Source: Candidatus Limnocylindrales bacterium (GTDB lineage Bacteria; Chloroflexota; Limnocylindria; Limnocylindrales; CSP1-4). Taken from it: a stretch of DNA of 64,000 nt. The stretch's first letter is position 1; each line of letters begins with the position of its first letter. A program made the translations under genes and the position numbers. The notes under the pieces were generated by a model, which did no database searches, was not told the DNA's origin, and saw only the letters and a program-made list of their open reading frames with translations. Shown in pieces: positions 1 to 64,000 of this stretch. The DNA is taken from assembly GCA_038328755.1 (NCBI GenBank), contig JBBQMH010000001.1, positions 18,422 to 82,421 on the forward strand, in the 5' to 3' direction.

Positions 1-141
1 ATCCTGTCCCTGCACGAAAAGGAGTGCAATGGTGGGCCCACGCTGATCCCGCACGAGCAACCGACTTTTGGTCTCCGCATCGCGCAAGCATGCGGTACGA
101 GCATCAGCGACGAGCGCCTCGTCCACCACTGTCGGTTCCGC

Positions 142-357
142 TTACCATTCCGTCAAGGATGGTTGACTGGTTCCTCGCCATGCGCCGAATCCTGCCGCGA
201 GCAATACGGCGATCACCACGATCGCAGCGATGATCACGACGAGGGTGCCTCTGCGTCGGTGTTCGGGCTCAGTGACTCGCGAGATGATCTCAGTTACGCG
301 ACCGAGCCGATGACGGCCAGTCGGATGGATTGCGATTCCGTCGTCCCGTGTGCCCAT
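142..357 (-). CDS. small single-pass membrane protein (71 aa), hypothetical
   Basis: ORF with one hydrophobic helix (LVVIIAAIVVIAVLLAAGFGAW); strong SD AAGGAGAG 6 nt upstream of ATG on minus strand. Confidence 0.4.
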   Translation of the reverse strand: MGTRDDGIAIHPTGRHRLGRVTEIISRVTEPEHRRRGTLVVIIAAIVVIAVLLAAGFGAWRGTSQPSLTEW

Positions 358-709
358 CTACCTCTCCTTTCGTACGGGGTGTCGGTAACTCTGTATCTGT
401 GGGCGTCTGGCGTAGCAAGCGAGCCGAGGGAACAGACTGATGGAGCCGCCTCTTCATGGCAGAGACCACGCATAGTCCGCTGGTTCGTTTGCCGCCAGCA
501 TGAAGAACGCCGTACTGATGTCGACAAGGTTTGGACTTTCCCTCTTTCTTGTCCGCGATGTCCAGCTTCACCGTGGGCTGCAAGCACTAGAGGGACGGAC
601 CCACGCGTCCCGTCGGTGCCATTAACTGCTTCGACTCGTGAATTCTTGAACGGCGAAGACGGTGACGAAATTGGTCGCCGGGGCCGACCAATGGGTCGGC
701 TTCAGTTTG

Positions 710-1132
710 TCATTCGCAAGTACTGGGGATGCTGTTCCATTGCACCAAGACGTCGGCGAGTTGAACGGCGTCGTCGGCCCAGCCTCCGGAGAACGACAAA
801 CCACGGGAGCCGGGCCTCCAGCATCCCGCAATCGCGTAACCGCGACGCGGCGAGGGTCCGAACGTGACGGCGTAGACGTCCACGCCAACCAGATACGAAC
901 CGTTGCGCTCGCGCCACTCGCGGATCGCCACGCGATACGCGGGGAACCCTATCTCCATGGCCGAGTCGAACCGATCTCGAATCTCGACAGCCAGGGCCTC
1001 CGCGCCAAGAGGCGCAGGAGTGTCTGGAGGCGCGAGGGCAGCGTTGAATCCTGGGACGACGACGACGACGAGAAGGAGCACGAGTGAAGCACCAACGACG
1101 AGCAACTTTCCACGTGACCCGCGACTGGTCAC
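710..1132 (-). CDS. hypothetical secreted protein (141 aa from GTG)
   Basis: GTG start overlaps stop of upstream gene (GTGA); N-terminal signal/anchor KLLVVGASLVLLLVVVVVPGFNAALA; high GC3 in this frame. Confidence 0.4.
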   Translation of the reverse strand: MTSRGSRGKLLVVGASLVLLLVVVVVPGFNAALAPPDTPAPLGAEALAVEIRDRFDSAMEIGFPAYRVAIREWRERNGSYLVGVDVYAVTFGPSPRRGYAIAGCWRPGSRGLSFSGGWADDAVQLADVLVQWNSIPSTCE

Positions 1133-1806
1133 TTGTTGTTGGCGATCTTCTTCGACCAGCGGCCGATGATGTCGTAGTTGACAACGGTGTAGAGCTTCGT
1201 ACCCCAGGTGATCTTTGTGTCGACGTAGTTCACCAACGCGCTGTCGTCCAGGAAACCGCCATCGGCCTCCTGCTCCCACTGAAGATATGCGTAGTAGTTG
1301 ACACCGGCCACGATCGTTCCTGGGTCATAGATCCCAAACGATACGTCCTCATATCCATCAATCTTCTGCTCGGCCGCGTCCGCGACGTAGAAGTTTGTCC
1401 AGGGGAGGTTGGAGTCGCGGCCGCCAGCCCAGTTATAGGAGTCTGGCGGGATGACGTTTTGCTCTACTTGGAGCGTTCGAGATGCTCGCTGAGGGATCAG
1501 CGTTGCCGACACCGTCGCCGCGCTCCAACGGATATAGGTGTCCTTGAACCAGTCGCGGCTCGGCGAGCACCATTCGTACTCGGTAGCGTCGTGCCAGAGA
1601 TTATCTACCGAGTACGACCCAGTATCGTTGTTGGGATTGTCGACCCCCGGGTACGCGCCGCCAAGCGAGTCAGAGCCATTCACCGCTCCGTTATTGACGG
1701 TGCAGACCACGTCCGTCGCCAGCGCCCGACCCGGCGACAGGCCGACCAGAAGGGCTGCGATCAAGAGTGTGCTGATCCTTCGCTTTGTACTGATCCTTCG
1801 CTTCAT
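1129..1806 (-). CDS. hypothetical secreted protein (225 aa)
   Basis: ATG at 1806 with GGAGG RBS; signal peptide MKRRISTKRRISTLLIAALLVGLSPGRALA; lower GC than surroundings; ATGA overlap with upstream gene. Confidence 0.65.
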   Translation of the reverse strand: MKRRISTKRRISTLLIAALLVGLSPGRALATDVVCTVNNGAVNGSDSLGGAYPGVDNPNNDTGSYSVDNLWHDATEYEWCSPSRDWFKDTYIRWSAATVSATLIPQRASRTLQVEQNVIPPDSYNWAGGRDSNLPWTNFYVADAAEQKIDGYEDVSFGIYDPGTIVAGVNYYAYLQWEQEADGGFLDDSALVNYVDTKITWGTKLYTVVNYDIIGRWSKKIANNK

Positions 1807-2699
1807 GGTACGACCTCCTTCGGAAGGCTCAGATCGATGGGGAGGAACGGCTCCGGAATCTGGCCCGACCTGACTCTGGCTGAGATGGCAGCGGCGAAGG
1901 CGTTGATCGGTGCCACTAGCCGGACATGGGAAGCGCGTCCGGACCACTCGGCGAGCAGATCGTCCTCTGGGTCAAAGAGGAGTACGTCGTCTTGCTGCAG
2001 AAGCTCGGCTATGCCCGGCCTCCCAACGCTCAGTCTGGCCGACTGGATGGTCAGCCGCGACTCGGTTACGCGTGCCCCGAGATCATCGTCCGCGGGTGTC
2101 TGGGCGAGAAGCGCGCGAATGTTGTCCGTCAGGGTCGCGCAGTCACCTGCCCAGAAGTCCGGGCGATCGGGGCCGAAGCCGAAGCGCGTAACCCACGTAT
2201 CGCCGAGCCACACGTCCACGTCGGCGTCATCGATTACGGCGTTGGTCGAGTCCCGCAGCTGGCACAGTCGTTCGAGTGGCGCGAACCCATCCATCGCGAG
2301 GCGACCACGATAGGCTTTGTTGCCTTCGAGTGCCATCGCGGCGGCACGTCGATCGCGAACGTAGTCGTCGATGCTGTAGTTGGCGTCTAGTCTGACGTCC
2401 TGGAAGACATCGATCCAGAATGGAGCCATACCCGAGGCGCGCAGGCTCATCCGGCCCTCGGTGCGAACGTCTGCGACAGGCTCGGCGACGACGCTGGATA
2501 GATCGATACCCTTTGACGCCGCGAAGGCAGTCAGATCAGCTAAGGCGGCCTGGGCTCGGCGATCGCCTCGCTCGGCGGCCGACCGAAGCCCGGTCATCAT
2601 GAGTCGGCTCGGGTCCTGTGCCTCTGCCGACGTGACAGCGGCCAGAGCAACGACTGCTCCTACCGCCAGGACGACACCGGGGAGCATCCTACGTCTCAT
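1803..2699 (-). CDS. hypothetical secreted protein (298 aa)
   Basis: Signal peptide MRRRMLPGVVLAVGAVVALAAVTSAEA; coherent non-Arg-rich composition; stop overlaps next gene start. Confidence 0.65.
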   Translation of the reverse strand: MRRRMLPGVVLAVGAVVALAAVTSAEAQDPSRLMMTGLRSAAERGDRRAQAALADLTAFAASKGIDLSSVVAEPVADVRTEGRMSLRASGMAPFWIDVFQDVRLDANYSIDDYVRDRRAAAMALEGNKAYRGRLAMDGFAPLERLCQLRDSTNAVIDDADVDVWLGDTWVTRFGFGPDRPDFWAGDCATLTDNIRALLAQTPADDDLGARVTESRLTIQSARLSVGRPGIAELLQQDDVLLFDPEDDLLAEWSGRASHVRLVAPINAFAAAISARVRSGQIPEPFLPIDLSLPKEVVP

Positions 2700-2871
2700 G
2701 CGTGCCTCCTCCTTGAGTTGGCCCTTCTTAATCAGTCATTCCCACCGAACGCAATGCCGTCCCGACGGAACGCTCGCAAGTGGGCGCCGCAACATTCCGC
2801 GGCATTGACGGGACCCTTCGTGCCTATCGAGTCCAATAGGCACGGTCTCCTATCCGTCGGTGAGGCACGCC

Positions 2872-3420
2872 TCACAGCTTCGCCACGCTCGAGAACTGGT
2901 CGTTGGCGGCGCCGAGGACGCCGACCGAGGCGGTGCCCCAGTCCCACTTTGTGCCCGTCCTGTTGGGTCCGCTCCACCAGGCTGGGTGGCCGCCATTGAG
3001 CGGGGTGAACGAGCTGATTTTGTTGTCCCAGCCGATGGCGGCCAGATCCGGCTCGGCCAGGTAGGCCTCGAAGCTCGGGCCCGCGAAGTTCGTATCGCGG
3101 TACCAGCGGACGTACGGGCTCAGGAGGGCGGTGGCGGTCGGGTCGAGGGTCGCCGCTTCGATCCCTCCAGCAGCCTGGACTTCTTCCGTGGCCCGCTGCT
3201 CGGCGGTCAGGAAGCAGCGGATGACCGGGTAGTCCCGATCGTGGCAGTAGAGATCGACGATCGCGCCCGGGTCGATCCGCTGGGCCCCGAGATAGACGAC
3301 CGGGGTCACGTCCCTGGCTGGGACGGCCGAGACCGAGGCGGGCAGCCCGCCGGCGGCGAAGACGGCCAGGAGTGTCCATCCGGCGACGAGTTGCGAGCGG
3401 AGTCTCTGTCGTCCAGCCAT
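2872..3420 (-). CDS. hypothetical secreted protein (182 aa)
   Basis: Signal peptide LVAGWTLLAVFAAGGLPASVSA; GGAGG RBS 8 nt upstream; preceded by conserved leader element. Confidence 0.6.
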   Translation of the reverse strand: MAGRQRLRSQLVAGWTLLAVFAAGGLPASVSAVPARDVTPVVYLGAQRIDPGAIVDLYCHDRDYPVIRCFLTAEQRATEEVQAAGGIEAATLDPTATALLSPYVRWYRDTNFAGPSFEAYLAEPDLAAIGWDNKISSFTPLNGGHPAWWSGPNRTGTKWDWGTASVGVLGAANDQFSSVAKL

Positions 3421-3440
3421 CGGCGTGCCTCCAGGGGTCG

Positions 3441-3600
3441 TGGTCTACGGCTCGGTTGACGCCCAACCGCGCAACCAGGGACGCACCACGAGGGTCGCGG
3501 CTGGTGGGTCGGATGGCGAGAGCGTGAATCACGTCAGGCCGCGGCGTGGGATCGCGCCGAGGGCCGGCCGTCCGGGGTCGCATACCCGCTCCCGCACAGA
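3441..3600. repeat. conserved ~160-nt non-coding element, copy A (candidate cis-regulatory RNA leader)
   Basis: ~80-85% identical with indels to 4958-5130; shared blocks ACGCCCAACCGCGCAA, GGCTGGTGGGTCGGATGGCGAG, AATCACGTCAGGCCGCGGCGTGG, CGCCGAGGGCCGGCC. Confidence 0.6.
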
Positions 3601-4120
3601 GGGGTCGACGATCCGGTCTGGCGCGACGCCCTCGACGCCGGGGGCGATCGAGGGCGTACCTCGAGGCCCTTACCGAACTCGACGCCCCTGGTCCGCTCGG
3701 GGACACGCCTCGGGACGCGACCAGTACGTTCGCGAACAACCGCGAGGGGATGCGCTACTGTCGCTCCTTGGCGCTCGGCCTCTTTTTGGCGCTCGGCCTC
3801 TTTGTCGGCTCGGGCGTCGTCGAGGCCGGTCGCGCGACGCTCATCGGCGGACGCCTCAAGCAGTCCGAGATGCGCTGGACGCCGTGCGATGGGCCGAGTC
3901 GATGATCCGGCCGCCGGTGCGCGGGGCAAGAGGGGGCCGGCGAGGACGGGACCCACGCGAACCAGGGAAGCACCAGGGCTTCAAGCGACGTCTTTGGGAC
4001 GCCGGGGCCGAAGCGAGGGCGGCGCCACGGTCCCCACGCCGCCCTCCGCTTGGCCAACGAGCCGCCAGCCGAGGACCTTGACCCCGGACCATCTCGGCGA
4101 TCCAAAACGCGGATCTTGGG

Positions 4121-4222
4121 TCAGCCAGAGACGCTCCTACCAAACAGGCTAAGAACCAAGACCAAGACCAGAAGGCCCAGCAGAACGATGGCGATCCTGG
4201 GCAACCACTCCGTGGCGGTCAT
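4121..4222 (-). CDS. small hydrophobic peptide (33 aa) MTATEWLPRIAIVLLGLLVLVLVLSLFGRSVSG
   Basis: Not in ORF track (too short); ATG 2 nt after stop of upstream gene, preceded by GGAGGAGG SD; single predicted TM helix. Confidence 0.35.
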   Translation of the reverse strand: MTATEWLPRIAIVLLGLLVLVLVLSLFGRSVSG

Positions 4223-4224
4223 GT

Positions 4225-4839
4225 TCAACCTCCTCCGCTTCCGGTGCCACGACCATCAGCGTGTGCTGTCATGTCAAGCCACGGCAGATTGTCCTGATTC
4301 GAGAGGGGGTTTGGTGGGCGATAGCTGAAACTGCCTTGCACGAACGACCGGTAGTATTCGAGGCCTTGTCCTCCCCCAGTAAAGTCCCCGACGAGCCCGT
4401 TGTACGACCACCAAGGATAGTTGAGTGTCGCAGTCACCTGTCGCCAAGGAGTATTCGTGATCCTCGTCCCGTCTCCACACCAATCGATTCGCTGCTTAAA
4501 CGTCCATAGAAGGACACCAATAGGGTTCCTCCCATCACGGCCCCACGTCCAAGTCCAACATGTCACGGCAACAGCGCCCAGGAGGCTAGAGGTCGGACCC
4601 GTGACCCGAGTGACTGGCGACTGCGTGGTCGTGACTGTCGCGAGACTGGTGTAATCCAGGACAGACCGTTGTTCGGCAGGGCTGAGTCGAGCAAATGCCG
4701 CGTTTTGATCGCTAGCTCGGGCAACGACGTCCGTCAGGCGTGCAGCGTCCCGCGTAGGATTCGCGGCCGCCACTGGCCCGACCACCCCAATGGTCATCAG
4801 AACGGACACGAGGAACGTGGCAACGATCTGAATGCGCAT
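4225..4839 (-). CDS. hypothetical secreted Trp-rich protein (204 aa)
   Basis: Signal peptide MRIQIVATFLVSVLMTIGVVGPVAAA; W-rich mature region (TCWTWTWG, NYPWWSY). Confidence 0.6.
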   Translation of the reverse strand: MRIQIVATFLVSVLMTIGVVGPVAAANPTRDAARLTDVVARASDQNAAFARLSPAEQRSVLDYTSLATVTTTQSPVTRVTGPTSSLLGAVAVTCWTWTWGRDGRNPIGVLLWTFKQRIDWCGDGTRITNTPWRQVTATLNYPWWSYNGLVGDFTGGGQGLEYYRSFVQGSFSYRPPNPLSNQDNLPWLDMTAHADGRGTGSGGG

Positions 4840-4957
4840 TTCTGTCCCCAGCTTTGTTCGTGTTGCTGTTGAGGTCTTGTCCTATACCAACCGATCTTCT
4901 CGACTTGGTCTGCACCTACTCCCACTGCCCGTTCATCCAGACATCGCGGTGGCCCCA

Positions 4958-5130
4958 GGTCGTGGTTTGCGGATCCGGGTACGCCCAACCGCGCAATGAG
5001 GGACGCACCACCAAGGGTGGCGGCTGGTGGGTCGGATGGCGAGGCCGGAAATCACGTCAGGCCGCGGCGTGGAATCACGCCGAGGGCCGGCCATCTCGGG
5101 ACGGGCATCGCTCTCCGCAGAGTGGGGCGG
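4958..5130. repeat. conserved ~160-nt non-coding element, copy B
   Basis: Paralogous to 3441-3600; lies between secreted-protein gene (minus) and histidine kinase gene (plus). Confidence 0.6.
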
Positions 5131-5181
5131 CGAGGCCACCAAGTATGATCACTGCGTGTTCGCATCCAGGGGACGGTCAGG

Positions 5182-6621
5182 GTGACTTCGGCGTCGCGGG
5201 TCGGTTCGATCGGCGGGGCGCGTTCCGCATCCACCGCGTTCGTCGTCGCCCTCGCCATCGACCTCGTTGCGCTCATGGCCCTGGGCTGGCTGGTCGTGGT
5301 CGGCACCCCGGCCATCGATGTCGGTTTCGCCCCTCAGCCTGACGATCGATGGCTCGTCACATCCGTCGCTCCGGGAGGCGTCGCCTGGAACAACGGGATC
5401 CGGCCCGGCATGGAGGTCGTCGGGGTCAGTCCTGGCGACGCGCTCCCGTCGGGCGAATGGACGTCCGTGCTCGTCACCGATGGGGCGGTCCGGATCACCA
5501 TCCAGCGCCACGACCTGCCGCCCGGTCCGGAGCTGTTGGTCGCCGGCATCGTCGCCCTCGGGCTGGCGATCCTTGCCTTCCGCCCCGTACCGTCCGTGGC
5601 CTGGTGGCTTGCCCTTGCGCCAGCGATCGTCACGTCGCTCACTGGCGCACTGATCGTGGATCCGCCGCTCAATCTGGCGTTCGAGCTTGGAGGGCCCCTC
5701 ATCGGCGCGCTCTACGTGGTGGCGGCAGCTCGCCCCGTGGCGCGGAACGCGCGGTGGATCGTTCTCGGGACCGGCGCCGCGTTCCTCCTTGTCTGGGGCG
5801 TGTCGTATGTCACCGCAGGAGAGGACTGGCGCATCCTTCGCGACCTGTCGGTTGCCGTCAGCCTCGCCCTGGCCGCGGTGGCGCTGGGAGTGACCGTCCG
5901 GTCGGCGTTCGCGCGAGCTCGGGCGCGGACGGGGACGGGGACGCCACTGTCCACGCTATCGCCCGTGGCCGCGCTGGGACTCGTCGTCGACGAACTCGTC
6001 CCCGGTCGAAGCAGAACGCGGGTGACCGCCATCGAGCGCGAGCGCGCCCGCCTGGCGACCGAGCTCCACGCCGACGTCCTGCCGGACCTGTCTGCCGTGA
6101 TCCGGTCAATCGAGGAAGGTGCCTCAGGTGAACAGGCAGCCGAGAGACTGCGCGGCATCGCTGCCGAACTGCGAGACCTGATGGCCGAACGGCGGCTGAG
6201 CGTCCTGGAACAGCTCGGGCTTGTTCCCGCTCTGGAATGGCTCGTCGAGCAGGTGGAGGGGCGGACAGGCGTCCGCGTCGAGCTCGACGTGGAAGGCGCC
6301 AGCGTCGATTGGGAAGCACGGCCGCCGCGCGACGTTGAGTTGACGGCCTACCGGGTCTGCCAGCAGGCACTCGACAACGCGCTGCTGCACGCCCGGCCGA
6401 CCAGCATTCGCGTGCGGCTCGATGTGGACGCGGGTCACGCTGAGCTCGAGGTCAGCGATAACGGCGTCGGCATCCGATCCGGAGACGAGGAGCGGGCGCT
6501 CCGGTCCGGCCACCTCGGCCTGGGCGACATGCGTCAACGGGCGGCCGCGATCGGGGCCGCTCTCCACATCGGCCCGCGGCAAGACGGGGGAACGATGGTG
6601 CTGCTGCGCTGGCCGGCATGA
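5182..6621 (+). CDS. sensor histidine kinase, NarL/HisKA_3 type, multi-TM with PDZ-like extracytoplasmic segment
   Basis: TM helices; ERERARLATELHADV H-box; C-terminal HATPase (LDNALLHARP, SDNGVGI, GLGLGDM). Confidence 0.8.
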   Translation: MTSASRVGSIGGARSASTAFVVALAIDLVALMALGWLVVVGTPAIDVGFAPQPDDRWLVTSVAPGGVAWNNGIRPGMEVVGVSPGDALPSGEWTSVLVTDGAVRITIQRHDLPPGPELLVAGIVALGLAILAFRPVPSVAWWLALAPAIVTSLTGALIVDPPLNLAFELGGPLIGALYVVAAARPVARNARWIVLGTGAAFLLVWGVSYVTAGEDWRILRDLSVAVSLALAAVALGVTVRSAFARARARTGTGTPLSTLSPVAALGLVVDELVPGRSRTRVTAIERERARLATELHADVLPDLSAVIRSIEEGASGEQAAERLRGIAAELRDLMAERRLSVLEQLGLVPALEWLVEQVEGRTGVRVELDVEGASVDWEARPPRDVELTAYRVCQQALDNALLHARPTSIRVRLDVDAGHAELEVSDNGVGIRSGDEERALRSGHLGLGDMRQRAAAIGAALHIGPRQDGGTMVLLRWPA

Positions 6622-7232
6622 TCCGCGTGCTCATCGCCGACGACCATCCGTCGACCGCCATGGGCCTCGGCCAGCTGCTCGGTCGCGAGCGCGACCTCGA
6701 TGTGGTCGGCCTGGCCGAGGACGTCGAGGGTGCCCTGACGCTCGCTCGTAGCCTGGCGCCGGATCTGGTCCTCTGCGACATTCAGCTCCAGGGCGAGGCC
6801 GGCGGCTTCGAGATCCTGCGACGACTCGAGCGCGAGAACCCGCCCCCGGTGCTCCTCTTCAGCTCGTTCGACTACCCGGCCTTCCAGCAACGGGCGCTCG
6901 AGCTTGGCGCCCGCGGGTATCTCCTGAAGACGAGCAGCGTCCGAGAGATCGTGGCCGCGATTCGCCATGTCGCGGGGGGCGGCTCGGCCTTCATGGCGAT
7001 GGCATCTCGGGGCAAGGCCACCGAGCCTCGGGCGCCATCCGAGCGGGAGCTCGCGCTCATTCGACTCGTCCGGTCGGGTTTCACCAACGACGAGGCGGGG
7101 GTCCGGCTCGGGATGGGCACTCGCGGCGTGGAGAGCTCGCTCCGACGGCTGTTCCAGCGCTACGGGACCTTGAGCAGGACGGAACTCGTGACCTACGCTG
7201 AAGGGCAGGGTTGGCTCGCACTCGATCCGTAA
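6618..7232 (+). CDS. response regulator, NarL/LuxR family
   Basis: REC domain (IRVLIADDHP...LCDIQL) plus C-terminal LuxR HTH; ATGA overlap with kinase. Confidence 0.9.
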   Translation: MIRVLIADDHPSTAMGLGQLLGRERDLDVVGLAEDVEGALTLARSLAPDLVLCDIQLQGEAGGFEILRRLERENPPPVLLFSSFDYPAFQQRALELGARGYLLKTSSVREIVAAIRHVAGGGSAFMAMASRGKATEPRAPSERELALIRLVRSGFTNDEAGVRLGMGTRGVESSLRRLFQRYGTLSRTELVTYAEGQGWLALDP

Positions 7233-7240
7233 TAGCGGGA
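7232..7240 (+). promoter_or_regulatory. ATAGCGGGA direct repeat 1 (candidate response-regulator site)
   Basis: Exact 9-mer, one of three within 280 nt. Confidence 0.35.
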
Positions 7241-7481
7241 TCGACGCGTTCGCGCGGGGCGATCCGGGACGCAGCGAAGAAGGCGCGCCCGCTCAGCCAG
7301 GTGTCTGGAACCGAGGCTGCCGCCGACCCCCGCGGCCATCGGTCCCGGCGGGTGGATTCAGCTCCCGCCTTGGTCATATCGCGGTTGATCGCGGCCAGTT
7401 GATCGCCGCATGAGAAACAAGATGGTAACGGTCAAGCTGAGCGTCTGGCGGCCGCCCACTATCCCCTTGCACGCTGACCGG

Positions 7482-7513
7482 ATAGCGGGATTCCCCGCGA
7501 CGTTATAGCGGGA
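7482..7513 (+). promoter_or_regulatory. ATAGCGGGA direct repeats 2 and 3, spaced 23 nt centre-to-centre
   Basis: gATAGCGGGAtt...tATAGCGGGAaa ~105 nt upstream of the secreted-protein gene. Confidence 0.4.
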
Positions 7514-7642
7514 AATCATCGCTCGACAGGCTGGTCGCCGGGGGTCAACCTCCCAGCGAGACAACGACGCGAGACGGCCGATGCGCCTTCCGGAGCGCCG
7601 GCTGTTTCAGCTGACCTCGTGGACGACTGGAGGATTGCGGGA

Positions 7643-8062
7643 ATGCACAGGAAATACACCGGTGTTGTGGCTGGATTGCTGCTTTCGATCCTCACCGTCG
7701 GAACGGCGCTTGCGGAGGGGTCCTGGGATTCCTACATCATCAACGCGCACCGCTCCTTCGACTCCCGGACCTGGACGGACCGGGACATAGATGCCAACGC
7801 CACGACAATCAGGTTCGACACCTGCCGGGACGAGAACACGACGAACGGCAGCGATGACTGGGCGAAGGTTTCGTTGCAGAGGATGCGCTTGTTCTTGCCG
7901 GCGGAGAATCGCGGGCAGAAGACCCTCTTCTGCTGGGTGAGTGCTACCGGCGACTGGGGCCGACAACCAGCATCGGACTACCAGTTCCAGCTCGATGACT
8001 ACAGCGGTGGCACGGACAGCTGGAACGTGTTCGACGTCGGTTTCCTCAGAGTATCGTACTGA
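7643..8062 (+). CDS. small secreted protein (139 aa), hypothetical
   Basis: GGAGG RBS; signal peptide MHRKYTGVVAGLLLSILTVGTALA; lower GC. Confidence 0.6.
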   Translation: MHRKYTGVVAGLLLSILTVGTALAEGSWDSYIINAHRSFDSRTWTDRDIDANATTIRFDTCRDENTTNGSDDWAKVSLQRMRLFLPAENRGQKTLFCWVSATGDWGRQPASDYQFQLDDYSGGTDSWNVFDVGFLRVSY

Positions 8063-8069
8063 TCAGGAC

Positions 8070-8810
8070 ATGCAGCTCGCATTCGACGACGTAACGTTCC
8101 GGTACCGACGAGCCTCGCCCCCGGTATTGGACGGCTTCACCTGGGCTGTCCCGTCGGGAAGGACAGTCCTGTTGGGTCCGAACGGAGCAGGCAAGACGAC
8201 CTTGCTCGCGCTTGGAGCCGACGTGCTTCAGCCAGAACGCGGCAGGATCTCGGCCGGTCCGCTGCACCCCGTCGGCCGGACGGAGCGCGCCTCGTACCGG
8301 CGGGCGGTCGGCTGGATGCCGCAGCAGATCCGCGCCGTCCCGGGCCTGACGGCACGAGAACAGGTCGCCTACGCGGCCTGGTTGAAAGGGGCTCCGCGCG
8401 GCCGGGCATGGGAGCTGGCTGTCGGGGCATAGGCGCGGGTCGACCTCGATGGGCTGAGCGATCGCTTGACCTCAGAGCTCTCCGGCGGACAGCTTCGCCG
8501 GGTGGGTCTCGCTCAGGTGCTTGTCCACGATGCCGAGGTCATCCTCCTCGACGAGCCAACCGTCGGGCTGGATCCCGCACAGCGCGCGACGTTCCGGCAG
8601 ATCCTCGCGGCGCTCCCGGGGGACCGCCCGGTCGTCGCCTCGACGCACCAGGTCGACGATCTCTCGGAGCTCTTCGACACGGTTGTGATCCTCGATCGCG
8701 GCCGGATCCGCCACCAGAGCTCGGTCGCCGTGTTTTTCGACCTCGCGCCGTCAGGGTCTCCGCGACCCGCCGAGGCCGCGTATGCCCAGGTCGTGTCCGG
8801 GTCCGATTGA
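8070..8810 (+). pseudogene. ABC transporter ATP-binding protein interrupted by in-frame TAG at 8430-8432
   Basis: Walker A LGPNGAGKTT before the stop; LSGGQ and Walker B ILLDEPT after it in the same frame (...ELAVGA*ARVDLDGLSDRLTSELSGGQ...). Confidence 0.7.
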
Positions 8811-10084
8811 TGCCGATCAGGTCGGTGCTCCGAGTGAGCGCGGGCTCGTGGCTGGCGCTCCCGATCATCCTGCTCGCAGCCCTGTTCTCGCTGGCGCATC
8901 AACCGGCGACGGCCGATCCCTACGCGATCGCACGCTCGGCGGCCGGCACCATCACGCTTGCCTTCGTGGCCCCGATCTGCGCCGCCCTCGGAGCATGGGA
9001 AGGAGCGCGGTTTCGTCGGGCGGCCTGGTGGGCCCTGCCGCACGTCCGATCGCGGGCCGCGATCGCGGCCTGGTCCACGGCACCGGTCATCCTGGCGGGA
9101 TCGATCGCGGTCGCGGTCGCGTCGATCGTCCAGCTCACGCGCGCCGGGTTGTTCGTCCCGGACGCCCGGCTGCTTGCGTTGACCGTGGCCGTGATCTCGG
9201 CGCACACGCTGCTGGGATTCGCAGCCGGCCTCTGGGTGCCGGTCGTCATCGCCGCGCCGGCGGCGCTCATCCTGTCGTTCCTGTGGATGGCGTTTCCGGC
9301 CGCGATGGATCCCCTCTGGCTGCGCCATCTCAACGGCAGCCTGTCAACCTGCTGCGGGCTCCAACAGGATCTCGCGCCCGCGGCAGTGATAGCGGCTTTC
9401 CTCGTTGCTGCCGGCATGGTCGCAGCGGCATTCCTGCTGGTCACACAGCAGGCATGGAGTTGGGTCCGGGGTGCGCTGTCAGTCGTGCCCCTCGCCATCG
9501 CCGTCGCCGCCGGCTCGGTGATCGCGAGCCCACTCGGACCCGACCCGGCGGTCGCCCGTGACGCGTCAGCCCTCGTCTGCGCGACCGATCGTTCTGGTGT
9601 GGAGGTCTGCGTCTGGCGTGAGCACGCGGGTCGGCTTGGCGAGGTGCTCGGAATCGCGGCAGACGCCGTGGCCGCCTGGGATGCGTCCGGGATCCCGACA
9701 CCGCGGCGGTTCACCGAACTGGAGCCCGCGAGCCGTAGCGAGCGCGCGTTCGGGTTCAGTCTCGAATCGACGAAAGCCGACATCGTGGGCTCGCTCGCCT
9801 ACAGCATCCTTCCGCCGTGGCCGTCATGTGCGAACGCGGGGCCGTACCCGTCGGCCCGTGTGCTCGACGAGCTCTACGCGTGGTTTGCCGCCGTCGGAGG
9901 CATGTCCGAGCGCGATCTTGTTCGGCGGTTCGACGTGGCAGCCCCGCCCGGGAGCCAGACTCCGCTCGCTGTCGTCCGCGCGCTCCGGTCCCGACCACCG
10001 GCGGTGCAGCGCCAGTGGGTGAACGGCAATCTCGAGGCGACGCGCAATTGTCTCGACACGCCAGTGGACGTGCCCGACGCTTGA
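8810..10084 (+). CDS. polytopic membrane protein, putative ABC-2-type permease partner (424 aa)
   Basis: ATG overlaps ATPase stop (TGATG); many hydrophobic helices. Confidence 0.55.
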   Translation: MPIRSVLRVSAGSWLALPIILLAALFSLAHQPATADPYAIARSAAGTITLAFVAPICAALGAWEGARFRRAAWWALPHVRSRAAIAAWSTAPVILAGSIAVAVASIVQLTRAGLFVPDARLLALTVAVISAHTLLGFAAGLWVPVVIAAPAALILSFLWMAFPAAMDPLWLRHLNGSLSTCCGLQQDLAPAAVIAAFLVAAGMVAAAFLLVTQQAWSWVRGALSVVPLAIAVAAGSVIASPLGPDPAVARDASALVCATDRSGVEVCVWREHAGRLGEVLGIAADAVAAWDASGIPTPRRFTELEPASRSERAFGFSLESTKADIVGSLAYSILPPWPSCANAGPYPSARVLDELYAWFAAVGGMSERDLVRRFDVAAPPGSQTPLAVVRALRSRPPAVQRQWVNGNLEATRNCLDTPVDVPDA

Positions 10085-10701
10085 ACTACTGGCTTCGCAC
10101 ACGTCGCGCAAAGGCGATTGTCGCCGTCTTCGCGTTCCTTGCCGCGGCGTTCCTTGTGGCCGGGGACGCGACCCTGGCGATGCCGGGGATTCTCTCCTTG
10201 TACGGTCTCGCTGTGCCGGTCGTTCTCCTGGCCCCGCTGGCGCTCTCGAGCGTGCTGGGCTGGGGCCTGATGTCTGGCGAGGAACAGCTCGAGCGAGTCA
10301 GCAGCCGGCCGATCATGAGCATGGATGCCGCGCTCGCGACCGGGACGGCCTTGCTCGCCTGCCTGCTCGCAGTCACGGCAGGGGCCGCAACCGGCTCGCC
10401 ATATGCGGCGGCAGCCGGCCGAAACGCGCTTGGCTACGTCGGACTGATGCTCGTCGGTCGTCGACTGCTGGGAGGCCGCGCCGGGACCCTGGTGCCGCCC
10501 ACGATCGCGGTCCTGATGGCCGTGTTCGGCGGTGATGCGTCGGGCCAGCCCCGCCGGTGGGTCTGGGTCCTGGCGCCCTCGGACGATCTCCTCGCTTGGG
10601 CAGCGGCAGTCATCTCCCTCGCACTTGGGGTTGTGGTGACGGTGGTGGCGCCCGGGTTACGCATTGACTGGGTGCGATCTGGAGGTCGCGCGCAGCGCTG
10701 A
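10081..10701 (+). CDS. membrane protein (206 aa), putative permease partner
   Basis: TTG start overlapping upstream stop (TTGA); ~6 TM helices. Confidence 0.5.
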   Translation: MNYWLRTRRAKAIVAVFAFLAAAFLVAGDATLAMPGILSLYGLAVPVVLLAPLALSSVLGWGLMSGEEQLERVSSRPIMSMDAALATGTALLACLLAVTAGAATGSPYAAAAGRNALGYVGLMLVGRRLLGGRAGTLVPPTIAVLMAVFGGDASGQPRRWVWVLAPSDDLLAWAAAVISLALGVVVTVVAPGLRIDWVRSGGRAQR

Positions 10702-11067
10702 CTGGTGGCAACGATCACCGTTGCGTGTGGCGGCGACATCAACCGCCGCTGGTGAGATCAGCAGTGGCGAGTTTGACGGGTTGAAGCGCGCCTTGGAGCG
10801 GTAGGCCATCCACGCGACGCGCCCGATCACGCCCAGGCGGGTCCCTCGTGTGGGCGTGGTTTCAGGTTGAAGGCCATCGAGGGGAGCGTCGAGCCCACAG
10901 TGAGGCCGAACACCGCGGATAATGAGCAGGGCCACTGGCTACCTGAACCGCTCGACAGAGCGTATCTGGACCTCGCACGAGGGGTGCTCGTCCCCCGACC
11001 CAGGCGCAATCTCCGGCCGCCGGGCCCCGCGGCCCCGCCCGTGCCTTCCCGCGTACACTCCCGAGCC

Positions 11068-12879
11068 GTGACCATCCCTCAGAGCCGCCTGCGCAACTTC
11101 TCGATCATTGCCCATATCGATCATGGAAAGTCCACGCTTGCCGATCGGTTGCTCGAGGCAACGCACGCGATCGATCCCCGGCAGATGACGAGCCAGGTCC
11201 TCGACTCGATGGACCTCGAGCGCGAGAAGGGGATCACGATCAAGGCCCGCGCCGTGCGGCTCGAGTACACCGCGGCCGACGGTCTGCACTACGGGCTCAA
11301 CCTGATCGATACGCCCGGCCATGTTGACTTCAGCTATGAGGTCAGTCGCAGCCTGCAGGCGTGCGAGGGCGCGATCCTCGTCGTCGATGCCGCCCAGGGA
11401 ATCGAGGCCCAGACCCTCGCCAACGTCCACCTGGCCCTCAAGGAGGGCCTCACGATCATTCCGGTCCTCAACAAGATCGACCTGCCGTCGGCCCAGCCAG
11501 ATGTCGTGATGGACGAGCTCGAGAACATCCTGGCCATCCCACGCGAGGAGGTGATCCTCGCCTCGGCGAAAGAGGGCATCGGCATCACCGAGATCCTCGA
11601 AGCGATCGTCGCGCGCATCCCCGCCCCGAAGGGCGATCCCGCCCTCCCGCTCAAGGCGCTCGTCTTCGACTCGCACTACGACCAGTACAAGGGCGTGATC
11701 TGCTACGTCCGCCTCGCCCAGGGCACGCTCCACTCCCATGACCGCGTCCGGCTCATGCAGTCCGGTGCCGAGGCCGACCTCCTCGAACTCGGCTTCTTCC
11801 GGCCCGCGCTGGTGCCCGTTCCGATGATCCACGCCGGTGACGTCGGCTATCTCGCGACGGGACTCAAGAACGTTCGCGAGGCCCAGGTCGGTGACACGAT
11901 CACGAGTGCCGCCGATGGTGCCGCTGAGCCGCTGCCCGGCTACCAGGAGGCCAAGAGCCTCGTATTTGCCGGCATCTATCCGGTCAGCGGCGAGGACTAC
12001 CCGCTCCTCCGCGAAGCCATCGAGAAGCTGCACCTCAACGATGCGTCGTTCACCTACGAGCCCGAGAGCTCGGTTGCGCTGGGCTTCGGGTTCCGATGCG
12101 GATTCCTGGGGCTCCTCCACATGGAGATCGTCCAGGAGCGCCTGGAACGCGAGTTCAACCTCGATCTCATCGCCTCGGCGCCGTCGGTCGAGTACCAGGT
12201 CGTGATGACCCACGGCCGCGGGACGATCACCATCGACAATCCGGCCTTCCTGCCGCCCGTGTCCGAGATCGAGGAGATCCTGGAGCCGTGGGTCCTGCTG
12301 TCCGTAGTGACCCCGTCGAGCTACATCGGCCCGTTGATGGAGCTGTCCACGAACCGGCGTGGCTCGTTCATCGGGCTCGAGTACATCGACCCGGTCCGGG
12401 TGCTCATGAAGTTCGAGCTGCCGCTGGCCGAACTCATCGTCGACTACTTCGACCAGCTGAAGACCCGCACCGCCGGATACGCGTCGATGGATTACGAGGA
12501 GATCGGGTATCGGGCGGCCCACCTCGTCAAGCTCGATGTCCTCGTCGCCGGCGAGCCCGTCGACGCGCTGTCGATGATCGTCCATCGCGACAAGTCGGTC
12601 TCGCTCGGTCGCATCCTGGCCGAGCGGCTGAAGCAGCTGATCCCACGCCAGATGTTCGAGATCCCGATCCAGGCGGCGATCGGCTCGAACGTCGTTGCGC
12701 GCGAATCCGTCCGTGCCATGCGCAAGAACGTCCTCGCCAAGTGCTACGGTGGCGACATCAGCCGCAAGCGCAAGCTGCTCGAGAAACAGAAGGAGGGCAA
12801 GCGCCGTATGAAGCGCGTGGGCTCCGTCGAGATCCCCCAGGAAGCCTTCCTCGCCATGCTCCGGACAGACGAGAACTAG
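11068..12879 (+). CDS. lepA: elongation factor 4 (LepA)
   Basis: [33 protein letters not shown] and LepA C-terminal domain; GTG at 11068 gives ~603 aa, ORF-track start 10867 likely too early. Confidence 0.95.
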
Positions 12880-12884
12880 GTTCC

Positions 12885-13637
12885 ATGGAAGAGGGACTCC
12901 GCGCCCTGGTCGCGTTCGGGATCACCCTGCTTCTGGTGATGCTCCGCCTCGAAGCCCAGCGGTTCGGGGCGGCTGAATACGACGAGCCCGTCGGCGGTCA
13001 TCCACCGTCGATCCTGCGACGACTGACCTGGTATGGCATCGGTGTTGCCGGCGTGGCGGCGATCCTCGCCATCCACCCTGCTCCGACCCGGGACCTGTAT
13101 CTGGCCGGTGGCACCCCGGGTGGGTTCGCGCTCGGGTTCCTCCTGGCCGCCATCGGAGGCGGCCTTGCCGTCGGGATCGCCTGGCGCCGCTATCGCCACC
13201 TTCGGCTGCCCGCTGTCGGGCAGTACCCGGGAGCCCTGGTCAACGAGGTAGCGACGGCATTTCTGGACGAGGCGGTCTTCCGGGGCGCCCTCCTCGGGTT
13301 CCTCGTCTTCGGTGGGCTGGATCCGACCCTCGCGCTCGTGACCCAGGCGGTCATCTACACGCTGGCGACGCGCCTCGGGGCGCCCGGCCGCGACCGCTCG
13401 ATGTTCCTGCTCGCCCTCGTGATCGGGCTCGTGGCCGGCTGGGCGACGCTCCTCACCGGCGGCATCGCGGCCGCGATCCTCGGCCACGGCGTCACGCGAG
13501 TGGCCGTGTTCCTGACGACCGGTCATCCAGGCCAGCCCGCTCCACGCGGCGCCGAGGTCGAGGAGATCGAACGCCGCCGGCGCGCGCCCGAAGGCTGGCG
13601 TGTTGTGACTGGCCGGGGTTCGCATCGGGATCGATAG
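12885..13637 (+). CDS. CPBP family intramembrane metalloprotease (CAAX protease-like)
   Basis: TM helices plus EAVFRGALLG (EExxxR) motif; ATG 12885 just after lepA stop. Confidence 0.75.
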   Translation: MEEGLRALVAFGITLLLVMLRLEAQRFGAAEYDEPVGGHPPSILRRLTWYGIGVAGVAAILAIHPAPTRDLYLAGGTPGGFALGFLLAAIGGGLAVGIAWRRYRHLRLPAVGQYPGALVNEVATAFLDEAVFRGALLGFLVFGGLDPTLALVTQAVIYTLATRLGAPGRDRSMFLLALVIGLVAGWATLLTGGIAAAILGHGVTRVAVFLTTGHPGQPAPRGAEVEEIERRRRAPEGWRVVTGRGSHRDR

Positions 13638-13647
13638 CGCGCGCACC

Positions 13648-14943
13648 GTGCTCCCGAGTCCGCCCGAGGCCGATCCGGGTCCCGCGACCCCGGGGCGGCT
13701 CGCCGATCTGGACCCCGCGCCCTCCCCGCCACGCGGCCTCTACATCCACGTTCCGTTTTGCGTCTCGCTCTGCCCGTACTGCGACTTCGTGGTTGTTGCC
13801 GGAGCAGCGGCAAGAGGACCTCGGAACCGGATCGGTGCATTCGTGGCCGCCGTCCGGCGCGAGGTGGAACTGCGCGGCGACGCGGCGACTGCCCGCTGGG
13901 GAGCGCCCGGCGACGCTGCCCGGCCGCCGCTCAGCACGCTCTATTTCGGTGGTGGCACGCCCTCCCTGCTGCCAGCAGCCGAGATCGCCGGGCTGATTGA
14001 CCTCGTTCGAGCGCGTTTCGGGCTGGTGGCCGGCGCAGAGATCACCCTCGAGGCAAATCCTAAGCCCAGTGAGCGCGGCGACGCCGCCGGGCTTTCCGCG
14101 ACCGGCGTGACCCGGATCAGCTTTGGTGCCCAGGCGATGGACGAAGCGACGCTTCGGAGCCTGGGCCGGCGACACCGGCCCGCGGACGTCACCGATGCGG
14201 TGACCGCGGCCCGGGACGCGGGCATTCGCTCGGTCAGTCTGGACCTGCTGTATGACGCCCCGGGCGCCACGGTCGCGGGCTGGGCCGACGGGCTCGAAGC
14301 CGCCCTCGCGCTCGAACCTGACCACCTCTCGCTCTATGCGCTGACCCTTGACGACCCCGACGCGGAAGGGCTCACCGGATCGGGCGGCGACCACCTTCCA
14401 GTCACTCCTGGCGCACGCCGCTGGCGCGAGCGGGCATCTCGAGGCCAGGACGAGGATCGCGGGGCGGACATGTACGAGCACGCGGCGGATCGACTGTCGT
14501 CCGCGGGGTTCCACGGCTACGAGATCAGCAACTGGGCGCGTCCGGGCCATGAGAGCCGCCACAACCTCGCCTACTGGGATCGGTCACCGTACGAGGCCGT
14601 GGGCCCCGGAGCCCACGCCTTTGACGGACGGACACGTCGGTGGAATGCGGCACGTCTTGACCGGTACATGATTGCCCTGACACCGGCGGATGGCGGAGAT
14701 TCGCACCTCCCGCCTGGCGGGGAGGAGGCTATCGGACCGACGGCGGCCGCCGCCGAGCGGGTGATCCTGGGTCTCAGGACTTCGCGGGGATTGCCGGCGG
14801 AAGCTGCGTCCGAGCAGCCGCTGGTCGGGTCCTTCGACTGGGCGCTCAGCGAGGGATTCCTCGAATCCACCTCCGACGATCGCATCATCCTGACCACACG
14901 TGGCCGGCTGCTCGCCAACGCGTTGTTCGCACGGCTGATCTGA
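13648..14943 (+). CDS. hemW: radical SAM heme chaperone HemW (HemN-like)
   Basis: YIHVPFCVSLCPYCDF radical-SAM CxxxCxxC; GGGTPS; conserved position after lepA. Confidence 0.9.
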   Translation: MLPSPPEADPGPATPGRLADLDPAPSPPRGLYIHVPFCVSLCPYCDFVVVAGAAARGPRNRIGAFVAAVRREVELRGDAATARWGAPGDAARPPLSTLYFGGGTPSLLPAAEIAGLIDLVRARFGLVAGAEITLEANPKPSERGDAAGLSATGVTRISFGAQAMDEATLRSLGRRHRPADVTDAVTAARDAGIRSVSLDLLYDAPGATVAGWADGLEAALALEPDHLSLYALTLDDPDAEGLTGSGGDHLPVTPGARRWRERASRGQDEDRGADMYEHAADRLSSAGFHGYEISNWARPGHESRHNLAYWDRSPYEAVGPGAHAFDGRTRRWNAARLDRYMIALTPADGGDSHLPPGGEEAIGPTAAAAERVILGLRTSRGLPAEAASEQPLVGSFDWALSEGFLESTSDDRIILTTRGRLLANALFARLI

Positions 14944-15248
14944 CCGAGGCTCCGAGGATGGGTGTCACGCACGGCCCGACCGGCGGCGAACTGCGACCTG
15001 CCGCTCGCGGTGCTGCTCACCACCTTGTACTCGCCAGGTGGGCGAACGGCAACCACGGCGCGCGCGGCATCGGCCAGGGCGTGCCCGCTGCGTTTCGCCC
15101 CCGACAAGGCCACTGCGCGCCGCCGAGGAGCGGCCGGCCGTCGCACTCGAGGACGCCTGGGATCGCCGGTGGGATCGTCCGAGCAGACCGGGATCGCCGG
15201 CCTGTCACCCTCGGCATCGCTGAACGAAATAAGTAGTGTCGTTCGGGC

Positions 15249-15279
15249 TTGACAGGCACCCGGGCAATGCGCGTAAATC
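15249..15279 (+). promoter_or_regulatory. candidate sigma70-type promoter in AT-rich island (TTGACA-N19-TAAATC)
   Basis: Perfect -35 hexamer inside ~45% GC stretch upstream of 15337 gene. Confidence 0.3.
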
Positions 15280-15336
15280 CTTAGTAATCCACGAGTCAAC
15301 TATAACGCATACGACTTTCGAAGAGCGAATTCTCCC

Positions 15337-15843
15337 ATGAAGCGCGGCCTCAATCCCGTCGCCTTGCTTGTCGTCTTGGTTGGCTTCCCGATCGTGGTTG
15401 GCTTCCGAGGATCGTCATCGCTTGGGGCACCCACCCCACGGACTCCGACCGTGGCGGTCTCCGCTCGGCCGGCTCCATCCGCTACGGTCGGGGCAACGCC
15501 GGTCCGCCTCAGCTTCAAAGGCAAGTCTGAGCCGGTCGCAGCGGCCGCCGACTGTGTCAAGTTGGACCTGTCGACTTTCTACACCGCCTTTTGCCAGTTC
15601 CTTGTCACGCCAGCCTGGAGTCGGATACCAGTTTCGGCGGCCGACATCGGCCCGACTCCTGCAATGCTTGCTCGGTTGGTCCGTGCCGGCGTCGAGAACG
15701 ACCCATCTGTTTGTAGCGGGACCTATGAAAGTCATCCAAGCCTTGGGGCGCGCGTTGCCGAAGTTGACCTTGGCGGTCGTGCTGACGGGTGCCGCATGCC
15801 GCGGCCCAGCGTCCAACACTGGCGTCGATGTCGCATTCGTTAA
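15337..15843 (+). CDS. hypothetical secreted protein (about 130-168 aa; 3' end uncertain)
   Basis: Signal peptide MKRGLNPVALLVVLVGFPIVVGF; C-terminal ~40 aa Arg-rich and overlaps next gene in another frame. Confidence 0.45.
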   Translation: MKRGLNPVALLVVLVGFPIVVGFRGSSSLGAPTPRTPTVAVSARPAPSATVGATPVRLSFKGKSEPVAAAADCVKLDLSTFYTAFCQFLVTPAWSRIPVSAADIGPTPAMLARLVRAGVENDPSVCSGTYESHPSLGARVAEVDLGGRADGCRMPRPSVQHWRRCRIR

Positions 15844-16123
15844 CCTGACAAGCAATCAGGCGCTGGTGTTCTGGTCGGTCGACGCGGCTGGGCTCGCGAG
15901 CGTGCAGCCTGAGGCCGTGGCGCCGTGCACCGTCATGCGCCGTAGCTTCGAACACGGGAAGACATTCACCGTTAAAGTTCAGATCGGAGCTCGCGAGGAC
16001 GAGTTCCCAATCGTCGTTCCCAACGGGTCGGACTCGCGTCAGGACCGAGTCCTGATCACGGCCGAAGGTGCAGACTACCAACAGGGCGCCGTCTGGGACG
16101 TCTCGGCAGCGCCATGCGTCTAG
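15725..16123 (+). CDS. hypothetical lipoprotein (132 aa)
   Basis: MKVIQALGRALPKLTLAVVLTGAAC lipobox. Confidence 0.5.
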   Translation: MKVIQALGRALPKLTLAVVLTGAACRGPASNTGVDVAFVNLTSNQALVFWSVDAAGLASVQPEAVAPCTVMRRSFEHGKTFTVKVQIGAREDEFPIVVPNGSDSRQDRVLITAEGADYQQGAVWDVSAAPCV

Positions 16124-16302
16124 GACGACCAGCGCGGTCCACCCTCTCTGCCAAGCGAAAGCAATGGAGCGGCGCTCCGGCAACTTTAGCGCAGGCCACC
16201 ATCGGGACCATCGCTGTCCTTCGGCACGCCATTGGTGGACGGTTGACGTGTGAGAGGTGGCCGTCCACACAATCGAAACGAAACACCTGACCAGCGAAAC
16301 CG

Positions 16303-16331
16303 TTGACGCTCGAACCTGCCGCTGCTACCAT
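16303..16331 (+). promoter_or_regulatory. hrcA-operon promoter (TTGACG-N17-TACCAT)
   Basis: Canonical spacing immediately upstream of CIRCE. Confidence 0.5.
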
Positions 16332-16342
16332 CCGAAGCATCG

Positions 16343-16369
16343 TTAGCACTCTGGCATGGAGAGTGCTAA
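16343..16369 (+). promoter_or_regulatory. CIRCE operator TTAGCACTC-N9-GAGTGCTAA (HrcA binding site)
   Basis: Perfect match to CIRCE consensus inverted repeat. Confidence 0.9.
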
Positions 16370-16397
16370 CCAACCGTCAGCAACGGGAGTTCAAGCC

Positions 16398-17462
16398 TTG
16401 GCGCGTCGGATCCGTCGCTCCACCGGCCCGCTGGACCGTCGCGCAAACGCGATCCTCCGGGCCGTCATCGATGAATACGTCTCTTCAGCGATCCCCGTGG
16501 GCAGCCTCGCCCTCGTCGAACGCTACGGCCTCGGCGTGTCGAGCGCTACGGTCCGGAACATCCTCGCCGAGCTGGAGTTGTCTGGCCTGCTGACCCATCC
16601 GCACACCTCCGCCGGCCGAATCCCGACCGACGAGGGATATCGCTGGTACGTCGAGTCGATCATCGACTCCGCCCTGATGCCCGAGGTCGAGCAGCTGATG
16701 ATCCGCCACCAGTTCGGCCAGGTCGAATACGCCAATGAGCACTGGTTCCGACTCGCCGCGTCCACCATCGCGTCCGTCACGCGCGCGGCGGGGATCGCCA
16801 CACCGGCCAAGCCCGTCGCGGCCCAGGTCCGGCGCGTGGATCTCGTCGAGATCAACGATCGGCTGGCGAGTCTCGTGGTGGTGCTCCGCGAGGGAACGAT
16901 CAAGCAGGTGCTGATCAACATCGAGGAAGGGACGAGCCAGGAGTCACTGACCGAGGTTGCAGCCGCGCTGAACTCGATCGTGGATGGTCGAAGGGCCGTG
17001 GAGATCAGCCGGGCCATCGCCCGTCTCAGCAGTGCCAGCCCCCAGGCTGACGTGGTTCGCCGGGTCGCCGATCGAATCGTCGCCCTGCTCCGCGAGTACG
17101 ACATGGCCACCGTCGAGGAGGTCTTCAGCGACGGCCTGCTGAACGTCATGGGCGCCCCGGAATTCGCCCAGAGCGACAAGCTTCGACGCGTCTTTTCGGC
17201 CCTCGAGAACCGCGCCTACCTCGGCGAACTGGTCGAGGCCGTGGCTGCGTCCGGCGACGTCCAGGTCTTCATCGGCCACGAGAACGCTCCCGACGACATG
17301 CGCGAAGTCGCCCTGGTGCTGGCGCCATACGGGCAGACCGGCCGGGCCGTCGGGGTCGTCGGTGTCCTTGGCCCGACCCGGATGGCCTATCCACAGGCCA
17401 TCGGAACCGTCCGCTTCGTGTCGGGCCTCATGAACGAACTCGTCGACCACCTGTACGCCTGA
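16398..17462 (+). CDS. hrcA: heat-inducible transcription repressor HrcA
   Basis: LRAVIDEYVSSAIPVGS, ATVRNILAELE, GRIPTDEGYRWYV; ORF-track ATG 16356 lies inside the CIRCE spacer, so TTG 16398 (GGGAG upstream) is proposed. Confidence 0.88.
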   Translation: MARRIRRSTGPLDRRANAILRAVIDEYVSSAIPVGSLALVERYGLGVSSATVRNILAELELSGLLTHPHTSAGRIPTDEGYRWYVESIIDSALMPEVEQLMIRHQFGQVEYANEHWFRLAASTIASVTRAAGIATPAKPVAAQVRRVDLVEINDRLASLVVVLREGTIKQVLINIEEGTSQESLTEVAAALNSIVDGRRAVEISRAIARLSSASPQADVVRRVADRIVALLREYDMATVEEVFSDGLLNVMGAPEFAQSDKLRRVFSALENRAYLGELVEAVAASGDVQVFIGHENAPDDMREVALVLAPYGQTGRAVGVVGVLGPTRMAYPQAIGTVRFVSGLMNELVDHLYA

Positions 17463-17484
17463 CCCGCAGACCAGCAGAGGACCC

Positions 17485-18108
17485 ATGGACAAGCGAACCC
17501 GCGCCAAGCAGCGCGCCGAAGACATCGACATCAGCCCGGTGAAACTCCTCGCGGATATCGAGGAGTTGTCCGGAGCCAGGGACGCCGCACTCGCGGAGAA
17601 GGACGAGTTTCTCGTCGCACTCCAGCGTGAGCGTGCCGAATTCGTGAACTATCGTCGCCGGAGCGCCGAGGAGCGCCAGGCGATGATCGGCCTGGCCGGG
17701 GAGGGCTTGATCAACAAGGTCCTCAACCTCGCCGACGACTTCGACCGCGCAATCGAGGCGCGGCCCGAGAACATCGCCGAGGACCCGTGGGTCGAGGGGA
17801 TCGCCGCCATAGATCGGAAACTCCGCCAGTTACTCGAGAGCGAGGGCGTGTCACCGATTGACGCGACCCCCGGCATGCGCTTCGATCCCCGCGAGCACGA
17901 GGCCGTGGCGAACGTCCCCGGATCGTCGCTGCCGGACGGCGCGATCGTCGGCGAGCTGCGGCGCGGGTATCGACTTCGTGACCGCGTTCTCCGACCGGCC
18001 CTCGTGGCCGTTGCCGCGGGCGGCGATGACAGCACAGGTCCCGGCGGCGCAGGCGCCGCTTCACGGGGCGGCGCAGGCGCCGGACCAACCGACAACCCCA
18101 TCCACTGA
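17485..18108 (+). CDS. grpE: nucleotide exchange factor GrpE
   Basis: GrpE signature ...EFVNYRRR...; between hrcA and dnaK. Confidence 0.9.
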   Translation: MDKRTRAKQRAEDIDISPVKLLADIEELSGARDAALAEKDEFLVALQRERAEFVNYRRRSAEERQAMIGLAGEGLINKVLNLADDFDRAIEARPENIAEDPWVEGIAAIDRKLRQLLESEGVSPIDATPGMRFDPREHEAVANVPGSSLPDGAIVGELRRGYRLRDRVLRPALVAVAAGGDDSTGPGGAGAASRGGAGAGPTDNPIH

Positions 18109-18135
18109 CACCAGCAGACCAACAGGAGCCATCAC

Positions 18136-20118
18136 GTGGGAAAGATCATCGGCATCGACCTCGGCACGACGAACTCAGTCGTGGCCGTCATGGAGGGCGG
18201 CGAGCCCACCGTCATCGCCTCGGCCGAGGGAGGCCGGACCGTGCCGTCGGTCGTCGGCTTCAGCAAGACCGGCGAGCGCCTCGTCGGAGCCCTGGCCAAG
18301 CGCCAGTCCGTGACGAACCCGGCCAATACGGTCTATTCGATCAAGCGGTTCATGGGGCGCCGCTGGGATGATCCCGAGGTCAAGCACAGCATCGGGCTCG
18401 TCCCGTACACCGTCGAGAAGGACCCCAAGAGTGACGGCATCCGCGTGAAGCTCGCGGACGGCAACGCCTACTCGCCGCCGGAAATCTCGGCCATGATCCT
18501 GCAGAAGCTCAAGGCCGACGCCGAGGCCTACCTCAACGAGAAGGTCACCGAGGCGGTGATCACCGTCCCGGCCTACTTCGACGACACCCAGCGCCAGGCG
18601 ACCAAGGACGCGGGCCGCATCGCCGGCCTCGACGTCAAGCGAATCATCAACGAACCGACCGCGTCGGCCCTGGCCTACGGTCTCGACAAGAAGCACGACG
18701 AGAAGATCGCGGTCTACGACCTCGGTGGCGGCACGTTCGACATCTCCATCCTCGAGCTCGGCGATGGCGTGTTCGAGGTCAAGGCCACGAACGGCGACAC
18801 GCATCTTGGCGGAGACGACTTCGATCAGCGCGTCATCGACTGGCTGCTGGCCGAGTTCAAGAAGGACCAGGGGATCGACCTGGCCAAGGACGCCCAGGCG
18901 CTCCAGCGCCTCAAGGAGGCCGCTGAGAAGGCCAAGATCGAGCTCAGCTCGACGATGTCCACGGAGATCAACCTCCCGTACGTCACCGCCGATGCCACCG
19001 GGCCGAAGCACCTCGTGATCAACCTCTCGAGGGCAAAGCTGCAGGACCTCGTCGGCGACCTGATCGACAAGACCAAGGGCCCCGTCCTCGCGGCGCTCAA
19101 AGATGCTGGCCTCAAGCCGGCCGACATCGACGAGGTGATCCTAGTCGGTGGCATGACCCGCATGCCGGCCGTCCAGGAGCTGGTCAAGAGCCTGTTCGGG
19201 AAGGAGCCGCACCGCGGCGTGAATCCGGACGAGGTGGTCGCCGTCGGGGCTGCCATCCAGGCCGGCGTGCTCGGCGGCGAGGTCAAGGACGTCCTGCTCC
19301 TCGACGTCACGCCGCTGTCGCTCGGCATCGAGACGCTCGGTGGCGTCATGACCCGGCTCATCGATCGCAACACCACCATCCCGACCTCGAAGTCGCAGAC
19401 GTTCTCCACGGCTTCGGACAACCAGAACCAGGTCGAGATCCACGTCCTCCAGGGCGAGCGCGACTTCGCGGCCGATAACAAGACCCTCGGACGCTTCATC
19501 CTCGATGGCATCCCTCCGGCCCCGCGGGGAATCCCGCAGGTCGAGGTGACGTTCGATATCGACGCGAACGGCATCCTCGACGTCAAGGCCAAGGACCGCG
19601 CGACCAGCAAGGAGCAGCAGGTCCGTATCACCGCTTCGTCGATGCTGGACAAGTCGGCCGTGGACCAGATGGTCCGCGATGCGCAGGAGCATGCCGAGGA
19701 AGACCGCACGCGACGCGAAGAGGTCGAGACCCGGAACCAGGCCGAGCAGCTCACCTACCAGGCCGAGAAGACCCTCAAGGACCTTGGCGACAAGGTCTCG
19801 CCCGAAGACCGTGCGGAGGTCGAGACCAAGGTCGCGAGCCTGCGCGAGTCGCTCAAGGGAGACGACCTCGCCGTCGTCAAGTCCGGCGCCGAGACCCTGG
19901 CCGAGTCGTTGAGTCGAGTTGGTGCGGCCGCGTACCAGGCGGCGTCGGCGGCCGGTGACGGTGACGCGGGTGGCTTCAACCCGAACGGCGGCGACGCCTT
20001 CACCGGTGGCGAGGGTTCCGGCGACGCGTCCGGGGCCGATGGCGCCGGTGCTGGCGACGGAGCCGGGAGTGGCGACACTGACGGCGAAACGGTCGAGGGC
20101 GAGTTCAAGGAGGTCTAG
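18136..20118 (+). CDS. dnaK: chaperone DnaK (Hsp70)
   Basis: [33 protein letters not shown]. Confidence 0.97.
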
Positions 20119-20129
20119 ACCTCGAGCCC

Positions 20130-20300
20130 TTGCGCGGGCGCGGAGTCCGCGGACGCCCGGTTCAGCATGTGCGGGCGCGCCGGGCTCATGGGCGGGCGCG
20201 CCGGGCCGCCGCGGGACGCCGGGCTCATGTGCGGGCGCGCCGGGCTCATGGGCGGGCGCGGGGCTCATGCGCGGGCGCCGCATCGAGCAGGGTCGGCGCT
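20130..20300. repeat. GC-rich tandem repeat array (~5 units of ~20-21 nt, GCGGGCGCGCCGGGCTCATGG-like)
   Basis: Degenerate contiguous units, no spacers. Confidence 0.7.
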
Positions 20301-20436
20301 GTGACGCCATGTGCTGGCGAGGCGCCAGGCCTGGAATACGGTCAGATATTCACCGTGTACCTACTCGTCGACGAATCCGTGTCAGCCAGTCATCTCGCGA
20401 CTCGGTGACGAGAAATGAGACGTGTCCAGGGAGCGC

Positions 20437-21159
20437 CTACGCACGTCCGCTCCGTCGCGGCCCGGCGATGCGTTGACGTCCGGTCACTCCATGACTATCT
20501 GGCAGGAACCACAAGCCGCGGAGCGGGCGAACAGGATCGGGCGCGCGGAGGTACCTCCGGATCGAGACAGACCGATCGGGAAAGACGGCCCCGAGGGTGT
20601 CCGCGTATTCGGTGACTCGCCGCCGAGACGTCCGAGTGTCTGCGATCACGAGAATTCGGCCGGTCACCGTGGTACTCCAACCGAGCCGACCCGCGATGTC
20701 GGCACTGAGCCGCACCTTCCGATCCAGGGTCGAAAGCGTGCCCTGCAGATCCGGAACAACCGTCTTGACCTCGATCACGAGGACTACTCCGGTCCCCGGG
20801 TGTCGTGCCAGGACATCGACCGAGCCGCGCTCTCCGTAGACGGCAAACGTGACCTCACTCGAACACTCCCAGCCGTCGCCCCGAAGCATGCCCATGACTC
20901 GCTCAGTGAGCCGCGCGTGATCGGTGTCGAGCAGGCGATCCAGGGCTTCACCGTTGAAGTCGAGGCGCACGTTGACCCGCGCGCCGAGGGCTGCGGCGAC
21001 CCGTTCGAGTTTCCAGATTGGCATGCGATCGACCTTGCCGCGTTCGATTCGCGCGACGAACGACTGGGACACCGATGCCGCATCGGCGAGGTCGCGCTGT
21101 CTCCAGTGCCGCCGCCGGCGTAGCGCTCGAATGCCGCGGCCAAATCGAATGCCGTCCAC
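20437..21159 (-). CDS. XRE-family HTH transcriptional regulator with uncharacterised C-terminal domain (240 aa)
   Basis: N-terminal LRRRRHWRQRDLADAASVSQSFVARIERGK (HTH_XRE pattern); divergent from ABC exporter. Confidence 0.75.
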   Translation of the reverse strand: MDGIRFGRGIRALRRRRHWRQRDLADAASVSQSFVARIERGKVDRMPIWKLERVAAALGARVNVRLDFNGEALDRLLDTDHARLTERVMGMLRGDGWECSSEVTFAVYGERGSVDVLARHPGTGVVLVIEVKTVVPDLQGTLSTLDRKVRLSADIAGRLGWSTTVTGRILVIADTRTSRRRVTEYADTLGAVFPDRSVSIRRYLRAPDPVRPLRGLWFLPDSHGVTGRQRIAGPRRSGRA

Positions 21160-21180
21160 AGGCTCGATGTTCGGCCTGCG

Positions 21181-21300
21181 TACTCACCTCGCGGTTATGG
21201 GGAAGTTCGCGGACCCGCGCCCCGCGCCCCGCGGACCCGCGCCCCGCGCCCCGCGGACCCGCGCCCCCGCGCCCCGCGGACCCGCGCCCCGCGCCACCAG
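21181..21300. repeat. GC-rich tandem repeat array (~4 units of ~22 nt, GACCCGCGCCCCGCGCCCCGCG-like)
   Basis: Roughly reverse-complement in character to the 20130-20300 array, so the two bracket the regulator gene. Confidence 0.7.
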
Positions 21301-21351
21301 GCACGGCCTTGCCCGCGCTGCACCCGCGATCCCGGGTAGCATTCCGTACCC

Positions 21352-22293
21352 ATGTCAATCAACTCGGACACACCTCCGCTGATCAGCGCGCGCGGCCTGA
21401 CGAAGCGGTTCGGGTCGTTCACCGCGGTCGATGCCATTGACTTCGATGTCGCGCCGGGCGAGGCGTTCGGATTCCTCGGCCCGAACGGCGCCGGCAAGAC
21501 TTCGACCATGCGCATGATCGGGTGCACCTCGCCGTCGAGCGGCGGGACACTGAGTGTCCTGGGCATGGACCCGGCCACCCAGGGGCCTGAGATCCGGGGC
21601 CGGCTCGGTGTCGTTCCGCAGGCAGACACCCTTGACGAGGAGCTGTCGGTCCGCGAGAACCTGCTCATCTACGGCCGCTACTTCGGTCTGGGCCGTGCCG
21701 AATGCGCAAAGCGGGCCGACGAGCTCCTGGACTTCGCCCAACTGTCGGAGCGTCGGGACAGTCGGGTCGAGCCACTCAGCGGCGGGATGAAGCGACGCCT
21801 GACCATCGCCCGGTCCCTCATCAACGAGCCGGACATGATGCTGCTCGACGAGCCCACCACGGGCCTGGACCCGCAGGCGCGCCATCTTCTCTGGGATCGA
21901 CTGTACCGGCTGAAGCAGCGCGGCGTCACGCTCGTCCTGACGACGCACTACATGGACGAGGCCGAACAGCTCTGCGACCGCCTCGTGATCATGGACAAGG
22001 CGCGCATCGTGGCCGAGGGATCACCACGCAAGCTGATCGCTGAGTACAGCACGCGCGAGGTCGCGGAACTCCGGTTTCCGGCCGGGGTCCAGGAGACGCT
22101 CGGTCAGCAGCTCGACGGACTCGCGGACAGGGTCGAGCACCTGCCGGATCGTCTGCTGCTCTACGCCGACGATGGAGAAGCGGTCGCCGTCGCTATCCAC
22201 GATCGAGGTCTTCGCCCGGAGACGGTGCTCGTTCGGCGGTCGACGCTCGAGGACGTCTTTCTCCGACTGACCGGTCGGTCGCTGGTCGATTGA
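21352..22293 (+). CDS. ABC-2 type transporter ATP-binding protein (DrrA/NodI-like)
   Basis: GPNGAGKTST, LSGGMKRRL, LLDEPTTGLD. Confidence 0.9.
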   Translation: MSINSDTPPLISARGLTKRFGSFTAVDAIDFDVAPGEAFGFLGPNGAGKTSTMRMIGCTSPSSGGTLSVLGMDPATQGPEIRGRLGVVPQADTLDEELSVRENLLIYGRYFGLGRAECAKRADELLDFAQLSERRDSRVEPLSGGMKRRLTIARSLINEPDMMLLDEPTTGLDPQARHLLWDRLYRLKQRGVTLVLTTHYMDEAEQLCDRLVIMDKARIVAEGSPRKLIAEYSTREVAELRFPAGVQETLGQQLDGLADRVEHLPDRLLLYADDGEAVAVAIHDRGLRPETVLVRRSTLEDVFLRLTGRSLVD

Positions 22294-22306
22294 TCGCGCG
22301 CCCGCG

Positions 22307-23149
22307 ATGACCCCGATCGGGACCCGGTCCACGGCAACGCGCGCCGCCACTCGACCCCCAGCACCCTCGCTCGTGGCGGCCGCGAGCCGCGTGTTCGAGC
22401 ATCGGGCCACGACGTACCGGCGCGTATTCCTGGGCTCGCTGTTCACCTCGTTCGTGAGCCCGACCCTCTTTCTGATGGCGATGGGCCTGGGCCTCGGAGG
22501 ACTCGTGAACGCCCAGAGCCCGGATGCGTTCGGGGGCATCACTTACCTCCAGTTCCTCGCCCCGGGCCTCCTCGCCGGCTCCGCGATGCAGACCGGGATC
22601 TTCGAGGCCACGTTTCCGATCATTCGCGGTCTCGTCTGGCGGCGGATCTTCCACGCCATGTATGCGACACCCATCAGCCCGGAGGCCGTGGCGCTCGGGA
22701 CGCTCGCGTTCATCGCCTTCCGACTCCTGCTCGTCGCCACGGTCTTCACCCTGGTCAGCGCGCTGTTCGGGGCGACGACCTCGCCCCTCGCCCTCCTGGG
22801 CATCCCGGCGGCTGTCCTGACGGGGCTGGCGTTCAGCGGGCTCATGGGGGCCTACATGGCCACCCAGCGAACGCCCGACAAGTTCAGCGCGATCTTTCGC
22901 TGGGTCGTCACCCCGCTCTTTCTGTTCAGTGGGACGTTCTTTCCGGTGAGCCGGCTCCCGGAGGTAATCCAGCCCATCGCCTGGCTTTCACCGCTCTGGC
23001 ATGGCGTCGAGCTGACGCGCGGCGCGTCGCTCGGGACTCTGCTCGACGATCCGGTCCGGGCTTTCGTGCACCTGGCCGTTCTTGTCGGGCTCACAGTCCT
23101 CGGGGCCGCCCTCTTCGCCCGGAACATCCGCCAGAAGCTGGCCGCATGA
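22307..23149 (+). CDS. ABC-2 family transporter permease
   Basis: ~6 TM helices, ABC-2 pattern; follows ATPase. Confidence 0.85.
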   Translation: MTPIGTRSTATRAATRPPAPSLVAAASRVFEHRATTYRRVFLGSLFTSFVSPTLFLMAMGLGLGGLVNAQSPDAFGGITYLQFLAPGLLAGSAMQTGIFEATFPIIRGLVWRRIFHAMYATPISPEAVALGTLAFIAFRLLLVATVFTLVSALFGATTSPLALLGIPAAVLTGLAFSGLMGAYMATQRTPDKFSAIFRWVVTPLFLFSGTFFPVSRLPEVIQPIAWLSPLWHGVELTRGASLGTLLDDPVRAFVHLAVLVGLTVLGAALFARNIRQKLAA

Positions 23150-23949
23150 GCGGTGTTGCCCGGCCCACGCCAGCCGCCACCCGGCGCGTCCCGCGAGCGT
23201 GGCACCTGATCGAGCGAAACTTCTTCGTCTACCGCCGGACGTGGACAATCATCGTGTCGGGTTTCTTCGAGCCCCTGTTCTACCTGGTGGGCATCGGCTT
23301 CGGCCTTGGTCAGCTGGTGGGTGACGTTACCGGGCCCGGCGGACACCCGATCCCGTACGCTATGTTCGTCGCGCCGGCGCTTCTGGCTACGGGCGCCATG
23401 AACGGCGCGATCAACGAGGCTACCTACAACTTCTTCTTCAAGCTCAACTACAACCGGACCTTCCAGTCCGTGCTGGCGACGCCGTTGGCCGTCTGGGACG
23501 TGGCTATCGGCGAGCTGGGTTGGGCGCTGGTCCGCGGCGGACTGTATGCGCTGGGCTTCATGGTGGTCATCAGCGTGATGGGGCTCGTCACGTCGCCCCT
23601 GGCGATCCTGGCCTTCCCGGCGGCGCTGTTGCTCGGGTTTGCCATCGCCTCGGTCGGCATGGCTGCGACGTCGTTCATGCGCACCACCCAGGACTTCGAT
23701 GCGATCAACGTGGTGGTCCTGCCGATGTTCCTGTTCTCGGCGACCTTCTATCCCATCGAGACGTATCCGGAGGCGATCAGGGGGATCGTGGCCCTGACGC
23801 CCCTCTACCAGGGCGTCGCGCTGATCCGTGGGTTGACCGTCGGCGTCCTGGGGCCCGAGATGCTCTTCAACATCGTGTACCTCGTCCTGATGGGCGGGAT
23901 TGGCCTCTGGATCACCTCGCGACGACTGGACCGGGTCCTCCTGAAGTGA
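23146..23949 (+). CDS. ABC-2 family transporter permease (second subunit)
   Basis: Paralogous to preceding permease; ATGA overlap. Confidence 0.85.
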   Translation: MSGVARPTPAATRRVPRAWHLIERNFFVYRRTWTIIVSGFFEPLFYLVGIGFGLGQLVGDVTGPGGHPIPYAMFVAPALLATGAMNGAINEATYNFFFKLNYNRTFQSVLATPLAVWDVAIGELGWALVRGGLYALGFMVVISVMGLVTSPLAILAFPAALLLGFAIASVGMAATSFMRTTQDFDAINVVVLPMFLFSATFYPIETYPEAIRGIVALTPLYQGVALIRGLTVGVLGPEMLFNIVYLVLMGGIGLWITSRRLDRVLLK

Positions 23950-24701
23950 GCCCGGGACGGCCGCCCGACCCGAGCGCGCTGACGCGCGATGAGGCCCTCA
24001 ACTCCAGGCGCGCGGCGGCCCTCGAAGCCCTCCGCGACGAGATCGTGGAGTGCCGCCGCTGCCCGCGCCTCGTCGCCTGGCGCGAGCAGGTCGCGATCGA
24101 GAAGGTGGCCCGCTTTCGGGACGAGCCGTATTGGGGGCGACCAGCGCCGGGGTTTGGAGATCCCGCTGCACAGCTCCTGATCGTCGGCCTCGCGCCGGCC
24201 GCCCATGGCGCGAACCGGACGGGCCGGGTCTTCACGGGTGATGCGTCGGGCGACTTCCTCTGGCGCGCGCTCCACGAGGCGGGTCTGGCTGATCGCCCGT
24301 CCAGCCGCCGCGCAGACGACGGGCTGACGCTGACCGGTGTCCGGATCGCCGCTGCCGTGCGCTGTGCCCCGCCGGCCAACAAGCCGACGATCGACGAACG
24401 CGACAACTGTGCGCCGTTCCTCGCCCGGGAAATCGCCCTCCTCGACCAGACCAGGGTCATCCTGGCCCTCGGCCAGTTCGGATGGGACGCCGTGCTGCGC
24501 GTGCTGGCGGGCGCGGGCGACCCCATCCCTCGACCAAAGCCGAAGTTCGGGCATGGCGCCGAGACGATGATCGGGTCACGAATACTGGTCGGCTCATACC
24601 ACCCGAGCCAGCAGAACACGTTCACTGGCCGGCTGACCCGGGAGATGTTCGGCAACGTCCTGCGGCAGGCGATTGCCCTGGCGGCAGCAGCGCGTCCCTA
24701 G
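23946..24701 (+). CDS. udg: uracil-DNA glycosylase, family 4/5 (UdgB-like, Fe-S)
   Basis: ECRRCPRL...GLAPAAHGANRTG...GDASGD...CAPF...HPS motifs; GTG 23946 overlaps permease stop, ORF-track 23520 start is an out-of-frame overextension. Confidence 0.85.
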   Translation: MSPGRPPDPSALTRDEALNSRRAAALEALRDEIVECRRCPRLVAWREQVAIEKVARFRDEPYWGRPAPGFGDPAAQLLIVGLAPAAHGANRTGRVFTGDASGDFLWRALHEAGLADRPSSRRADDGLTLTGVRIAAAVRCAPPANKPTIDERDNCAPFLAREIALLDQTRVILALGQFGWDAVLRVLAGAGDPIPRPKPKFGHGAETMIGSRILVGSYHPSQQNTFTGRLTREMFGNVLRQAIALAAAARP

Positions 24702-24748
24702 CGGCGGATCTCGGCCACTCGCCCGCCCTCCCGTAGACTTCCGCCTGC

Positions 24749-25858
24749 ATGACTACCACGACCGACTACTACGCAGCCCTCGGCCTCGACCGCGGCGCGA
24801 CCGATGCGGAGATCAAGAAGCAATTCCGCAAGCTCGCCCAGCAGTGGCACCCGGACGTCAACAGCGACCCGGCCGCCCAGGCGCGGTTCAAGGAGATCAA
24901 CGAGGCCTACCAGGTCCTGTCCGATCCTGAGCGGCGGCAGCGCTACGACATCTTCGGGAGCGCTGGTGTCGAGGGTGATCCCAACATGGCCGGGTTCGGT
25001 GGGTTCGCCGACATCTTCGATGCGTTCTTTGGTGGCGCTGCCGGTGGCGCCGCTGGGCGTCGAGGCCGACCCGCAGCCGGCTCCGACCTCCGCTACGACC
25101 TGCGGATCACGTTCACGGAGGCCGTTCTCGGGACCGAGAAGGAGATCGACTTTCCGGTTCTCGGGCGGTGCGAGACGTGCTCGGGGATGGGAGCCAAGGC
25201 GGGTACGGAGGCGGTCGCCTGCACCCAGTGCAACGGACGCGGCGAGGTCCGCTCGGTCCGCCAGACGATGCTCGGTCAGATGGTCAACGTCACGACCTGC
25301 CCGCGCTGCCACGGTGATGGTAAGACCGTCGACGCCCCCTGCGAGACTTGTCGGGGCGATGGCCGGACCGAGCGCAAGAGCACGCTCCGGGTCAAGATTC
25401 CCGCCGGGATCGACGAGGGTCATCAGATCCGCCTGTCCAACGAGGGTGAAGTCGGGCCCCGCGGCGGGCCGGCCGGCAGCCTGTACGTCGCCGTTCACGT
25501 GGCACCGCACGAGGCGCTCAAGCGGGACGGGACCGAGCTGTATTACGAAGCCTCCGTGGGGATCGCCCAGGCGACCCTTGGGACGCGGATCCTCGTGCCG
25601 ACCGTAGAGGGCGAGGAGGACGTGGAGGTCAAGCCCGGCACCCAGCCCGGAACGGAGATCCGCCTGCGGGGACGCGGCGTCCCGCACCTGCGGCGGACCG
25701 GCTCGAGGGGCGACCTGCACGTGATCATCGATGTCGCTGTTCCAACGCGCTTGTCGAAGGCCGAGCGAGCGGCCCTGCACACGTATGCCGAGGCAGCCGG
25801 CGAGGTCGTCGCCGATGGCGGCGGGATCCTCGACCGCGTCCGTGACGCACTCGGCTAG
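24749..25858 (+). CDS. dnaJ: chaperone DnaJ
   Basis: J-domain DYYAALGL...HPD; four CxxCxGxG zinc-finger repeats; C-terminal domain. Confidence 0.95.
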   Translation: MTTTTDYYAALGLDRGATDAEIKKQFRKLAQQWHPDVNSDPAAQARFKEINEAYQVLSDPERRQRYDIFGSAGVEGDPNMAGFGGFADIFDAFFGGAAGGAAGRRGRPAAGSDLRYDLRITFTEAVLGTEKEIDFPVLGRCETCSGMGAKAGTEAVACTQCNGRGEVRSVRQTMLGQMVNVTTCPRCHGDGKTVDAPCETCRGDGRTERKSTLRVKIPAGIDEGHQIRLSNEGEVGPRGGPAGSLYVAVHVAPHEALKRDGTELYYEASVGIAQATLGTRILVPTVEGEEDVEVKPGTQPGTEIRLRGRGVPHLRRTGSRGDLHVIIDVAVPTRLSKAERAALHTYAEAAGEVVADGGGILDRVRDALG

Positions 25859-26927
25859 CGGACGGTCTCGCGGCCACCGGGCCGCGGCACAGCCGCCCCG
25901 ATCGGCCACGCAGCCGCGCGCCGCCGCGCAGCCGCGCGCGGCCAGGCAACCTCGACCAACCGCCACGCAGCCCGGATCGGCCACCACGACCCCACCGACC
26001 GCTTCGTCCTGGCTGGAGCTGGCGGTCGAAGCCGACCTCGAGGCGGTCGAGGCCGTCAGCGAGATCCTGGGCCGGTTTGCCCCGGGTGGCTCCAGCGTCG
26101 AGCCGGCCTTCGAGCTGGTGGACGAGGGTCTCGGGGCCCGCGTAGACCCAGCGCGCCCGGCGATCGTGCGTGCGTACATCCCGGCCGAAGATGCCGCCGC
26201 GGCACGCCGTGCCGCCCACGAGGCGGAGGCGGCGCTATCGCACCTCCAGGCCTTTGGCCTGCGGCCGATTGGCGAGCTGCAGGTGCGACAGGTCAACGAG
26301 AGCGACTGGGCCGGTGCCTGGAAGGTGCACTTCCCGGTCATGCGGATCGGTCGGCGGATCGTCATCCGACCCACCTGGCGACGACATCGAGCGACGCCCG
26401 GCGACGTGGTCCTGGCGCTCGATCCCGGCATGGCCTTCGGGACGGGGCTCCATCCCACCACCCGACTGTGCCTGACCGCGCTCGAGGTCGCCGCGGATCG
26501 CGGAGAACTTTCGGAGGCCCGCGTGCTCGACGTCGGCTGCGGCTCGGGGATCCTCGCGATCGCCGCCGCCCGACTCGGGGCCGAGGCGGTCCTCGGCGTG
26601 GATACCGACCCGATTGCCGTCGAAGCGACGACGGTCAATGCGCGCCGCAACCGTCTCGTCCGGCGGATCGCAGCGCGCGCAGGCTCCCTGCCGACGGGCG
26701 AGCCTCCGCATCACGTCGTGCTGGCGAATCTCATTGCCTCGGTCCTGATCGCATTGGCCGGCCAGCTTCGGGACGAGCTGCTGCCTGGCGGGCTGCTCCT
26801 CGCCTCGGGGATCTTCTCGGACCGCGAGCTCGAGGTGACCGACGCATTCCGGGACGTTGGGCTCGACGTGCTCCAGCGCTGGGCCGAGGGTGACTGGGTC
26901 GCCCTCGAGGTCCGACGGCCCGACTGA
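25815..26927 (+). CDS. prmA: ribosomal protein L11 methyltransferase PrmA (start uncertain)
   Basis: Conserved PrmA from SWLELAVEADLE to DVGCGSGILAIAA; no ATG/GTG/TTG in frame between dnaJ stop and this region, so an ATG overlapping dnaJ is provisionally chosen. Confidence 0.75.
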   Translation: MAAGSSTASVTHSASGRSRGHRAAAQPPRSATQPRAAAQPRAARQPRPTATQPGSATTTPPTASSWLELAVEADLEAVEAVSEILGRFAPGGSSVEPAFELVDEGLGARVDPARPAIVRAYIPAEDAAAARRAAHEAEAALSHLQAFGLRPIGELQVRQVNESDWAGAWKVHFPVMRIGRRIVIRPTWRRHRATPGDVVLALDPGMAFGTGLHPTTRLCLTALEVAADRGELSEARVLDVGCGSGILAIAAARLGAEAVLGVDTDPIAVEATTVNARRNRLVRRIAARAGSLPTGEPPHHVVLANLIASVLIALAGQLRDELLPGGLLLASGIFSDRELEVTDAFRDVGLDVLQRWAEGDWVALEVRRPD

Positions 26928-26951
26928 ACGTCCGCCTCTACAATCCACGCG

Positions 26952-27413
26952 ATGCCGACCACCCTCCTGCCGATTCTGCTGATCGTTCACATCAGCCTGG
27001 CGGTCACGCTGTTCCTGCCGTCGATCCTCCTGCCGTTCACGCTTCGCGCCCGGCGCACGGCAGAGGTATCCATCAACCCCACCATGCGCGGGCTCCTCTG
27101 GCTCCAGTCGAGTGGCACGCTGATCGTCGGAGTCGGACTGGCGCTCACGGGCGTCCTCCTGGTTGCCGTCCTCGGGTCGTCGCTGCTCAGCCAGCCGTGG
27201 CTCATGGTGGCGCTGGTGATCTACGCGGCCAACCTCGTTCTCGCCTACTTCGTTCAGCGGCCGAACCTGCGCTCCCTCCTCGGGATCCGGGCTTCGGCCA
27301 GCGATCTCGTCTGGGCGACGCGGGCTCGACGGCAACGCTATGTGTCCTATCTGATGGCCGGCTTCGTGGGGACGATCGGTTTCCTCATGAGCTCGAAGCC
27401 CGCGTTATGGTGA
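26952..27413 (+). CDS. membrane protein (DUF2269-like, 4 TM)
   Basis: Hydrophobic helices; no recognised catalytic motif. Confidence 0.65.
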   Translation: MPTTLLPILLIVHISLAVTLFLPSILLPFTLRARRTAEVSINPTMRGLLWLQSSGTLIVGVGLALTGVLLVAVLGSSLLSQPWLMVALVIYAANLVLAYFVQRPNLRSLLGIRASASDLVWATRARRQRYVSYLMAGFVGTIGFLMSSKPALW

Positions 27414-27417
27414 ACCG

Positions 27418-27777
27418 ATGACACACGAGCGGCTCGCTGACTGCCTGTTCTGTCGGATCGTGGCACGCGAGATTCCGTCGACCGTCGTGGAGGAGGATGC
27501 CGACGTCCTTGCGATTCGCGACATCGCGCCACGGGCCCCTACCCATATCCTGCTGATGCCGAAGGTCCATGTCGCTTCAGCCGCCGAGCTCGATCCGAAT
27601 CACGCCCAATTGCTCGGGGCGATCTTCGGGATGGCGGCCGCGATTGCGCGGGAGCAGGGCATCGCCGACGCGGGTTATCGCATCGTGACGAACGTCGGCG
27701 CCTGGGGTGGCCAGACGGTGGACCACCTGCACTTTCATCTGATGGGTGGCCGCCCGTTCGATTGGCCCCCGGGATGA
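27418..27777 (+). CDS. HIT family protein (histidine triad nucleotide-binding)
   Basis: CLFCRI, HxHxHLM (DHLHFHLMGG) motif. Confidence 0.9.
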   Translation: MTHERLADCLFCRIVAREIPSTVVEEDADVLAIRDIAPRAPTHILLMPKVHVASAAELDPNHAQLLGAIFGMAAAIAREQGIADAGYRIVTNVGAWGGQTVDHLHFHLMGGRPFDWPPG

Positions 27778-27944
27778 GCGATCCATGGCCGCCTCTGCCG
27801 CCCGAGCCGCCCGGACCGGCGGCGCCCCGGCCGGCGGCGCCCGGGAATCCCGACCGCGCCCCTGGAACCGGACCCGGTCACCGTCTCGGTGATTCGCCCG
27901 GAGACGTGCGGCCGGCGGCCGGAGATTCGGAGCCCGTCGGTCGG

Positions 27945-28502
27945 ATGTCACGGAACCGTCGCGCCCTCTCGATCACGATCGTCGCCGTCGTTGGCCTCCT
28001 GATCGTCGGGGCCCTCGTGGTTGGCCGACCCCCAGCGTCAGGAACACCGAGCTATCCGCCGGCCGGTTCCACGACGAGCCCGGCCGGGGCAGCGGCCGGG
28101 ACGACTCGCGGCCTCGTGGTGAGTGCCCTCGCGGCAGGCGGGCTCCAGGCTGAGGATGTTCTCTCCCCGTTCCGCCCGGCCGAGGCCGCGCGACTCGCAG
28201 CATCGCCCCGGATCGTCATTCGCGCGGTGATCCCGAATGATCCCGATCACGGTCGCGTGGTCATCTATGAGCTGCTGACGACCGGCGACGCGGCGACGGC
28301 CGCGCGGGAACAGGCGGCCTATGTCGCCAGTGGCATCGGGCGGATCCAGTTCCCGCCTGATGCCCGGTTCACGATCCGGATCGTCGGCACGACGGTCGTC
28401 TTCTACGCCTGGTCGGAGGGATCCTCGCCGGACGTCGAGCGGGCGGCGGCCGTCTCGACGGCCCTTGGAACGCTCGGTGTCGGGGTGGACATCCCGCGCT
28501 AG
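27945..28502 (+). CDS. membrane-anchored hypothetical protein (185 aa; alternative start 27762)
   Basis: MSRNRRALSITIVAVVGLLIVGALVVG anchor; upstream Pro-rich extension judged an artefact. Confidence 0.5.
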   Translation: MSRNRRALSITIVAVVGLLIVGALVVGRPPASGTPSYPPAGSTTSPAGAAAGTTRGLVVSALAAGGLQAEDVLSPFRPAEAARLAASPRIVIRAVIPNDPDHGRVVIYELLTTGDAATAAREQAAYVASGIGRIQFPPDARFTIRIVGTTVVFYAWSEGSSPDVERAAAVSTALGTLGVGVDIPR

Positions 28503-30190
28503 GACGACTCGCCCGCCTCGCCGCCGTGGGTCAGCGGCAGGGGCGATTCCACCGCCGCCCAGGCCCGAACCAGGTCCCGCTTCACCTTCAGCGTGTGGGT
28601 GCGGGGAAAATCCGGGTCTGGCCACAGGCGCCAGCCCGAGATCCGCTGGTTGGGCCCGAGGATCGAGTTGGCATGCTTGATGGCGAGGTCGATCTCCCCA
28701 CGGAGGATCGGGGAATCGTCGGTCAACCCGGCCGCCCGCTCCCCGGGAAGATCAGCGCCCTGGAGCAGGCCGTGCGTCCCGGGCGCGAGAACGACCGCCT
28801 CGACTCGCCCCGGGCTCGACTCCAGGACGACCGAATCCTGGATGCCCGCGATCCGCAGGGCATTCTCGATGTCCTCCGGGTAGACGTTGAAGCCGTTCGG
28901 CAGGACGATGATGTCCTTCTTGCGCCCTGACAGGATGAGTCGGCCGCCCTCATCGAGCCGCCCGATGTCGCCGGTCCGGTACCAGCCGTCCGGCGTGAAT
29001 GCCTCTGCCGTCGTCTCCGGCAGGTTCCAGTAGCCGCGGAAGACCGTTTCCCCGCGGAACTGGATCTCGCCATCGTCCGCCAGCCGCAGGTTAACGCCCT
29101 CCGGCGGCCGGCCGACCGTCCCCGGCTGGTGGTCGCCGAGCGTCGTGCAGGTTCCGGTGCCGGTCTCGGTTGACCCGTAGCCCTGGAGGACGGTCACGCC
29201 CATGTCCTCCCATGCCTCCTGGAGGGATGGCGGCAGGAACGCGCCGGACGAAAGGACAAGGCGCAGGTGGCCGCCGAGCTGAGCGTGGACACGGCCGAAT
29301 AGTCGGCGCCGAGCCCAGGCCGGAAGCCGTCGACCCACCGCCCGCAGCCGATTGAAGACCTTCATCTGGCCACGCTTGTTCACCTCGCGCTCGACGGCGC
29401 TCCAGAACAGGTCCAGCACCTGCGGCACCAGGACCAGGGTCGTCACCCGGTGCTCGTTGAGGGCATCGAAGATCACCCGCGGGTTGCGACTCCGGACGTA
29501 CAGGATGTCGGCGCCGACCGACAGGGCGTAGAACAGGCCGACGGACTGCTCGAGCAGGTGCGACAGCGGCAGGAGCGAGACGATTCGGTGCTCCATCGGG
29601 GGAACGATCCGATGGAACGAGGCAATCGACGCTGCGAGGTTGGCGTGGCCAAGCATCACGCCCTTGGGCGTGCCCGTCGTACCGGAGGTGAAGATCAGCT
29701 CGGCGATCTCCTCCGGAGCCGGAGGGCGCCAACTCGCCACGCTCGACTCCCAATCGGCCGGGAACCCCGCATCCGGTTCGGCGCACAGCGCCTCAACGGT
29801 GGTCGTCGGAAACGCCTCGAGGTGGACAGCATCGAGTTCGGGTGCATCGCGTCCAACGCCGATCGCCAGGTGGCGGGCCCCCGAGGATCGGACGATTCCC
29901 TCGATCCCCTCGATCGACATCCTGAGATCGAGGGGCACGATGACCAGCCGCGCCCGCAGCGCGCCGAAGTAGACAGCCGCCAGTTCCGGCGTCGACGGGG
30001 CCCAGGTCAGGAGTCGGTCGCCCGGGCCGAGACCCAGGGCGCGAAGTCGCCAGGCCGCGATCCGCGTCCGGCGATTCAGTTCCGCGTAGGTCCAGGTGAG
30101 CTTCGACCCATCGTCGAGGCGCATCGAGAGCGCGGGTCGATCACGGAATTGGGTCACGGCGGCATCGAGCAGGTCCAGGAGTGTCTTCAC
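28499..30190 (-). CDS. long-chain fatty-acid-CoA ligase / AMP-dependent synthetase
   Basis: TSGTTGTPKGV AMP-binding motif, YRTGD; ORF-track N-terminal 90 aa Arg/Pro-rich so internal GTG (VKTLLDLL) is proposed; coordinate +/-1. Confidence 0.85.
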   Translation of the reverse strand: MKTLLDLLDAAVTQFRDRPALSMRLDDGSKLTWTYAELNRRTRIAAWRLRALGLGPGDRLLTWAPSTPELAAVYFGALRARLVIVPLDLRMSIEGIEGIVRSSGARHLAIGVGRDAPELDAVHLEAFPTTTVEALCAEPDAGFPADWESSVASWRPPAPEEIAELIFTSGTTGTPKGVMLGHANLAASIASFHRIVPPMEHRIVSLLPLSHLLEQSVGLFYALSVGADILYVRSRNPRVIFDALNEHRVTTLVLVPQVLDLFWSAVEREVNKRGQMKVFNRLRAVGRRLPAWARRRLFGRVHAQLGGHLRLVLSSGAFLPPSLQEAWEDMGVTVLQGYGSTETGTGTCTTLGDHQPGTVGRPPEGVNLRLADDGEIQFRGETVFRGYWNLPETTAEAFTPDGWYRTGDIGRLDEGGRLILSGRKKDIIVLPNGFNVYPEDIENALRIAGIQDSVVLESSPGRVEAVVLAPGTHGLLQGADLPGERAAGLTDDSPILRGEIDLAIKHANSILGPNQRISGWRLWPDPDFPRTHTLKVKRDLVRAWAAVESPLPLTHGGEAGESS

Positions 30191-30258
30191 GGGCGAGTCC
30201 TCGAGACACAGCGTAGACGCCGACGGCTCTTTCCCGTTACCCGGCGGTCCCCGGGTCG

Positions 30259-30942
30259 CTAGTCGTCGTGGAGACCGTCGCCGGGCCTGGTGATGATGTA
30301 GCCCGTCATGTCCTTCGCGCGTGGGTCGATGGTCCTTTCGACCGGCAGGCCGGGGGTGTGGACCTCCTGGTCGCGGGAAGGGCGGATCCAGTCCAGCGTC
30401 TCGTGGTTCACGATGATCGAACCAACGCGGGCGCGATGGAGATCGCCCGCAGTTGTGTACTCGATCCACGCGTCGGTCAGCGGCACCATCGTCTTTCGGC
30501 GATGGATCTGCCGAACGGCATCGGCGCCAGGCGGCCCGTGCAGGTATCCATGCACCGTGTACGGCCCTGTCTGGAGCGTGATGGGCGACGGCCGCGTGCG
30601 GGACCGGCGTCCAAGGTTGCCGCGCGGACCGGCAGCCCGGATCGCAAGGACCTCATCACGACGAACCAATAGCTGCCGGGCGTCGCTCGTGTGCCCGTCA
30701 CTAAGCGCTGCCAGCATCACGTCGTGCAGGAGGTACTCGTCGCGTGCGTTCAGAGCGTCTGACAGGCGTTCAGCGGCATGCCGCCAGAAGCCAAAGATCC
30801 GACAGTCCTCGGCATAGGCGGCGAACTCCACCTCGACCTCCACCTCGACCTCGGCCGCATAGTCAAGGCCGGGCATCAAGGTCACCGCTTGCGGAGCCGC
30901 CGACTGAGGGAGCAGCCCGAGGCGCTTTCCGAGGCCAATCAT
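30259..30942 (-). CDS. hypothetical protein (227 aa) with EVEVEVEV motif
   Basis: ATG at 30942 (MIGLGKRLG); ORF-track upstream 147 aa are Arg-rich antisense overlap with diguanylate cyclase gene; co-directional downstream of GGDEF/HD-GYP gene. Confidence 0.55.
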   Translation of the reverse strand: MIGLGKRLGLLPQSAAPQAVTLMPGLDYAAEVEVEVEVEFAAYAEDCRIFGFWRHAAERLSDALNARDEYLLHDVMLAALSDGHTSDARQLLVRRDEVLAIRAAGPRGNLGRRSRTRPSPITLQTGPYTVHGYLHGPPGADAVRQIHRRKTMVPLTDAWIEYTTAGDLHRARVGSIIVNHETLDWIRPSRDQEVHTPGLPVERTIDPRAKDMTGYIITRPGDGLHDD

Positions 30943-30965
30943 CGCGGGACGGTCGTGTGCATGGC

Positions 30966-32567
30966 TTAGCCTGACGCGGCTCGACGACGCTCCAGCGCGG
31001 GCATCCCATCGGGGATCTCGACGGGTGGTGCGATCAGGAGCGACGGGTCGGGAACAGGCGCTGTGCCGGCAAACAGGCTGCAGAAGAGTGCCACCAACTC
31101 GGGATCGAACTGCCCGCCCGCCTGTTGGCGTAGCTCCGCGATCGCGGCGACATGGCCGATCGCAGCACGATACGGTCGGTCGCTGACCATCGCGTCGTAG
31201 GCGTCCGCGACGGCAACGATCCGGGCGCCGATCGGGATGTCCGTGCCCCGCAGGCCGTGCGGATAGCCGTGACCAGAGAATTTTTCGTGGTGGTGAAGGA
31301 TGATCTTCCCAGCGTCCTTGACCGTGGCCACCTGGTCGATGATGACCTGGCCAATGCGCGGGTGCTGGAATACCGCCTGCCATTCTTCGGGCGATAGCGG
31401 TCCCGGCTTCTCCAGAATCTGCTCAGGCACGGCGACCTTGCCGATGTCATGTAGCAGCGATGCAATCCGGATCCGCTGGACCTCCTGCTCGGGGAGCTTG
31501 AGTTCCTGCGCCATGCGCACGCCGATCGCTGCGATCAGCGCTGACGGCTTGCCCCGGTAGTGCGGCAACGGGGAGATGATGGCGGCGAGGGCCGACTCGG
31601 CAGCATGGCGCGCAAGGTCGCCGACTTCGGCGGCTCGTGCCCGCCCGGCGGCCGAAATCGGAGCCCGAGGGATGCGGGCTGAGTCGTCGTCGGTCTCGGC
31701 GAACACGTACGTCTGGTTACGTCCGAGCGACTTAGCCGAGTACATCGCGGCGTCGGCGTCTCGGAGGAGCTGATCCACGCGCAGGTTCTGCCCCTGTCCA
31801 CCGGCGACGCCAATCGACACGGACACGGCGAGATCGCCCGAAGACCCGGCGCTGAATTGCTGCTTGAGAACCAGCAGGCGGAGCTTCTCAGCGGTGGCCG
31901 CCGCTTCGTCGACGGGCGTTTCCGAGAGCACGATCACGAACTCCTCGCCGCCATAGCGTCCGACCAGGTCGACCTTGCGGGTGTTTTCGCGGAACACATC
32001 CGCGACACCCCGCAGCACCACGTCGCCGATCTCATGTCCGAACGTATCGTTGACCGCCTTGAAGTGATCGATGTCGATGAACGCGACCGAAAGCGGCCGG
32101 TTGTAGCGGGTGACTCGTTCAACCTCAGAGAACAGGTGGGCCAGCAGCGCCGGCCGGTTGGCGACTCGCGTGAGGCGATCGACGGTCGCAGCTTCCGTGG
32201 CAGACTGCATTGCGACAGCGATGTCGGCGAGCTCGCGCGCCAGCGGAGCCAGTGATCCGAATCGCTCTGCCAGGGGCACGCCGTCCAGCGAGCCAGCGGC
32301 AATGGCCGCGGCTGCACGCGTCAGAGCGGTGACTCGACCACGTAGCGCGACCGAAACAATGGCCATGCCGAGCAGGCAGCCCAGCGCGCCTGCCAGCAAG
32401 GGGGCTGCGAGCGCCGGGGCGTTCCCTGGCCCCGCGGCGACGATGGCTCCCAGCACGAGGAGAACTGCGAGCAGCGAGGCGGAAGCGTCGCGTAATGGAC
32501 CCATGACCAGAGCGTATTGGTCTTCAACCAGCGCCGGGAGTGGGAATAAGGTACCGGCTCGCATCAT
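30966..32567 (-). CDS. membrane-anchored diguanylate cyclase (GGDEF) fused to HD-GYP phosphodiesterase
   Basis: 2 TM; RYGGEEF GGDEF motif with DxLT...; HDIGK and [20 protein letters not shown] motifs. Confidence 0.9.
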
Positions 32568-32758
32568 CCAATCGGTGCATCAACGCCCCACTCGCACGTT
32601 TGACCCATGCGGCGGCCTGTGCGACACTCCGGCGGCTCTCGCGGGTGCTCGGCCGATCGGCCGTTGGTCCGCACGGAGCTCGCGCCGGACCGTTGGGTTT
32701 CGAGGCCGCCGCGAACCGCACACGATCGACCCGAGGGGGTGAATCCGGATTGGCAGAA

Positions 32759-32935
32759 GTCCGAGTGGGCGAGAACGAGACGTTCGAGAGCGCCCTGCGC
32801 CGCTTCAACAAGAAGATCCAGCAGTCAGGCATCCTCGCTGAAGCTCGCCGTCGCGAGCACTACGAGAAGCCCAGCGTGAAGCGCAAGCGCAAGGAAGCGA
32901 AGCGCAAGAAGAACGCCCGAACCCCGCAGGGTTGA
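32759..32935 (+). CDS. rpsU: 30S ribosomal protein S21
   Basis: (M)[47 protein letters not shown]; TTG start with GGGGGTG RBS. Confidence 0.9.
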
Positions 32936-33080
32936 TCGGCCCGGACGGCTGGGACCGTCCGAGTGCCTACGGCCGGTGATGCGGCGAGTCGCATCGCAGC
33001 CCGGAGGTAGGCCAGCCGACGATCCCGGTTCCGTCCAACCGCCGACGCCCCAGGGCGACCTAGCCCGAGGTGCCATTCCG

Positions 33081-33539
33081 GTGACGCTCAGAGATCGGCT
33101 CCGCGCCGACACGATCGCAGCGATGCGGTCGGGTGATGCGCTGCGCCGCGACACCCTGCGGATGGTTGAGAACGCGATCTACAACGCCGAGAAGCGCGAC
33201 CAGCGCACCTATGCCGACGACGAGGTCGCGGTGATCCTGGGTCGCGAGGTCAAGACGAGGCGCGAGAGCGTCGAGGCCTTCGAGAAGGGTCATCGCCCGG
33301 ATCTCGTGGCCAAGGAGCAGGCGGAGATCGCCATCCTGACCGAGTACCTGCCCGAACCGCTCAGCGAGGGTGAGCTCGGCGTGCTCGTCGCCGAGGCGAT
33401 TACCGAGACCGGTGCGAGTTCGCCGCGCGACATGGGCAAGGTCATGGGCTGGCTGTCTCCACGGACACGCGGGCGAGCCGATGGGCGGGTCCTGAGCGGA
33501 CTGGTCACGGCCGCTCTCGCCGGAGCTTCCGAGACCTGA
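33081..33539 (+). CDS. yqeY: GatB/YqeY domain protein
   Basis: LRDRLRADTIAAMRSGD...LRMVENAIYNAEK; follows rpsU as in Firmicutes; GTG 33081. Confidence 0.85.
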   Translation: MTLRDRLRADTIAAMRSGDALRRDTLRMVENAIYNAEKRDQRTYADDEVAVILGREVKTRRESVEAFEKGHRPDLVAKEQAEIAILTEYLPEPLSEGELGVLVAEAITETGASSPRDMGKVMGWLSPRTRGRADGRVLSGLVTAALAGASET

Positions 33540-33540
33540 C

Positions 33541-35832
33541 GTGCTGGCTCATCGCGGAACCGACGCCGTCCGCCTGACCCGCCGCGAGGCTGGCCGGCTG
33601 GCGATCGCAGCCATTGCCCTGATCGTGGCAATGACGGCGATCCTCGGCGCCGATTTTTCGCCCAAGCGAGTCGACCTGCAGGTGGGGGACCTCGTCCCGG
33701 CCGATATCGTCGCCCCGCGCGCCCTGACCTACGAGAACACTGTTCTGACCGAGCAGGCTCGCCAGGCGGCGATCGACAGCGTCCCGCCCCAGTACGACTT
33801 TACGACTGAACGTGCGATCACGATCGCATCCGTTCAGGCCCAGACGTTCGCTGACAAGGTCAACCCGCTCGACGCGGCATTCGACCCCTCGACACCCGCC
33901 GTCGACCGCAGCGCCACCATCGAGGGATTCGCCGTGGCACTCTCTCCTGGTTCGGCGAATGCCCTTCGATCGCTCGATCTCGTGCGCTGGATCCCCATCC
34001 GGACCGAGGCGGCACGGGTGCTCGACAGCACGGAGCGCAGCGAGCTCAGGGATACCGAGGTTGCCGTCACGCAGTCGAGGCTGTCCGAACAGATGGCGGG
34101 TGGCCTGTCGGAGGCGGAGCGCATGCTCGCTGCGGAGCTGATCGCGCCACTCATCGTCCCGAACAGTTCCTTCAGTGCGGAACTGACTCAGCAGGAGCAG
34201 GACCGCCGCGCGGCAGAGGTTTCGCCCGTAACCGAGTCGTACCTGCCGCGCGAAATCCTCGTCCGCGGCGGAACCAAGTTGACGATTTCGGACGCCGCCG
34301 TCCTGGCCGCCTTCGGACTCGACAATGCCACGACCGATTTCGCCCAGCTGGCTGGCTGGTTCGTGCTGAGTGCCCTCCTGGTCGCGCTCCTGCTCGGCTG
34401 GATCTGGCGCTTCCGCCGGAGCTTCTGGCACCGCACCAACGTCCTGCTCCTGATCGGACTGCTGCTCCTGTTTGCGACGTTTGCGCTGCAGCTCACGGCG
34501 GGCCGGGCCGCACTGCCGTTTGTTCTCCCGCTGGCGGCCATTCCAGTGCTTGTCGCCGTCCTCCTCGACGCGGAGGTGGCAATCGTCCTGGCGGCGCTGG
34601 TCGCCGTCGTCGCCGGCGCCGTGAACGGTCCGTCCCTCGAGCTCGCGGCGTACGTTTTTCTGGGCGGCCTGGCGGGTGTGCTCGGCGTCCGGCGCGGGGA
34701 TCGCCTCCAGACGTTCCTGCAGGCCGGTGCCGTGGCATTCGTGGTCCAGGCGCTCGTCGTCACGGCCTTCTCGCTGCTCGGTGAACGGGACGTGACCGGG
34801 ACCGTCCAGCTGGTCGCTGCAGCTGGCATCAGTGCCGGTGGCGCGGCGGTCGTGGCGGTCGGGACGTTCGCGGTCCTGGGCAACGTCTTCGGGATCCTGA
34901 CGGTCTTCCAGCTCCTCGAACTGGCGAATCCGTCCCAGCCACTCCTTCGCCGACTGCTGATCGAGACGCCTGGCACGTATCACCACTCGCTGATGGTCGG
35001 GAACCTCGCCGAGCGCGCGGCAGAGGCGGTCGGCGCTGATCCGCTGCTGACCCGCGTCGCGGCCTACTACCACGACCTCGGGAAGCTCAACAACCCCGCT
35101 GGCTTCATCGAGAACCAGGCCGGCGGAGAGAACCTCCATGATCAGTTGACACCCGAGGAGTCGTCCCAGGTGCTGAAGGCGCACGTCGCGGATGGCATCA
35201 ACATCGCCTACGAGGGCCGCCTGCCAAAGGCGCTCATCGCGTTCATCCCACAGCACCACGGGACCGCTTCGATCAGCTACTTCTATGCCAAGGCTCGAGA
35301 GGAAGCCGCAGCGCCGTACGGCGGAGTGGAGACCGAAACCGGGGGAAAGGCGGCCGATACCGTCGATATCCGGAAGTACCGACACTCGGGACCGAAGCCG
35401 CAGTCCCGCGAGGCGGCGATCATCATGCTGGCCGATGGGGTCGAGGCGTCCGTGCGATCGCTGTCATCGCGCGACGAGGTCGCGATCCGCGGCATGGTTT
35501 CCCGGATCATCGCCGACCGGATGTCCGACGGGCAGTTCGACGAATGCGACCTGACGTTCCGCGACCTGGATCGGGTTCAGGAGGCCTTTGTCCAGCAACT
35601 CCTCGGCATGTACCACCAGCGGGTCGCCTACCCACAGAGCAAGGTGGTGGAGCAGGAGGCGCGGCGCGCTGCTGCCGCCGCGGCCGGTATCGACGGCACC
35701 GCCGCGGCGAAGGCGGGCGACGGCACCGCCGCGGCGAAGGCCGGCGAAGGCGACCCCGCGGCGAAGGCGGGCGAAGGCGACCCCGTCGCGAAGGCGGGCG
35801 AAGGCGACCCCGCGGCCCAGGGCAAAGGGTGA
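33541..35832 (+). CDS. pgpH: 7TM receptor HD phosphohydrolase (PgpH-like c-di-AMP phosphodiesterase)
   Basis: N-terminal extracytoplasmic domain, 7 TM, HD domain (YHHSLMVGNLAERAAE, YYHDLGK); C-terminal (AKAGEGDP)n repeats. Confidence 0.9.
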   Translation: MLAHRGTDAVRLTRREAGRLAIAAIALIVAMTAILGADFSPKRVDLQVGDLVPADIVAPRALTYENTVLTEQARQAAIDSVPPQYDFTTERAITIASVQAQTFADKVNPLDAAFDPSTPAVDRSATIEGFAVALSPGSANALRSLDLVRWIPIRTEAARVLDSTERSELRDTEVAVTQSRLSEQMAGGLSEAERMLAAELIAPLIVPNSSFSAELTQQEQDRRAAEVSPVTESYLPREILVRGGTKLTISDAAVLAAFGLDNATTDFAQLAGWFVLSALLVALLLGWIWRFRRSFWHRTNVLLLIGLLLLFATFALQLTAGRAALPFVLPLAAIPVLVAVLLDAEVAIVLAALVAVVAGAVNGPSLELAAYVFLGGLAGVLGVRRGDRLQTFLQAGAVAFVVQALVVTAFSLLGERDVTGTVQLVAAAGISAGGAAVVAVGTFAVLGNVFGILTVFQLLELANPSQPLLRRLLIETPGTYHHSLMVGNLAERAAEAVGADPLLTRVAAYYHDLGKLNNPAGFIENQAGGENLHDQLTPEESSQVLKAHVADGINIAYEGRLPKALIAFIPQHHGTASISYFYAKAREEAAAPYGGVETETGGKAADTVDIRKYRHSGPKPQSREAAIIMLADGVEASVRSLSSRDEVAIRGMVSRIIADRMSDGQFDECDLTFRDLDRVQEAFVQQLLGMYHQRVAYPQSKVVEQEARRAAAAAAGIDGTAAAKAGDGTAAAKAGEGDPAAKAGEGDPVAKAGEGDPAAQGKG

Positions 35833-36404
35833 CCCGCGCCCAGCTCGTCGATGGCTGGCGTATCGACGTGACCAGCCGGCCTGGAGTCCCGAAGGTCCTG
35901 TCGCAGACGTCGTGCGCCCGCGTCGTCGCAACGGCCCTGCGAGCGGCGGGCGCACCGAACCCGGCCTCGCTGTCCGTCCTCCTCATGACCGACGCCGAGA
36001 TCGCAGGCCTCAATGAGGCTCACCTCGGTCACGAGGGCCCAACCGATGTCCTCTCGTTTCCCCTCCTTCCGCCACAGGCGTTTCCGGTCCACCCGGGTGG
36101 CTACGGAGGATCGAGCGGCCCTGTCGGAGACGAGCGCCGGGCGCCTCCAGCGCCGTTTGTCCTCCCGCCGCGAGCGAGGCCGCACCTCGGGGACATCGCC
36201 CTGTCCGTCGAGCGCGCGGTGGCGCAGGCCGCCGAGGGCCGCGGCGGCCAGACCGGCGACCGGGCGTGGGCACCAGAGGACGAGGTTCGCCTCCTGCTGA
36301 CCCACGGCGCTCTCCACATCTGTGGCTGGGACCATGCCGACCCCGTCGAAGAGCGGGCGATGCGCGCCCTGGAACGCGAGCTCCTCGGCGCCCCGCCGGT
36401 CTGA
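35829..36404 (+). CDS. ybeY: rRNA maturation endoribonuclease YbeY
   Basis: HGALHICGWDH zinc motif; GTG overlaps pgpH stop (GTGA); ~45-aa Pro/Gly-rich insertion. Confidence 0.85.
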   Translation: MTRAQLVDGWRIDVTSRPGVPKVLSQTSCARVVATALRAAGAPNPASLSVLLMTDAEIAGLNEAHLGHEGPTDVLSFPLLPPQAFPVHPGGYGGSSGPVGDERRAPPAPFVLPPRARPHLGDIALSVERAVAQAAEGRGGQTGDRAWAPEDEVRLLLTHGALHICGWDHADPVEERAMRALERELLGAPPV

Positions 36405-36518
36405 CCGCGGCCCGCGCCGCCCGCCCCGGCCCGCCCCGGGCCGTGCCTCCGTCTCCGACGCCGCGCCGCGCCGTTGTCGTGTGACCTGCGCGGTCGCCCG
36501 AGTACCATCAGCCCAGTC

Positions 36519-37208
36519 GTGCCCTCGAAGATCGTGATCGGCCTGGGGAATCCGGGCCAGCAGTACGCGCAGACCCGTCATAACGTCGGCTGGATGGTCC
36601 TCGACCGTCTGGCGGACCGTGCCGGGTGGTCGGGCCGTGCCCGGAACAAGGACGCCGCGGCCACGATCGCAGGGCGTCACAAAGGCCTCGACCTGATCCT
36701 GGTCAAACCGATGACGTTCATGAACGAGTCGGGGATCGCCGTCCGCAAGATCCTTGCCATGGAGCGGGCCCCACTCCCGGAGATGCTCGTCATCGTCGAC
36801 GACTTCTCCCTTCCGTTCGGGAAGCTCCGGTTTCGCGAGGGCGGTGGACCCGGCGGGCATAACGGTCTCCGCTCGATCATCGACGAACTGGGGACCGAGG
36901 GGTTCGCCAGGCTCCGGGTGGGGATCGGTGCGCCCGACCAGGGGTTCATCGACCACGTCCTGTCGGCCTTCGAGCCCGCCGAGACCTCGCGCCTCGATGA
37001 GCTGCTCGATGCCGCCGCCGACGCCGTCGAGGCGTGGGCTCGTGACGGCCTGAGCAAGGCGGCCAATCGTTACAACTCCTTCGAGCTTCGGCCCGCCGAC
37101 ACGGATCGCAGTGCGCCTCCCGGCGAGGTGGACGGTCCGCCCGGCCCGGATGGGGTCCGCCGGACACGGACCGGCTGGCGCAAGGTCCGGAGCGAGGCGC
37201 CCGAATGA
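36519..37208 (+). CDS. pth: peptidyl-tRNA hydrolase
   Basis: IVIGLGNPG, HNVGWMV, FMNESG, GHNGLRS; GTG 36519 or TTG 36474. Confidence 0.88.
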   Translation: MPSKIVIGLGNPGQQYAQTRHNVGWMVLDRLADRAGWSGRARNKDAAATIAGRHKGLDLILVKPMTFMNESGIAVRKILAMERAPLPEMLVIVDDFSLPFGKLRFREGGGPGGHNGLRSIIDELGTEGFARLRVGIGAPDQGFIDHVLSAFEPAETSRLDELLDAAADAVEAWARDGLSKAANRYNSFELRPADTDRSAPPGEVDGPPGPDGVRRTRTGWRKVRSEAPE

Positions 37209-40200
37209 CGATGGCGCCCCTCCGCGGGCGGCGCGGGTGGGAGCGCCGCGTGGACGAGGAAGTCGCCCGTCTCACGGCCTCCCGGGACCGGGAGGACCGG
37301 TCGACGTCCGCGGAGGGAACCGAGGGCTCGCGGCATGGCCCCGGGCGACGCATCCCGGATCTGTCCGGCCTCCCGCCGCTCCTGTCAGGGTCCGGGGCCT
37401 TCGAGGACCTCCGGGCGCGGCTGCTGGCGCGCGCGCCGACCCCGGCGCAGGCGTCGGACGCTGGGCGGTCCCGTGCCGGCAGTCGCGGCCGGCATGCGGG
37501 ACTGACTGAGGTTCCGCACGGGGCCAAGAGCTATTTGGCCGCCGCGCTCGTGCTCAGCGGGAGCGAGCGGATAGTCTGGATCGCGCGGGACGCCGAGATT
37601 GGCGACCGCGTGGCGGATGAGCTGGCTGCCTGGCTCGGCGATCCGGGTGCCGTTGCGGTCCTGGAGCCCAGGACGGCCCTTGCCTATGAGCGGAGCGAGC
37701 TGGTCGCCGATGAAACCGCTGCGCGGGTGGCTGCCCTGTCGGCCTGGCGGAGCGGCCAGGCGCGGATCCTCGTCGCCGGTGTCCAGGCCCTGCTGCAGTG
37801 CACGCTGGCTCCCGATGACCTGCCCGCGACCCCGCGCGAACTTCGAATCGGCGCCCGGATCACCCAGACCAGCCTCCTGCACGATCTCCTTGCCCTCGGC
37901 TACAGCCCGGTCCTCGAGGTAGCCGGGAGGGGCGAGTTCGCCCGGCGGGGCGGAATCGTCGACGTGTTTCCGCCGTCGGCAAGCCTGCCGATCCGGATCG
38001 AGCTGTTTGGTGACGAGATCGACTCGCTGCGGGCCTTCGACCCGACGGACCAGCGGGCCGTGGGGGCCGTCGATGCCGTCACCCTCCTGCCGGCGTCCGA
38101 ATTCCTGCTGCCGGCGGACGGGGCCGGTGTGATCACGGCTCGCCTCGGAAAGCGCTCCGGCGGTCTCTCCGAGCGCCTCGCCGCCGACCTCGAGCGCCTG
38201 TCAAGCGAACGGGACCAGACCTTTGCGGGGCCCTGGCGGGCGGCCGACGTCGGCGATGCCGCCGAAGTCTGGGCCACGATCCTGGCTCCCCATACGGCGC
38301 TGGACCACGTCGACGCTGATGCCCTCCTGGTCCTCGATGAACCGGGCGACCTGGCCGAGGCCGGGGAGTTCCTGTGGCGCCAGGCCGATGAACGACGGGC
38401 CGAGCTGATCTCCAGCGGCGAGCTGCCGAAATCATGGCCGGAGACACTTCTCGGGCGACGTGACTGGAAGTCGCGACTGCTCACGTCCCGGACCCTGGAG
38501 CTCACCTGGGAGTCGGAGCAGTCGGCAGGGGTCGCCATCGCAGGAGGCGGTCTGTCGGCCGGTAATGCATTCGGTTGGCGCGAGCCGGTCCTGCCGACGG
38601 GCCGGGCCGCGCAGCTCGGGGCCGCAGTCGACCGCTGGCTGTCCGCTGATGGTGGTGCCCAGCCGCCGCGCATCGTGATTGCTTCAGACCAGGCTCCGCG
38701 CCTCGCGGAACTCCTGGCGGAGGGCGGCCACCCGGCCGCCGTCAGTGCCGGGGTCGGATCCGCGCCACCCAACGGCGCGGTGGTCCTCATTGAGCGGAGC
38801 CTGAACGGCGGCTTTGCCGGCGGCCCGGACGGGCTCGTCTTCGTGACGGACCGTGAGCTGTTCGGCAATGTCCGCGTCCGACGCCCAAAGGCGATGCGAC
38901 GCGTGGTGCCGCGCGACATCCTCGAGCGCCTCAGCCCCGGCGATCTCGTCGTCCATATCGATCACGGCGTGGCTCGCTACGAGCAGATGCTCCGCCGGAG
39001 CGCCGGCGAGGGCGACGAGCGTGACTACCTCGAGATCAGCTTCGCATCGGGCGACCGGATCTACGTTCCCGTCGAACAGATTGCCCGGGTCACCCGGTAC
39101 TCGGGTGGCGAACGTCCGCAACTCAGCAAGCTCGGCGGGACGGAGTGGCTGCGCACCAAGCAACGTGTGCGAAAGGCGGTCGCGGACCTGGCGGACGAGC
39201 TCCTCGCCCTGTACGCAGCACGAGCGAACGCGCAGGGGCACGCTTATGCCACGGACACGCCCTGGCAGGCTGAGATGGAGGCGAGCTTCCCGTACGAGGA
39301 GACCGTGGACCAGCTGCGCGCAGTCCTCGAGATGAAGCACGACCTCGAGGCCGGCCGCCCGATGGACCGACTCGTGGTCGGCGACGTCGGCTATGGCAAG
39401 ACCGAGGTCGCCCTGCGCGGTGCCTTCAAGGCGACCCAGGACGGGAAGCAGGTCGCGGTCCTCGTTCCCACGACGATCCTCGCGGCCCAGCACCACGAGA
39501 CCTTCCGGGCCCGGTTCGCAGCATTCCCGCTCACGGTCGGTCTGTTGTCGCGGTTCGTGCCGCCGAAGGAGCAGCAACGGACGCTGGCCGGCCTCGCAGA
39601 TGGCAGCGTGGACATGGTCATCGGGACCCATCGCCTGCTGTCCAGGGACGTCCGGTTCCGTGACCTCGGCCTTCTGGTCGTGGATGAGGAGCAGCGGTTC
39701 GGCGTCGCGGCGAAGGAACGCCTCAAGCAGATGCGCCGCGAGGTCGATGTTCTGACGCTGTCGGCGACACCGATCCCGCGCACGCTCAACCTCGCTCTGG
39801 CCGGGATCCGGGACATGAGCGTGATCGAGACGCCGCCGGAGGACCGGCTGCCCATCCAGACCCGGGTCGCGGAGGCCTCGGCCGGTCTCGTGCGGGACGC
39901 GATCCTGCGCGAACTGGATCGGGGCGGCCAGGTCTTCTACGTCCATAACCGGGTCGAGACCATCGAGGCCCAGGCTGAGCAGCTCCGGCGGCTGCTCCCG
40001 GACATCCGGATCGTCGTCGGGCACGGGCAGATGGCGGAGGGCCAGCTCGAGCGGGTGATGCTGACCTTCGCCGGCGGCGAGGCGGACATCCTCGTCTGCA
40101 CCACGATCATCGAGTCCGGGCTCGACATTCCCAACGCCAACACGATCATCATCGACCGCGCGGACACGCTCGGGCTCGCCCAGCTCTATCAGCTCCGGGG

Positions 40201-40981
40201 CCGGGTGGGGCGGTCCTCGCGGCGGGCCTACGCGTACCTGCTCTACCGGCGGCGCGAGCGGATGAGCGAGGACGCCAGGAAGCGGCTCCAGGCGATCTTC
40301 AACGCATCGGAGCTCGGGGCGGGCTTCCAGATCGCCCTGTCCGACCTCGAGATCCGTGGCGCCGGCAACATCCTCGGTGGCGAGCAGTCGGGCCACATGG
40401 CCGCCGTCGGGTTCGACCTCTATTCACGGATGCTGGCCGAGGCCGTCGAGATCGGCAAGGCAACCCGGGAGGACCGCGCGCCGATGATCGATGCGCCGTC
40501 GGCGGTGGTCGACCTGCCCCTCGAGGCGCACCTGCCGGATGACTACGTGCCGGATGTTGCGCAGAAGCTGGAGCTGTACCGCCGGCTCGCACGAGCGCGC
40601 ACATCAGGCGATCTCGCCGCCTACCGCCAGGAGCTGACGGATCGCTTCGGGCCGATGCCGGACGCCGTCGTGCGGCTGGTGGAGGTCGCCGAACTCCGTC
40701 TCGCCGCCGAAGCTGCCGGCGTGTCCTCGATCTCCCGGGAGGATGGTCAGCTCGTCGTCCGGTTCGGGGCCGGCCTGTCGAGGGCGACCGCGATGGGACT
40801 CCTTGGCCCCGGGGCGCTGCCGGGCGTCCGAACCACGGACCTGACCTTCGCTTCCAACCAGGTCCGGATTCGACTGCCACGCGATCTGCGCAAAGCCTGG
40901 CCGCTGACCCAGGCCGTCGTTGCGCGGCTCTCGGTGGATGACGCCGCGTCCGTTTCGGGCTCGTCCGGCTCGACGGGGTAG
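37205..40981 (+). CDS. mfd: transcription-repair coupling factor Mfd
   Basis: UvrB-like N-terminal domain, DEAD/DEAH helicase (GDVGYGKTEVA, DEEQRFG), TRCF C-terminal domain; ~100-aa N-terminal extension so start uncertain. Confidence 0.95.
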   Translation: MTMAPLRGRRGWERRVDEEVARLTASRDREDRSTSAEGTEGSRHGPGRRIPDLSGLPPLLSGSGAFEDLRARLLARAPTPAQASDAGRSRAGSRGRHAGLTEVPHGAKSYLAAALVLSGSERIVWIARDAEIGDRVADELAAWLGDPGAVAVLEPRTALAYERSELVADETAARVAALSAWRSGQARILVAGVQALLQCTLAPDDLPATPRELRIGARITQTSLLHDLLALGYSPVLEVAGRGEFARRGGIVDVFPPSASLPIRIELFGDEIDSLRAFDPTDQRAVGAVDAVTLLPASEFLLPADGAGVITARLGKRSGGLSERLAADLERLSSERDQTFAGPWRAADVGDAAEVWATILAPHTALDHVDADALLVLDEPGDLAEAGEFLWRQADERRAELISSGELPKSWPETLLGRRDWKSRLLTSRTLELTWESEQSAGVAIAGGGLSAGNAFGWREPVLPTGRAAQLGAAVDRWLSADGGAQPPRIVIASDQAPRLAELLAEGGHPAAVSAGVGSAPPNGAVVLIERSLNGGFAGGPDGLVFVTDRELFGNVRVRRPKAMRRVVPRDILERLSPGDLVVHIDHGVARYEQMLRRSAGEGDERDYLEISFASGDRIYVPVEQIARVTRYSGGERPQLSKLGGTEWLRTKQRVRKAVADLADELLALYAARANAQGHAYATDTPWQAEMEASFPYEETVDQLRAVLEMKHDLEAGRPMDRLVVGDVGYGKTEVALRGAFKATQDGKQVAVLVPTTILAAQHHETFRARFAAFPLTVGLLSRFVPPKEQQRTLAGLADGSVDMVIGTHRLLSRDVRFRDLGLLVVDEEQRFGVAAKERLKQMRREVDVLTLSATPIPRTLNLALAGIRDMSVIETPPEDRLPIQTRVAEASAGLVRDAILRELDRGGQVFYVHNRVETIEAQAEQLRRLLPDIRIVVGHGQMAEGQLERVMLTFAGGEADILVCTTIIESGLDIPNANTIIIDRADTLGLAQLYQLRGRVGRSSRRAYAYLLYRRRERMSEDARKRLQAIFNASELGAGFQIALSDLEIRGAGNILGGEQSGHMAAVGFDLYSRMLAEAVEIGKATREDRAPMIDAPSAVVDLPLEAHLPDDYVPDVAQKLELYRRLARARTSGDLAAYRQELTDRFGPMPDAVVRLVEVAELRLAAEAAGVSSISREDGQLVVRFGAGLSRATAMGLLGPGALPGVRTTDLTFASNQVRIRLPRDLRKAWPLTQAVVARLSVDDAASVSGSSGSTG

Positions 40982-41044
40982 CCACGGGCTGAGCTGAGGC
41001 GGTCCGGATCACGGACCGGGGCCTCTCGCCCGCATACTCGCGCC

Positions 41045-42478
41045 GTGAGCACAGGAACGCCTGAAAGCGGCCGGCAGGACCGATACACGTCGCCCGGGTC
41101 GCTCTGGACCGCTGAACGGCGCCCGCTCACGGTTGGACTCCTCCTGACGATCACGCTGGTCGCGGCGGAAGCGCTGGCGGTCTCGACCGCCATGCCCATC
41201 GTCGCTCGCGACCTCGGCGGCCTGGAGCTGTATGGCTGGGTCTTCTCCGCGTTCTTCCTCGGGTCCCTCATCGGGATCACGGTCGTGGGGGGACTGATCG
41301 ACGAGCGCGGCGTCGTCGTTCCGTTCGTCCTGGGCCTCGGGCTGTTTGCGCTCGGACTCCTCGTGTCGGGTCTGGCAACGTCGATGCTGATGGTGGTCGT
41401 CGGGCGCTTCATCCAGGGCGTCGGCGGGGGTGCCGTTCCGCCCGTGGCATACGTCGTGATCGGCCGGAGCCTTCCCGAGGCCCTGCGGCCCCGGATGTTC
41501 GCCACCCTGTCGGGCGCCTGGGTCGTTCCGGGCCTGGTCGGCCCCGCGATCGCGGGGTTCGTGGCCGAGACTTGGCACTGGCGAGCGGTGTTTCTCGGGC
41601 TCCTGCCCCTCCTCGCGTTCGCCGGGACCATCGCCACTCGTGCAATGCGAACGATGCCGCGGGCGATCGATACCCGCGGCGCCGCATCGCGGGCCGCTCG
41701 CACGAGCTGGAAACGGCGCTACGTCCTCGCCATCGGCGCGGCCCTCGGGGCAGGCCTGCTGACGACGGCCCTTCTCCAGTCGAACCTGGTGGTGATCGTC
41801 GTGATGGCGGCGCTCGGAATCGGGATCGGTGGGCTCGCCTTTCAACGGCTGACGCCAACGGGCACGCTGCGCCTGGCCCCGGGATACCCGAGCGCGGTCC
41901 TCCTTCGGGGAGTCCTCACCTTTGCCTTCTTCACCACCGATGCCAACATCACGCTCCTGCTGCAGGAGGTGCGCGGCTGGTCGGCGTTCGCGGCCGGGAT
42001 CGCCCTGTCCGCGGCGACCGTATCGTGGAGCATCGGTGCCTGGTACCAGGCCCGGCATTCGGCGCGCATCGGACCAGAGCGGTTCGTCAGGATCGGTTTC
42101 CCGATCGTTGCCGTGGGCATGGCGGGCGTGCTGCTCGCGTTGCTGCCGTTCGTCCCCGCCTGGATCTCCATCCCGTTCTTCGCCGTCTCCGGGCTCGGCA
42201 TGGGCCTCACCTATTCGCAGTTCGCCATCATCGTCCTCCGCGATGCCCCGCTCGCCGCGCAGGGATCCGCGACAGCGGCGATCACCATGTCCGATGCCCT
42301 TGGCACCGCCCTCGGGACCGGAATTGCGGGCGCCATGATCGCTGCGGCCGTTCGCGCCGGAAGTGGACCAGGGCCCGGGCTGGGGGCTGCCATCGCGATG
42401 GGGGTCGGCGTGGCGATGCTTGGATTCCTCGCCGCCCCGCGGCTGCTGCTCCGCCGCTCGGCGGGCGCGTCCGCCTGA
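41045..42478 (+). CDS. MFS transporter (DHA family, ~12-14 TM)
   Basis: MFS helices and GRxxxG motifs. Confidence 0.85.
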   Translation: MSTGTPESGRQDRYTSPGSLWTAERRPLTVGLLLTITLVAAEALAVSTAMPIVARDLGGLELYGWVFSAFFLGSLIGITVVGGLIDERGVVVPFVLGLGLFALGLLVSGLATSMLMVVVGRFIQGVGGGAVPPVAYVVIGRSLPEALRPRMFATLSGAWVVPGLVGPAIAGFVAETWHWRAVFLGLLPLLAFAGTIATRAMRTMPRAIDTRGAASRAARTSWKRRYVLAIGAALGAGLLTTALLQSNLVVIVVMAALGIGIGGLAFQRLTPTGTLRLAPGYPSAVLLRGVLTFAFFTTDANITLLLQEVRGWSAFAAGIALSAATVSWSIGAWYQARHSARIGPERFVRIGFPIVAVGMAGVLLALLPFVPAWISIPFFAVSGLGMGLTYSQFAIIVLRDAPLAAQGSATAAITMSDALGTALGTGIAGAMIAAAVRAGSGPGPGLGAAIAMGVGVAMLGFLAAPRLLLRRSAGASA

Positions 42479-42585
42479 GCGAGCCGCCGCCCGGTCGCGC
42501 CTCGGAGCCGTGCGCTAGACTCGCCAGGTCGAGCGAACGGCCCACTCCGACTCGCGACGTCACCCTTCGTGGAGGTTGTGCACCG

Positions 42586-43107
42586 ATGTCCGTCGAATCG
42601 CTTCGCGCGAAGATCCGCGAGATCCCGGACTTCCCGAAGCCGGGCATCCTGTTCTATGACATCACCACGCTCCTCAAGGACGCGGAGGCGTATCGAGAAT
42701 CCATCGGTCTGATGCTCGATCCCTATCGGGACGAGAAGATCGACCTGGTCGTCGGGATGGAGTCCCGCGGGTTCATCTTCAGCGCCCCGATGGCCTACGA
42801 GCTTGGCGCGGGCCTGGTTCCGGTGCGGAAGCTCGGGAAGCTGCCAGCGGAGACGCTGTCGGTCGAGTACGCCCTCGAGTACGGCTCCAATACCCTCGAG
42901 ATCCATCGCGATGCGATCCAGCCGGGCCAGCGGGTCCTGGTGGTTGACGATCTCCTCGCCACCGGTGGGACCGTCCACGGGACGATCGAGCTGATCGAAC
43001 GGCTCAAGGGCGAGATCGTCGGTCTGGCGTTCCTCGTCGAGCTGGACTTCCTCCGCGGACGGGATCGGCTCGACGGCCGGCTCGTCACGAGCGTCATTCG
43101 GTACTGA
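42586..43107 (+). CDS. apt: adenine phosphoribosyltransferase
   Basis: VVGMESRGFIF, VLVVDDLLATGGT PRPP motif; GGAGG RBS. Confidence 0.9.
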   Translation: MSVESLRAKIREIPDFPKPGILFYDITTLLKDAEAYRESIGLMLDPYRDEKIDLVVGMESRGFIFSAPMAYELGAGLVPVRKLGKLPAETLSVEYALEYGSNTLEIHRDAIQPGQRVLVVDDLLATGGTVHGTIELIERLKGEIVGLAFLVELDFLRGRDRLDGRLVTSVIRY

Positions 43108-43135
43108 CCGGACCCGGATCGCGACGCCCCGGCGC

Positions 43136-44461
43136 ATGAGCGGACCACCGCCCGATCCATCCCGCCGCCGGTTCTTCCGGCAGTTCGCCGGCGACGTCAT
43201 CTCCAGTGCCGCCCAGGTCGTCGGAACCATCGGCGCCGTCCGTGATCAATCGGCTGCCGAGGCCCAGAGGCTCCTTCGCGGCGACCTCGTCGCGGCGGAA
43301 GCGGGCGCCACGATCGGAGCGGCGGCGGACCCGACGGCGGCCTCCGCCATGGCTCCACCGCCGACGGGCTTTCGAACGCCGTTCCGATTCGATCCGGACG
43401 ATGTCCTTCTGATCATCGACCAGCGAGCGCTCCCCGATGCCCTGGTCGAGGTTCCCGTGCGGAGTGCGCATGACGGCGCGCGGCTGATCCGGGACATGGC
43501 GGTCCGCGGGGCGCCCGCGATCGGGCAGGTGGCGGCCCTCAGCCTGGCCCAGAGTGCCTGGCTCGCGCGCAACGCCCCACCGAAGCTCCGGCGGACGCTC
43601 CTCCAGGCAGCGGCCCGGAACCTGGACACGGCCCGTCCCACGGCCATCAATCTCGTCTGGGCCGTGCAACGTCTCATGGATCGCTTCGAGGCGGCCGATG
43701 CTGTCGAGGCAACGGGGCCGGAGATCGCGGCTGCGATGCGAGCCGAGGCCGAGCGGATCGTGGCAGAGGCGACCGACGACCACGGGCGACTGGCCGACGC
43801 GGGCTTCGCGATCCTCCCCGACGTGGGAGAGCGGGACCTCAGGATCCTGACCCATTGCAACACCGGCCCGCTGGCCTGCGGCCAGTTCGGGACGGCACTC
43901 GGCATCGTCCAGGCAGCGCACCACGCCGAGCGACCGATCCACGTCTGGGTCGACGAGACCCGCCCGTATCTCCAGGGCGCGCGTCTCACGGCGTGGGAGC
44001 TCAAGCAGGCTGGCGTGCCGCATTCTCTGATCCCGGATGTCGCGGCGGGCTCACTGATGGCCGGTGGCGAGGTCGATGTGATCCTCGTCGGGGCCGATCG
44101 CATCGCAGCCAACGGTGACACGGCCAACAAGGTCGGCACCTACTCGCTGGCGGTCCTGGCGGCCCACCACGGGGTCCCGTTCTATGTCTGCGCGCCGATG
44201 TCGTCGGTCGATCTGGCAACCGCCGATGGGTCCACGATCCCGATCGAGGAGCGCCCGGCCGAAGAGGTCACGATGGTCCGCGGCCAGCGGATCGCTCCGC
44301 TCGATACCGTGGTCCGGAACCCGGCCTTCGACGTCACGCCGGCGGGACTGATCACGGGGATCGTGACCGACGAGGGCGTCCTGCACGCTCCGTATGGCGA
44401 GTCGCTGGCGACGGCCATGGCCGCACGTGTGGCCAGGCGGGCAGCCGAGGGTGCCGGCTGA
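43136..44461 (+). CDS. mtnA: S-methyl-5-thioribose-1-phosphate isomerase (MtnA / eIF-2B family) with N-terminal extension
   Basis: THCNTGPLA, VGADRIAANGDTANKVGT; ~85-aa N-terminal extension containing SRRRFFRQFAG. Confidence 0.8.
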   Translation: MSGPPPDPSRRRFFRQFAGDVISSAAQVVGTIGAVRDQSAAEAQRLLRGDLVAAEAGATIGAAADPTAASAMAPPPTGFRTPFRFDPDDVLLIIDQRALPDALVEVPVRSAHDGARLIRDMAVRGAPAIGQVAALSLAQSAWLARNAPPKLRRTLLQAAARNLDTARPTAINLVWAVQRLMDRFEAADAVEATGPEIAAAMRAEAERIVAEATDDHGRLADAGFAILPDVGERDLRILTHCNTGPLACGQFGTALGIVQAAHHAERPIHVWVDETRPYLQGARLTAWELKQAGVPHSLIPDVAAGSLMAGGEVDVILVGADRIAANGDTANKVGTYSLAVLAAHHGVPFYVCAPMSSVDLATADGSTIPIEERPAEEVTMVRGQRIAPLDTVVRNPAFDVTPAGLITGIVTDEGVLHAPYGESLATAMAARVARRAAEGAG

Positions 44462-45336
44462 TGGCAACGGTGGCGCTGGCGCGGCACGAGGCAGTCGTGA
44501 CCGCATCCGTCACCACGGACCGAACGCTCCTGCGCGCCTTTCTCCAGCGAGATCCGCTCTACGCGGCCTATGCGATCTGCGACCTTGACGATCGCGAATT
44601 CCGGCGTACCCGGTGGGGTGCTGCCTGGTCCGGCGGTTCAATCATCGCTGTCGTCCTCGAATACTCCGGTGGCTCGCCTCAGCCGATCTTCGTGATGGGC
44701 CGGGACGATGGAATTGCCGCCATCCTCGAGTCGGTGATCCGGCCGCGTCTCGCCTACATCGCGACTCTCCCGGCGACCCTCCCGGCGGTCCAGGGCCGCT
44801 ATCGGCTCGACGCCGGTCCACAGATGGTCCGGATGGCGGTCGATCGGGATCGGTTTCGCCCGGCCGATGACCCGGGCCTCGAGCGTCTCGGGCCGTCCGA
44901 TGCAATGGAGCTGAACCGGCTCTACCAGCTCGGCTTCGGCTCGTGGCTTCCGCCCGGTGCCATCGGCGAGGGCGTCTACTACGGCCTCAGGGTGCGGGGG
45001 CGGCTGGTGTCTGCCGCCGGCACCCATGTCGTCAGTCAGGCCGCGCGGATGGCGGTCGTCGGGAACGTCCTGACCCAGGCCGAGTTCCGCGGCCGAGGGT
45101 ATGCGACCGCGGTCACCGGTGCGGTGACGGCCGAGTTACTGCGCTCGTGCGACCATGTCGCTCTCAACGTGCGGGCCGATAACCCGCCGGCCATCAGCGC
45201 CTACCGCCACCTTGGATTCACCGAGCACGTTCGATTCGACGAGCGACTGGCTCATCGCATCGGCTCGCCGTGGTCCGAGCTCCTGTCCTCGATCCGCCAT
45301 CACCTCAGCCCGCGCAAGGAGCCACCTTCCACATGA
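44461..45336 (+). CDS. GNAT family N-acetyltransferase
   Basis: C-terminal GNAT core [20 protein letters not shown]. Confidence 0.7.
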
Positions 45337-46619
45337 CCGCTATTCCCGGAACTGGTTCATTACCAGCCCATGACGTGACCGACCTCGGCCGCGCGGCCGA
45401 AGGTGTCCGCCGGATCGAATGGGCCGAGCGCGAGATGCCGGTCCTGCGGCTGATTCGCGAGCGCTTTGCCGTCGAGCGGCCGCTTGCCGGCGTGCGTGTC
45501 GGCGCCTGCCTGCACGTGACCAGCGAGACGGCCAATCTGATGCGGACCCTGAAGGCAGCTGGTGCGGAGGTCACGCTCGCCGCCTCCAATCCGCTGTCGA
45601 CCCAGGACGACGTCGCGGCCGCTCTCGTCGCGGAGTACGGGATCTCCACCTACGCCCGCCGCGGCGAGAATCGCGACACCTACTTCACACACCTCAACGC
45701 CGTGGCCGACATCCTTCCGCAGTTCACCATGGACGACGGCTGCGACCTCGTGTCACTCCTCCATCTCGAGCGTCCGGACCAGGTCAAGGACGTGATCGCC
45801 GGGACCGAGGAGACGACCACCGGAGTCATCCGGCTCCGGGCGATGGCCGCCGACGGCGCCCTTGGCTACCCGGTCATCGCGGTCAACGAGGCCTTGACCA
45901 AGCATCTCTTCGACAATCGGTATGGCACGGGCCAGTCAACGCTCGACGGCATCCTCCGGGCCACGAACCTGCTCATCGCCGGGCGCAACGTCGTCGTGGC
46001 GGGCTATGGCTGGGTGGGCCGCGGGATCGCGTCGCGGATGGACGGCCACGGTGCTCACGTGACGGTCGTCGAGGTGGATCCAGTTCGCGCGCTCGAGGCG
46101 CTGATGGACGGCTACCAGGTGATGACGGCCGGCCAGGCTGCCGCCTGGGGCGATCTGTTCGTTACCGCGACCGGCAACATCAACGTCTTCCGGCGCGAGC
46201 ACTTCGAGGTCATGAAGGATGGCGCCGTCCTGGCCAACTCGGGTCATTTCGATGCCGAGCTCGACCTCAATGCGCTTCGGGCGATGGCCGAGGGCCATGT
46301 CCGCGAAGTCCGCGAGAACGTCCAGGAGTTCGACATCGGGGGGAAGCGTCTGCACCTCGTGGCCGAGGGTCGGCTCGTCAATCTTGGAGCGGCCGAGGGT
46401 CATCCGGCGGCCGTCATGGACATGAGCTTTGCGAACCAAGCCCTGGCGGCCGAATATGCGGTGGCCCATCACGCCGAACTCGAGGCGAAGGTCTATGTCG
46501 TCCCGGAGGCCATCGATACCGAAGTCGCCCGTCTCAAGCTCGCCGCGGCCGGGATCAACCTGGAGCCGATGACCGCCGAGCAGGCGGCCTACGTTTCCTC
46601 GTGGCGACACGGGACTTAG
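45333..46619 (+). CDS. ahcY: adenosylhomocysteinase
   Basis: SAH hydrolase NAD-binding [11 protein letters not shown] and strongly conserved blocks; ATG 45333 with AAGGAG RBS. Confidence 0.95.
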
Positions 46620-46623
46620 GGAC

Positions 46624-48588
46624 TTGAGCGATCGGATCGTCGCCCCGTATGGGAGTTGGGTCTCGCCGCTTCCGATCGAGCGCCTCACGGACGGTGTGGT
46701 CTTCATCGGCGAGCTTCGTCGAGTGGGTGGCGTGACCTGGTGGATCGAGGACCGCCCCGACGAAGGGGGTCGGCAGGCGCTGGTCCGGCGTGAGCCGGAT
46801 GGTTCCACGGTTCGAATGACGCCCGAAGGCTTCAACGCCCGGTCGCGCGTCCATGAGTACGGCGGTGCGGCGACGCTCGTCTCCGACGACCTCGTCGTCG
46901 TCTCCGACTTCACCACCGGCCGGCTCCACCGCGTCGTGGCCCCCGGCGAGCTCGTGGCCTTGACCGCGGAACGAGCCTGGCGGTTCGCTGACATGGACCA
47001 CGACGCCCATCGCGGTCGGATCTACGCGGTGCGCGAAGACCACGAGCCCGATGTCGTGGCCGCTCACGGCGAATGGGTCAACGAGCTCGTATCGATCGAT
47101 CTCGAGAGCGGTTCCGTGACCATCATCGCGGGGGGAGCGGATTTTTACGCGTCGCCGCGACTTTCGCCGGACGGAGCGTCGCTCGCCTGGGTCGAGTGGC
47201 GCCACCCGAATCTGCCCTGGGATGGCACGGAGCTGAAGCTCGCTTCCGTCGAGCCGGACGGGTCGATCGGAGATCCGGTCACCATGGCCGGCAGCCAGAC
47301 CGACTGGGTCACCCAGCCACGCTGGTCGCCTGACGGTGTTCTCCACTTCGTCGCCGAGCCGGATGGCTGGATGAACCTCCAGCGTCTCGTCGACGGCCGG
47401 GTGGAGCGCGTCGCGGCCCCGGTGGCGGCCGAATTCGCTTCCCCTGAATGGCAGTTCGGGAACGCCGAGTACGGCTTTCTACCCAACGGCGACATCCTCG
47501 CCATCGGCCGGAGCGACGGTCGGGACGGGTTATATCGGATCGAGCGCAACGGGTCGGCCGTGGCTCTGGAGCTTCCGTACAAGGAGATCATGTCGATCTC
47601 GATCGACGGCGAGTTCGCCGTCATGCGCGTCTCGTCGCCGGTCGAGCCGCTCCGGGCGATCGTCATGCACACGGGGACCGGCGACATCGAGATCCTGAGG
47701 CGGGCGACGCCGTTCGAGCCGGATCCGACGGAGTTCTCGATTCCCAGGCACGTCGAATTCCCGTCGACCGGCGGACGCATCGCCTTTGCCAACTACTACC
47801 CGCCGCACAGCACGACCTACCAGGCTCCCGAGGGCGAGTTGCCGCCGCTCATCGTGACCTCGCATGGCGGCCCGACGTCCGCCGCGTTCTCCGGCTGGAT
47901 CACGACGTATCAACTGTTCACGAGTCGCGGCTTTGCCGTACTCGATGTCGATTACGGCGGAAGCACGGGCTACGGCAAGGCCTATCGGCAGACCCTGAAC
48001 GGCGAATGGGGCATCGTCGATGTCGACGACTGCGTTGCCGGCGCTGAATGGCTCGTCGCGCAGGGCTTCGCCGATCCGGCCCGGCTCGCCATTCGCGGAG
48101 GTTCCGCGAGCGGGTTCACGACCCTCGCCGCGCTGGCGTTCCGGCGGACTTTCGCGGCCGGCACGACCCTCTACGGCATCGGGGACCTGCGATCGTTCAT
48201 CCGGGACACCCACAAGTTCGAGTCGCGCTACGTGGAGGGCCTCGTCGGACCGTGGCCGGAGATGGAACAGCGATACCTGGACCGGTCGCCGGGCCTCCAT
48301 GCGGATCAGATCGTGGCACCCGTGCTCGTCCAGCAGGGAGCCGAGGATCGGGTCGTCCCGGCGTCGGAGGCCGAGGGCATCGTGGACGCCCTGTGGGAGC
48401 GCCACGTGCCCCACGCCTACCTCCTCTTTCCCGGCGAGGACCATGGGTTCCGCGGTCGGGAGGCGATCATCCGTTCGGTCGGCTCCGAGCTGTCGTTCTA
48501 CGGCCAGATCTTCGGGTTCACCCCGGCCGACGAGATCGAGCCCCTCGAGATCAAGTTCCTCGACGAGCACCGCGCCCGCCGAGGCTGA
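46624..48588 (+). CDS. S9 family peptidase (prolyl oligopeptidase / acylaminoacyl-peptidase-like)
   Basis: N-terminal beta-propeller; C-terminal GGSASGF nucleophile elbow (GxSxG). Confidence 0.9.
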   Translation: MSDRIVAPYGSWVSPLPIERLTDGVVFIGELRRVGGVTWWIEDRPDEGGRQALVRREPDGSTVRMTPEGFNARSRVHEYGGAATLVSDDLVVVSDFTTGRLHRVVAPGELVALTAERAWRFADMDHDAHRGRIYAVREDHEPDVVAAHGEWVNELVSIDLESGSVTIIAGGADFYASPRLSPDGASLAWVEWRHPNLPWDGTELKLASVEPDGSIGDPVTMAGSQTDWVTQPRWSPDGVLHFVAEPDGWMNLQRLVDGRVERVAAPVAAEFASPEWQFGNAEYGFLPNGDILAIGRSDGRDGLYRIERNGSAVALELPYKEIMSISIDGEFAVMRVSSPVEPLRAIVMHTGTGDIEILRRATPFEPDPTEFSIPRHVEFPSTGGRIAFANYYPPHSTTYQAPEGELPPLIVTSHGGPTSAAFSGWITTYQLFTSRGFAVLDVDYGGSTGYGKAYRQTLNGEWGIVDVDDCVAGAEWLVAQGFADPARLAIRGGSASGFTTLAALAFRRTFAAGTTLYGIGDLRSFIRDTHKFESRYVEGLVGPWPEMEQRYLDRSPGLHADQIVAPVLVQQGAEDRVVPASEAEGIVDALWERHVPHAYLLFPGEDHGFRGREAIIRSVGSELSFYGQIFGFTPADEIEPLEIKFLDEHRARRG

Positions 48589-48960
48589 GTCGGCAGCGGG
48601 CCAGGGCCTGACTGGGCAGCGGGCCAAGCTGAGCCTCCGCACGGGGCCGGGCAGCGCCGCACCGAGCCGGGCAGAGCCGCACCGGGCCGCGCGGAGCCGG
48701 GCGGAGCCGCACCGCGCCAGGCGCGGCCAGGACGTAACCACGCAGCGTCTGCCAGATATGCACCAGTTGACTATTCGGCGGAGCGTCGGCGGAGACGATG
48801 TCTGCGGTCGAGCGTGAACCGCCCGGCCCGACGCCTCGCGAGTTGTCAGAACCGCCGGCCCGCGACTCCGTGGCGACAATCCGCCGACCAGGCGTCATGT
48901 GTTGACTATCTGGCATCGAGGAGCAGTTCGCAGCGCGCGATTCGCGCCGCGCGAGGCTGA

Positions 48961-50178
48961 CTATCCGGCCTCGAGGAGTTCCCTCAGCGCCGATAGGCCG
49001 CGGTGGACCTCCTCGAACGACGTGCACAGCGGGGACAGGCCGATCCGGATCGAGTCGGGCGCGCGGAAGTCCGGAATGACCCCGCGGGCAATCAGCGCTG
49101 CCGTGAGGCGGCGCGCATCGGAGTGGACGATCGAGACGTGGTTGCCCCGTCGGGCCGGATCGCGCGGCGAGCCGAGTGAGCAGCCAAGCGGTGCCAGCCA
49201 TGCGTCCACGAGCGCCACCGCATACGCCGTGAGCGCCACGCCCTTGTCCCGGATTCGCTCGATGCCCGCCTCGACCGAGAGGGCGATCCCGGCCTCGGCC
49301 GCGGCCAGCCCCAGCATCCCAGGCGTTCCCACGAGCCAACCGGCAATCCCGGCGCGGGACTCGAAGCTCGGCCCCATCTCGAACTGATGCGCCTGCGCGA
49401 ACCAGCCCTGGATCGGCGGCCGAAGGTGGTCCTGGAGCTCGCGTCTGACGTACAGATAGGCTGGCGCACCAGGCCCGCCGTTGAGGTACTTGTAGGTGCA
49501 GCCGACCGCGAGGTCGGCGCCACTCGCCTCGAGATTGACTGGCAGCGCCCCGCCGCTGTGGGAGAGATCCCACAGCACGAACGCTCCGGCCCCGCGGGCG
49601 CGCGCCGTGACCTCCGCCAGATCCAGGATGGCCGCCGAGCGGTAGTTGACGTGGGAGAGAACCAGCAGGGCCAGGTCGTCGTCCACCCCGCGCTCGATCT
49701 CCTCGATCGTCAGCCCATCGATCGGGTCATCCTCGAGCCAGCGGATGTCGAGCCCCCTTGCCGCCGCCAGGCCCTCGATCACGTAGCGGTCGGTCGGAAA
49801 TTCCTCCCGGCCGATGGCAATGGCCCGTCGACCGGGGCGAGCATCAAGGGCGGCCGACGCCAGTCGGAACAGGTTGACCGTGGTCGAGTCGGTCACGACA
49901 ACCTCGCCGGGCCGGGCACCCAGGATCGAGGTGCCAAGCAGGTCGCCGACCCGCATCGGGGCGTCGAGCCAGTGGCTCCAGCCGCGGATCAACTCGCCGG
50001 CCCACTCCTCCTCGACCACGCGACGTACGGCGTCCAGCGCCGCCCGTGGCGGACGGCCGAGCGAGTTGCCATCGAGGTAGACCAGGCCGGGATCCGGCCT
50101 CGAGAATCGGGCGCGAAACGTCGCCAGTGGATCGCCGGCGTCGAGCGCCTGCGCGTACTCAACACTCGTGGCATCCAT
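48961..50178 (-). CDS. kynU: kynureninase
   Basis: PLP fold, LDGNSLG, CTYKYLNGGPGAP; ATG 50178 (MDATSVEY). Confidence 0.88.
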   Translation of the reverse strand: MDATSVEYAQALDAGDPLATFRARFSRPDPGLVYLDGNSLGRPPRAALDAVRRVVEEEWAGELIRGWSHWLDAPMRVGDLLGTSILGARPGEVVVTDSTTVNLFRLASAALDARPGRRAIAIGREEFPTDRYVIEGLAAARGLDIRWLEDDPIDGLTIEEIERGVDDDLALLVLSHVNYRSAAILDLAEVTARARGAGAFVLWDLSHSGGALPVNLEASGADLAVGCTYKYLNGGPGAPAYLYVRRELQDHLRPPIQGWFAQAHQFEMGPSFESRAGIAGWLVGTPGMLGLAAAEAGIALSVEAGIERIRDKGVALTAYAVALVDAWLAPLGCSLGSPRDPARRGNHVSIVHSDARRLTAALIARGVIPDFRAPDSIRIGLSPLCTSFEEVHRGLSALRELLEAG

Positions 50179-50281
50179 CGTCGGCAGTCTATCGGTGCCC
50201 GGAATACGAGCGCATCGCGGGCACGTCGCCAAGCCAGATCGTGCCTCGTGCTAGGCTCACGCCCATGACCGGGCCCAACGC

Positions 50282-51508
<1,227 letters not shown>

Positions 51509-51591
51509 GGACGTCGGCGGGGCGCCTGGCGCGAAACCGGCGCAGAACGGGCGCGGAACCGGGCGCACTCCGGGTCGGCGGCTTCGGTAGG

Positions 51592-52671
51592 ATGCCCAGC
51601 ATGTACGCGGTCATCCTCGCCGGGGGCGGCGGCACTCGCCTGTGGCCACTGAGTCGGCCCGAAACGCCCAAGCCGTTCCTTCCGCTCCTGGGTGATTTGT
51701 CGCTCCTCCAACGGACGCTCGCGCGGGTGGTCGGGCATCCGGACCTGGCCGTTGCCCTCGGGGATGTCACGGTCGTGACCGATCGACGCTACGCGGGACT
51801 CGTCCGGGCCCAGTGCCCGGGGGTCCGGGTCATCGCCGAACCGGTCGGTCGGAACACCGCGGCAGCCATCGCCCTCGCAACCGTCCTGGTCGACCGGCCC
51901 GATGACGAGGTCATGCTCGTCCTGCCGGCCGATCACACGATCGCGCGCGAGTCCGTGTTCCGGAACGTCCTGGCCGGAGCAGCCCGGCTGGCCGGCGGGA
52001 CCCCCGGCGTCCGGGCGCCGCTCGTGACCCTCGGGATCCACGTGGATCGACCCGCGACCGAATACGGCTACCTGCTCCCTGGTCCAGATGGTCAGCAGGA
52101 CGTCGACGGTCTCCGGGTCGCCCCCCTGCTCGCCTTCGAGGAGAAGCCAACCATCGAACGCGCCACCGAGTTGATTGACGTTCCCGGGATCGCCTGGAAC
52201 GCGGGGATCTTCGTCTGGCAGCGGACCGCGATCCGGGACGCACTCGAGCGCTACACGGGGCTCATCACGCTGCTTGAGCCGGTGGCGCACAGCGAGAGTG
52301 GCCTGGCGGCCGCCTACGACCAGCTTCGCGGGATCTCGATCGATCGCGCGGTGATGGAGAGCGCCGCGAGCGACCGGCGCGTCGTGATGGCGGCGATGAA
52401 CGCCGGCTGGAGCGATCTCGGCAGCTGGAGTGCGCTGCTCGGAGCCATCGGGGCTCGAGGCAGCGGAGCGGTCATCCAGCCGAATGCGACCGCTGAGGCG
52501 GGCCCGAACGATCTCGTGGTCGATCGGGTCGATGGGCATCTCACGGTCCTGTCCGGACCGCGGGGTATCCTCGCCTCGACGCCGGTGGCGCTGCTCCGCA
52601 ATGCTGCCCCCGATCGCGGGGCGGTGGAGGCGCTCGTGGAACGCGTGAACCGCTGGGAGGATCCCTCGTGA
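51592..52671 (+). CDS. manC: mannose-1-phosphate guanylyltransferase (nucleotidyltransferase domain only)
   Basis: YAVILAGGGGTRLWPLS NTP-transferase motif. Confidence 0.85.
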   Translation: MPSMYAVILAGGGGTRLWPLSRPETPKPFLPLLGDLSLLQRTLARVVGHPDLAVALGDVTVVTDRRYAGLVRAQCPGVRVIAEPVGRNTAAAIALATVLVDRPDDEVMLVLPADHTIARESVFRNVLAGAARLAGGTPGVRAPLVTLGIHVDRPATEYGYLLPGPDGQQDVDGLRVAPLLAFEEKPTIERATELIDVPGIAWNAGIFVWQRTAIRDALERYTGLITLLEPVAHSESGLAAAYDQLRGISIDRAVMESAASDRRVVMAAMNAGWSDLGSWSALLGAIGARGSGAVIQPNATAEAGPNDLVVDRVDGHLTVLSGPRGILASTPVALLRNAAPDRGAVEALVERVNRWEDPS

Positions 52672-54134
52672 CCGACGCCCCCGCCAGGATCGTCTTTGGC
52701 ACGGACGGCTGGCGCGCCCGGATCGCCGAGGACTTCACGTTCGAGGCGGTGCGGCGGTGCGCCGATGGCGTGGCGCGCTACGTGATCGATCGCGGCGAAC
52801 AGGCCAAGGGCGTCGTCATCGCCTACGACCGCCGGTTCGCGTCGGAGCACTTCGCGATGGCGGCCTCTGAGGTCCTCCTGGCCAACGACATCCCGGTCGC
52901 GTTCTCGGCGACCGCCGTACCGACGCAGATGAGTTCGTACGAGGTCGTCGAGCGCGGCGCGTCCGCCGGAATCGTGATCACCGCCAGCCACAACCCGTGG
53001 ACCGACAACGGGTTCAAGGTCAAGTCGCCGACCGGATCGGCCGCGGGACCGGACATGCTCAAGATCATCGAGGCCGGGATCGCCTCCAACGGGGGCGTCA
53101 CGCTGCCCCGTCGGCCGATCGCCGACGCCGAGGCTGCCGGGATGTTCGAGCGCTTCGATCCCTACGACGGCTACGAGCGCTACGTTCGCCGGACCGTTGA
53201 CGTCGATGCACTCAAGGCTGCGGACGCCAGGATCCTGGTCGAGCCGATGTGGGGTGCCGGCGCCGGCTGGATCAGCCGCATTCTCGGCGGCGGGCGAATC
53301 AGCGTCACGGAGATTCACCAGGAGCGGAACCCGTACTTCGGCGGCGTCAACCCGGAGCCGATTCGACCCAATATCGACGAGGCGCTTGGGATGCTGGCCG
53401 CGGGTGGGTACGACCTCGGCCTCCTCCTCGACGGCGACGCGGACCGTGCCGGGGCCGCCGATGAGCGGGGTACGTTTATCCACCAGCTCGAAGTGACCGG
53501 CCTCCTGATGTACTACTTGGCCGAGTACCGGGAACTGCGCTTGCCCGTGGCGATCTCCGTCAACAACACCTCGATGGCCGCCCGGCTCGGGAAGCACTTT
53601 GGCATCGAGGTCCACGAGACCCCGGTCGGCTTCAAGTACATCGGGCCGAAGATGATCGAGACCGGTGCCATGATGGGCGCCGAGGAGAGCGGTGGCTTCG
53701 GGTTCGGGATGCACCTGCCGGAGCGCGACGGGATCTACGCCGACCTGCTCCTGCTGGACCTGTTCCTGCGGGAACGAGAGCGCGGCCGGGCAACGGTCTC
53801 TGAGGCGTTGGCGGCCTTCCACGAGCTGGCCGGACCGTCGTTCTACCGGCGGATCGACGTCCACTTTGAGCGGGCGGAGTACGACGGAGTCAAGCGCCAC
53901 GTCCTGGTCGGACTCCGCGATGAGCCACCGGCCCAGCTGGCCGGCCAGCCCGTCACGAGCACCCAGATCCTGTCCACCAACGACGGCTTCAAGTTCTTCG
54001 TCGCGGACGGCAGCTGGCTCCTGGTCCGCGCCTCGGGAACCGAGCCGCTGATGCGGATCTATACGGAGGCCACCTCGGCCGATCTGCGCGAGGCAATGCT
54101 CGTTTCCGGCGAGCAACTGGTCCGCGGAAACTGA
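52668..54134 (+). CDS. manB: phosphomannomutase/phosphoglucomutase
   Basis: FGTDGWR; ITASHNP active-site Ser motif; GEESGG. Confidence 0.9.
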   Translation: MTDAPARIVFGTDGWRARIAEDFTFEAVRRCADGVARYVIDRGEQAKGVVIAYDRRFASEHFAMAASEVLLANDIPVAFSATAVPTQMSSYEVVERGASAGIVITASHNPWTDNGFKVKSPTGSAAGPDMLKIIEAGIASNGGVTLPRRPIADAEAAGMFERFDPYDGYERYVRRTVDVDALKAADARILVEPMWGAGAGWISRILGGGRISVTEIHQERNPYFGGVNPEPIRPNIDEALGMLAAGGYDLGLLLDGDADRAGAADERGTFIHQLEVTGLLMYYLAEYRELRLPVAISVNNTSMAARLGKHFGIEVHETPVGFKYIGPKMIETGAMMGAEESGGFGFGMHLPERDGIYADLLLLDLFLRERERGRATVSEALAAFHELAGPSFYRRIDVHFERAEYDGVKRHVLVGLRDEPPAQLAGQPVTSTQILSTNDGFKFFVADGSWLLVRASGTEPLMRIYTEATSADLREAMLVSGEQLVRGN

Positions 54135-54136
54135 CG

Positions 54137-54526
54137 ATGGGATCGGAGGACGCCACGTCGAGCGCTGGATCGCGGCGGGTCGACAAGCCGTGGGGCCACG
54201 AGGTGATCTGGGCGCATACGGAGCGATACGTGGGCAAGACCCTCGTCATCGAAGCCGGGCGTCGCCTCTCGTATCAACTCCACGACGTCAAGGACGAGTG
54301 GATCCGTGTCGTTTCCGGACGCCTCCTTCTGACCCTGGAGGATGCTGCTGGCGTCGATCGAGACCTCGAGCTTGGGCCTGGTGCGGACGCCCATATCCAG
54401 ACCGGTCGACGGCACCGCTTCGCCGCCATCGAACGCTGCGAGCTCATCGAAGTGTCCACGCCCGAGCTCGACGACGTGGTCCGCCTGGCCGACGATTTCG
54501 GCCGCGAGGGAACGCGCGCCCCCTGA
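54137..54526 (+). CDS. cupin domain protein (mannose-6-phosphate isomerase type II-like)
   Basis: KPWGHEVIW...SYQLH cupin motifs; directly follows manB. Confidence 0.7.
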   Translation: MGSEDATSSAGSRRVDKPWGHEVIWAHTERYVGKTLVIEAGRRLSYQLHDVKDEWIRVVSGRLLLTLEDAAGVDRDLELGPGADAHIQTGRRHRFAAIERCELIEVSTPELDDVVRLADDFGREGTRAP

Positions 54527-54685
54527 CGGGGGCACGGGGAACGCGCGCCCCCTGACATCGGTCACGGCTGTTGCGCCCGGGCCCGCGGGTGTAGGCTGTC
54601 CCCGCGACCGCTTCGCCTGGTCGATGGTGCAATGACCGGACGGCGGCTCGCCAGCAGCCCCTGCGGGGGCCGGAGGTCGAGCCAG

Positions 54686-54964
54686 ATGCACAGCTCCCTG
54701 ATCGGTAAGGTCGAGAAGGCCAATCGGTACGCCCGCGAACTCGATCGCATTTCGCTCGATCGACTCTCGCTCACATTCCGCGGCGACAACGACACGCACC
54801 AGGTCAGTCTCGAATCCGGTCAGTGGCATTGCACCTGCCACTATTTCGAAAGCTGGGGTGCCTGCGTGCACCTCCTTGCCCTTCAGAAGGTCTTCGGCGT
54901 GATGCTGCCCGAGGAGGCTCAGGTCTCCATCTTCGGGAGTCCCGCGACGGTTGCCTCGGCCTGA
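54686..54964 (+). CDS. SWIM zinc-finger protein (92 aa)
   Basis: WHCTCHYFESWGACVHLLA (CxCx9CxH); GGAGG RBS. Confidence 0.55.
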   Translation: MHSSLIGKVEKANRYARELDRISLDRLSLTFRGDNDTHQVSLESGQWHCTCHYFESWGACVHLLALQKVFGVMLPEEAQVSIFGSPATVASA

Positions 54965-55008
54965 CCCCGACGGTCGCGAGGGGCCGTCCATCAATTCGTA
55001 GTTCAGAC

Positions 55009-55033
55009 GACCCGCCCGGAAACCGGGCGGGTC
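55009..55033. terminator. bidirectional hairpin GACCCGCCCGG-AAA-CCGGGCGGGTC between convergent genes
   Basis: Perfect 11-bp stem, 3-nt loop. Confidence 0.6.
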
Positions 55034-55050
55034 GATCGTTGTGGTGCGGG

Positions 55051-55638
55051 TCAGCGGACAGTCACCGCCCAGAAGGTCGTCCCGTCGCCGCGGGCGTCGG
55101 CCCGGAACAGCCGGACGGCCAGGACCCAGCGGCCCACCGGAAGTGAGCCGAGTGCGACGTCCTGGACGGCGGCCCCGCCCTCCTGCTCGGCCACGCGCCG
55201 GGCGAGTGACCCGGTCGTGTCGTCCCAGGCTGCGAGGTCGGCGACCCAACCATTGATCGAGCCACCGTCAAGCAGTCGAACGGACACCGGCTGACCGGCC
55301 CCCGCCTCGACACCGATCAGCGATCCGAACGGCAGCCAGGGAGCGTCACTGCCCTGCCCATCGATGGTGTACGAACCGAGTTCACCCTTGGTGGCGGCGT
55401 CCTCCGTGACGAGGACGGCCGTCGCCGCCATCGAGGCCGCGAGATCCGGCCCGATGGACTCTGTGGACATCGGCGATTCAGACGCCGTCGCCGCTGACGT
55501 CGCCGCTGAGACCCCGGGTGACCCGGACGGAGCTCCGGCACCTGCCGAGCATCCGAGCCCCGAGATGCTCACCAGGAGGCTCAGCCCGAGGAGACGGAGC
55601 GCAGCCCGCGTTGCGCCACGGCCCAGGATGGAGTTCAC
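55051..55638 (-). CDS. hypothetical lipoprotein (195 aa from GTG)
   Basis: LLGLSLLVSISGLGCSAG lipobox; Ser/Ala-rich linker. Confidence 0.55.
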   Translation of the reverse strand: MNSILGRGATRAALRLLGLSLLVSISGLGCSAGAGAPSGSPGVSAATSAATASESPMSTESIGPDLAASMAATAVLVTEDAATKGELGSYTIDGQGSDAPWLPFGSLIGVEAGAGQPVSVRLLDGGSINGWVADLAAWDDTTGSLARRVAEQEGGAAVQDVALGSLPVGRWVLAVRLFRADARGDGTTFWAVTVR

Positions 55639-56744
55639 GAGAGCGGCCCGCCGACCCGTGACACGGCGACCTTCGAATGGTTCCCGGTGCACGCCGCCTT
55701 GGCGCAGGTGCCGACCATCACCTTGACGATCGCCGACGTCGCCGCGAGGGCTCCGTCCCCCGACACGGGAGAGAAGACGGCCCGCCATTCATAGGTGGCC
55801 GCGGCCGCCAGGGTCAGCGCGTAGCTGCCCTCGATGGTACTGCTGGCTGAGAGGGTCCCGGCCGACGACCAGGTCGCAGTCCCCGGCGTGCGCCGTTGGA
55901 GCGTCACGGTCCGGCCGCTGACCGGATCGTTGGCAAGCGCTCCGTTCGAACTGGCAGATGTCGTGCGCAGGGACGCGGTCAGCTTCACGCTGCCGCCGGC
56001 CCACGTGCTCGTCGGACTGGCCGACAGGACCAGCGTGGTGGGGATGGCCAGGCACGACGAAAACAGAACGCGCGGGCTCTGCCGGTCGTATTCGAGCTGG
56101 AGTCGAGCCGTATCGCACCGGGAAAACGCGTGATTCTGCCAGCCGGCTGCCGGGCGAGCACGGGCCACGGTCTGGACGATGGCATCGCCATAATCCGACC
56201 CGTTGGCAAGGTTCGCGTGATGACCCAGGATCTCCACGTGGCCGAACTCGTCGAGGGCCACGTTCTCGACATCGAAGCAGCCGTTGACCGGGGTTGAGAG
56301 GGCCTGGCACCAGCGCAGGGCGCCCCAGTCGAAGACGTAGCCGTGGGCCCGGAACCACATCCGGAAGGACGACGGTGCCCCGGCCCGACTGAAGCACGCG
56401 ATTCCAGCCGGTGTACAGCCGGTCGGTTCCCCGTAGGCGATGAGGCTGGCCGAACCGGAACTCACACGCGAGAACGTCGCGGCCCGCGATGCCCGGGTCA
56501 GGCTCGCGTCGGCGGCCGCGGCATCGATGGCCGGAGCCATCCACGACGGTGGCGTCTGGCCGCTTCGCCATTGGTACTTGAGCGCCTGGTTCGACGCCCA
56601 GCGCGTCCCGCCGACGTTCGGGTCGGGTCCGTGCGCCCCGGCCGGGCCAGCCAGGCCGCCGATCAGTGCCGCAGCCAGGGCCACGGCCGAAAAGATCGCC
56701 CGGCGGCGTCGGTGCGTCGGCACCCGGTGGGTCATGGTCGTCAT
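55635..56744 (-). CDS. hypothetical secreted protein with Tat-like signal and C-terminal Ig-like Ser/Thr-rich domain
   Basis: HRRRRAIFSAVALAAALIGGLAGPAGA; DEFGHVEILGHH possible metal site; overlaps flanking genes by 4 nt. Confidence 0.6.
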   Translation of the reverse strand: MTTMTHRVPTHRRRRAIFSAVALAAALIGGLAGPAGAHGPDPNVGGTRWASNQALKYQWRSGQTPPSWMAPAIDAAAADASLTRASRAATFSRVSSGSASLIAYGEPTGCTPAGIACFSRAGAPSSFRMWFRAHGYVFDWGALRWCQALSTPVNGCFDVENVALDEFGHVEILGHHANLANGSDYGDAIVQTVARARPAAGWQNHAFSRCDTARLQLEYDRQSPRVLFSSCLAIPTTLVLSASPTSTWAGGSVKLTASLRTTSASSNGALANDPVSGRTVTLQRRTPGTATWSSAGTLSASSTIEGSYALTLAAAATYEWRAVFSPVSGDGALAATSAIVKVMVGTCAKAACTGNHSKVAVSRVGGPLS

Positions 56745-57937
56745 GGGAGTACCCCCTCGTTCTCGGTGGCGGGTTCATGGAAGCTGGCGCCGACATCGAG
56801 CGCCTCTGGGGTCCCGTCGGCGCGAATGACTCCGACGGCCCGCGGGATGGTCTCGATCCCGGCGACCCTGGACGAACCGGCGAGCGGCAGAGCCCCGTCG
56901 GCAAGGCTCCCGAGCGAGTGGCGGTCCCCCGACTCGAGGTCGATGGCCTCGATGGTGGTCTCCGGGCCTGACCCGGCGATGGCCACGACGAGGCCGTCGG
57001 CGGACGTGGCGGCGGCGATTACCGCGGAGGCGATCTCCGTTGGCGGTCCTCCAGCTACGCCGAATGAGAGGACCGGGCACGGCACTCCGTCGCACTCGCC
57101 CATGGCCACCAGCCGCTGACCGACGAACCCGATGATGGCTCCGTGGCCTCCGGTGATGGAAGTGACGGCACCGCTCAGGCGATCCTGGATCCTTGTCAGG
57201 CACGTCTCCGGATCGCAGGACTGGACCGCCAGGTACGCGCCGTCGGCAGACGCCTGGACATCCGTGGCCCAGATCCGTTCGATGCCCGTCTCATAGAGCA
57301 CTGACGCGTCAGGCGGTGGCAGGACCAGGCTTCGCGCCCCGCCGTCTTCCGGGACGAGCCAGATCCCGAGATCGCTCCGGGTCTCGCGATCGAGGAGATG
57401 GACGAGGATTCCGCCGCCGGCCGGGTCGATGACCGCCCGCCGGGCGATGGCTCCGTCGATGTTGATCTCCTCGGTGCAGGCGCGGTGCGGCTTGACGAGG
57501 TGAATGATCGACGCCGTGCCATCGTCCTCGGCGACCGTGACGACACCGTTGCGTGGGCCGGCAACGACGCTGGCGGGGCCGACCCGGAGGACGGAAGTTC
57601 GCGAACCCTGCGCCCCGAACGTCAGGTCCCATCCGGACAGGGCGCCATTCGTATCGAGGCGGAGCGCGGCTCGCCACCACGCGCCGGTTGTTGCTGGGGT
57701 CGATACCGGGGTGCGACCGGCATCCGCGGCGCGTCCTGCCTCCGGACGGCAGGCGGTGAGCGGATTGGGCTTCGGTTGGGAAGCCGAGAGGACCCAGGGC
57801 GCGGCGCGGACGGTCAGTCCGGTCATGAGCACCGCCACCAGGGGCGGACCAAGGAGTGCGAGCAATCGATGCCTCGATGTCACCGTCGATACCTCCTCCG
57901 GCGAGGGCGGGAGGAAGGCGGATACCGGCAGTTTCAC
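56741..57937 (-). CDS. membrane-anchored hypothetical protein, beta-propeller-like periplasmic domain
   Basis: N-terminal anchor LLALLGPPLVAVLMTGLTV; repetitive beta-strand-like segments. Confidence 0.55.
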   Translation of the reverse strand: MKLPVSAFLPPSPEEVSTVTSRHRLLALLGPPLVAVLMTGLTVRAAPWVLSASQPKPNPLTACRPEAGRAADAGRTPVSTPATTGAWWRAALRLDTNGALSGWDLTFGAQGSRTSVLRVGPASVVAGPRNGVVTVAEDDGTASIIHLVKPHRACTEEINIDGAIARRAVIDPAGGGILVHLLDRETRSDLGIWLVPEDGGARSLVLPPPDASVLYETGIERIWATDVQASADGAYLAVQSCDPETCLTRIQDRLSGAVTSITGGHGAIIGFVGQRLVAMGECDGVPCPVLSFGVAGGPPTEIASAVIAAATSADGLVVAIAGSGPETTIEAIDLESGDRHSLGSLADGALPLAGSSRVAGIETIPRAVGVIRADGTPEALDVGASFHEPATENEGVLP

Positions 57938-58227
57938 GGGGGGCGCTTATCGGGCACTCACTCGACTACGGGCGCCCGGTGGTACGCTTCGATCGACCGC
58001 AATTTGCGGTTCGCCGAACAGTCGCGAAGCCGGTGTGATTCCGGCACAGTCCCGCTACGGTGATCGTCGCTCAGGCGACGTAAGTCCGGTCGCCGACGCT
58101 CGGTGGATGCACGACCTTCGAGAGAAAGGGTGGCTCCACACATGATCCCGACCGACTGACCGGCGGCGCGTCCCCACGACCCGCGAACCCTGCGTTCGCC
58201 CACCCCCCCGGTCGGAGACCCGCTCCC

Positions 58228-59217
58228 ATGTCTGGCTTTACCTTCCCACGCGCCGTCTTCTCAGGACTGGCCCTCACCCTGGCGACAGCCGTCCTCCTCG
58301 CCGCCTGTGGTGGCGCATCCGCAACACCGAAAGCGACACCCACGCCCATCGCAACCGTCGCTCCAACCGCGACCCTGACGCCGACGCTGGCCCCGGCATT
58401 CCCGATGACGGTGATCGATGACGAAGGCACGACGGTCACGATCCCTGCCAGGCCCGCGGCGATCGTGTCCCTGACCCCGGCCGCGACCGAGACGCTGTTC
58501 GCGATCGGCGCGAGCTCCCAGGTGGTCGCCAAGGTCGAAGACATCACGCCCTACCCACCAGAGGCAGACCAGCTGCCCGTCGTCGCCACCTACAAGGGCG
58601 TCGATATCGAGAAGATCGTGACCCTGAACGCCGACCTGGTGATCGCCGGAGGCCTCGGGTTCACGCCCCCGGCCGCCGTCGCGCAGCTCCGCAGCCTGGG
58701 CATCCCCGTCCTCGTCCTGTATGCGACCTCGGTGGACGGCGCGCTGGCCGGCATCACAGGCATCGGGCGCGCCACCGGCAACGAGGCGGCGGCCACTGCG
58801 CTCAGCCAGAGCATGCGGGCCGAGATCGATCGCCTCGCGGGATTGACGAGCGGACTGTCGAGGCCAAAGACGTTCTACGAGATCGATGCGACCTCGGATA
58901 TCTATACCGTGCCGGCCGGATCCCTCTACGACGAGCTGCTGACCCTCGCCGGCGCGGACCCGATCACGACGGACTCGAGTTATCAGATCTCGCTGGAGAC
59001 CCTGATCACCGCGAATCCCGAGGTGATCCTGCTCGGTGATGGCGGCTACACGACCCCGGACGACGTGGCGGCACGCCCGAACTGGGCGGGTATCAAGGCC
59101 GTGGCCGATGGCGCGATCTACCCGGTTGATGACACGCTGATCACCCGGCCCGGTCCGCGTCTCGTCGATGGGCTTCGGGCCCTCATCACGGTCCTCCATC
59201 CGGAGGTCCAGCCCTAG
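58228..59217 (+). CDS. ABC transporter periplasmic substrate-binding lipoprotein (cobalamin/iron-siderophore type)
   Basis: Lipobox LLAACGG; BtuF/FecB-like fold pattern. Confidence 0.85.
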   Translation: MSGFTFPRAVFSGLALTLATAVLLAACGGASATPKATPTPIATVAPTATLTPTLAPAFPMTVIDDEGTTVTIPARPAAIVSLTPAATETLFAIGASSQVVAKVEDITPYPPEADQLPVVATYKGVDIEKIVTLNADLVIAGGLGFTPPAAVAQLRSLGIPVLVLYATSVDGALAGITGIGRATGNEAAATALSQSMRAEIDRLAGLTSGLSRPKTFYEIDATSDIYTVPAGSLYDELLTLAGADPITTDSSYQISLETLITANPEVILLGDGGYTTPDDVAARPNWAGIKAVADGAIYPVDDTLITRPGPRLVDGLRALITVLHPEVQP

Positions 59218-59219
59218 TC

Positions 59220-60299
59220 ATGCCCGCCCGCGCCGGTGCCCTTCTCGGGCGTCCGCAACCGATCCTCCGGACGGTGATCGGCCGGCGGCCACTCGTGGTG
59301 GCGGTGATCGGGATCGTCCTGCTCAGCGTCATCGCGGTGGCGGGCATTGCCGCCGGTACCGTGGCGATCGCGCCCGGCGATACGGTCGCCATCCTGGCCC
59401 ATCGGCTTCTCGGACTGGACCTGACTCGGACCTGGACAGCGGCCGCGGAGACGATCGTTCTTGACCTGCGCCTGCCTCGCGTGCTGACTGCTGCCGTCGT
59501 TGGGGCCGGGCTGGCAGTCGCCGGCGCCGCGTTCCAGGGCCTGCTGCGCAACCCGCTGGCTGACCCGTACGTGCTCGGAACAGCGTCCGGTGCAGCCCTT
59601 GGGGCGTCTCTCGCGGTGATCATCCCGGTCCGAGCCTTGTTCCTCCAGTTCGGGCTGCTCCACGCCCTCGCCTTTCTCGGCGCGCTCGGCGCGGTCTTCG
59701 TCGTCTATCGACTGTCGCGGCTGGGTTCACGGGCACCGATGACGAGCCTGCTGCTGACGGGCTATGCGGTGAGCTCGCTGCTGGCAGCCGGGCTGGCGAT
59801 GGCGATGTACCTGTCCGGCGCGGGTCTACGCCAGATCTTCGCCTACCTCCTCGGAGGGTTCGAGGCGTCGTCGTGGGGACGCTTCGCCGTCGCGGCGCCG
59901 CTCATCATCGCGGCGAGCGTGGTGATCTTCCTGCGCGCGCGGTCGCTCAACGGCATGTTGCTCGGCGAGGAGGCCGCCGCCCACCTGGGCGTCGATGTCC
60001 GGCGCGAACGCGCGATCCTGCTGGCCGTGGCCTCGCTGGCCACCGCGGCCTCGGTGGCGATATCCGGCCTCATCGGCTTCGTCGGCCTCGTGGCGCCCCA
60101 TGTCGTCCGGCTCATCGTCGGCCCGAATGCTCGGCTCGTCCTGCCGCTGGCGGCGCTTCTCGGAGCGAGCCTGATGGTCGGCGCCGACCTGGTTGCGCGA
60201 CTGCTCGGCGAAATTCCGGTCGGAGTCGTGACCGCGGTGGTCGGCGCTCCGTTCTTCCTGGCCCTCCTGCGGCGAGCCCAGTCCGGGTACGAGCTGTGA
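59220..60299 (+). CDS. FecCD-family ABC permease (BtuC-like)
   Basis: FecCD motifs incl. LLGEEAAAHLGV...; 9-10 TM. Confidence 0.9.
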   Translation: MPARAGALLGRPQPILRTVIGRRPLVVAVIGIVLLSVIAVAGIAAGTVAIAPGDTVAILAHRLLGLDLTRTWTAAAETIVLDLRLPRVLTAAVVGAGLAVAGAAFQGLLRNPLADPYVLGTASGAALGASLAVIIPVRALFLQFGLLHALAFLGALGAVFVVYRLSRLGSRAPMTSLLLTGYAVSSLLAAGLAMAMYLSGAGLRQIFAYLLGGFEASSWGRFAVAAPLIIAASVVIFLRARSLNGMLLGEEAAAHLGVDVRRERAILLAVASLATAASVAISGLIGFVGLVAPHVVRLIVGPNARLVLPLAALLGASLMVGADLVARLLGEIPVGVVTAVVGAPFFLALLRRAQSGYEL

Positions 60300-61036
60300 T
60301 CCGGCTCGACGGCGTGACGGCCCTCTATCGCGAGCGAGCAGCCCTGCGCGACGTGTCCCTCTACGTGGCCCCGGGCGAGCGGGTCGCCATCGTCGGTCCG
60401 AACGGCGCGGGGAAGTCGACGCTGCTGCGGGTCGTCGCCGGCCTGATCCGGCCCGCGACCGGCACCGTGGAGCTCGACGGTCGACCGGTCGAGCAGATGG
60501 AGCGCCTTGCCGTCGCCCGGCGCCTGGCCGTGGTCCCGCAACTGCCGAGCCTGCCGTTCGCGACCTCGGTCGAGGAGGTCGTCGCGCTGGGTCGGCTACC
60601 GCACGAACATCCGATCCGTGGCATGCGACCCAGCGACCGGGCCGCCGTTGCCGCCGCGATCGACCGGGTGGGCGTCGGACATCTGCTCGGCCGCGACGCG
60701 CGGGAGCTGTCGCTCGGCGAGCGCCAGCTGGTGCTGCTCGCGATGGCCGTGGCGCAGGCCGCGCCCGTGCTGATCCTCGACGAGCCGACCGTGCACCTCG
60801 ACCTGCGGCACCAGGTGGAGGTCATGGAGCTGGTGGGCGACCTCAACGCCCGCGACGGAACCACGATCCTGGCGGTCCTTCACGATCTCGGGCTGGCGGC
60901 CCACTTCTTCCCCCGCCTGATCCTGCTGGATCACGGCCGCGTCGTGGCCGATGGCCCGCCGGCCGAGGTGCTCGCCCCGGAGCGGATCCGCGATGTGTTC
61001 GGCGTCGATCCGTCCTTCGTGCGCATCGGGAGCTGA
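60296..61036 (+). CDS. ABC transporter ATP-binding protein (BtuD/FecE-like)
   Basis: GPNGAGKSTLL, LSLGERQLVLLA, LILDEPTVHLD; GTGA overlap. Confidence 0.9.
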   Translation: MIRLDGVTALYRERAALRDVSLYVAPGERVAIVGPNGAGKSTLLRVVAGLIRPATGTVELDGRPVEQMERLAVARRLAVVPQLPSLPFATSVEEVVALGRLPHEHPIRGMRPSDRAAVAAAIDRVGVGHLLGRDARELSLGERQLVLLAMAVAQAAPVLILDEPTVHLDLRHQVEVMELVGDLNARDGTTILAVLHDLGLAAHFFPRLILLDHGRVVADGPPAEVLAPERIRDVFGVDPSFVRIGS

Positions 61037-61051
61037 CGCGGATCACGCTGG

Positions 61052-61147
61052 CTGGCGCCCCACGCCCGCGCGGCACTGGCGCCCCACGCCCGCGCGGCAC
61101 TGAGGTCCCGCGCTTGCGCGGGACTGAGGTCCCGCGCTTGCGTGCTA
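61052..61147. repeat. 4 x 24-nt tandem array (A,A,B,B), B units forming 9-bp hairpins
   Basis: CTGGCGCCCCACGCCCGCGCGGCA x2 then CTGAGGTCCCGCGCTTGCGCGGGA x2. Confidence 0.8.
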
Positions 61148-61157
61148 CGCTCCAGCC

Positions 61158-61847
61158 GTGAACCGAGCGACTCCCGTCCGTCGCGCCCCGCCCCCCCTCC
61201 CGATCCTTGCCCTCCTGCTGGCCGCTGCCCTGTCGGGCTGCGGAAGCACGGTCGAGACCCCGCTCGCAACCATTGGCCCGGCTGCCAGCTCCTCGGCACC
61301 AGGAGATGGGTCGGCGAGCCCCGACGCTACGGCCACGCAGGCGCCGTTACCCGTGGTGACACCGGCCCCGAGCGGTGAACCCGGGACACCGAGCCCGTCC
61401 GACGGGCCCACGGCGGCGACGGTCTGCACCGGGAGCGAATCCAACCTGGCGTTCTTCACCCAGGCCGCAGCTGGTATGGCCTGGTCGGTCTACTGCGCCG
61501 TCCTGCCCGATGGCTGGTACCTCGAAACCGGGTCCTATCGGCTGGCCAATGAAGGCCACCTGGAAGTGACGTATCGCGGGCCGGGCGACGCCCACGTGTC
61601 GATCGCCGAGGGCAACATCTGCCTCGACGTTGGCGGCGACGTCGAACAATGCGCTCCTCGAGACACCGTGATCGCGGACGCCGCCATGGGTGACATGGTC
61701 GGCGAGCTCGGCCGCCTCTCCAACGGGCTGGTCCTGGACGTGGACCGCGGCGCGAACCCCTCGTGGCGCGTGACCGGACTGGGAATCGCCGAGGACGAGT
61801 TCACCGCCCTCTGTGCGGCGATGATCAAGGTCCCCGCCGCGCCCTGA
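61158..61847 (+). CDS. hypothetical lipoprotein (229 aa)
   Basis: LLAAALSGCGS lipobox; Pro/Ser-rich linker. Confidence 0.6.
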   Translation: MNRATPVRRAPPPLPILALLLAAALSGCGSTVETPLATIGPAASSSAPGDGSASPDATATQAPLPVVTPAPSGEPGTPSPSDGPTAATVCTGSESNLAFFTQAAAGMAWSVYCAVLPDGWYLETGSYRLANEGHLEVTYRGPGDAHVSIAEGNICLDVGGDVEQCAPRDTVIADAAMGDMVGELGRLSNGLVLDVDRGANPSWRVTGLGIAEDEFTALCAAMIKVPAAP

Positions 61848-61861
61848 CGCCTGGTGCCCTG

Positions 61862-62989
61862 ATGCGGATCGCCGATTTCGACCTGGAGCGGTACTTCGCC
61901 CGCTGGGAGTTCGCCGTCCGCCACGTCCTGTGCGCCAGCGACGTCGAAGGCTGGTCGATGGGCGAGCTGCTCGCCCTTGCGGACGACGAGGCGGCGACGC
62001 TGTGGCGCGACCTGCGCCTCAGCTACACGGAGGCTCCGGGGCATCCGCTCCTCCGTCGTGAGATCGCCGCGCTGTACGAGACCGCCGAGGCCGACGACAT
62101 CCTCGTTCTATCCGGCGCCGGGGAGGGGATCTTCACGCTCGTCAACGTGCTGCTCGGGCCCGGCGACCACGCCATCGTGACCTGGCCCGGCTACCAGAGC
62201 CTGTACGAGGTGGCGCGGTCGTGCGGCGCGGAGGTCACCCTGCACGAGCTCCGGGAGGAGGCCGGCTGGGCCATCGACGTGGAGGCGCTGCGCCGGCAGG
62301 TGACCTCCGCGACCCGCCTGATCGTCATCAACGCACCCCACAACCCGACCGGCATGCTCCCGGACCGCGCAACGTTCGATGCGGTCGTGGCGATCGCCGC
62401 CGAGGCCGGCGCCTACCTGTTCGTCGACGAGGTCTACCGATACCTCGAGTTCGACGAGGCGGATCGGCTGCCGGCGGGAATCGATGCCGGGGCGCACGTG
62501 ATCTCCCTCGGCGTCATGTCGAAGTCGTTCGCGATGCCCGGGCTGCGGATCGGGTGGCTCGCCTCCCGGAATCGGGACCTGCTGGCCCGCGTCGCCGCGT
62601 TCAAGGACTACACGACGATCTGCGCCTCGGCACCGTCCGAGATCCTGGCGCTGATCGGGCTGCAGGCCCTGGACATCGTCCTGGCCCGCTCGCGAGGGAT
62701 CGTGGCCGCGAACCTGGCCGTTCTGGACGACTTCTTCGAGCGGCGCTCCGACGCGTTCTCGTGGGTCCGGCCGCGCGGCGGTTCCATCGGCTTCCCGTCC
62801 CTGGTTCCGGCCGGGCCCGCCGGGTCGTCAGCGGAACGGTTCTGCGCGCGACTGGTTGAGGACGCCGGCGTCATGCTGCTGCCGGGGACCGCGTTTGGTT
62901 TCGCCGATGACCACTTCCGCCTCGGATTTGGCCGGACCGATCTCCCCGAGGCACTCCAGCAGCTCGAAGCATTCCTCGACGCTCCATGA
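61862..62989 (+). CDS. class I/II aminotransferase (PLP-dependent)
   Basis: INAPHNPTG; [17 protein letters not shown]-lysine region. Confidence 0.85.
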
Positions 62990-64000
62990 CGGTTTCGCTT
63001 CCCAACCGAGCCGAGGTTGTCGTCATCGGAGGCGGCATCGTCGGTGCGAGCGTGGCCTATCACCTCGTCCAGCGCGGCCAGAAGGACGTCGTCCTGCTCG
63101 AGCGCAACCAGCTCACCTCGGGTACGACCTGGCACGCCGCGGGACTGGCGACCCAGCTGCGAGCCACCTACAACATGAGCATGCTGGCCAAGTACAGCGC
63201 CGAGCTGTTTCCGCGCCTCGAACGCGAGACGGGCATGGGGACGGGCTTTCGCCAGGTCGGCTCGCTCGGGATCGCCCTGAACGAGGCGCGCTTCGAGGAG
63301 ATGCGCCGGAGCGCCTCGATGGCCCGGGTCTGCGGTTTCGAGGTCGAAGTCGTCTCGTCCGCCAGGGCCGCCGCGATGTGGCCGTTGATGAACCCGGACG
63401 GGATCGAGGGGGCGATCTTCCTGCCCGCCGACGGGATCGCCAACCCGACGGATGTGACGATGGCGCTCGCCAAGGGCTTCCGCAACGGAGGCGGGCGCAT
63501 TTTCGAGCACACGGGCGTGACCGAGGTCCTGACCAGCGACGGCCGGGTGACCGGCATTTGCAGCTCCGACGGGGAGATCGAGGCCGCGGTCGTCGTCAAC
63601 TGCACCGGCATGTGGGCGCATGCGTTCGGCAGGCAGAACGACGTCACGATCCCGCTCCACGCCGCCGAGCACTTCTACGTCGTCACCGAGCCGATCCCGG
63701 GCCTCGCCCCGGACCTGCCAGTCCTCCGGGTCATGGACGAGTTCGCCTACGTCCGCGAGGACGCGGGCAAGCTCATGGTCGGATTCTTCGAGCCAGGCGC
63801 AAAGCCATGGGCGACCGACGGGATCCCCGACGACTTCGCCTTCGGCCGGTTGCCCGAGGACTGGGATCACCTGGGGCCGTACGTGGAGCGGATGGCGCAC
63901 CGACTGCCCGTCCTCGGTGACGCCGGGATCAAGCTCTTCTTCAACGGGCCAGAGAGCTTCACGCCCGACGATCGCTACATCCTCGGAGAGGCCCCTGAAC
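62985..64000 (+). CDS. FAD-dependent oxidoreductase (DAO family, sarcosine/dimethylglycine oxidase-like); 3' end outside window
   Basis: [17 protein letters not shown] Rossmann motif; ATGA overlap with aminotransferase; not in ORF track because it has no stop in window. Confidence 0.8.

Follow-up and report, generated by a model that had tools for sequence, protein, structure and literature searches.

A duplicated intergenic element beside a NarL-type two-component system in uncultured Chloroflexota: probably a bidirectional promoter/operator rather than an RNA leader

The window (the whole 64,000-nt stretch of DNA analyzed here) contains two similar non-coding segments, copies A and B, which are probably versions of a bidirectional, response-regulator-dependent promoter/operator that acts at the DNA level, not as RNA, and was duplicated as a gene family expanded. 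The element is conserved in sequence, synteny and motif architecture among related genomes, and gives no RNA-structure signal. The two copies and their neighboring genes lie as follows:

2872..3420, minus strand: gene 1, encoding a secreted protein of 182 aa that weakly matches Peptidase-inhibitor-I36
3406..3611, minus strand: copy A, control region directly 5′ of gene 1 (alignment with copy B; nhmmer match 3474-3561, E = 1e-16)
4121..4222, minus strand: single-pass membrane ORF of 33 aa, immediately following gene 2
4225..4839, minus strand: gene 2, encoding a secreted protein of 204 aa, which copy B now precedes
4930..5133, minus strand: copy B, between the kinase gene (5182, plus strand) and gene 2 (alignment with copy A; nhmmer match 4995-5085, E = 4e-18)
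5182..6621, plus strand: sensor histidine kinase with a NarX/LiaS/VraS-like catalytic region
6618..7232, plus strand: response regulator with a receiver domain and a LuxR/GerE helix-turn-helix, candidate binder of the repeats described below

Aligned with MAFFT, copies A (~3406-3611) and B (~4930-5133) have 84% mean column identity over about 200 columns, with indels of 1 and 2 nt that break any common frame; by blastn the identity is 81% across 200 nt (E = 1e-46). The 22- and 23-mers common to both occur nowhere else in the 64 kb (shuffles expect 0), and a repeat search of the same 64 kb reported A and B as the sole pair. A first-pass annotation of this DNA had described two similar intergenic segments at these places, and both alignments confirm them. 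The homology runs slightly beyond the limits noted then, so that the gene 1 start codon in copy A and a matching stub in copy B are included. The minus-strand positions relative to the two genes were also given correctly: copy A abuts gene 1, with a ribosome-binding site (TGGAGG) at 3428-3433, and copy B ends some 95-120 nt before the gene 2 start.

Both downstream proteins have signal-peptide-like N-termini, judged by reading of the sequence only, and BLASTP between them found no similarity, in agreement with the earlier view that they are unrelated. The further claim that this is not a simple gene duplication is right only in part, as copy B keeps the first codons of gene 1. It holds ATG TCT GGA TGA (4944 to 4933), so that what was duplicated was a gene 1 module with the element in it. 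The flanking stretches 3590-4230, 4835-4960, and 2690-2875 showed no real homology to any of the related loci by blastn or tblastx, the tblastx matches being GC-rich noise. Gene 1 was modeled with AlphaFold2 on 24 aligned sequences, but the result was unusable (mean pLDDT 43).

Searches with the gene 1 protein profile retrieved 12 loci on genome contigs and 13 on metagenome contigs, from uncultured Chloroflexota (Limnocylindrales-like MAGs). In 321 kb of related loci plus the window, nhmmer found 28 distinct copies of the element, all within these loci; since the loci were retrieved via gene 1, part of the linkage to that gene follows from the way they were selected. All 28 copies have the same orientation relative to the downstream ORF, with 28-54 nt between element and start codon. 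The element precedes secreted or membrane protein genes in the relatives as well as in the window, as had been proposed for the latter, and the gene 1 family is what it normally precedes. In the relatives the sequence is a single region of ~190 nt between an operon for a kinase and a NarL/LuxR-type regulator and a divergent gene for a secreted 180-aa protein; in five loci (L002, L003, L007, L008, and L009) nothing else separates the divergent genes. About 15 independent loci have kinase, regulator, and gene 1 side by side, and 15 copies of the element share this conserved adjacency to the kinase and LuxR-type regulator operon. A gene 2 homolog in L003/L004 lies just downstream of gene 1.

Could the element instead be a mobile, MITE-like dispersed repeat, or a short protein-coding or leader-peptide ORF? 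There are multiple copies per locus, and a 3-nt periodicity is weakly visible in the variable columns (p = 0.058). Either is extremely unlikely, however. A mobile repeat fits poorly with a count of just two in the 64 kb, with the single orientation and single type of locus of all copies, and with the lack of terminal inverted repeats, of target duplications, and of any match in plasmid and phage collections. As for coding, a six-frame check of 26 copies found stops in every frame (in 4 to 26 copies, thus at least four), and indels shift the frame between lineages. A protein-coding or leader-peptide function was rejected on account of these stops, and with no reading frame open in all copies, the original description of the element as non-coding, with frame-breaking indels, is borne out.

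Conservation and covariation were counted on an alignment (A4) of 26 copies. In these, an 11-nt sequence, GRCGTGATYYC, is present as two repeats whose starts lie 24 nt from each other (23 nt in the window), often inside 16-bp palindromes of 6-4-6 structure and the form GGCGTG-ATTC-CACGCC. The element has, that is, repeated half-sites with dyad symmetry and constant spacing. Palindromes of the CGTGAATCACG type, pointed out in the first-pass annotation, are indeed present. Within the direct repeats, G, C, G, G, and A/T are invariant or nearly so. Toward the gene, a -35-like TTGCAT abuts the proximal site (T89 and G91 nearly invariant), and a -10-like GACAnT follows 16-17 nt after it, with its positions 2 and 6 (A113 and T117) invariant in 26 of 26 copies. 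Next, in conserved order, come a GCGTCCC block (G125/C126), the ribosome-binding site, and the ATG. The corresponding sites in the window are:

3543..3558, unstranded: copy A distal 16-bp site GGCGTGGGATCGCGCC, putative regulator binding site
3520..3535, unstranded: copy A proximal site, GACGTGATTCACGCTC on the minus strand, its center 23 bp from the distal site
3514..3519, minus strand: copy A -35-like hexamer TCGCCA, putative role
3491..3496, minus strand: copy A -10-like hexamer GACCCT, 17 nt past the -35-like hexamer, putative role
3478..3484, minus strand: copy A GCGTCCC block, conserved, just 3′ of the -10-like hexamer
3428..3433, minus strand: gene 1 ribosome-binding site TGGAGG
5066..5081, unstranded: copy B distal site GGCGTGGAATCACGCC, a perfect 6-4-6 palindrome
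5043..5058, unstranded: copy B proximal site, GACGTGATTTCCGGCC on the minus strand, left half intact and right half decayed
5037..5042, minus strand: copy B -35-like hexamer TCGCCA
5014..5019, minus strand: copy B -10-like hexamer CACCCT
5000..5006, minus strand: copy B GCGTCCC block
4933..4944, minus strand: copy B stub of the gene 1 start, ATG TCT GGA TGA, homologous to ATG GCT GGA CGA of gene 1
5144..5149, plus strand: -10-like TATGAT of the kinase operon, 62 nt from the copy B distal site

A generic sigma-70 and terminator scan of 2800-5400 gave no match, and the -35-like hexamers are weak. On the other strand, a TAnnAT hexamer is found at a fixed offset in 15 of 15 kinase-adjacent copies and is missing in 10 of 11 others. 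It lies 38-42 bp beyond the distal site in the relatives and 62 bp beyond it in the window; in copy A this kinase-side -10 has been lost. The repeats are thus in fixed position relative to hexamers on both strands, which presumably act as promoters.

This arrangement suggests the following model. In the ancestral state, one region of ~190 bp would have separated the kinase-regulator operon from a divergent gene 1, encoding a secreted protein of ~180 aa. The neighboring response regulator, when phosphorylated, would bind the sites as dimers, activating rather than repressing both promoters. On the gene 1 side, the proximal site would abut a weak -35 (TTGCAT), about 42 bp upstream of the transcription start that we infer, with the -10 (GACAnT), GCGTCCC, ribosome-binding site, and ATG following in that order. 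On the kinase side, the offset of TAnnAT puts the distal site near -60, so that the regulator's own operon would come under its control as well. The module has been duplicated repeatedly, together with gene 1 paralogs. In this genome, copy B stayed beside the kinase, kept only three gene 1 codons, and came to precede gene 2, and copy A, which precedes an intact gene 1, lost its kinase-side -10. One argument against reading the element as a promoter is the strongly conserved GTGGTGCGTCCC block past the -10-like hexamer, which a plain promoter does not explain. The GCGTCCC block of copy A is a candidate transcript start or discriminator.

Since the window copies are each other's closest relatives (89% identical in the core, vs. 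about 70% to L002), their similarity might simply reflect youth, with one or both of them functionless leftovers of a recent segmental duplication; the dead gene 1 stub of copy B and the missing kinase-side -10 of copy A would fit. This is nevertheless very unlikely to be the explanation, as the same blocks are conserved among loci with no more than 44-65% identity between their gene 1 proteins, and neither window copy has lost any of the invariant positions in its repeats or its -10-like hexamer.

A structured leader was the original proposal for this element; it would be a cis-regulatory RNA, riboswitch-like or protein-binding, co-transcribed with the secreted-protein genes. The constant orientation and short distance to the downstream start codon (28-54 nt) are as would be expected for one, and the palindromes could form hairpins, including long perfect ones in L008/L031 and L017. 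Read in the gene 1 sense, GGTGGT and ACCACC would form a short stem, 82% paired, that includes some G-U pairs and two compensatory ones. The structural tests did not support the proposal, and we regard it as quite improbable. No Rfam family matched the element at gathering or permissive thresholds: the only match in the whole window (Rfam 15) is a cobalamin riboswitch at 57980-58115, and a permissive scan of 3300-5300 gave only chance-level matches outside the element. Folded individually, on either strand, neither copy does better than shuffled sequences (z-scores -0.97 to +0.70). RNAalifold consensus structures of the 26 copies reach just -5.96 kcal/mol in the gene 1 sense and -7.6 kcal/mol in the kinase sense, and their covariation term is 0.04.

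The palindromes themselves behave similarly in the 26 copies. Pairs changed on both sides number four, against 3.8 in shuffles, and wobble-type changes favor neither strand. The right halves decay while the left half-site stays constant in sequence; pair 49-63 is unpaired in 13 of 26 copies, and pairs 76-85 and 77-84 in 15 of 26. Conservation of this kind, of sequence in the direct repeats and promoter-like hexamers, is as expected for protein-binding DNA. Further arguments against an RNA leader, short of proof, are the position of the best -10-like hexamer downstream of the repeats, and the putative kinase promoter on the opposite strand, served by the same element at a fixed offset. It is conceivable, but improbable, that a small 5′-leader RNA exists besides the operator, formed either by the promoter-proximal GTGGTG-GCGTCCC with the GGTGGT/ACCACC stem or by the long-arm palindromes of L008/L031 and L017, whose arms of 16-18 bp are longer than one dimer site needs. 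If so, this would add post-transcriptional control to a Limnocylindria-specific secreted-protein regulon.

Within the promoter/operator interpretation, the repeats might be read by some other factor, either a transcription factor or an alternative sigma factor, with the two-component linkage incidental. The copies in L005 and L010 precede gene 1 paralogs on contigs within which there is no LuxR-type regulator, so that another factor could bind the repeats there. In addition, the GCGTCCC block contains CGTC, a common -10 core of ECF promoters. This is on the whole unlikely, as the kinase-regulator pair supplies the only DNA-binding candidate conserved in synteny, and the kinase -10 is phased with the distal site. 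An alternative sigma factor is further disfavored by the lack of an AAC-type -35 at 16-17 nt from CGTC, and by the distance from GACAnT to GCGTCCC, which varies from 0 to 10 nt. Inspection by eye found no -35 or -24 element at the right spacing for an ECF- or sigma-54-type promoter at GCGTCCC, and these were rejected.

Three loci bear on recognition by the neighboring regulator, the reading preferred here. The 24-nt repeat persists in the distant L015 and L017, although each of the two repeats there has GCGGGA, and the recognition helix of their regulators is different (TRGVESSLRR vs. EKSVESHLRR). In L010, a gene 1 paralog is preceded by a pair of sites resembling those of the element, along with a -10-like hexamer and GCGTCC. 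L010 is a separate contig of the MAG to which L015/L016 belong, which fits a trans-acting factor.

The regulator at 6618..7232 is of the NarL/FixJ type, with DesR, VraR, and NarL as its closest solved relatives. Its best NCBIfam families are MadR, MctR, and NarL, all far below their equivalog cut-offs. NarL/NarP (heptamer) and DesR (des promoter) sites are short inverted or direct half-sites bound by dimers of GerE-type helix-turn-helix proteins, in class I/II-like positions relative to the promoter. The element likewise has multiple short half-sites, inverted or direct, to which binding may be supposed by analogy; it differs in half-site sequence and spacing, and in that one site pair is apparently common to two divergent promoters.

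Among systems responding to cell-envelope stress in Firmicutes, LiaR and CesR bind 16-bp inverted repeats upstream of target promoters (PMC4447274). The LiaR/CesR/VraR-type operators share with the element a NarL/FixJ-family regulator and a 16-bp inverted repeat, and these systems likewise have small membrane or secreted targets beside them and an apparently autoregulated regulator operon. However, their motif (TCAGHCTnnAGDCTGA) is unrelated in sequence to GGCGTGATTCCACGCC, and the element has its two sites as a direct repeat with 24-bp spacing, the host belongs to the Chloroflexota, and binding is putative. No LiaF-like gene was seen among the called genes of the window and related loci, and a LiaS score of 34.5 bits vs. 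a cut-off of 450 places the system outside strict LiaFSR/VraSR membership. Leader RNAs before secreted or cell-wall genes, such as the ydaO/c-di-AMP riboswitch in Actinobacteria, are similar in being conserved non-coding blocks associated with exported-protein genes in high-GC genomes, but the element differs from them in its lack of a covariance-model match and of covariation, its conservation of primary sequence, and its location upstream of the likely -10.

A literature search on Limnocylindria two-component systems found no papers. If the model is right, GRCGTGATYYC, present twice at 24 bp, would be the operator motif of an uncharacterized NarL-type two-component system of uncultured Chloroflexota. 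The element would be an aid in annotating these MAGs and an example of promoter modules spreading with gene-family expansion. General understanding is unchanged, as divergent promoters that are autoregulated through repeats bound by the regulator are textbook material; the main practical value is negative, in that the locus need not be chased as a new riboswitch or leader RNA. The regulon would be small, comprising the gene 1 paralogs, gene 2, the system's own operon, and possibly one further gene in the window. A position-weight-matrix scan of the window found only the two known site pairs above background. A relaxed regular expression picks out a possible third operator pair, plausible in its context but not significant by the matrix, at 7484..7517 on the plus strand (AGCGGGATTCCCCGCG ... 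ATAGCGGGAAATC, a 23-nt repeat), about 125 nt upstream of an ORF for a secreted 139-aa protein (ATG at 7643).

Copies A (window ~3406-3611) and B (~4930-5133), two non-coding segments read here on the minus strand, align with 84% column identity and one 1-nt and one 2-nt indel (MAFFT), with a blastn E value of 1e-46; the 22- and 23-mers common to them occur nowhere else in the 64 kb, and none were seen in shuffles. The similarity is real and far above chance. The first-pass annotation was right on this, and also in describing the downstream proteins as non-homologous (BLASTP found no similarity between those of genes 1 and 2) and the indels as leaving no common reading frame (none is open throughout the copies). 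The neighbouring features are:

2872..3420, minus strand: gene 1, a 182-aa signal-peptide protein, its start abutted by copy A; ribosome-binding site TGGAGG
4225..4839, minus strand: gene 2, a 204-aa signal-peptide protein, ~95-120 nt downstream of copy B
5144-5149: TATGAT, on the kinase side of copy B
5182..6621, plus strand: sensor kinase, directly right of copy B
6618..7232, plus strand: response regulator (receiver and LuxR/GerE domains), after the kinase

The source genome is an uncultured Chloroflexota with 68% GC, and gene 1 homologs were found only in Chloroflexota and Candidatus Limnocylindrales MAGs. The ~510 nt at 3612-4120 have no called genes, no homologs in any fetched locus, and no Pfam matches in their long GC-rich ORFs. 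Between these and gene 2 is a 33-aa single-pass membrane ORF (4121-4222, minus strand) with its own GGAGG site, starting 3 nt past the gene 2 stop; no homologs were found in other loci.

Related loci (designated L002, L003, and so on) were taken from contigs encoding gene 1 homologs and from gene 1 profile scans of genomes and metagenomes. In these loci, the linkage of gene 1 with the kinase and the regulator is conserved; in L002, L003, L007, L008, and L009, gene 1 is divergent from the kinase operon, and the single ~190-nt region between them is the element homolog. One public kinase call, in L002 (754-2313, 519 aa), begins within the element and extends across it; this is probably an artefact, the extension being conserved in neither sequence nor frame. 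The call aligns to the window kinase from L002 2187 onward, which makes over-extension the probable origin of its first ~40 codons. The regulator's nearest solved relatives are DesR, VraR, and NarL. The kinase catalytic region resembles those of NarX, LiaS, and VraS, and Pfam recognizes only the ATPase domain; its predicted extracytoplasmic loop (residues ~55-110; …VTSVAPGGVAWNNGIRPGMEVVGV…) resembles a sensor domain, small and either PDZ-like or beta-rich.

An eight-copy HMM, run against 321 kb of loci plus the window, found 28 distinct copies, every one inside these loci and all in the same orientation relative to the downstream ORF. Downstream of most is a gene 1 paralog, its ATG 28-54 nt past the model end. 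The rest lie ahead of other kinds of small ORF, secreted or membrane, including gene 2 in the window, a SHOCT-like protein of 72 aa in L006, and, in L028, signal-peptide ORFs of 165 and 207 aa.

Such a segment might act as a structured RNA leader, as first proposed from its imperfect palindromes and complementary blocks. The evidence does not support this reading. Rfam gave no match on the element at gathering or permissive thresholds, and the minimum free energies of A and B, on both strands, lie within 1 standard deviation of dinucleotide shuffles. For the alignment of 26 copies, the RNAalifold energies were -5.96 (gene 1 sense) and -7.6 kcal/mol (kinase sense), covariation contributing ~0; counted over the three obvious helices, 4 pairs are altered on both sides, vs 3.8 in shuffles, and wobble-type substitutions favour neither strand. 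Nor do the palindromes behave as stems: pair 49-63 of the distal one is unpaired in 13 of 26 copies, and pairs 76-85 and 77-84 of the proximal one in 15, while the left half-site stays constant throughout. The only part hinting at structure is a GGTGGT/ACCACC stem around the inferred start (82% paired, with compensatory changes in two pairs), which falls short of significance and which the L007/L012/L016 group does not conserve. What is conserved is primary sequence, not pairing.

In the gene 1 sense, the 26-copy alignment has the following order:

Distal site: TGRCGTGATTCCACGCC, usually a 6-4-6 palindrome
Eight variable bases
Proximal site: GGCGTGATYYCnSGCC
TTGCAT: T and G nearly invariant
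Spacer of 16-17 nt
GACAnT: A and T invariant (26/26 copies)
GGTGGTG
GCGTCCC: the G and C ~7 nt past the hexamer invariant
Variable leader, then GAGG and ATG

If GACAnT is a -10 hexamer, its invariant A and T occupy positions 2 and 6, as expected. An 11-mer common to both sites, GRCGTGATYYC, recurs in direct orientation with its starts 24 nt apart (23 nt in A and in B). The GTGGTGCGTCCC block, which a plain promoter would not account for, is very highly conserved, at a distance from GACAnT that varies in distant loci. LiaR and CesR, relatives of the regulator, bind motifs with a 16-bp inverted repeat at their core (PMC4447274). In L008 (~9893-9953), L031 (~840-900), and L017 (~3890-3930), the site is part of a long palindrome, almost perfect, whose arms measure 16-18 bp (e.g., GCGCCCTGGTCAAGGCGT-N6-ACGCCTTGACCAGGGCGC); this is more than one dimer site would need, and the right arm gives a good TTGACC -35.

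Every one of the 15 copies adjoining a kinase has, on that side, a TAnnAT hexamer (mostly TATGAT) whose distance to the distal site is fixed: for most lineages it is 38-42 nt, for the L007 group 17-20 nt, and for copy B 62 nt. The hexamer is absent from 10 of 11 copies not adjoining a kinase, the exception being a recent duplicate that carries the kinase-side flank (L016g1). Thus a single pair of sites keeps register with promoter-like hexamers on either strand. Assuming that transcription begins ~7 nt past each of these, the centre of the proximal site would be near -42 relative to the gene 1 start and that of the distal site near -60 relative to the kinase start, typical activator positions. 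In the distant L015 and L017, the 24-nt direct repeat is kept with GCGGGA in both half-sites, and the regulators' recognition helix differs (TRGVESSLRR versus EKSVESHLRR); in this one lineage, the paired change fits co-evolution.

A relaxed two-half-site pattern matched 22 times in 282 kb, vs ~1 expected, and 19 of these matches are in known copies. Of the other three, one looks like chance. One lies upstream of a gene 1 paralog in L010 (9903-9990; a different contig of the MAG holding L015/L016), where an element-like site pair comes with a GCGTCC block and the -10-like hexamer CACTGT; the neighbouring two-component system is OmpR-type, not LuxR-type, the MAG's LuxR-type system being on another contig (L015/L016). 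The last, at window 7484-7517 (plus strand), ~125 nt upstream of a 139-aa signal-peptide ORF (ATG 7643) that comes just past the regulator gene, is a second-type pair: a 14-bp palindrome, GCGGGATTCCCCGC, and, 23 nt downstream, the repeat ATAGCGGGA. This pair may be another operator, though a PWM scan did not single it out, and the relaxed pattern that does match it is expected to give ~1 chance match in 282 kb.

The reading that fits best is a divergent promoter/operator, dependent on the regulator and duplicated; this is a well-known kind of element, here in a phylum that has been little studied. An envelope signal would activate the kinase, which would phosphorylate the regulator; regulator dimers would then occupy both repeats, switching on transcription of the secreted-protein gene and, at copies that have one, of the kinase operon on the opposite side. 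A and B are probably both active, since each keeps every invariant position: A would drive gene 1, and B would drive the kinase operon as well as gene 2.

No other copy is as close to A or B as they are to each other (core identity 89%, vs ~70% to L002, the nearest other genome), and they have lineage-specific traits in common, such as the 23-nt spacing, so the duplication is recent, or homogenised, within the window's lineage. Their homology takes in the gene 1 start (ATG TCT GGA TGA at B vs ATG GCT GGA CGA in gene 1), and in L003/L004 gene 1 is closely followed by a gene 2 homolog. In the simplest scenario, a unit of element, gene 1, and gene 2 would have been duplicated in tandem, and reciprocal deletions would then have left kinase <- B -> (gene 1 stub) gene 2 ... 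A -> gene 1. Similar duplications with other boundaries, giving two or three copies per locus as in the window, are seen in L006, L011, L016, L024, and L028.

Elsewhere in the window, the sole Rfam match is a cobalamin riboswitch aptamer (RF00174; 57980-58115, plus strand; 34.3 bits vs a gathering threshold of 31.5). Short GC-rich tandem repeats at 35664-35821 (period 27 nt), 20166-20275 (~21-39 nt), and 21220-21295 (~22-23 nt) are probably inside coding regions.

Follow-up and report, generated by a model that had tools for sequence, protein, structure and literature searches.

A NarL-type two-component system beside a conserved ABC exporter-like cassette with an in-frame TAG in its ATPase gene

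In a 64-kb stretch of a Candidatus Limnocylindrales genome (64,000 nucleotides of contig JBBQMH010000001.1, hereafter the window), we found a NarL-type two-component system (TCS) located beside a four-gene cassette that would encode an exporter of the ABC-2/type V class, with its ATPase probably inactivated by a recent change of TTG to TAG. We hold this reading as a whole to be probable, at roughly 0.7. The cassette itself, composed of genes for a secreted protein, an ATPase, a DUF7224 protein and a second membrane protein, is a widespread, uncharacterised and mildly novel ABC module, with further copies in Streptomyces and in Chloroflexota-like contigs.

Gene content of the locus

Six co-directional genes on the forward strand, spanning positions 5182-10701, encode the histidine kinase, the LuxR-type response regulator and the four cassette proteins (Table 1), and each of them was found where the initial annotation had placed it. 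The kinase and regulator genes share an ATGA at 6618-6621. The two start/stop overlaps described earlier are real: TGATG was seen at 8808-8812, between the ATPase and DUF7224 genes, and TTGA at 10081-10084, between the genes of the two membrane proteins, so that the gene coordinates bear out one ATPase and two polytopic membrane proteins with coupled start and stop codons. Such overlaps were also found in the related locus L008. The six genes probably do not form a single tightly coupled operon, because a gap of 410 nt separates the regulator gene from the secreted-protein gene.

Exact copies of ATAGCGGGA occur three times in the 64-kb window, each time inside this gap, and a fourth copy with one mismatch is located at 7634. 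The region may thus be a candidate operator/promoter for the cassette; neither a sigma-70-like promoter nor a terminator was detected in 7232-7642. The locus is flanked by LepA downstream and by secreted proteins without an assigned function upstream. One of the latter, an I36-like (beta/gamma-crystallin-like) protein, is encoded divergently from the TCS; in L008 its homologues adjoin the TCS, and in L011 they separate it from the cassette. The gene is possibly a further member of the conserved neighbourhood.

Table 1. Features of the locus and their positions in the window
Feature	Coordinates	Strand	Characteristics
Secreted I36-like protein	2875..3420	-	PF03995, 21.7 bits vs cut-off 21.1
Sensor histidine kinase, 479 aa	5182..6621	+	Pfam HATPase_c, E 1e-10
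LuxR/NarL-type response regulator, 204 aa	6618..7232	+	Response_reg, E 8e-22; GerE, E 2e-5
Intergenic region, 410 nt	7232..7642	+	three exact ATAGCGGGA copies (7232, 7482, 7505)
Small secreted protein, 139 aa	7643..8062	+	hydrophobic N-terminal segment 6-24 (hydropathy)
ABC ATPase gene, 246 codons, TAG at codon 121	8070..8810	+	ABC_tran split, 5-82 / 92-136
In-frame TAG, helical subdomain, between Q-loop and LSGGQ	8430..8432	+	replaces conserved Leu
Membrane subunit 1, DUF7224 protein, 424 aa	8810..10084	+	PF23866, E 2e-28, residues 266-414
Membrane subunit 2, 206 aa	10081..10701	+	directly downstream of DUF7224 gene in L002-L004, L007-L013

The ATPase gene and its in-frame TAG

The frame of the ATPase gene is kept on both sides of the TAG, as had been noted before: profile positions 5-82 of Pfam ABC_tran match upstream of the stop and positions 92-136 downstream, in the same frame. 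All motifs of the ATPase are intact, namely Walker A (GPNGAGKT), the Q-loop (MPQQ), LSGGQ, Walker B (ILLDEP) and the H-loop (STHQ). The 30 closest orthologues, when aligned, proved to be uninterrupted proteins of 245-250 aa, and nearly all of them have Leu in the column of the TAG; the orthologous codons are TTG in L008, CTG in L007 and L012, and CTC in L005 and L010. Since the relative L008 has TTG at the site, one T>A substitution is enough to produce the TAG. The dN/dS of the ATPase gene between the window and L007 was 0.12 overall (0.11 in the N-terminal half and 0.13 in the C-terminal half) with no indels, which is no higher than the 0.19 obtained between two intact copies. The mutation is therefore recent, given the similarly low values in both halves and the lack of indels. 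Of the explanations offered in the initial annotation, that of a recent nonsense mutation thus agrees with the intact Leu orthologues, the TTG of L008 and the low dN/dS, and the ATPase gene is most likely, as judged from sequence, an ordinary and very recent pseudogene.

The TAG could also have arisen in sequencing or consensus building, or be an allele carried by a minority of the sampled population, with the real gene of the organism intact. The exact sequence is on record from only one strain or sample, and the ATPase gene has no further sign of decay. The same TAG is present in the Logan assembly of SRR19962012, which is 100% identical to positions 2810-11231 of the window, and in an 84.6-kb NCBI contig, where it yields an identical N-terminal fragment of 120 aa. 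Both assemblies may stem from the same reads; however, they are two different assemblies that share this base within 8.4 kb of completely identical surroundings, and substitution errors are rare in a short-read consensus. Real decay of the neighbourhood was moreover seen in relatives (a truncated kinase in the related contig L007, and remnants of the secreted-protein gene in L005 and L011), so loss-of-function variants are plausible at this locus. We consider an artefact quite unlikely.

A further explanation is that a functional ATPase is still made, either by amber suppression or read-through, or by non-covalent assembly of fragment 1-120 with a C-terminal piece re-initiated at TTG 8466 or GTG 8502. 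The preserved frame, the intact catalytic motifs on both sides and the low dN/dS in both halves would agree with this, and gene callers indeed placed an ORF over the C-terminal part, with 114 aa in the Logan annotation and 102 aa in that of NCBI. However, a very recent mutation predicts a low dN/dS equally well, the break falls inside the helical subdomain, no convincing Shine-Dalgarno sequence was seen by eye before 8466 or 8502, and the aligned orthologues are all single proteins. Read-through, which had been proposed before, found no support in the window either: TAG is the normal terminator of full-length LepA, DnaK and Mfd (LepA, ending at TAG, covers model positions 2-595 of 595), and no tRNA gene, suppressor or Pyl included, was detected within the 64 kb. 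In a rough same-frame screen of the window we found no other gene split by an in-frame stop. Nothing in the window thus favours amber recoding or pyrrolysine, as TAG regularly terminates genes here and in-frame TAGs do not recur in the window. A functional product of this allele seems very improbable.

Class of the ATPase and of the membrane subunits

By its sequence, the ATPase is a nucleotide-binding domain (NBD) of the DrrA/ABCA type (type V / ABC-2). In a comparison made with the repaired ATPase, the closest solved NBDs were those of ABCA7, A1, A4 and A3 (E 1e-44 to 1e-36), and the next class, ABCB, followed at 1e-27, a lead of more than 9 orders of magnitude. The best NCBIfam models were PQQ_ABC_ATP (PQQ-ABC) and DrrA, both below their curated cut-offs, and the orthologues carry the JGI name 'ABC-2 type transport system ATP-binding protein'.

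The DUF7224 domain of the first membrane subunit was matched with 99.6 bits (gathering cut-off 27), and all 15 aligned relatives match it as well. The protein is predicted to have seven TM helices followed by this extracytoplasmic, Cys-rich C-terminal domain; Cys 181/182, 257, 267 and 414 are invariant and C340 nearly so. Its AF2 model had a pLDDT of 87.8, and the top Foldseek matches of the model in the PDB were NosY, ABCG2, ABCG25, TarG and Wzm, with E 0.47-5 and a TM-score of 0.2-0.4, which is not significant. Type V/ABC-2 membrane domains accounted for the top ~17 of these matches and for most of the top 50, all at E>=0.47. The second subunit starts at the TTG within TTGA (the Logan annotation has an alternative TTG at 10048), shows four strong hydropathy segments and, by reading of the sequence, ~6 TM segments in total; it matched nothing in Pfam or the PDB. 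No mutual homology between the two subunits was detected by hhalign, and no match to ABC2_membrane, FtsX or related Pfam families was obtained at E<=10 for the 15 + 7 family members searched. Thus the sequence match to ABC-2 or FtsX permeases that had been considered for these proteins was not found; the two proteins may still be related to ABC permeases. The class of the ATPase, together with the weak fold matches, points to membrane proteins that belong with ABC-2/type V.

The small secreted protein

The 139-aa protein has a predicted signal peptide ending in ..ALA|EG, no lipobox Cys, two invariant Cys and a predicted all-beta structure. It gave no match in Pfam or the PDB, and its AF2 model was poor (pLDDT 51). 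We found 218 representatives of relatives at E<=1e-3, nearly all of ~100-200 aa and typically of 130-145 aa, in which A-E-G, R42, W44, C61 and C97 are conserved. The description of this gene as low-GC and coding for a secreted protein stood as far as the secretion and the lower total GC (0.598) are concerned, but GC3 is 0.81, like that of the neighbours, and the deficit lies at codon position 1 (GC 0.50), therefore reflecting amino-acid composition and not foreign DNA.

Distribution of the cassette and its association with the TCS

The complete four-gene cassette is present in L002-L004, L007, L008, L010, L012 and L013. The secreted-protein gene is lacking in L009 and reduced to a remnant in L011, with intact transporter genes in both, and the L005 contig breaks off within the DUF7224 gene, after such a remnant and the ATPase gene.

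The kinase begins with TM1, an extracytoplasmic loop of ~70 aa and ~5 further TM segments (~6 in total by hydropathy, with the loop between TM1 and TM2), followed by a HisKA_3-like H-box and the HATPase_c domain. Its Pfam matches to PDZ_6 (E 0.07, in the PDZ-like loop) and HisKA_3 (E 0.1) were weak; the L008 kinase, of the same architecture, gave E 7e-4 and 4e-4, respectively. Residues 280-478, which comprise the DHp and CA domains, matched the NCBIfam models MctS, NarQ, NarX, UhpB and LiaS, all below cut-off, and the best models for the regulator (MadR, MctR and NarL) were likewise below cut-off. The assignment of a NarL-type kinase and regulator was supported by the HisKA_3-like H-box and HATPase_c of the former and the Response_reg and GerE domains of the latter.

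The TCS is an inconstant partner of the cassette. It is absent within 6 kb of the cassette in the Streptomyces loci, L009 and L010, and the TCS proteins of L008 are only 31% and 39% identical to those of the window, whereas its cassette proteins are 67-85% identical. Four contexts have a GerE-type regulator next to the cassette, namely the window, L008, L011 and L012/L013; this adjacency and the repeated ATAGCGGGA of the intergenic region hint at a possible link between regulator and cassette.

The cassette could alternatively be read as an ABC system for mechanotransmission or assembly, by analogy with NosDFY-NosL or with FtsEX and its partners, rather than for drug or peptide efflux; ATP hydrolysis in the cytoplasm would then power the action of the DUF7224 domain on the secreted protein or on an envelope substrate, and the TCS would be a mere neighbour. 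The fusion of an extracytoplasmic Cys-rich domain to a membrane subunit, the secreted partner gene directly upstream at most loci, NosY as the best single Foldseek match and the frequent occurrence of the cassette away from a TCS are consistent with it. However, the fold matches do not reach significance, L009, L011 and L005 keep intact transporter genes although they lack all or part of the secreted protein, and the GerE-type regulator in four contexts would suit a stress or resistance module that can be induced. We consider this reading unlikely. The same holds for its broader form, which we regard as doubtful, namely a new ABC machine common to Chloroflexota and Actinomycetota, mobile between phyla and repeatedly under GerE-type regulators, whose DUF7224 domain works on or with the secreted protein in mechanotransmission or assembly. 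If that were true, the TAG allele would be a natural knockout of the machine.

Proposed model

In the exporter model that we prefer, the cassette would encode a small protein, secreted by the Sec pathway and bridged by a disulfide, together with an ABC exporter of three components that belongs to the ABC-2/type V class. The exporter would probably be an ATPase dimer with two unlike membrane subunits, the first of them bearing the extracytoplasmic DUF7224 domain. If LnrJK-LnrLMN and LanFEG/CprABC are taken as analogues, damage to the envelope, or a compound that acts on it, may be what the kinase senses, upon which the LuxR-type regulator would induce the cassette and the transporter could clear the compound from the membrane or the cell surface, with the secreted protein perhaps acting as an extracellular accessory or binder. 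With the T>A change (TTG Leu to TAG), the ATPase would end at residue 120 and lack the signature motif, Walker B and the H-loop, so the transporter in this strain is most likely non-functional.

Comparison with known systems

The LnrJK-LnrLMN system (YfiJKLMN) of Bacillus subtilis is a TCS-induced ABC transporter that confers linearmycin resistance (PMC7472640). The locus in the window resembles it solely in its architecture, in that a TCS with a HisKA_3-class kinase and a GerE-type regulator lies directly upstream of, adjoining and co-directional with the genes of a three-gene ABC transporter, with an ATPase of the ABC-2-partner class. LnrJK is NarL-type, and LnrLMN consists of one ATPase and two membrane subunits. 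Unlike those of LnrLMN, the membrane subunits described here have no detectable sequence relationship to ABC2_membrane families; our locus also differs in the extra secreted-protein gene, the seventh TM helix and extracytoplasmic DUF7224 domain, the 410-nt spacer, the PDZ-like loop of the kinase and a TCS link that is not conserved across the family.

The lantibiotic immunity and resistance transporters LanFEG and CprABC have one NBD gene and two separate TMD genes, whose products have 6 TM apiece and lack a large extracellular domain (PMC5786555). Common to these and to our cassette are one NBD with two different TMD genes, likely expressed at a fixed ratio, and a TCS that is often adjacent; LanI, or the lipoprotein next to CprABC, may parallel the small secreted protein, which has no lipobox Cys and no apparent similarity to LanI. 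The TCSs of LanFEG and CprABC are typically OmpR-type, and the LanF NBD carries Glu (an E-loop) where a Q-loop would have Gln. In contrast, our ATPase reads WMPQQ, with the Gln conserved in orthologues, and the TMDs are atypical (7 TM plus domain, and ~6 TM). The LanRK-FEG-like character suggested by the initial annotation thus stands as an architectural analogy, and fails on the E-loop and on any sequence match to LanE/G or ABC2_membrane. In viewing the flanking genes, LepA downstream and secreted proteins upstream, we noticed no lantibiotic genes.

BceRS-BceAB is similar in that a TCS adjoins an ABC transporter bearing an extracellular domain, and BceR is OmpR-type. The permease BceB, of the FtsX type, is one protein of 10 TM in which an extracellular domain of 200-250 aa separates TM7 from TM8, and the kinase BceS, an intramembrane sensor, has 2 TM and a loop of ~25 aa (PMC5786555). 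The proposed resemblance was dropped on all three counts: there are two membrane proteins, with 7 TM and a C-terminal domain in the first and no FtsX match at E<=10, instead of a 10-TM FtsX permease; the kinase, with ~6 TM segments and a loop of ~70 aa, is no 2-TM intramembrane sensor; and the output domain of the regulator is GerE/LuxR, not OmpR-type.

Among ABC-2/type V exporters, such as NosDFY(L), ABCA and ABCG, the ATPase is nearest to the NBDs of ABCA. The EL3 of ABCG2 bears a disulfide, and the conserved Cys pair in the outer loop between TM5 and TM6 of the DUF7224 protein recalls it. The cassette is set apart from these exporters by its two unlike membrane subunits, the seventh helix and the C-terminal domain.

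An in-frame stop codon in the ABC ATPase gene

The six genes of the module run in one direction over 5182-10701, and the ORF map and the raw sequence agree on the gene order and the start/stop overlaps proposed in the initial annotation. The regulator gene is separated from the secreted-protein gene by a gap of 410 nt, whereas only 7 nt lie between the latter and the ATPase gene. An alternative TTG start at 10048 was assigned to the second membrane protein in the gene call of Logan (the assembly of run SRR19962012). Pfam gave no match in either the 139-aa secreted protein or the second membrane protein.

Features of the module and its surroundings in the window
Feature	Position	Strand	Evidence or remark
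Kinase	5182-6621	+	HATPase_c (Pfam)
Response regulator	6618-7232	+	Response_reg and GerE (Pfam); start overlaps kinase stop (ATGA)
ATAGCGGGA, exact copies	7232-7240, 7482-7490, 7505-7513		Exact 9-mer count in window
ATAGCGGGA, one-mismatch copy	7634-7642		
Secreted protein, 139 aa	7643-8062	+	ORF map
ABC ATPase	8070-8810	+	ABC_tran, split by TAG (Pfam)
Membrane protein, 424 aa	8810-10084	+	DUF7224 (PF23866), E 2e-28, residues 266-414; TGATG overlap with ATPase stop
Second membrane protein, 206 aa	10081-10701	+	TTGA overlap with DUF7224 gene stop
I36/beta-gamma-crystallin-like secreted protein	2875-3420	-	Borderline Peptidase-inhibitor I36 match, 21.7 bits (cut-off 21.1)
Direct repeat, ~145 nt	3436-3580 and 4958-5103		81-88% identical
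Secreted protein, 204 aa	4225-4839	-	
Cobalamin riboswitch (RF00174)	57980-58115	+	34.3 bits (gathering 31.5); upstream of ORFs 58228-60299

Translation of the ATPase gene gave one frame of 246 codons with all catalytic motifs intact and a single TAG at codon 121. The ABC_tran profile was matched in two pieces, one on either side of the stop (profile positions 5-82 at 8070-8429 and 92-136 at 8433-8807), which confirmed that the TAG is in frame. The Logan assembly is 100% identical to the window over 2810-11231, TAG included, and an 84.6-kb NCBI contig also yields the identical 120-aa N-terminal ATPase fragment; no sample beyond these was found to carry the same sequence of this exact strain. 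We consider it improbable that the TAG stems from an error in the consensus or from a minority allele, and rank both below a recent single-base inactivation of the ATPase.

The search for ATPase relatives returned 1571 at E<=1e-30, the best 120 of which were listed and the closest 30 aligned (62-88% identity to the query). In this comparison with orthologous loci, suggested earlier as a check, the ATPase was uninterrupted in 30/30 (245-250 aa), and the column of the TAG was occupied by Leu in nearly all of them and by Val or another residue in a few. The orthologous codon is CTG in L007, the metagenome contig with the closest relative (88% amino acid identity), and TTG in L008, a further metagenome contig; the neighbouring codons are otherwise conserved. 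One T>A transversion, from TTG to TAG, would be sufficient to explain the stop.

Between the window and L007, dN/dS of the ATPase was 0.12 (Nei-Gojobori; 0.11 in the N-terminal and 0.13 in the C-terminal half), which is no higher than the 0.19 obtained for the two intact copies of L007 and L008. No indels were found between the window and L007, and GC3 was ~0.8 in both halves. Purifying selection thus acted on the ATPase up to the very recent past, and the stop is young relative to the dS of ~0.5.

Amber read-through, raised in the initial annotation, found no support. LepA stops at a TAG (its match covers positions 2-595 of the 595-position model, with 2 residues left before the codon), DnaK and Mfd in the same window are also terminated by TAG, and there is no tRNA gene in the 64 kb. 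A genome-wide reassignment of TAG is ruled out by these housekeeping-gene stops. A looser same-frame screen with inspection revealed no further stop-split gene in the window; at three other sites, coding-like segments that adjoin in one frame mark normal borders between genes (GrpE/DnaK, PrmA/membrane protein, and Mfd/MFS); a stricter screen of flank composition was too strict and missed the ATPase site itself. Re-initiation from TTG 8466 or GTG 8502 would give a fragment without part of the helical subdomain, and inspection by eye found no convincing ribosome-binding site ahead of either codon.

Intact orthologues, the TTG of L008, the low dN/dS and the absence of indels all speak for a recent nonsense mutation, by which the transporter has most likely been inactivated in this strain. 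The stop can be regarded as an ordinary strain-level loss of function for which a special mechanism is not needed, and the strain is a possible natural null allele for comparisons.

Transporter subunits and the secreted protein

With Leu restored, the ATPase was closest among solved structures to the nucleotide-binding domains of ABCA7, A1, A4, and A3 (E 1e-44 to 1e-36), ABCB being the next class (1e-27). Its best NCBIfam models, PQQ_ABC_ATP and DrrA, were both under their cut-offs, and its orthologues are labelled "ABC-2 type transport system ATP-binding protein" by JGI.

The AlphaFold model of the DUF7224 protein (pLDDT 87.8) has seven TM helices, followed at the C terminus by an alpha/beta domain. 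Because of positive-inside charges and invariant Cys residues, we place this domain outside the cell, together with the TM5-TM6 loop and its CC pair. The top Foldseek matches of the model in the PDB (NosY, ABCG2, ABCG25, TarG, and Wzm; E 0.47-5, TM-scores 0.2-0.4) are all type V/ABC-2 membrane domains, a consistent hint, not proof, that the DUF7224 protein may be one as well. The HMM searches proposed for the two membrane proteins matched DUF7224, but neither ABC2_membrane nor FtsX was found by Pfam in 15 + 7 members of the membrane-protein families, even at E<=10. The two subunits have no mutual homology detectable by hhalign, their profiles gave nothing meaningful against PDB sequences, and no mention of DUF7224 was found in the literature searched. 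The overlapping stop/start codons, also conserved in L008, fit a complex of the ATPase with two membrane subunits, the stoichiometry of which we infer.

At E<=1e-3, the family of the secreted protein has 218 representative clusters. Its members are nearly always of ~100-200 aa and typically of 130-145 aa, and share a signal peptide that ends in A|EG as well as two invariant Cys. No relative was found in Pfam or in the PDB, profile search of PDB sequences included, and the structure model (pLDDT 51) was too poor for a fold search. The low GC ascribed to the gene is an effect of amino-acid composition (GC1 0.50); its GC3 of 0.81 is normal, which speaks against a foreign origin, and this reading was rejected.

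The two-component system and its surroundings

The kinase has ~six TM segments, and its first loop, of ~70 aa, gave a weak PDZ-like match. In the DHp and CA region it belongs to the NarX/NarQ/UhpB/LiaS/MctS type; the regulator is LuxR/GerE-type, in keeping with the NarL-type pair initially recognised. In L008, a two-component pair with matching architecture lies upstream of the cassette, with three extra genes intervening; its kinase and regulator share 31% and 39% identity with those of the window, as against 67-85% for the cassette proteins. A divergent HisKA_3/GerE pair adjoins the cassette in L011, and a PAS-GerE one-component regulator is found in L012/L013; no GerE-type regulator lies within 6 kb of the cassette in the Streptomyces loci, L009, or L010. 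Such a regulator is a frequent, non-obligatory neighbour; this speaks for inducible control of the cassette but is no proof of it.

The window has three exact copies of the 9-mer ATAGCGGGA, all within the intergenic region between regulator and cassette, and two of them lie at a distance of 23 nt. Neither L007 nor L008 has the motif. We consider these repeats a candidate operator or regulator binding site. In a scan of 4800-10950, nothing promoter-like was detected, and the single terminator-like site is fewer than expected by chance.

The ~145-nt direct repeat has one copy immediately upstream of the I36-like gene and one immediately upstream of the kinase gene, with a ~1.4-kb segment between them. 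The 24-nt core of the repeat has exactly two occurrences in the window, and the repeat has no Rfam match; the arrangement resembles the duplication of a divergent promoter region through an insertion. The bracketed segment contains the gene of the 204-aa secreted protein, which has no Pfam or NCBIfam match and possibly was recently acquired (GC3 0.61 vs ~0.82 in its neighbours). Homologues of the I36-like protein are present in L008 (264-767, -) and L011 (3960-4478, +); since in three related loci it adjoins the two-component system, it may be part of the same functional neighbourhood. The cobalamin riboswitch was the only match of the Rfam scan of the whole window at gathering thresholds, and at E<=1 nothing was found over 3300-8100, in or near the module.

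Distribution and mobility of the cassette

The cassette is made up of four genes, which code for the secreted protein, the DrrA/ABCA-class ATPase, the DUF7224 protein and its partner membrane protein. They occur together in the Chloroflexota-like metagenome contigs L007, L008, L010, and L012/L013; among relatives with a name, a Candidatus Limnocylindrales MAG (L005) is the nearest. Three Streptomyces genomes (L002-L004) also have all four, at ~30% identity. L009 is without the secreted protein, of which L005 and L011 keep only a C-terminal remnant (5083-5157 and 4974-5153, respectively). In L007 the kinase is cut to its N-terminal ~120 aa (47-634) and the regulator is absent. The piecemeal decay in L007, L011, and L005 suggests a dispensable system that is frequently lost in parts.

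The cassette appears mobile, given its GC3 of 0.73-0.80 in Streptomyces (>0.9 in the flanks), the transposase-like ORFs beside it in L002, and its position in L010, where it has a Replic_Relax gene on one side and a tyrosine integrase on the other (3500-4345 and 8945-9859). It is defined here as a conserved, uncharacterised four-gene unit that is found in two phyla, in some cases in mobile contexts and frequently next to LuxR-type regulators. The wider value is modest; DUF7224 and the secreted-protein family gain a testable context, e.g. an inducible envelope-defence transporter.

Comparison with known systems

PADLOC gave no defence-system match past generic P-loop similarity. The resemblance to BceRS-AB put forward in the initial annotation did not hold, as none of the defining features tested was found in the module. 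The BceRS-BceAB regulator is OmpR-type, in contrast to the LuxR/GerE-type regulator found here. The BceRS-BceAB permease is a 10-TM FtsX-type protein with a large TM7-TM8 loop, and the kinase is a 2-TM intramembrane-sensing one (PMC5786555), whereas the module has a kinase with about six TM segments and no FtsX match.

LanFEG/CprABC transporters consist of one NBD and two TMD genes, often with a two-component system and an extracellular accessory protein (PMC5786555). The likeness to LanRK-FEG, also proposed, stands for the arrangement of one NBD gene and two TMD genes but not for sequence membership. LanF has an E-loop, where the ATPase of the window has a Q-loop Gln. The closest architectural analogue, by analogy and not homology, is LnrJK-LnrLMN of B. 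subtilis, a two-component system with a three-gene ABC transporter (PMC7472640). The familiar theme of a regulator with an ABC-2-type exporter is present in the module as an uncharacterised variant, unusual in its dedicated secreted small protein and its extracytoplasmic DUF7224 domain.

Follow-up and report, generated by a model that had tools for sequence, protein, structure and literature searches.

The locus described here raises the question of why one 9-mer, ATAGCGGGA, recurs in the interval between a two-component system (TCS) and an operon led by a small secreted protein gene, and whether its copies act as binding sites of the adjacent response regulator. The whole stretch of DNA analysed, 64 kb in length, is termed the window, and the features under discussion are collected in Table 1.

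Table 1. Coordinates of the genes, repeats, palindromes and other features discussed in the text
Feature	Position in window	Strand	Remarks
Perfect 6-4-6 palindrome GGCGTG-GAAT-CACGCC	5066-5081		Precedes the kinase gene by about 100 nt
Sensor histidine kinase gene, 479 aa	5182-6621	+	Pfam HATPase_c; stop codon overlaps the regulator start codon
NarL/LuxR (GerE)-family response regulator gene, 204 aa	6618-7232	+	Pfam Response_reg and GerE
9-mer copy 1 (ATAGCGGGA)	7232-7240	+	Starts on the final base of the regulator's TAA stop
Lineage-specific non-coding DNA, about 300 nt	7233-7530		Holds copies 1-3; from alignments, blastn, tblastn, gene calls and Rfam
9-mer copy 2 (ATAGCGGGA)	7482-7490	+	
Potential hairpin	7484-7524	+	AGCGGGAUU pairs with AAUCAUCGCU; CCCGC pairs with GCGGG of copy 3
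Perfect 5-4-5 palindrome GCGGG-ATTC-CCCGC	7485-7498		Left arm inside copy 2
9-mer copy 3 (ATAGCGGGA)	7505-7513	+	23 nt after copy 2, start to start
Degenerate positional homologue of the relatives' operator and -35	7531-7560	+	Window TGGTCGCCGGGGGTCAACCTCCCAGcgagac against TGGTCGCATAGGGTTCTCCCTAcTTGTGG of L039 (alignment)
One-mismatch fourth copy ATTGCGGGA	7634-7642	+	Between Shine-Dalgarno GGAGGA (7630-7635) and ATG 7643
Small secreted protein gene, 139 aa	7643-8062	+	N-terminus MHRKYTGVVAGLLLSILTVGTALA|EG; signal peptide judged by eye
ABC transporter ATPase gene	8070-8810	+	Pfam ABC_tran
DUF7224 membrane protein gene, 424 aa	8810-10084	+	Pfam PF23866; 73-75% identical to L003 and L039
Last gene of conserved operon, 217 aa	10048-10701	+	No family; 66% identical to L003

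Occurrence and setting of the repeat

The initial annotation had reported a perfect 9-mer three times within 280 nt, and this was borne out, with exact copies at the three positions of Table 1, all on the forward strand, and no further copy on either strand of the 64 kb window. Its placement of the repeats between a response-regulator gene and the secreted-protein and ABC genes was likewise upheld by the Pfam Response_reg and GerE domains of the regulator, the signal-peptide protein and the ABC genes that follow, the array being situated in the non-coding gap 7233-7642 between the regulator gene and the operon. The spacing of 23 nt between copies 2 and 3 was also given correctly; it had been equated with about two helical turns, and since it amounts to 2.2 turns the two copies are merely roughly in phase. 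The distance of about 105 nt to a start at 7619 or 7643 holds for GTG 7619 (106 nt) and fails for ATG 7643 (130 nt), which is the likelier start, with GGAGGA 7 nt upstream.

The three observed copies compare with 0.19 expected in 64 kb, and none of 100 shuffled sequences reached three. Triplets of any 9-mer within 300 nt are expected 1.2-1.3 times per 64 kb (Markov-2 simulation and analytic estimate), and such chance-level clusters are made up exclusively of words without A or T; if the count is confined to words no more probable than ATAGCGGGA, about 6e-6 clusters are expected per window after correction for word choice. The cluster is far beyond chance, and with word choice corrected for, a chance origin was ruled out. 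One- and two-mismatch matches to the 9-mer stand at chance level in the 64 kb and mark no second locus, and the degenerate pattern AT.GCGGGA[AT] has four forward-strand matches, all in the gap, and one opposite-strand match elsewhere in the window. Sites of a regulator typically vary more than these three identical 9-mers.

With regard to their surroundings, the copies extend by at most 1-4 nt beyond the core in a repeat search, and their flanks are unrelated (downstream of copies 2 and 3, 3 of 14 positions match). The identity between copies 1 and 2 runs to 10 nt, with 240 nt bracketed by the pair; copy 1 is 250 nt away from the others, and its TAG forms a second in-frame stop of the regulator gene. 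Tandem or segmental duplication was rejected on account of the unrelated flanks and the absence of any tandem repeat in the TRF search. A transposon, MITE or IS with copies 1 and 2 as its 10-bp target-site duplication was discarded as well, given that no terminal inverted repeats and no other copies were found in the window and the related loci. A separate assembly, that of run SRR19962012 in Logan (L001), has the same three copies, which speaks against an assembly artefact, though the window's own assembly may derive from these reads and the agreement is possibly not independent.

In alignments with about 12 related loci, nothing corresponds to the stretch 7233-7530, and no copy of it elsewhere was detected by blastn against the window and all loci. 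No gene was called within 7233-7642, nor in the corresponding gap of L001, and tblastn with the neighbouring proteins of related loci returned nothing that would suggest a pseudogene remnant. A 32-aa ORF (7410-7508) ending at the TAG of copy 3 was dismissed for want of a Shine-Dalgarno sequence and a gene call, its GC3 signal being weak. Likewise, DnaA boxes, integron core sites and ECF or sigma-54 promoters were considered by eye, and none fits. A promoter scan of the gap found no sigma-70-like promoter, the only promoter-like match, read by eye, being a weak TTATAG-N18-CAGGCT.

Copy 2 is embedded in the only perfect 5-N(2-4)-5 palindrome of the gap (7233-7642); such palindromes occur at 2.2 per kb in the window, and this one is not significant alone. 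It lies within a 9-2-9 pseudo-palindrome (7482-7501) whose right half, read backwards, is GTCGCGGGG and agrees with the 9-mer at 6 of 9 positions. Copy 3 has no convincing inverted partner, the best one read by eye matching at 4 of 9 positions with a 3-nt spacer. The same 15-mer as the palindrome of copy 2 recurs at 19524-19537, inside the dnaK coding sequence (APRGIPQ), and was put down to chance. The palindrome upstream of the kinase gene is that of copy 2 save for one symmetric base-pair change, and its position and symmetry weakly suggest a candidate second site of the same regulator; if up to 2 mismatches are allowed, the palindrome is matched 5 times in the 64 kb, where 3.0 matches would be expected. 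Neither the DNA upstream of the kinase gene nor a duplicated 200-nt element holds more 9-mer-like sites than chance would give, and such sites were set aside.

Related loci and their operators

A kinase-regulator pair is linked to the orthologous operon in L003, L006 and L007, and a regulator gene in L039. The promoters of the orthologous operons carry a putative operator, the palindrome TAGGG-TTCT-CCCTA and variants of it, beside a -35-like TTGnCn (L039, L010, L003, L004, L006, L034 and L007). The palindrome is directly 5' of this element and precedes the start codon by 80-93 nt in five of six such loci and by 128 nt in L007. It recurs at promoters of the module, three times in L039, in the divergent gap between the kinase and 170-aa genes of L006, and in L004 and L007; predicted operators of 5-4-5 shape are the norm for this module in the relatives. 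The linkage of a TCS to the operon, together with this recurrent operator, makes a regulator's operator ahead of the operon the right kind of idea for the window too.

The 9-mer itself is absent from all homologous upstream regions, including those of the closest relatives L010 (89% protein identity) and L039 (85%), a comparison that is only partly fair as a conservation test because the related loci carry a different regulator family. At the positional homologue of the relatives' operator (7531-7560), a weight matrix of that operator gave no score above background, and its top scores in the window were background-level and elsewhere; an nhmmer profile of the relatives' promoters (TAGGGTTCTCCCTA type) gave no match at 7480-7560. 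An alignment by eye that placed the promoter homologue at 7480-7540 (GCGGGATTCCCCGC against TAGGGTTCTCCCTA) was supported by neither nhmmer nor the weight matrix, and was abandoned in favour of 7531-7560. The rejected alignment also paired TTATAG-N18-CAGGCT with TTGACA-N18-TAGGCT. The start codon and the stretch holding the near-copy (7634-7642) are remodelled relative to the relatives.

It can be gathered from the proteins that the two sides of the gap are discordant in ancestry, the left being 29-39% identical to L003 and the right 66-85%. The kinase gives weak NarX-, NarQ-, MadS- and LiaS-type matches in NCBIfam, all below cut-off, and shares 30-33% identity with its counterparts in L003, L006 and L007, the N-terminal sensor residues being conserved. 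The regulator is 37-39% identical to those linked to the orthologous operons, and for the secreted protein the figure is 82%. More than 45 protein clusters are 62-78% identical to the window's regulator, the closest homologues including P0017 (78%), P0018 (72%), and P0021 and P0023 (69%, on contigs of 209 kb and 553 kb), and GTRGVES is found in the recognition helix of all six inspected homologues at 69-78% identity; the helix reads GTRGVESSLRRLF in the window and SRKTVEAYLSRLF in the relatives' linked regulators. Judged by these comparisons, the window's TCS is not an orthologue of the relatives' system and falls into a distinct family that has many members and a different predicted recognition helix. 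The nearest solved structures to the regulator are DesR, VraR, ChrA, NarL and DevR, and an alignment places its conserved receiver aspartate at D54.

A search of viral contigs with the regulator family was empty. Upstream of the kinase gene, a 182-aa gene lies beside two ORFs of 204 aa and 335 aa; its only known relatives are the roughly 170-aa proteins of the related loci. The secreted protein belongs to a rare family with no Pfam or NCBIfam model, 10 clusters having been found among 5.8 billion proteins, and a metagenome scan with it yielded no new relatives. The ATPase gene contains a single in-frame TAG at 8430-8432 where the relatives have TTG (Leu) in the codon alignment, and with this nonsense codon the locus may be decaying.

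Interpretation of the array

Our preferred reading, held tentatively, is that the 9-mers could be half-sites of an operator array for the adjacent NarL-type regulator, which would control the operon of secreted protein, ABC ATPase and DUF7224 protein. The phosphorylated regulator would dimerise on the 9-2-9 pseudo-palindrome, which holds the inner 5-4-5 palindrome, and copy 3, one dimer-length (23 nt) downstream, would be engaged by a second dimer or by one further reading head of a tetramer; binding at the array would control transcription into the operon, and copy 1 and the near-copy ATTGCGGGA may be auxiliary or low-occupancy sites. The array would have replaced the relatives' operator when a TCS of a different family came to adjoin the operon. 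The repeat, its over-representation, its dimer-compatible geometry, the relatives' operator and the non-orthology of the TCS are shown by the sequences, and it is an inference that the array is bound, which protein binds it and in which direction the operon is regulated. Similarity confined to the core, with unrelated flanks and no other copy, is more readily explained by selection on a short site than by simple duplication, and as both the recognition helix and the operator arms (GCGGG as against TAGGG) differ from those of the relatives, regulator and site would have changed together.

Several observations count against the operator reading, namely the want of a sigma-70-like promoter in the scan, the unusual uniformity of the three copies, the distant copy 1, the unpaired copy 3, a palindrome that is not significant alone, the nonsense codon in the ATPase gene and the possibly accidental adjacency of the TCS; as that TCS is non-orthologous, its cognate regulation of the operon is an assumption. 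The 9-mer was conserved neither before the orthologous targets of the related loci nor at other promoters of the 64 kb. Autoregulation, which the initial annotation had also proposed, found no support, the 9-mer being absent upstream of the window's own kinase and regulator genes, and the genome search it had suggested gave no support, the 23-nt-spaced pair occurring 21 times in 185,579 species genomes (a collection outside which the source genome lies) against about 17 expected from 4^-18. These pairs, at about chance level, are scattered over taxa; some nine belong to tandem repeats with a 23-nt period, and in no case does the context resemble the one here. Of the original proposal of an operator, the non-random repeat, the TCS linkage and the palindrome with its spacing speak for it, and the absence from every homologous upstream region speaks against it; on sequence grounds the region looks most like an ordinary, lineage-specific, putative control region.

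It is somewhat unlikely that the repeats are instead functionless by-products of the rearrangement that joined a foreign TCS to the operon, produced by microhomology use, template switching or small templated insertions. The gap is unique to the lineage and lies exactly between DNA of discordant ancestry, the 10 nt shared by copies 1 and 2 would bracket the 240-nt piece between them, and the start-codon region with the fourth copy was also remodelled; perfect identity of three copies is moreover expected of recent copying and not of old, drifting sites. Selection may be relaxed, considering the degenerate ancestral operator and -35 and the fresh nonsense codon in the ATPase gene, and the motif is unconserved across the related loci with no further regulon site in 64 kb. 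On the other hand, a single copy is what a microhomology junction leaves behind, as opposed to three or four with the same orientation, and the unrelated flanks show no tandem or extended duplication. The 240 nt lack terminal inverted repeats and match nothing else, which gives no support to a transposon or MITE with target-site duplication, and the by-product reading predicts neither the palindromic embedding of copy 2 nor the dimer-length spacing to copy 3.

The preferred operator array may also be set in a fuller history, which we regard as distinctly doubtful. Here a TCS of a different family, probably from Chloroflexota, would have replaced the native one, the native operator and -35 would have decayed, and a matching 9-mer array would have arisen or been carried in at the junction of about 300 nt, so that the locus would be a snapshot of regulatory rewiring in which regulator and cis-site were swapped together.

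An element acting at the RNA level, either as a hairpin with alternative pairing or as repeated (A/U)U(A/U)GCGGGA(A/U) sites for an RNA-binding translational regulator, is improbable. Regulators of the CsrA type bind several GGA sites, the final one over the ribosome-binding site; all four copies here are on the sense strand and contain GGA, and the fourth is between the Shine-Dalgarno sequence and the AUG. In addition, the region 7476-7530 around the potential hairpin folds at -20.3 kcal/mol (z -2.16, with 4 of 200 shuffles equally good), and CCCGC at 7494-7498 has GCGGG of copy 2 as an alternative partner. Against this, the RNA of the whole gap is no more stably folded than shuffled sequence (z -0.02; z -1.29 for a 201-nt version), and the GGA of copy 2 is in the stem, not the loop, of the predicted fold. 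No intrinsic terminator or attenuator was predicted, the hairpin being followed by CGACAGGC with no U-tract, and no known structured RNA matched in Rfam at the gathering threshold, nor at E<=1 for 3300-7700. The region is absent from the relatives and so offers no covariation signal to draw on, and tandem pseudo-palindromic DNA sites give hairpin potential automatically.

That the 9-mers are sites of another DNA-binding protein, be it a different transcription factor or a recombinase with arm-type sites, is very improbable, since the palindrome-plus-half-site geometry fits NarL-type proteins, tblastn with the related loci's regulators found no other regulator of this kind in the window and the 204-aa and 335-aa ORFs have no Pfam match, even though adjacency of a non-orthologous TCS is no proof of cognate control and no 9-mer precedes the kinase and regulator genes.

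If the operator reading is true, sites like ATAGCGGGA or GCGKGGAATCMCGC are to be expected near the genes of the regulators that are 62-78% identical (P0017, P0018, P0021 and P0023). As half-sites, the 9-mers would provide a first recognition sequence for a well-populated, uncharacterised family of NarL-type regulators and a way into an unstudied envelope module that combines a small secreted protein with an ABC ATPase and a membrane protein of the DUF7224 family, and the same operon under a different regulator family and operator would constitute a natural example of joint exchange of regulator and site. As neutral debris, the repeats would be of no importance beyond this locus. In both cases, the feature is of a well-known kind.

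Comparison with known systems

In BceRS-BceAB, a TCS beside an ABC operon controls it via the intervening promoter, with an OmpR-type regulator and an FtsX-type permease. The window resembles this arrangement in that its kinase-regulator pair adjoins an ABC transporter operon, with control being putative, and departs from it in having a NarL-type regulator, DUF7224 as the membrane partner and a small secreted protein at the head of the operon. The mycobacterial DosR/DevR box is a palindrome built on GGGAC...GTCCC and serves a NarL-family regulator; GGG-containing inverted half-sites are common to it and the window, whereas sequence and spacing differ, and no membership is claimed.

The window's palindrome has in common with the relatives' operator the 5-4-5 build, G-rich arms, a centre rich in T and C, the same operon and a NarL-type regulator. 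Unlike that operator, it has GCGGG instead of TAGGG arms, lies about 150 nt instead of about 85 nt from the start codon and is not followed by a TTG -35.

The operators of LiaR, VraR and DesR combine a palindromic primary site with an adjoining secondary site for a dimer of dimers, and DesR and VraR are among the window regulator's nearest solved relatives. A LiaR dimer is reported to occupy about 21 nt and the tetramer to protect 43-44 nt, sometimes with only three of the four heads engaged (PMC4482077). The window's sites bear no relation in sequence to the consensus T(N4)C(N4)G(N4)A of LiaR, the half-sites are three identical 9-mers in direct orientation, and copies are also located 250 nt away at the stop codon and between the Shine-Dalgarno sequence and the ATG. 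Like LiaR operators, however, the window combines a palindrome of about 20 bp (7482-7501) with a further half-site at a distance of 23 nt, the whole spanning about 45 nt.

Repeat copies and their chance expectation

The three exact direct repeats claimed in the initial annotation are all present: exact search of both strands of the 64 kb window located ATAGCGGGA at 7232-7240, 7482-7490 and 7505-7513 (copies 1-3), each on the + strand, with no further exact occurrence on either strand. The same copies are present in L001, a contig of the Logan assembly of run SRR19962012. Three copies compare with 0.19 expected in the 64 kb window, and none of 100 shuffles reached three. Clusters of any 9-mer three times within 300 nt were expected at 1.19 per 64 kb from Markov-2 simulations and 1.28 analytically, and several others in the window are G+C-only words or tandem repeats. 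When the count is restricted to words at least as improbable as ATAGCGGGA (p = 5.6e-7 per position), 6e-6 triple clusters are expected per window; chance clustering in G+C-rich DNA is therefore rejected, and the cluster is real and non-random.

Similarity of the copies is limited to the core, with pairwise extension of at most 1-4 nt in the repeat search and 3 of 14 nt agreeing 3' of copies 2 and 3; tandem repetition was likewise rejected, none being reported by TRF at the copies. Copy 1 begins on the final base of the TAA that terminates the regulator gene, and a fourth, one-mismatch copy, ATTGCGGGA at 7634-7642, occupies the space from the Shine-Dalgarno GGAGGA to the ATG at 7643. The pattern AT.GCGGGA[AT] has four + strand matches in the window, all inside the gap, and one elsewhere on the other strand, and one-mismatch matches to ATAGCGGGA across the window are at chance level, with no excess. 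Short-period G+C-rich tandem repeats (periods ~21-27 nt) were observed downstream of dnaK and elsewhere (20134-20242, 21208-21290, 35675-35810) and explain most of the window's triple 9-mer clusters.

In other genomes, 23-nt-spaced pairs recur at about chance level: ATAGCGGGA-N14-ATAGCGGGA occurred 21 times in 185,579 species genomes (source genome not included) against ~17 expected by our own arithmetic (596 Gb x 2 strands x 4^-18). The matches came from scattered phyla, ~9 were 23-nt tandem repeats, and 0/21 stood in a similar gene context. Nothing was added by the metagenome scan with the secreted protein or the viral scan with the regulator family.

Genes and palindromes around the gap

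Genes of the window with protein identities to related locus L003, and two-component gene arrangement, palindromes and extra weight-matrix operator copies of the related loci
Locus	Feature	Position, arrangement or sequence	Identity, window vs L003
Window	histidine kinase	5182-6621	31-33%
Window	Response_reg+GerE regulator	6618-7232	38-39%
Window	410-nt gap	7233-7642	
Window	139-aa secreted protein, evident signal peptide	7643-8062	82%
Window	ABC ATPase	8070-8810	80-85%
Window	DUF7224 membrane protein	8810-10084	73%
Window	217-aa protein	10048-10701	66%
Window	lepA	10867-12879	
Window	182-aa protein (170-aa-type)		29%
L003	two-component genes	upstream, three genes between	
L006	two-component genes	divergent	
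L007	two-component genes	downstream, opposite strand	
L039	truncated regulator gene	directly upstream	
L039, L010	palindrome	TAGGG-TTCT-CCCTA	
L034	palindrome	TAGGC-ATTC-GCCTA	
L006	palindrome	TGGGGA-TC-TCCCCA	
L003	palindrome	GGGT-TCT-ACCC	
L039	extra operator copies	4377(+), 3780(-), 1822(-)	
L006	extra operator copy, kinase/170-aa divergent gap	5277	
L004	extra operator copy, upstream of 168-aa gene	187	
L007	extra operator copy, upstream of peroxidase gene	3571	

The gap holds no called gene, its small ORFs being unconvincing, no Rfam match either at gathering threshold or at E<=1, and neither a predicted sigma-70-like promoter nor an intrinsic terminator. Copy 2 forms the left arm of GCGGG-ATTC-CCCGC (7485-7498), the sole perfect 5-N(2-4)-5 palindrome in the gap, and its whole 9-mer lies in a 9-2-9 pseudo-palindrome (7482-7501) whose right half, in reverse reading, gives GTCGCGGGG and matches at 6/9 positions (estimated p ~0.03 with several spacers allowed). 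Copy 3, for which no good inverted partner was found, begins 3 nt past this pseudo-palindrome and so gives the 23-nt period. The background rate of 5-4-5 palindromes in the window is 2.2 per kb. The 15-mer GCGGGATTCCCCGCG, taken from the copy-2 palindrome, is found again within dnaK at 19523-19537 on the other strand (codons for APRGIPQ), a coincidence which shows that such palindromes arise by chance in the window.

A similar perfect palindrome, GGCGTG-GAAT-CACGCC at 5066-5081, ~100 nt upstream of the kinase gene, is one symmetric base-pair change apart from that of copy 2; as a related site it is only suggestive, because matches with <=2 mismatches number 5 window-wide against 3.0 expected. 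It is included in a ~200-nt non-coding element duplicated in direct orientation (3409-3604 and 4933-5127; 81% identity, E 2e-47), with no Rfam match at E<=1 and absent from the related loci. One copy of the element ends 55 nt ahead of the kinase start; the other begins where the minus-strand 182-aa gene has its start codon, and beyond it lie ~500 nt without a called gene (3605-4120). Within the gap, a direct repeat GTTGATCGCGGC / GTTGATCGCCGC, 14 nt apart (7384-7409), lies in the least G+C-rich part (~53% over 7350-7440) and could be another protein site or promoter element. Elsewhere, a cobalamin riboswitch (RF00174) was found on the + strand at 57980-58115 (34.3 bits, gathering score 31.5).

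The ABC ATPase gene carries an in-frame TAG at 8430-8432, the position of a TTG (Leu) codon in L003 and L039, and is otherwise intact, with Walker A, LSGGQ and Walker B all kept. The TAG, also present in the Logan contig, reflects either a nonsense mutation of recent date, variation within the population or an error in the reads.

Operators of the related loci and ancestry of the two-component genes

The secreted protein belongs to a rare family, with 10 clusters found among 5.8 billion proteins; its contexts were compared in related loci L003-L011, L033-L035 and L039. The operon is conserved in these relatives (secreted protein, ABC ATPase, DUF7224 protein, ~200-aa protein), and a kinase gene paired with that of a NarL-type regulator accompanies it in variable arrangement; the regulator gene of L039 is truncated (160 aa) and its kinase gene absent. 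Common to the relatives is a promoter block with a palindrome directly 5' of a -35-like TTGnCn and a -10-like nAGGCT ~18 nt after it, near-consensus in L033 (TTGACA-N18-TAGGCT). The palindrome starts 80-93 nt from the start codon in L010, L034, L004, L006 and L003 and 128 nt in L007; the TTGAC -35 is retained in place at L033 (89 nt) and L009 (101 nt), which have no clear palindrome. A weight matrix of the palindrome located more copies at other promoters of these loci, with (C/A)(A/T)AGGGTTCTCCCTAC as the form recurring at several promoters per locus. Such recurrence is characteristic of the operator of a regulator and validates the general idea behind the initial annotation, an operator before the operon; the set resembles a small regulon under the L003-type regulator. 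ATAGCGGGA itself has 0 occurrences upstream of the operon among the fetched related loci, and L039 has merely two-mismatch matches at chance level.

The window lacks this operator, and its own array is outside the relatives' operator family: the profile of the relatives' promoters has no match at 7480-7560, and their operator matrix gives background scores only, located elsewhere in the window. By alignment, the positional homologue of the relatives' promoter is 7531-7560 (window TGGTCGCCGGGGGTCAACCTCCCAG, L039 TGGTCGCATAGGGTTCTCCCTAC), which is degenerate and has lost TTG. The stretch from the regulator stop codon to 7530, in which the three exact copies lie, is without counterpart in the relatives (~35 nt separate the regulator stop from TGGTCGC in L039), no second copy in the window or related loci, and no remnant of neighbouring genes. 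The secreted-protein start is also remodelled (7625-7660), (C/G)AC ATG ARR AAA TAC in the relatives being ATG CAC AGG AAA TAC in the window, with the fourth repeat copy immediately 5' of the new ATG; the upstream-shifted start makes the protein one residue longer (139 aa vs 138 aa).

The operon and the DNA to its left differ in history, with the junction within the repeat-holding gap, because the operon proteins are 66-85% identical to those of L003 and the kinase, regulator and 182-aa proteins 29-39%. Regulators of L003, L006 and L007 are mutually 47-54% identical, although their secreted proteins are just 51-72% identical; the window's two-component system is, on these comparisons, not an orthologue of theirs, and its regulator belongs to a separate family. 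A fast-evolving orphan regulator is ruled out by >45 clusters at 62-78% identity. The recognition helix reads GTRGVESSLRR in close homologues P0017, P0018, P0021 and P0023, SARGVESAIRR in P0032 and P0037 (both 69%), and SRKTVEAYLSRLF in the relatives' regulators. Source names of the homologues (Anaerolinea sp., Candidatus Limnocylindrales, Chloroflexota) weakly suggest a Chloroflexota origin. The DnaK of the window (18136-20118) is offset by ~26 residues in PDB alignments to two DnaK chains, which we take to be from Mycobacterium and Geobacillus; the offset is presumably the insert typical of diderm-type Hsp70, and argues against an actinobacterial origin despite 68% G+C.

Interpretation and likeness to LiaR

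Our tentative preference is for a lineage-specific operator array for binding of a helix-turn-helix protein, the NarL-type regulator encoded alongside being the likeliest candidate. The array would have taken the place of the relatives' operator after the operon acquired a different two-component system as neighbour. The helix of the regulator and the sequence of the site differ jointly from those of the relatives, with the 5-4-5 architecture kept. The main rival, possible if doubtful, is that the repeats are neutral debris of the rearrangement that brought this system beside the operon, in keeping with the perfect identity and uniqueness of the copies, a decayed ancestral promoter suggestive of relaxed selection, and the fresh nonsense change (TTG to TAG) within the ATPase gene. 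A hairpin or motif acting at the RNA level is improbable. In its favour, every copy is on the sense strand, one coincides with the ribosome-binding site, and the hairpin predicted locally at 7484-7524 (-20.3 kcal/mol) has z -2.16; against it, shuffled sequences fold as well as the gap does as RNA (z -0.02 and -1.29). Sites for a different DNA-binding protein are less probable still.

As a putative response-regulator operator, the array is ordinary in kind. Should that reading be true, it would reveal what sequence an uncharacterised regulator family recognises and offer an example of regulator and site replaced jointly. Solved structures nearest to the window's regulator include VraR and DesR. 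In their relative LiaR, the dimer site is ~21 nt, the activated tetramer protects 43-44 nt, and three of four DNA-reading heads are engaged at one promoter (PMC4482077). The palindromic site at 7482-7501 together with copy 3 at the 23-nt period resembles the LiaR arrangement.

Follow-up and report, generated by a model that had tools for sequence, protein, structure and literature searches.

Known operons and organization of the locus

In Bacillus subtilis, the heptacistronic dnaK operon runs hrcA-grpE-dnaK-dnaJ-yqeT/prmA-yqeU-yqeV under the control of HrcA and CIRCE, with lepA and hemW located upstream. A constitutive promoter before dnaJ, inside the operon, has been established experimentally (PMC2952846). 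The window analyzed here, i.e., the whole 64-kb stretch of DNA, has the same order of hrcA-grpE-dnaK and dnaJ-prmA: lepA, a Rce1-like gene and hemW precede hrcA (16356..17462, plus strand; Pfam HrcA, E=1.7e-45), grpE (17485..18108, plus strand; Pfam GrpE, E=6e-37) and dnaK (18136..20118, plus strand; Pfam HSP70, E=2e-264), and dnaJ (24749..25858, plus strand; NCBIfam DnaJ_bact, 405 bits for a cut-off of 377 bits) is followed by prmA (25815..26927, plus strand, with an uncertain start and a PrmA domain from about 26007; Pfam PrmA, E=3.7e-71). Here dnaJ does not directly follow dnaK: it is separated from it by 4,630 bp including a gene on the opposite strand, and is preceded by its own -10-like element and by no CIRCE.

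Five genes occupy this gap. The first encodes an XRE-type helix-turn-helix (HTH) protein (20437..21159, minus strand; Pfam HTH_31) and is convergent with dnaK and divergent from abcA, the gene of a NodI/DrrA-like ABC transporter ATPase (21352..22293, plus strand; Pfam ABC_tran). Next come ABC-2 permease 1 (22307..23149, plus strand; Pfam ABC2_membrane, E=2e-16), permease 2 (23146..23949, plus strand; Pfam ABC2_membrane, E=1.6e-15) and udgB, which encodes a family-5 member of the uracil-DNA glycosylase (UDG) superfamily (23946..24701, plus strand). The spacing is tight, with 13 nt between abcA and permease 1, an overlap of 4 nt between the two permeases, and a GTGA shared by the TGA stop of permease 2 and the GTG start of udgB. 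The first-pass annotation had described the operon as split, with the same genes at these positions and the same overlap at the start of udgB, and all this was confirmed.

The ATPase and the two permeases are all above the Pfam gathering thresholds and lie in one predicted operon, which identifies them as an ABC-2 exporter. Against the NCBIfam models, the product of abcA scores 322 bits for NodI (cut-off 521) and 270 bits for DrrA (cut-off 312). The permeases are nearest to the NodJ and DrrB models, with 100-110 bits for NodJ where the cut-off is 207 bits. The candidate identification as a NodIJ nodulation-factor exporter was rejected since the scores are under the equivalog cut-offs and no nod genes lie nearby. 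The glycosylase, annotated at first reading as UdgB-like with a 4Fe-4S cluster, proved to match TTUDGB from Thermus thermophilus (PDB 2D3Y/2DP6) over its full length (E=7e-66 to 2D3Y). It contains motif A (GLAPAxHGxNRTG) and motif B (HPS), and C36, C39, C140 and C155 align with the four cysteines of the TTUDGB Fe-S cluster. By sequence, it belongs to family 5 (UdgB) and is a predicted 4Fe-4S enzyme.

Taken as a whole, the locus is best explained, in all likelihood, by an old inherited split of the operon into separate transcription units, which hosts an XRE-family paralogue and slippage arrays.

Conservation of the split in Limnocylindria

We compared the window with 80 related Limnocylindria loci, whose DnaJ proteins are 66-89% identical. 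In 58/65 loci the UDG gene is found no more than 3 kb upstream of dnaJ; permease 2 is upstream of dnaJ in 52/53 and abcA in 45/47, so that the patchy presence expected of an acquired exporter or UDG was not seen among these relatives. In each of the 75 relatives where both could be identified, prmA lies within 300 nt downstream of dnaJ. The median gaps between aligned tblastn stretches, which set a maximum for the true gaps, are 32 nt for abcA-permease 1, 59 nt for permease 1-permease 2, 53 nt for permease 2-udg and 68 nt for dnaJ-prmA. The abcA-permease-permease-udgB-dnaJ-prmA block is thus kept across the lineage. The first-pass annotation had proposed asking whether dnaK and dnaJ are contiguous in relatives, and had named conservation of the arrangement throughout the lineage, without repeat boundaries, as the finding that would speak against its own reading. 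Such conservation is essentially what was observed for the exporter-UDG-dnaJ linkage, and only 1/61 loci have dnaK within 1.5 kb of dnaJ.

Two seams vary around this block, the dnaK-abcA stretch and the udg-dnaJ junction, where the housekeeping genes present differ from genome to genome. In relatives they contain genes for a UbiA prenyltransferase, a PNPOx-like protein, TrkH/TrkA, UbiE, an MFS transporter, a polysaccharide deacetylase or the XRE protein; the window presents the most compact variant of the arrangement. Among the 41 long loci, dnaK is found within 10 kb of dnaJ in 21; the other 20 have no dnaK at this distance, the exporter-UDG-dnaJ block being placed elsewhere relative to dnaK. 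For this reason, an insertion between dnaK and dnaJ and a relocation of dnaJ beside the exporter are indistinguishable. Because the backbone is of Bacillus type, an insertion at some point of evolution is the sensible reading. The 4.6 kb would then represent an ancient interruption of the Bacillus-type string lepA-hemW-hrcA-grpE-dnaK-dnaJ-prmA, transmitted vertically and typical of the Chloroflexota class Limnocylindria. The only bound on its age would come from how diverse the 80 loci are.

Predicted promoters and transcription units

Before hrcA, a sigma-70-like promoter (TTGACG-17-TACCAT) and a perfect CIRCE span 16303..16369 on the plus strand. The CIRCE, TTAGCACTC-N9-GAGTGCTAA at 16343-16369, presents 0 mismatches for 0 expected by chance and lies 12 nt after the promoter, and the true start of hrcA is probably downstream of it. 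A perfect CIRCE behind a sigma-70-type promoter is also the arrangement of the B. subtilis operon. In the window and in seven relatives, CIRCE occurs before hrcA only, and not before abcA or dnaJ; apart from these, a single match was found, 4.3 kb downstream of dnaJ in one related locus.

Two other genes of the window are preceded by -10-like hexamers compatible with promoters of the leaderless type: TAGCAT (21337..21342, plus strand), 9 nt before the ATG of abcA, and TAGACT (24734..24739, plus strand), 9 nt before the ATG of dnaJ. Among the related loci, a TAnnnT hexamer is located 6-10 nt before the start codon of 65/78 dnaJ and 41/53 abcA genes, and before none of the 15 grpE, 21 dnaK, 19 permease 1, 8 udg and 76 prmA genes. 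The dnaJ hexamer is kept in relatives whatever gene lies upstream. These conserved hexamers suggest three transcription units on the plus strand beside the XRE gene's own, the promoters and operon boundaries being derived from the hexamers and from gene spacing. In this scheme, hrcA-grpE-dnaK would be transcribed from the sigma-70-like promoter under HrcA/CIRCE, the XRE gene from the minus strand with a family-specific upstream motif, abcA-permease-permease-udgB as a leaderless and translationally coupled unit from its TAnnnT hexamer, and dnaJ-prmA as a leaderless unit from the conserved TAGACT.

A family of XRE-PD-(D/E)xK proteins

The minus-strand gene encodes a protein of 240 aa, with an XRE-HTH in residues 1-65. 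The first-pass annotation had left a C-terminal domain of ~170 aa unassigned; this domain could be placed, through AlphaFold2 and Foldseek, in the PD-(D/E)xK superfamily, with a predicted nuclease fold in residues ~70-225. The AlphaFold2 model has a mean pLDDT of 88 and presents an alpha-beta-beta-beta-alpha-beta core (helix 73-94, strands 98-107, 110-119 and 125-132, helix 138-158, strand 165-174). Foldseek matched the C-terminal domain to the R2 RLE domain, AF1548 and XisH, with a restriction endonuclease among the best matches. The E-D-ExK motif is intact: across 42 sequences, there is no variation at E102, D115 and E130 and almost none at K132. No Pfam family matched this domain over threshold; some members of the family give weak matches to MmcB-like, YhcG_C and NERD.

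The fusion constitutes a family of its own, with about 1,500 clusters at 50% identity, a fixed architecture and a center of gravity in Limnocylindria: 1,483 cluster representatives match the C-terminal domain, and their matches mostly start near residue 70. No published description of it emerged from our literature search. Matches to C.AhdI, C.BclI, SinR and HigA2 cover the N-terminal 65 residues. A restriction-modification (R-M) controller (C) protein or a type II antitoxin (HigA/HipB) was considered and rejected, since the match is limited to the HTH, the neighbors are dnaK and abcA, and an extra domain is present. At other conserved sites, paralogues are flanked by a LytR gene and a spermine synthase gene. 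Within the dnaK-dnaJ locus, the position of the XRE gene varies and the gene is often absent; among the genes of the gap, it alone behaves as a variable element, and its pairing with the exporter is inconsistent. The protein of the window is one paralogue of a large lineage-centered family with intact predicted catalytic residues.

Upstream of these genes we found a family-wide motif, represented in the window by ATAACCGCGAGGTGAGT (21182..21198, minus strand), which ends 22 nt before the XRE start codon. The consensus, (G/A)TAAGC-N4-5-GGTGAAGC, was found as a regular expression in 16/33 family genes, and in 12 of these 16, including paralogues elsewhere, it ends 22-23 nt before the start codon. 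The motif is a candidate operator or promoter element. The XRE-nuclease-fold protein is probably autoregulated.

Tandem arrays and the role of the XRE protein

Two GC-rich tandem arrays flank the XRE gene. Array 1 (20166..20280), between the convergent dnaK and XRE genes, is imperfect, with about 5.6 copies of a ~21-nt unit and 80% matches; array 2 (21208..21295), between the predicted core promoters of the divergent XRE and abcA genes, contains four copies of a 22-nt unit with 97% matches. The bracketing noticed in the first-pass annotation is correct, but the roughly reverse-complementary character that it attributed to the arrays is within chance. When array 1 is aligned locally with array 2 read in reverse complement, the best score is 39, a value reached by 132/1000 composition-matched shuffles and by 405/1000 arrays rebuilt from a shuffled unit; the resemblance is one of composition only, G-rich versus C-rich. 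As for RNA structure, neither intergenic region outfolds its shuffles (z = +0.56 and +0.39). Directly 3' of the XRE stop codon, an alignment of the window with L081 and L082 delimits a non-coding block of lower GC (20320..20436), kept in the closest relatives only and without conservation in more distant loci.

The locus L081, whose XRE protein is 81% identical, presents the same dnaK>XRE<abcA order with arrays at both positions, each with 16-nt units unrelated to those of the window. Altogether, 1.3 Mb of window and related loci contain 49 strong arrays with diverse units, and 4/5 of the strong arrays of the window are intergenic. Both arrays would thus be fast-evolving intergenic repeats of the slippage type, common in Limnocylindria genomes, rather than the ends of a cassette. 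Arrays lie beside XRE-family genes in 6/22 intergenic regions versus 9/143 of the others (odds ratio 5.6, about five-fold, p=0.006, from crude gene calls and loci that are not independent), and purely generic slippage leaves this enrichment unexplained.

Could the XRE protein be a repressor dedicated to the divergent exporter-UDG operon, with the 22-nt array as an iterated operator? The divergent layout, with 192 bp between starts in the window, L081 and L035, would suit this role, as would the position of array 2, over the -35 region and further upstream in each of the two inferred core promoters. We consider it unlikely, and conclude that the exporter does not have the XRE protein as its dedicated regulator. 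Among 20 relatives with an XRE gene upstream of dnaJ, 15 have at least 600 bp between it and abcA, a gap filled by UbiA and PNPOx-like genes in the loci examined, and in 4 more the XRE gene lies between permease 2 and udg. Moreover, the array sequence is not kept even in L081, the motif shared by the family differs from the array and adjoins the XRE start codon, and the motif matrix finds no site near abcA scoring over shuffled sequence.

A somewhat more doubtful proposal would make the XRE-PD-(D/E)xK protein a selfish or domesticated enzyme that cuts or nicks specific sites and by this activity destabilizes the flanking intergenic DNA. It would explain both the arrays and the variable position of the gene. 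The conservation of the four motif residues points in this direction, as does the fold search, whose best matches are genuine endonuclease domains (R2 RLE, restriction endonuclease, XisH). So do the enrichment of arrays beside family members and the finding that arrays flank the gene on either side in the window, L081, L050 and L063, even where it occupies a different site. However, family members keep conserved syntenic positions over long evolutionary distances, which fits ordinary chromosomal paralogues rather than mobile genes; neither target-site duplications nor terminal repeats could be found; the enrichment test suffers from the limits given above; and many of the PD-(D/E)xK domains present in regulators lack a nuclease function. 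It is just as doubtful that the family represents a class of regulators, so far undescribed, that cut or nick DNA in a sequence-specific way; if it did, the nuclease activity would unsettle intergenic DNA and generate hypervariable arrays and reshuffling around an ancient housekeeping string.

Composition and the question of an acquired cassette

The GC content is 0.679 for the exporter-UDG block, 0.685 for the region and 0.684 for the window. In the comparison of codon usage that the first-pass annotation had proposed, the exporter and UDG genes are native (GC3 of 0.83-0.89 from abcA to udg, for a window mean of 0.82, sd 0.05); the XRE gene alone is low, with a GC3 of 0.73, 1.8 sd under the mean. 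The Pfam/NCBIfam scan revealed no integrase, transposase, recombinase or other mobility domain, the 64-kb window contains no tRNA gene, and in the array comparison the two ends of the region did not prove to carry related repeats, direct or inverted. XRE orthologues at the same dnaK-proximal position are only 44-62% identical, which points to a long residence there. A recent horizontal transfer of the XRE regulator and the exporter, with or without the UDG, into dnaK-dnaJ with the two arrays as boundaries, which is the acquired cassette evoked at first reading, is thus very improbable: the arrays on both sides of the regulator, its low GC3 and the fact that just 17/41 long loci have it upstream of dnaJ, at three different positions, speak in favor of such a transfer, but the exporter-UDG block adjoins dnaJ class-wide with native composition, and the arrays enclose the XRE gene alone, leaving the exporter outside, are unrelated to each other beyond composition and are wholly different in L081 despite the same gene order.

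Comparison with known systems

The exporter has the layout of DrrABC, one ATPase with two different ABC-2 permeases, and its subunits are closest to NodI and DrrA for the ATPase and to NodJ and DrrB for the permeases; it differs from NodIJ and DrrAB(C) by scores well under the curated cut-offs and by neighbors that include neither nodulation nor polyketide genes. Compared with TTUDGB, the UDG of the window carries an N-terminal extension of ~25 residues and, unlike it, comes from an ABC exporter operon in which its gene is the last and is translationally coupled, a situation of which we know no description. The XRE protein shares its HTH with the C proteins of R-M systems, HigA/HipB and SinR, but in the window no restriction, methylase or toxin gene is adjacent to it, in contrast with C proteins, HigA and HipB. 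It also shares the core and the E-D-ExK motif of the PD-(D/E)xK proteins AF1548, XisH, R2 RLE and MmcB-like. Finally, unlike in B. subtilis, dnaK is 4.6 kb away from dnaJ and three foreign functions lie in the interval, and DUF2269 and HIT genes, not yqeU/yqeV-like genes, directly follow prmA. Whereas the dnaJ promoter of B. subtilis rests on experiment, that of the window is a predicted one of leaderless type; by providing dnaJ with its own start of transcription, it would uncouple this gene from CIRCE, as may be compared with the internal constitutive promoter of B. subtilis.

Gene content of the split chaperone locus

Combining a listing of open reading frames with Pfam and NCBIfam scans, we confirmed the genes of the first-pass annotation at its coordinates. 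On the plus strand, hrcA (16356-17462), grpE (17485-18108) and dnaK (18136-20118) are followed by a minus-strand HTH_31 gene of the XRE type (20437-21159) and then, again on the plus strand, by an ABC ATPase gene (abcA, 21352-22293), two ABC-2 permease genes (22307-23149 and 23146-23949), a gene of the uracil-DNA glycosylase (UDG) superfamily (udg, 23946-24701), dnaJ (24749-25858) and prmA, which ends at 26927. The GTG start of udg does overlap the permease stop codon, as GTGA, and its assignment as a 4Fe-4S UdgB was borne out by a match (E=7e-66) to the Thermus thermophilus enzyme of PDB entries 2D3Y and 2DP6, the latter being the family-5 UDGb of that species (PMC9796141), by the presence of the GLAPA and HPS motifs and by the alignment of all four Fe-S cysteines with those structures.

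Upstream of hrcA, the stretch 14944-16355 separates it from a hemW-like gene by 1.4 kb, a spacer of only about 150 bp in relatives (locus L083). It has a lower GC content (0.64), an almost nil codon-position signal and neither Pfam match, Rfam match nor repeats, and contains a possible lipoprotein ORF (15725-16123, MKVIQ...LTGAAC).

Conservation and origin of the interval

Scanning the DnaJ protein against one genome per species gave 80 loci (DnaJ identity 66-89%), all but three of them labelled Chloroflexota, either as Candidatus Limnocylindrales or as another Chloroflexota group. Ten window proteins were placed in these loci by tblastn. A UDG lies at most 3 kb upstream of dnaJ in 58 of the 65 loci with enough sequence, and permease 2 and abcA are found upstream of dnaJ in 52/53 and 45/47, respectively. 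dnaK is within 10 kb of dnaJ in 21 of 41 loci and within 1.5 kb in a single one out of 61 (L044), with a ROK-family gene in between. The tight units in relatives are abcA with the two permeases and dnaJ-prmA; permease 2 and udg are usually tight as well. On the strength of these counts and units, the exporter-UdgB-dnaJ-prmA linkage appears to be a class-wide, vertically inherited arrangement.

The gene content differs between relatives at two places, the dnaK-abcA stretch and the udg-dnaJ junction. The commonest form presents, between dnaK and abcA, three minus-strand genes: the XRE gene, a UbiA-family prenyltransferase gene and a PNPOx-like gene. TrkH/TrkA genes occur in others, and in a form with UbiE and an MFS transporter another ABC system precedes and no dnaK is nearby. 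Some relatives have a minus-strand polysaccharide deacetylase gene between udg and dnaJ, and the nearest DnaJ relative (L001, 89% identity) combines it with the UbiE form. The window shows the most compact dnaK-dnaJ interval among the forms seen, and its order of plus-strand dnaK, minus-strand XRE gene and plus-strand abcA is found also in L035 and in L081 (GCA_039931955.1), whose XRE protein is 81% identical. None of the UbiA, PNPOx-like, UbiE, TrkH or deacetylase genes occurs elsewhere in the window.

The first-pass annotation had seen an acquired-cassette flavour in the repeat-flanked regulator and transporter, and the outcome that it had itself named as contrary to this reading, conservation of the arrangement across the lineage, is what the synteny comparison gave for exporter-UdgB-dnaJ-prmA. 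The foreign composition and codon usage to be looked for were not found in the exporter and udg: the interval 20119-24748 has a GC content of 0.685 versus 0.684 for the window, and the abcA, permease and udg genes have GC3 values of 0.83-0.89, compared with a mean of 0.82 (sd 0.05) over 60 crude gene calls; the XRE gene, at 0.73, is the sole low one. Pfam revealed no integrase or transposase domains, the 64-kb window holds no tRNA genes, and a PADLOC scan for defence systems returned generic HTH and ABC-ATPase matches only. With class-wide synteny, native composition, no mobility or tRNA genes and arrays that are not boundaries, the mobile-cassette interpretation is rejected, the observation behind it being otherwise sound. 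Insertion between dnaK and dnaJ, or relocation of dnaJ, happened long ago.

The tandem arrays

Tandem Repeats Finder recovered the two GC-rich arrays bracketing the regulator gene: array 1 between dnaK and the XRE gene (20166-20280, unit of about 21 nt, 80% matches) and array 2 between the XRE gene and abcA (21208-21295, four 22-nt units, 97% matches). Their supposed roughly reverse-complementary character did not hold: when array 2 was reverse-complemented and aligned to array 1, the top score was reached by 132 of 1000 composition-matched shuffles and by 405 of 1000 arrays assembled from a shuffled unit. One 21-nt stretch (20132-20152) that nearly repeats the array-2 unit in inverted orientation was put down to GC-rich noise. 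In L081, arrays occupy both corresponding positions with 16-nt units unrelated to those of the window, while the unique flanks still align. The window and fetched loci together hold 49 strong arrays in 1.3 Mb, of diverse units and intergenic wherever the neighbours are identifiable; of the 5 in the window, 4 lie between genes, and RNA folding of both array-bearing intergenic regions was no better than that of shuffles. Because the inverted similarity is at chance level, the units in L081 are unrelated, such arrays are generic genome-wide and folding shows no excess, we conclude that the arrays are hypervariable intergenic repeats of the slippage type and not element boundaries.

This view leaves unexplained an approximately five-fold enrichment of arrays beside XRE-PD-(D/E)xK genes, seen in 6 of 22 versus 9 of 143 intergenic regions (odds ratio 5.6, p=0.006, from crude gene calls and non-independent loci) and involving the window and loci L014, L037, L039, L050, L063 and L081. 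In four genomes (the window, L081, L050 and L063) such a gene has arrays on both sides, and in one of these it sits at another site.

Other arrays were also observed. Of three GC-rich ones of the same general kind (35702-35816, 48637-48718 and 61052-61142, with units of 27, 20/30 and 24 nt), two clearly lie between genes and the third occupies the 3' end of a long ORF. An 18-nt array is present at the dnaJ-prmA junction (25905-25948); with translation from 25815, it would give PrmA an N-terminal extension of low complexity. In L001, a 15-nt array of 5.5 copies (6557-6639) lies between abcA and permease 1, which are expected to form a single operon; arrays therefore also invade short intra-operon spacers.

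Transcription units and heat-shock control

A promoter (TTGACG-17-TACCAT) and a perfect CIRCE, the HrcA operator, precede hrcA. CIRCE precedes hrcA alone: no locus has it ahead of abcA or dnaJ, and the one other match lies 4.3 kb past dnaJ in L061. Nine nucleotides before their ATG, abcA and dnaJ present the -10-like hexamers TAGCAT and TAGACT, a geometry that is characteristic of leaderless promoters. In relatives, TAnnnT occurs 6-10 nt before the start of 41/53 abcA and 65/78 dnaJ genes; the counts are 0/15 for grpE, 0/21 for dnaK, 0/19 for permease 1, 0/8 for udg and 0/76 for prmA. This suggests leaderless abcA and dnaJ transcripts and three plus-strand units: hrcA-grpE-dnaK, abcA-permease-permease-udg and dnaJ-prmA. 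In this class, dnaJ would be driven by its own leaderless-type promoter and uncoupled from HrcA/CIRCE.

Intrinsic terminators were found at about the chance count, with none after dnaK, and an Rfam search of 14.9-25 kb at E<=1 returned nothing credible. At the gathering threshold, the only Rfam match in the whole window is a distant cobalamin riboswitch (RF00174, 57980-58115, plus strand, 34.3 bits versus a gathering score of 31.5), upstream of a gene starting at 58228. Past prmA, TACAAT stands 7 nt before the ATG (26952) of a DUF2269 gene (region 26937-26951), which may be another leaderless-type start. A literature search on dnaK of Limnocylindria found nothing relevant.

A family of XRE proteins with a nuclease fold

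The XRE protein has numerous homologues of one common architecture. Its AlphaFold2 model (pLDDT 88) combines an N-terminal four-helix HTH with a C-terminal alpha-beta-beta-beta-alpha-beta core, and its best non-HTH Foldseek matches are endonuclease domains (the R2 retrotransposon RLE, the restriction endonuclease 9WUF, AF1548 and XisH). PDB sequence profiles match the HTH only, and Pfam gave for the C-terminal domain nothing but weak, sub-threshold MmcB-like, YhcG_C and NERD hits. In a 42-sequence alignment, E102, D115 and E130 are invariant and K132 nearly so, within the conserved stretch ...AxEVTF...GERGSVDxLA...LVIEVK...DRKxRL. The C-terminal domain alone retrieved 1,483 cluster representatives, 943 of them at E<=1e-10; most are proteins of about 240-260 aa in which this domain begins around residue 70. 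A literature search on XRE-PDDEXK fusions found nothing relevant.

Positions of the gene in relatives were taken from tblastn matches only, since single-linkage clustering of gene calls pulled antisense ORFs into the XRE cluster. At this locus it occupies three: after dnaK, between permease 2 and udg, and directly beside abcA. Some relatives carry a further paralogue downstream of prmA, and paralogues lie at other conserved sites, such as one flanked by LytR_cpsA_psr and spermine synthase genes, seen on two long contigs.

The family shares an upstream motif, (G/A)TAAGC-N4-5-GGTGAAGC, whose end lies 22-23 nt upstream of the start codon and which bears no relation to the arrays. The window copy, ATAACCGCGAGGTGAGT, matches the family-wide consensus at 21182-21198 on the minus strand, and others precede family genes in related loci (e.g., L015, L031, L037 and L038), some loci having three direct copies spaced by roughly one helical turn. 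Downstream of the motif, a CAnnnT hexamer lies some 7 nt ahead of the start codon. The fixed distance and the hexamer suggest leaderless, autoregulated genes, and our reading is that the protein would regulate itself and not be a dedicated regulator of the exporter. A matrix scan of the window gave no second site above shuffled sequence, so no regulon can be proposed. Directly past the XRE stop codon, a lower-GC non-coding block (20320-20436) containing ACGGT-N9-ACCGT is kept at a coding-like level in the window, L081 and L082, and not in more distant relatives.

Significance and comparison with known systems

For annotation, the lesson is that a split chaperone operon with repeats does not make a mobile cassette. 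Exporter-UdgB-dnaJ-prmA can serve as a synteny marker of Limnocylindria, a class that is abundant in soil and freshwater but uncultured, and the apparent uncoupling of dnaJ from HrcA/CIRCE in this class is a testable claim on how heat-shock genes are regulated in a little-known phylum. The HTH-nuclease family, being large and having a clear candidate cis-element, is an accessible target for biochemistry. What is new is modest: a conserved, class-specific gene order in which dnaK and dnaJ are parted by an exporter-UdgB operon, and a large unnamed HTH-nuclease-fold family. To a specialist, nothing here is very surprising.

All components are of known kinds: an HrcA/CIRCE chaperone operon, an ABC-2 exporter, a family-5 UDG, an XRE HTH and a PD-(D/E)xK fold. 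The exporter resembles both NodIJ and DrrAB but scores under the equivalog cut-offs. The backbone around the split locus, with lepA, an Rce1-like gene and the HemW-type radical-SAM gene upstream of hrcA and prmA downstream of dnaJ, is a Bacillus-type string. In B. subtilis, a constitutive promoter precedes dnaJ within the heptacistronic operon (PMC2952846), likewise to the one proposed here from the hexamer; because dnaJ of B. subtilis has its own promoter, the dnaK-dnaJ junction is a natural seam at which an insertion would do little harm.
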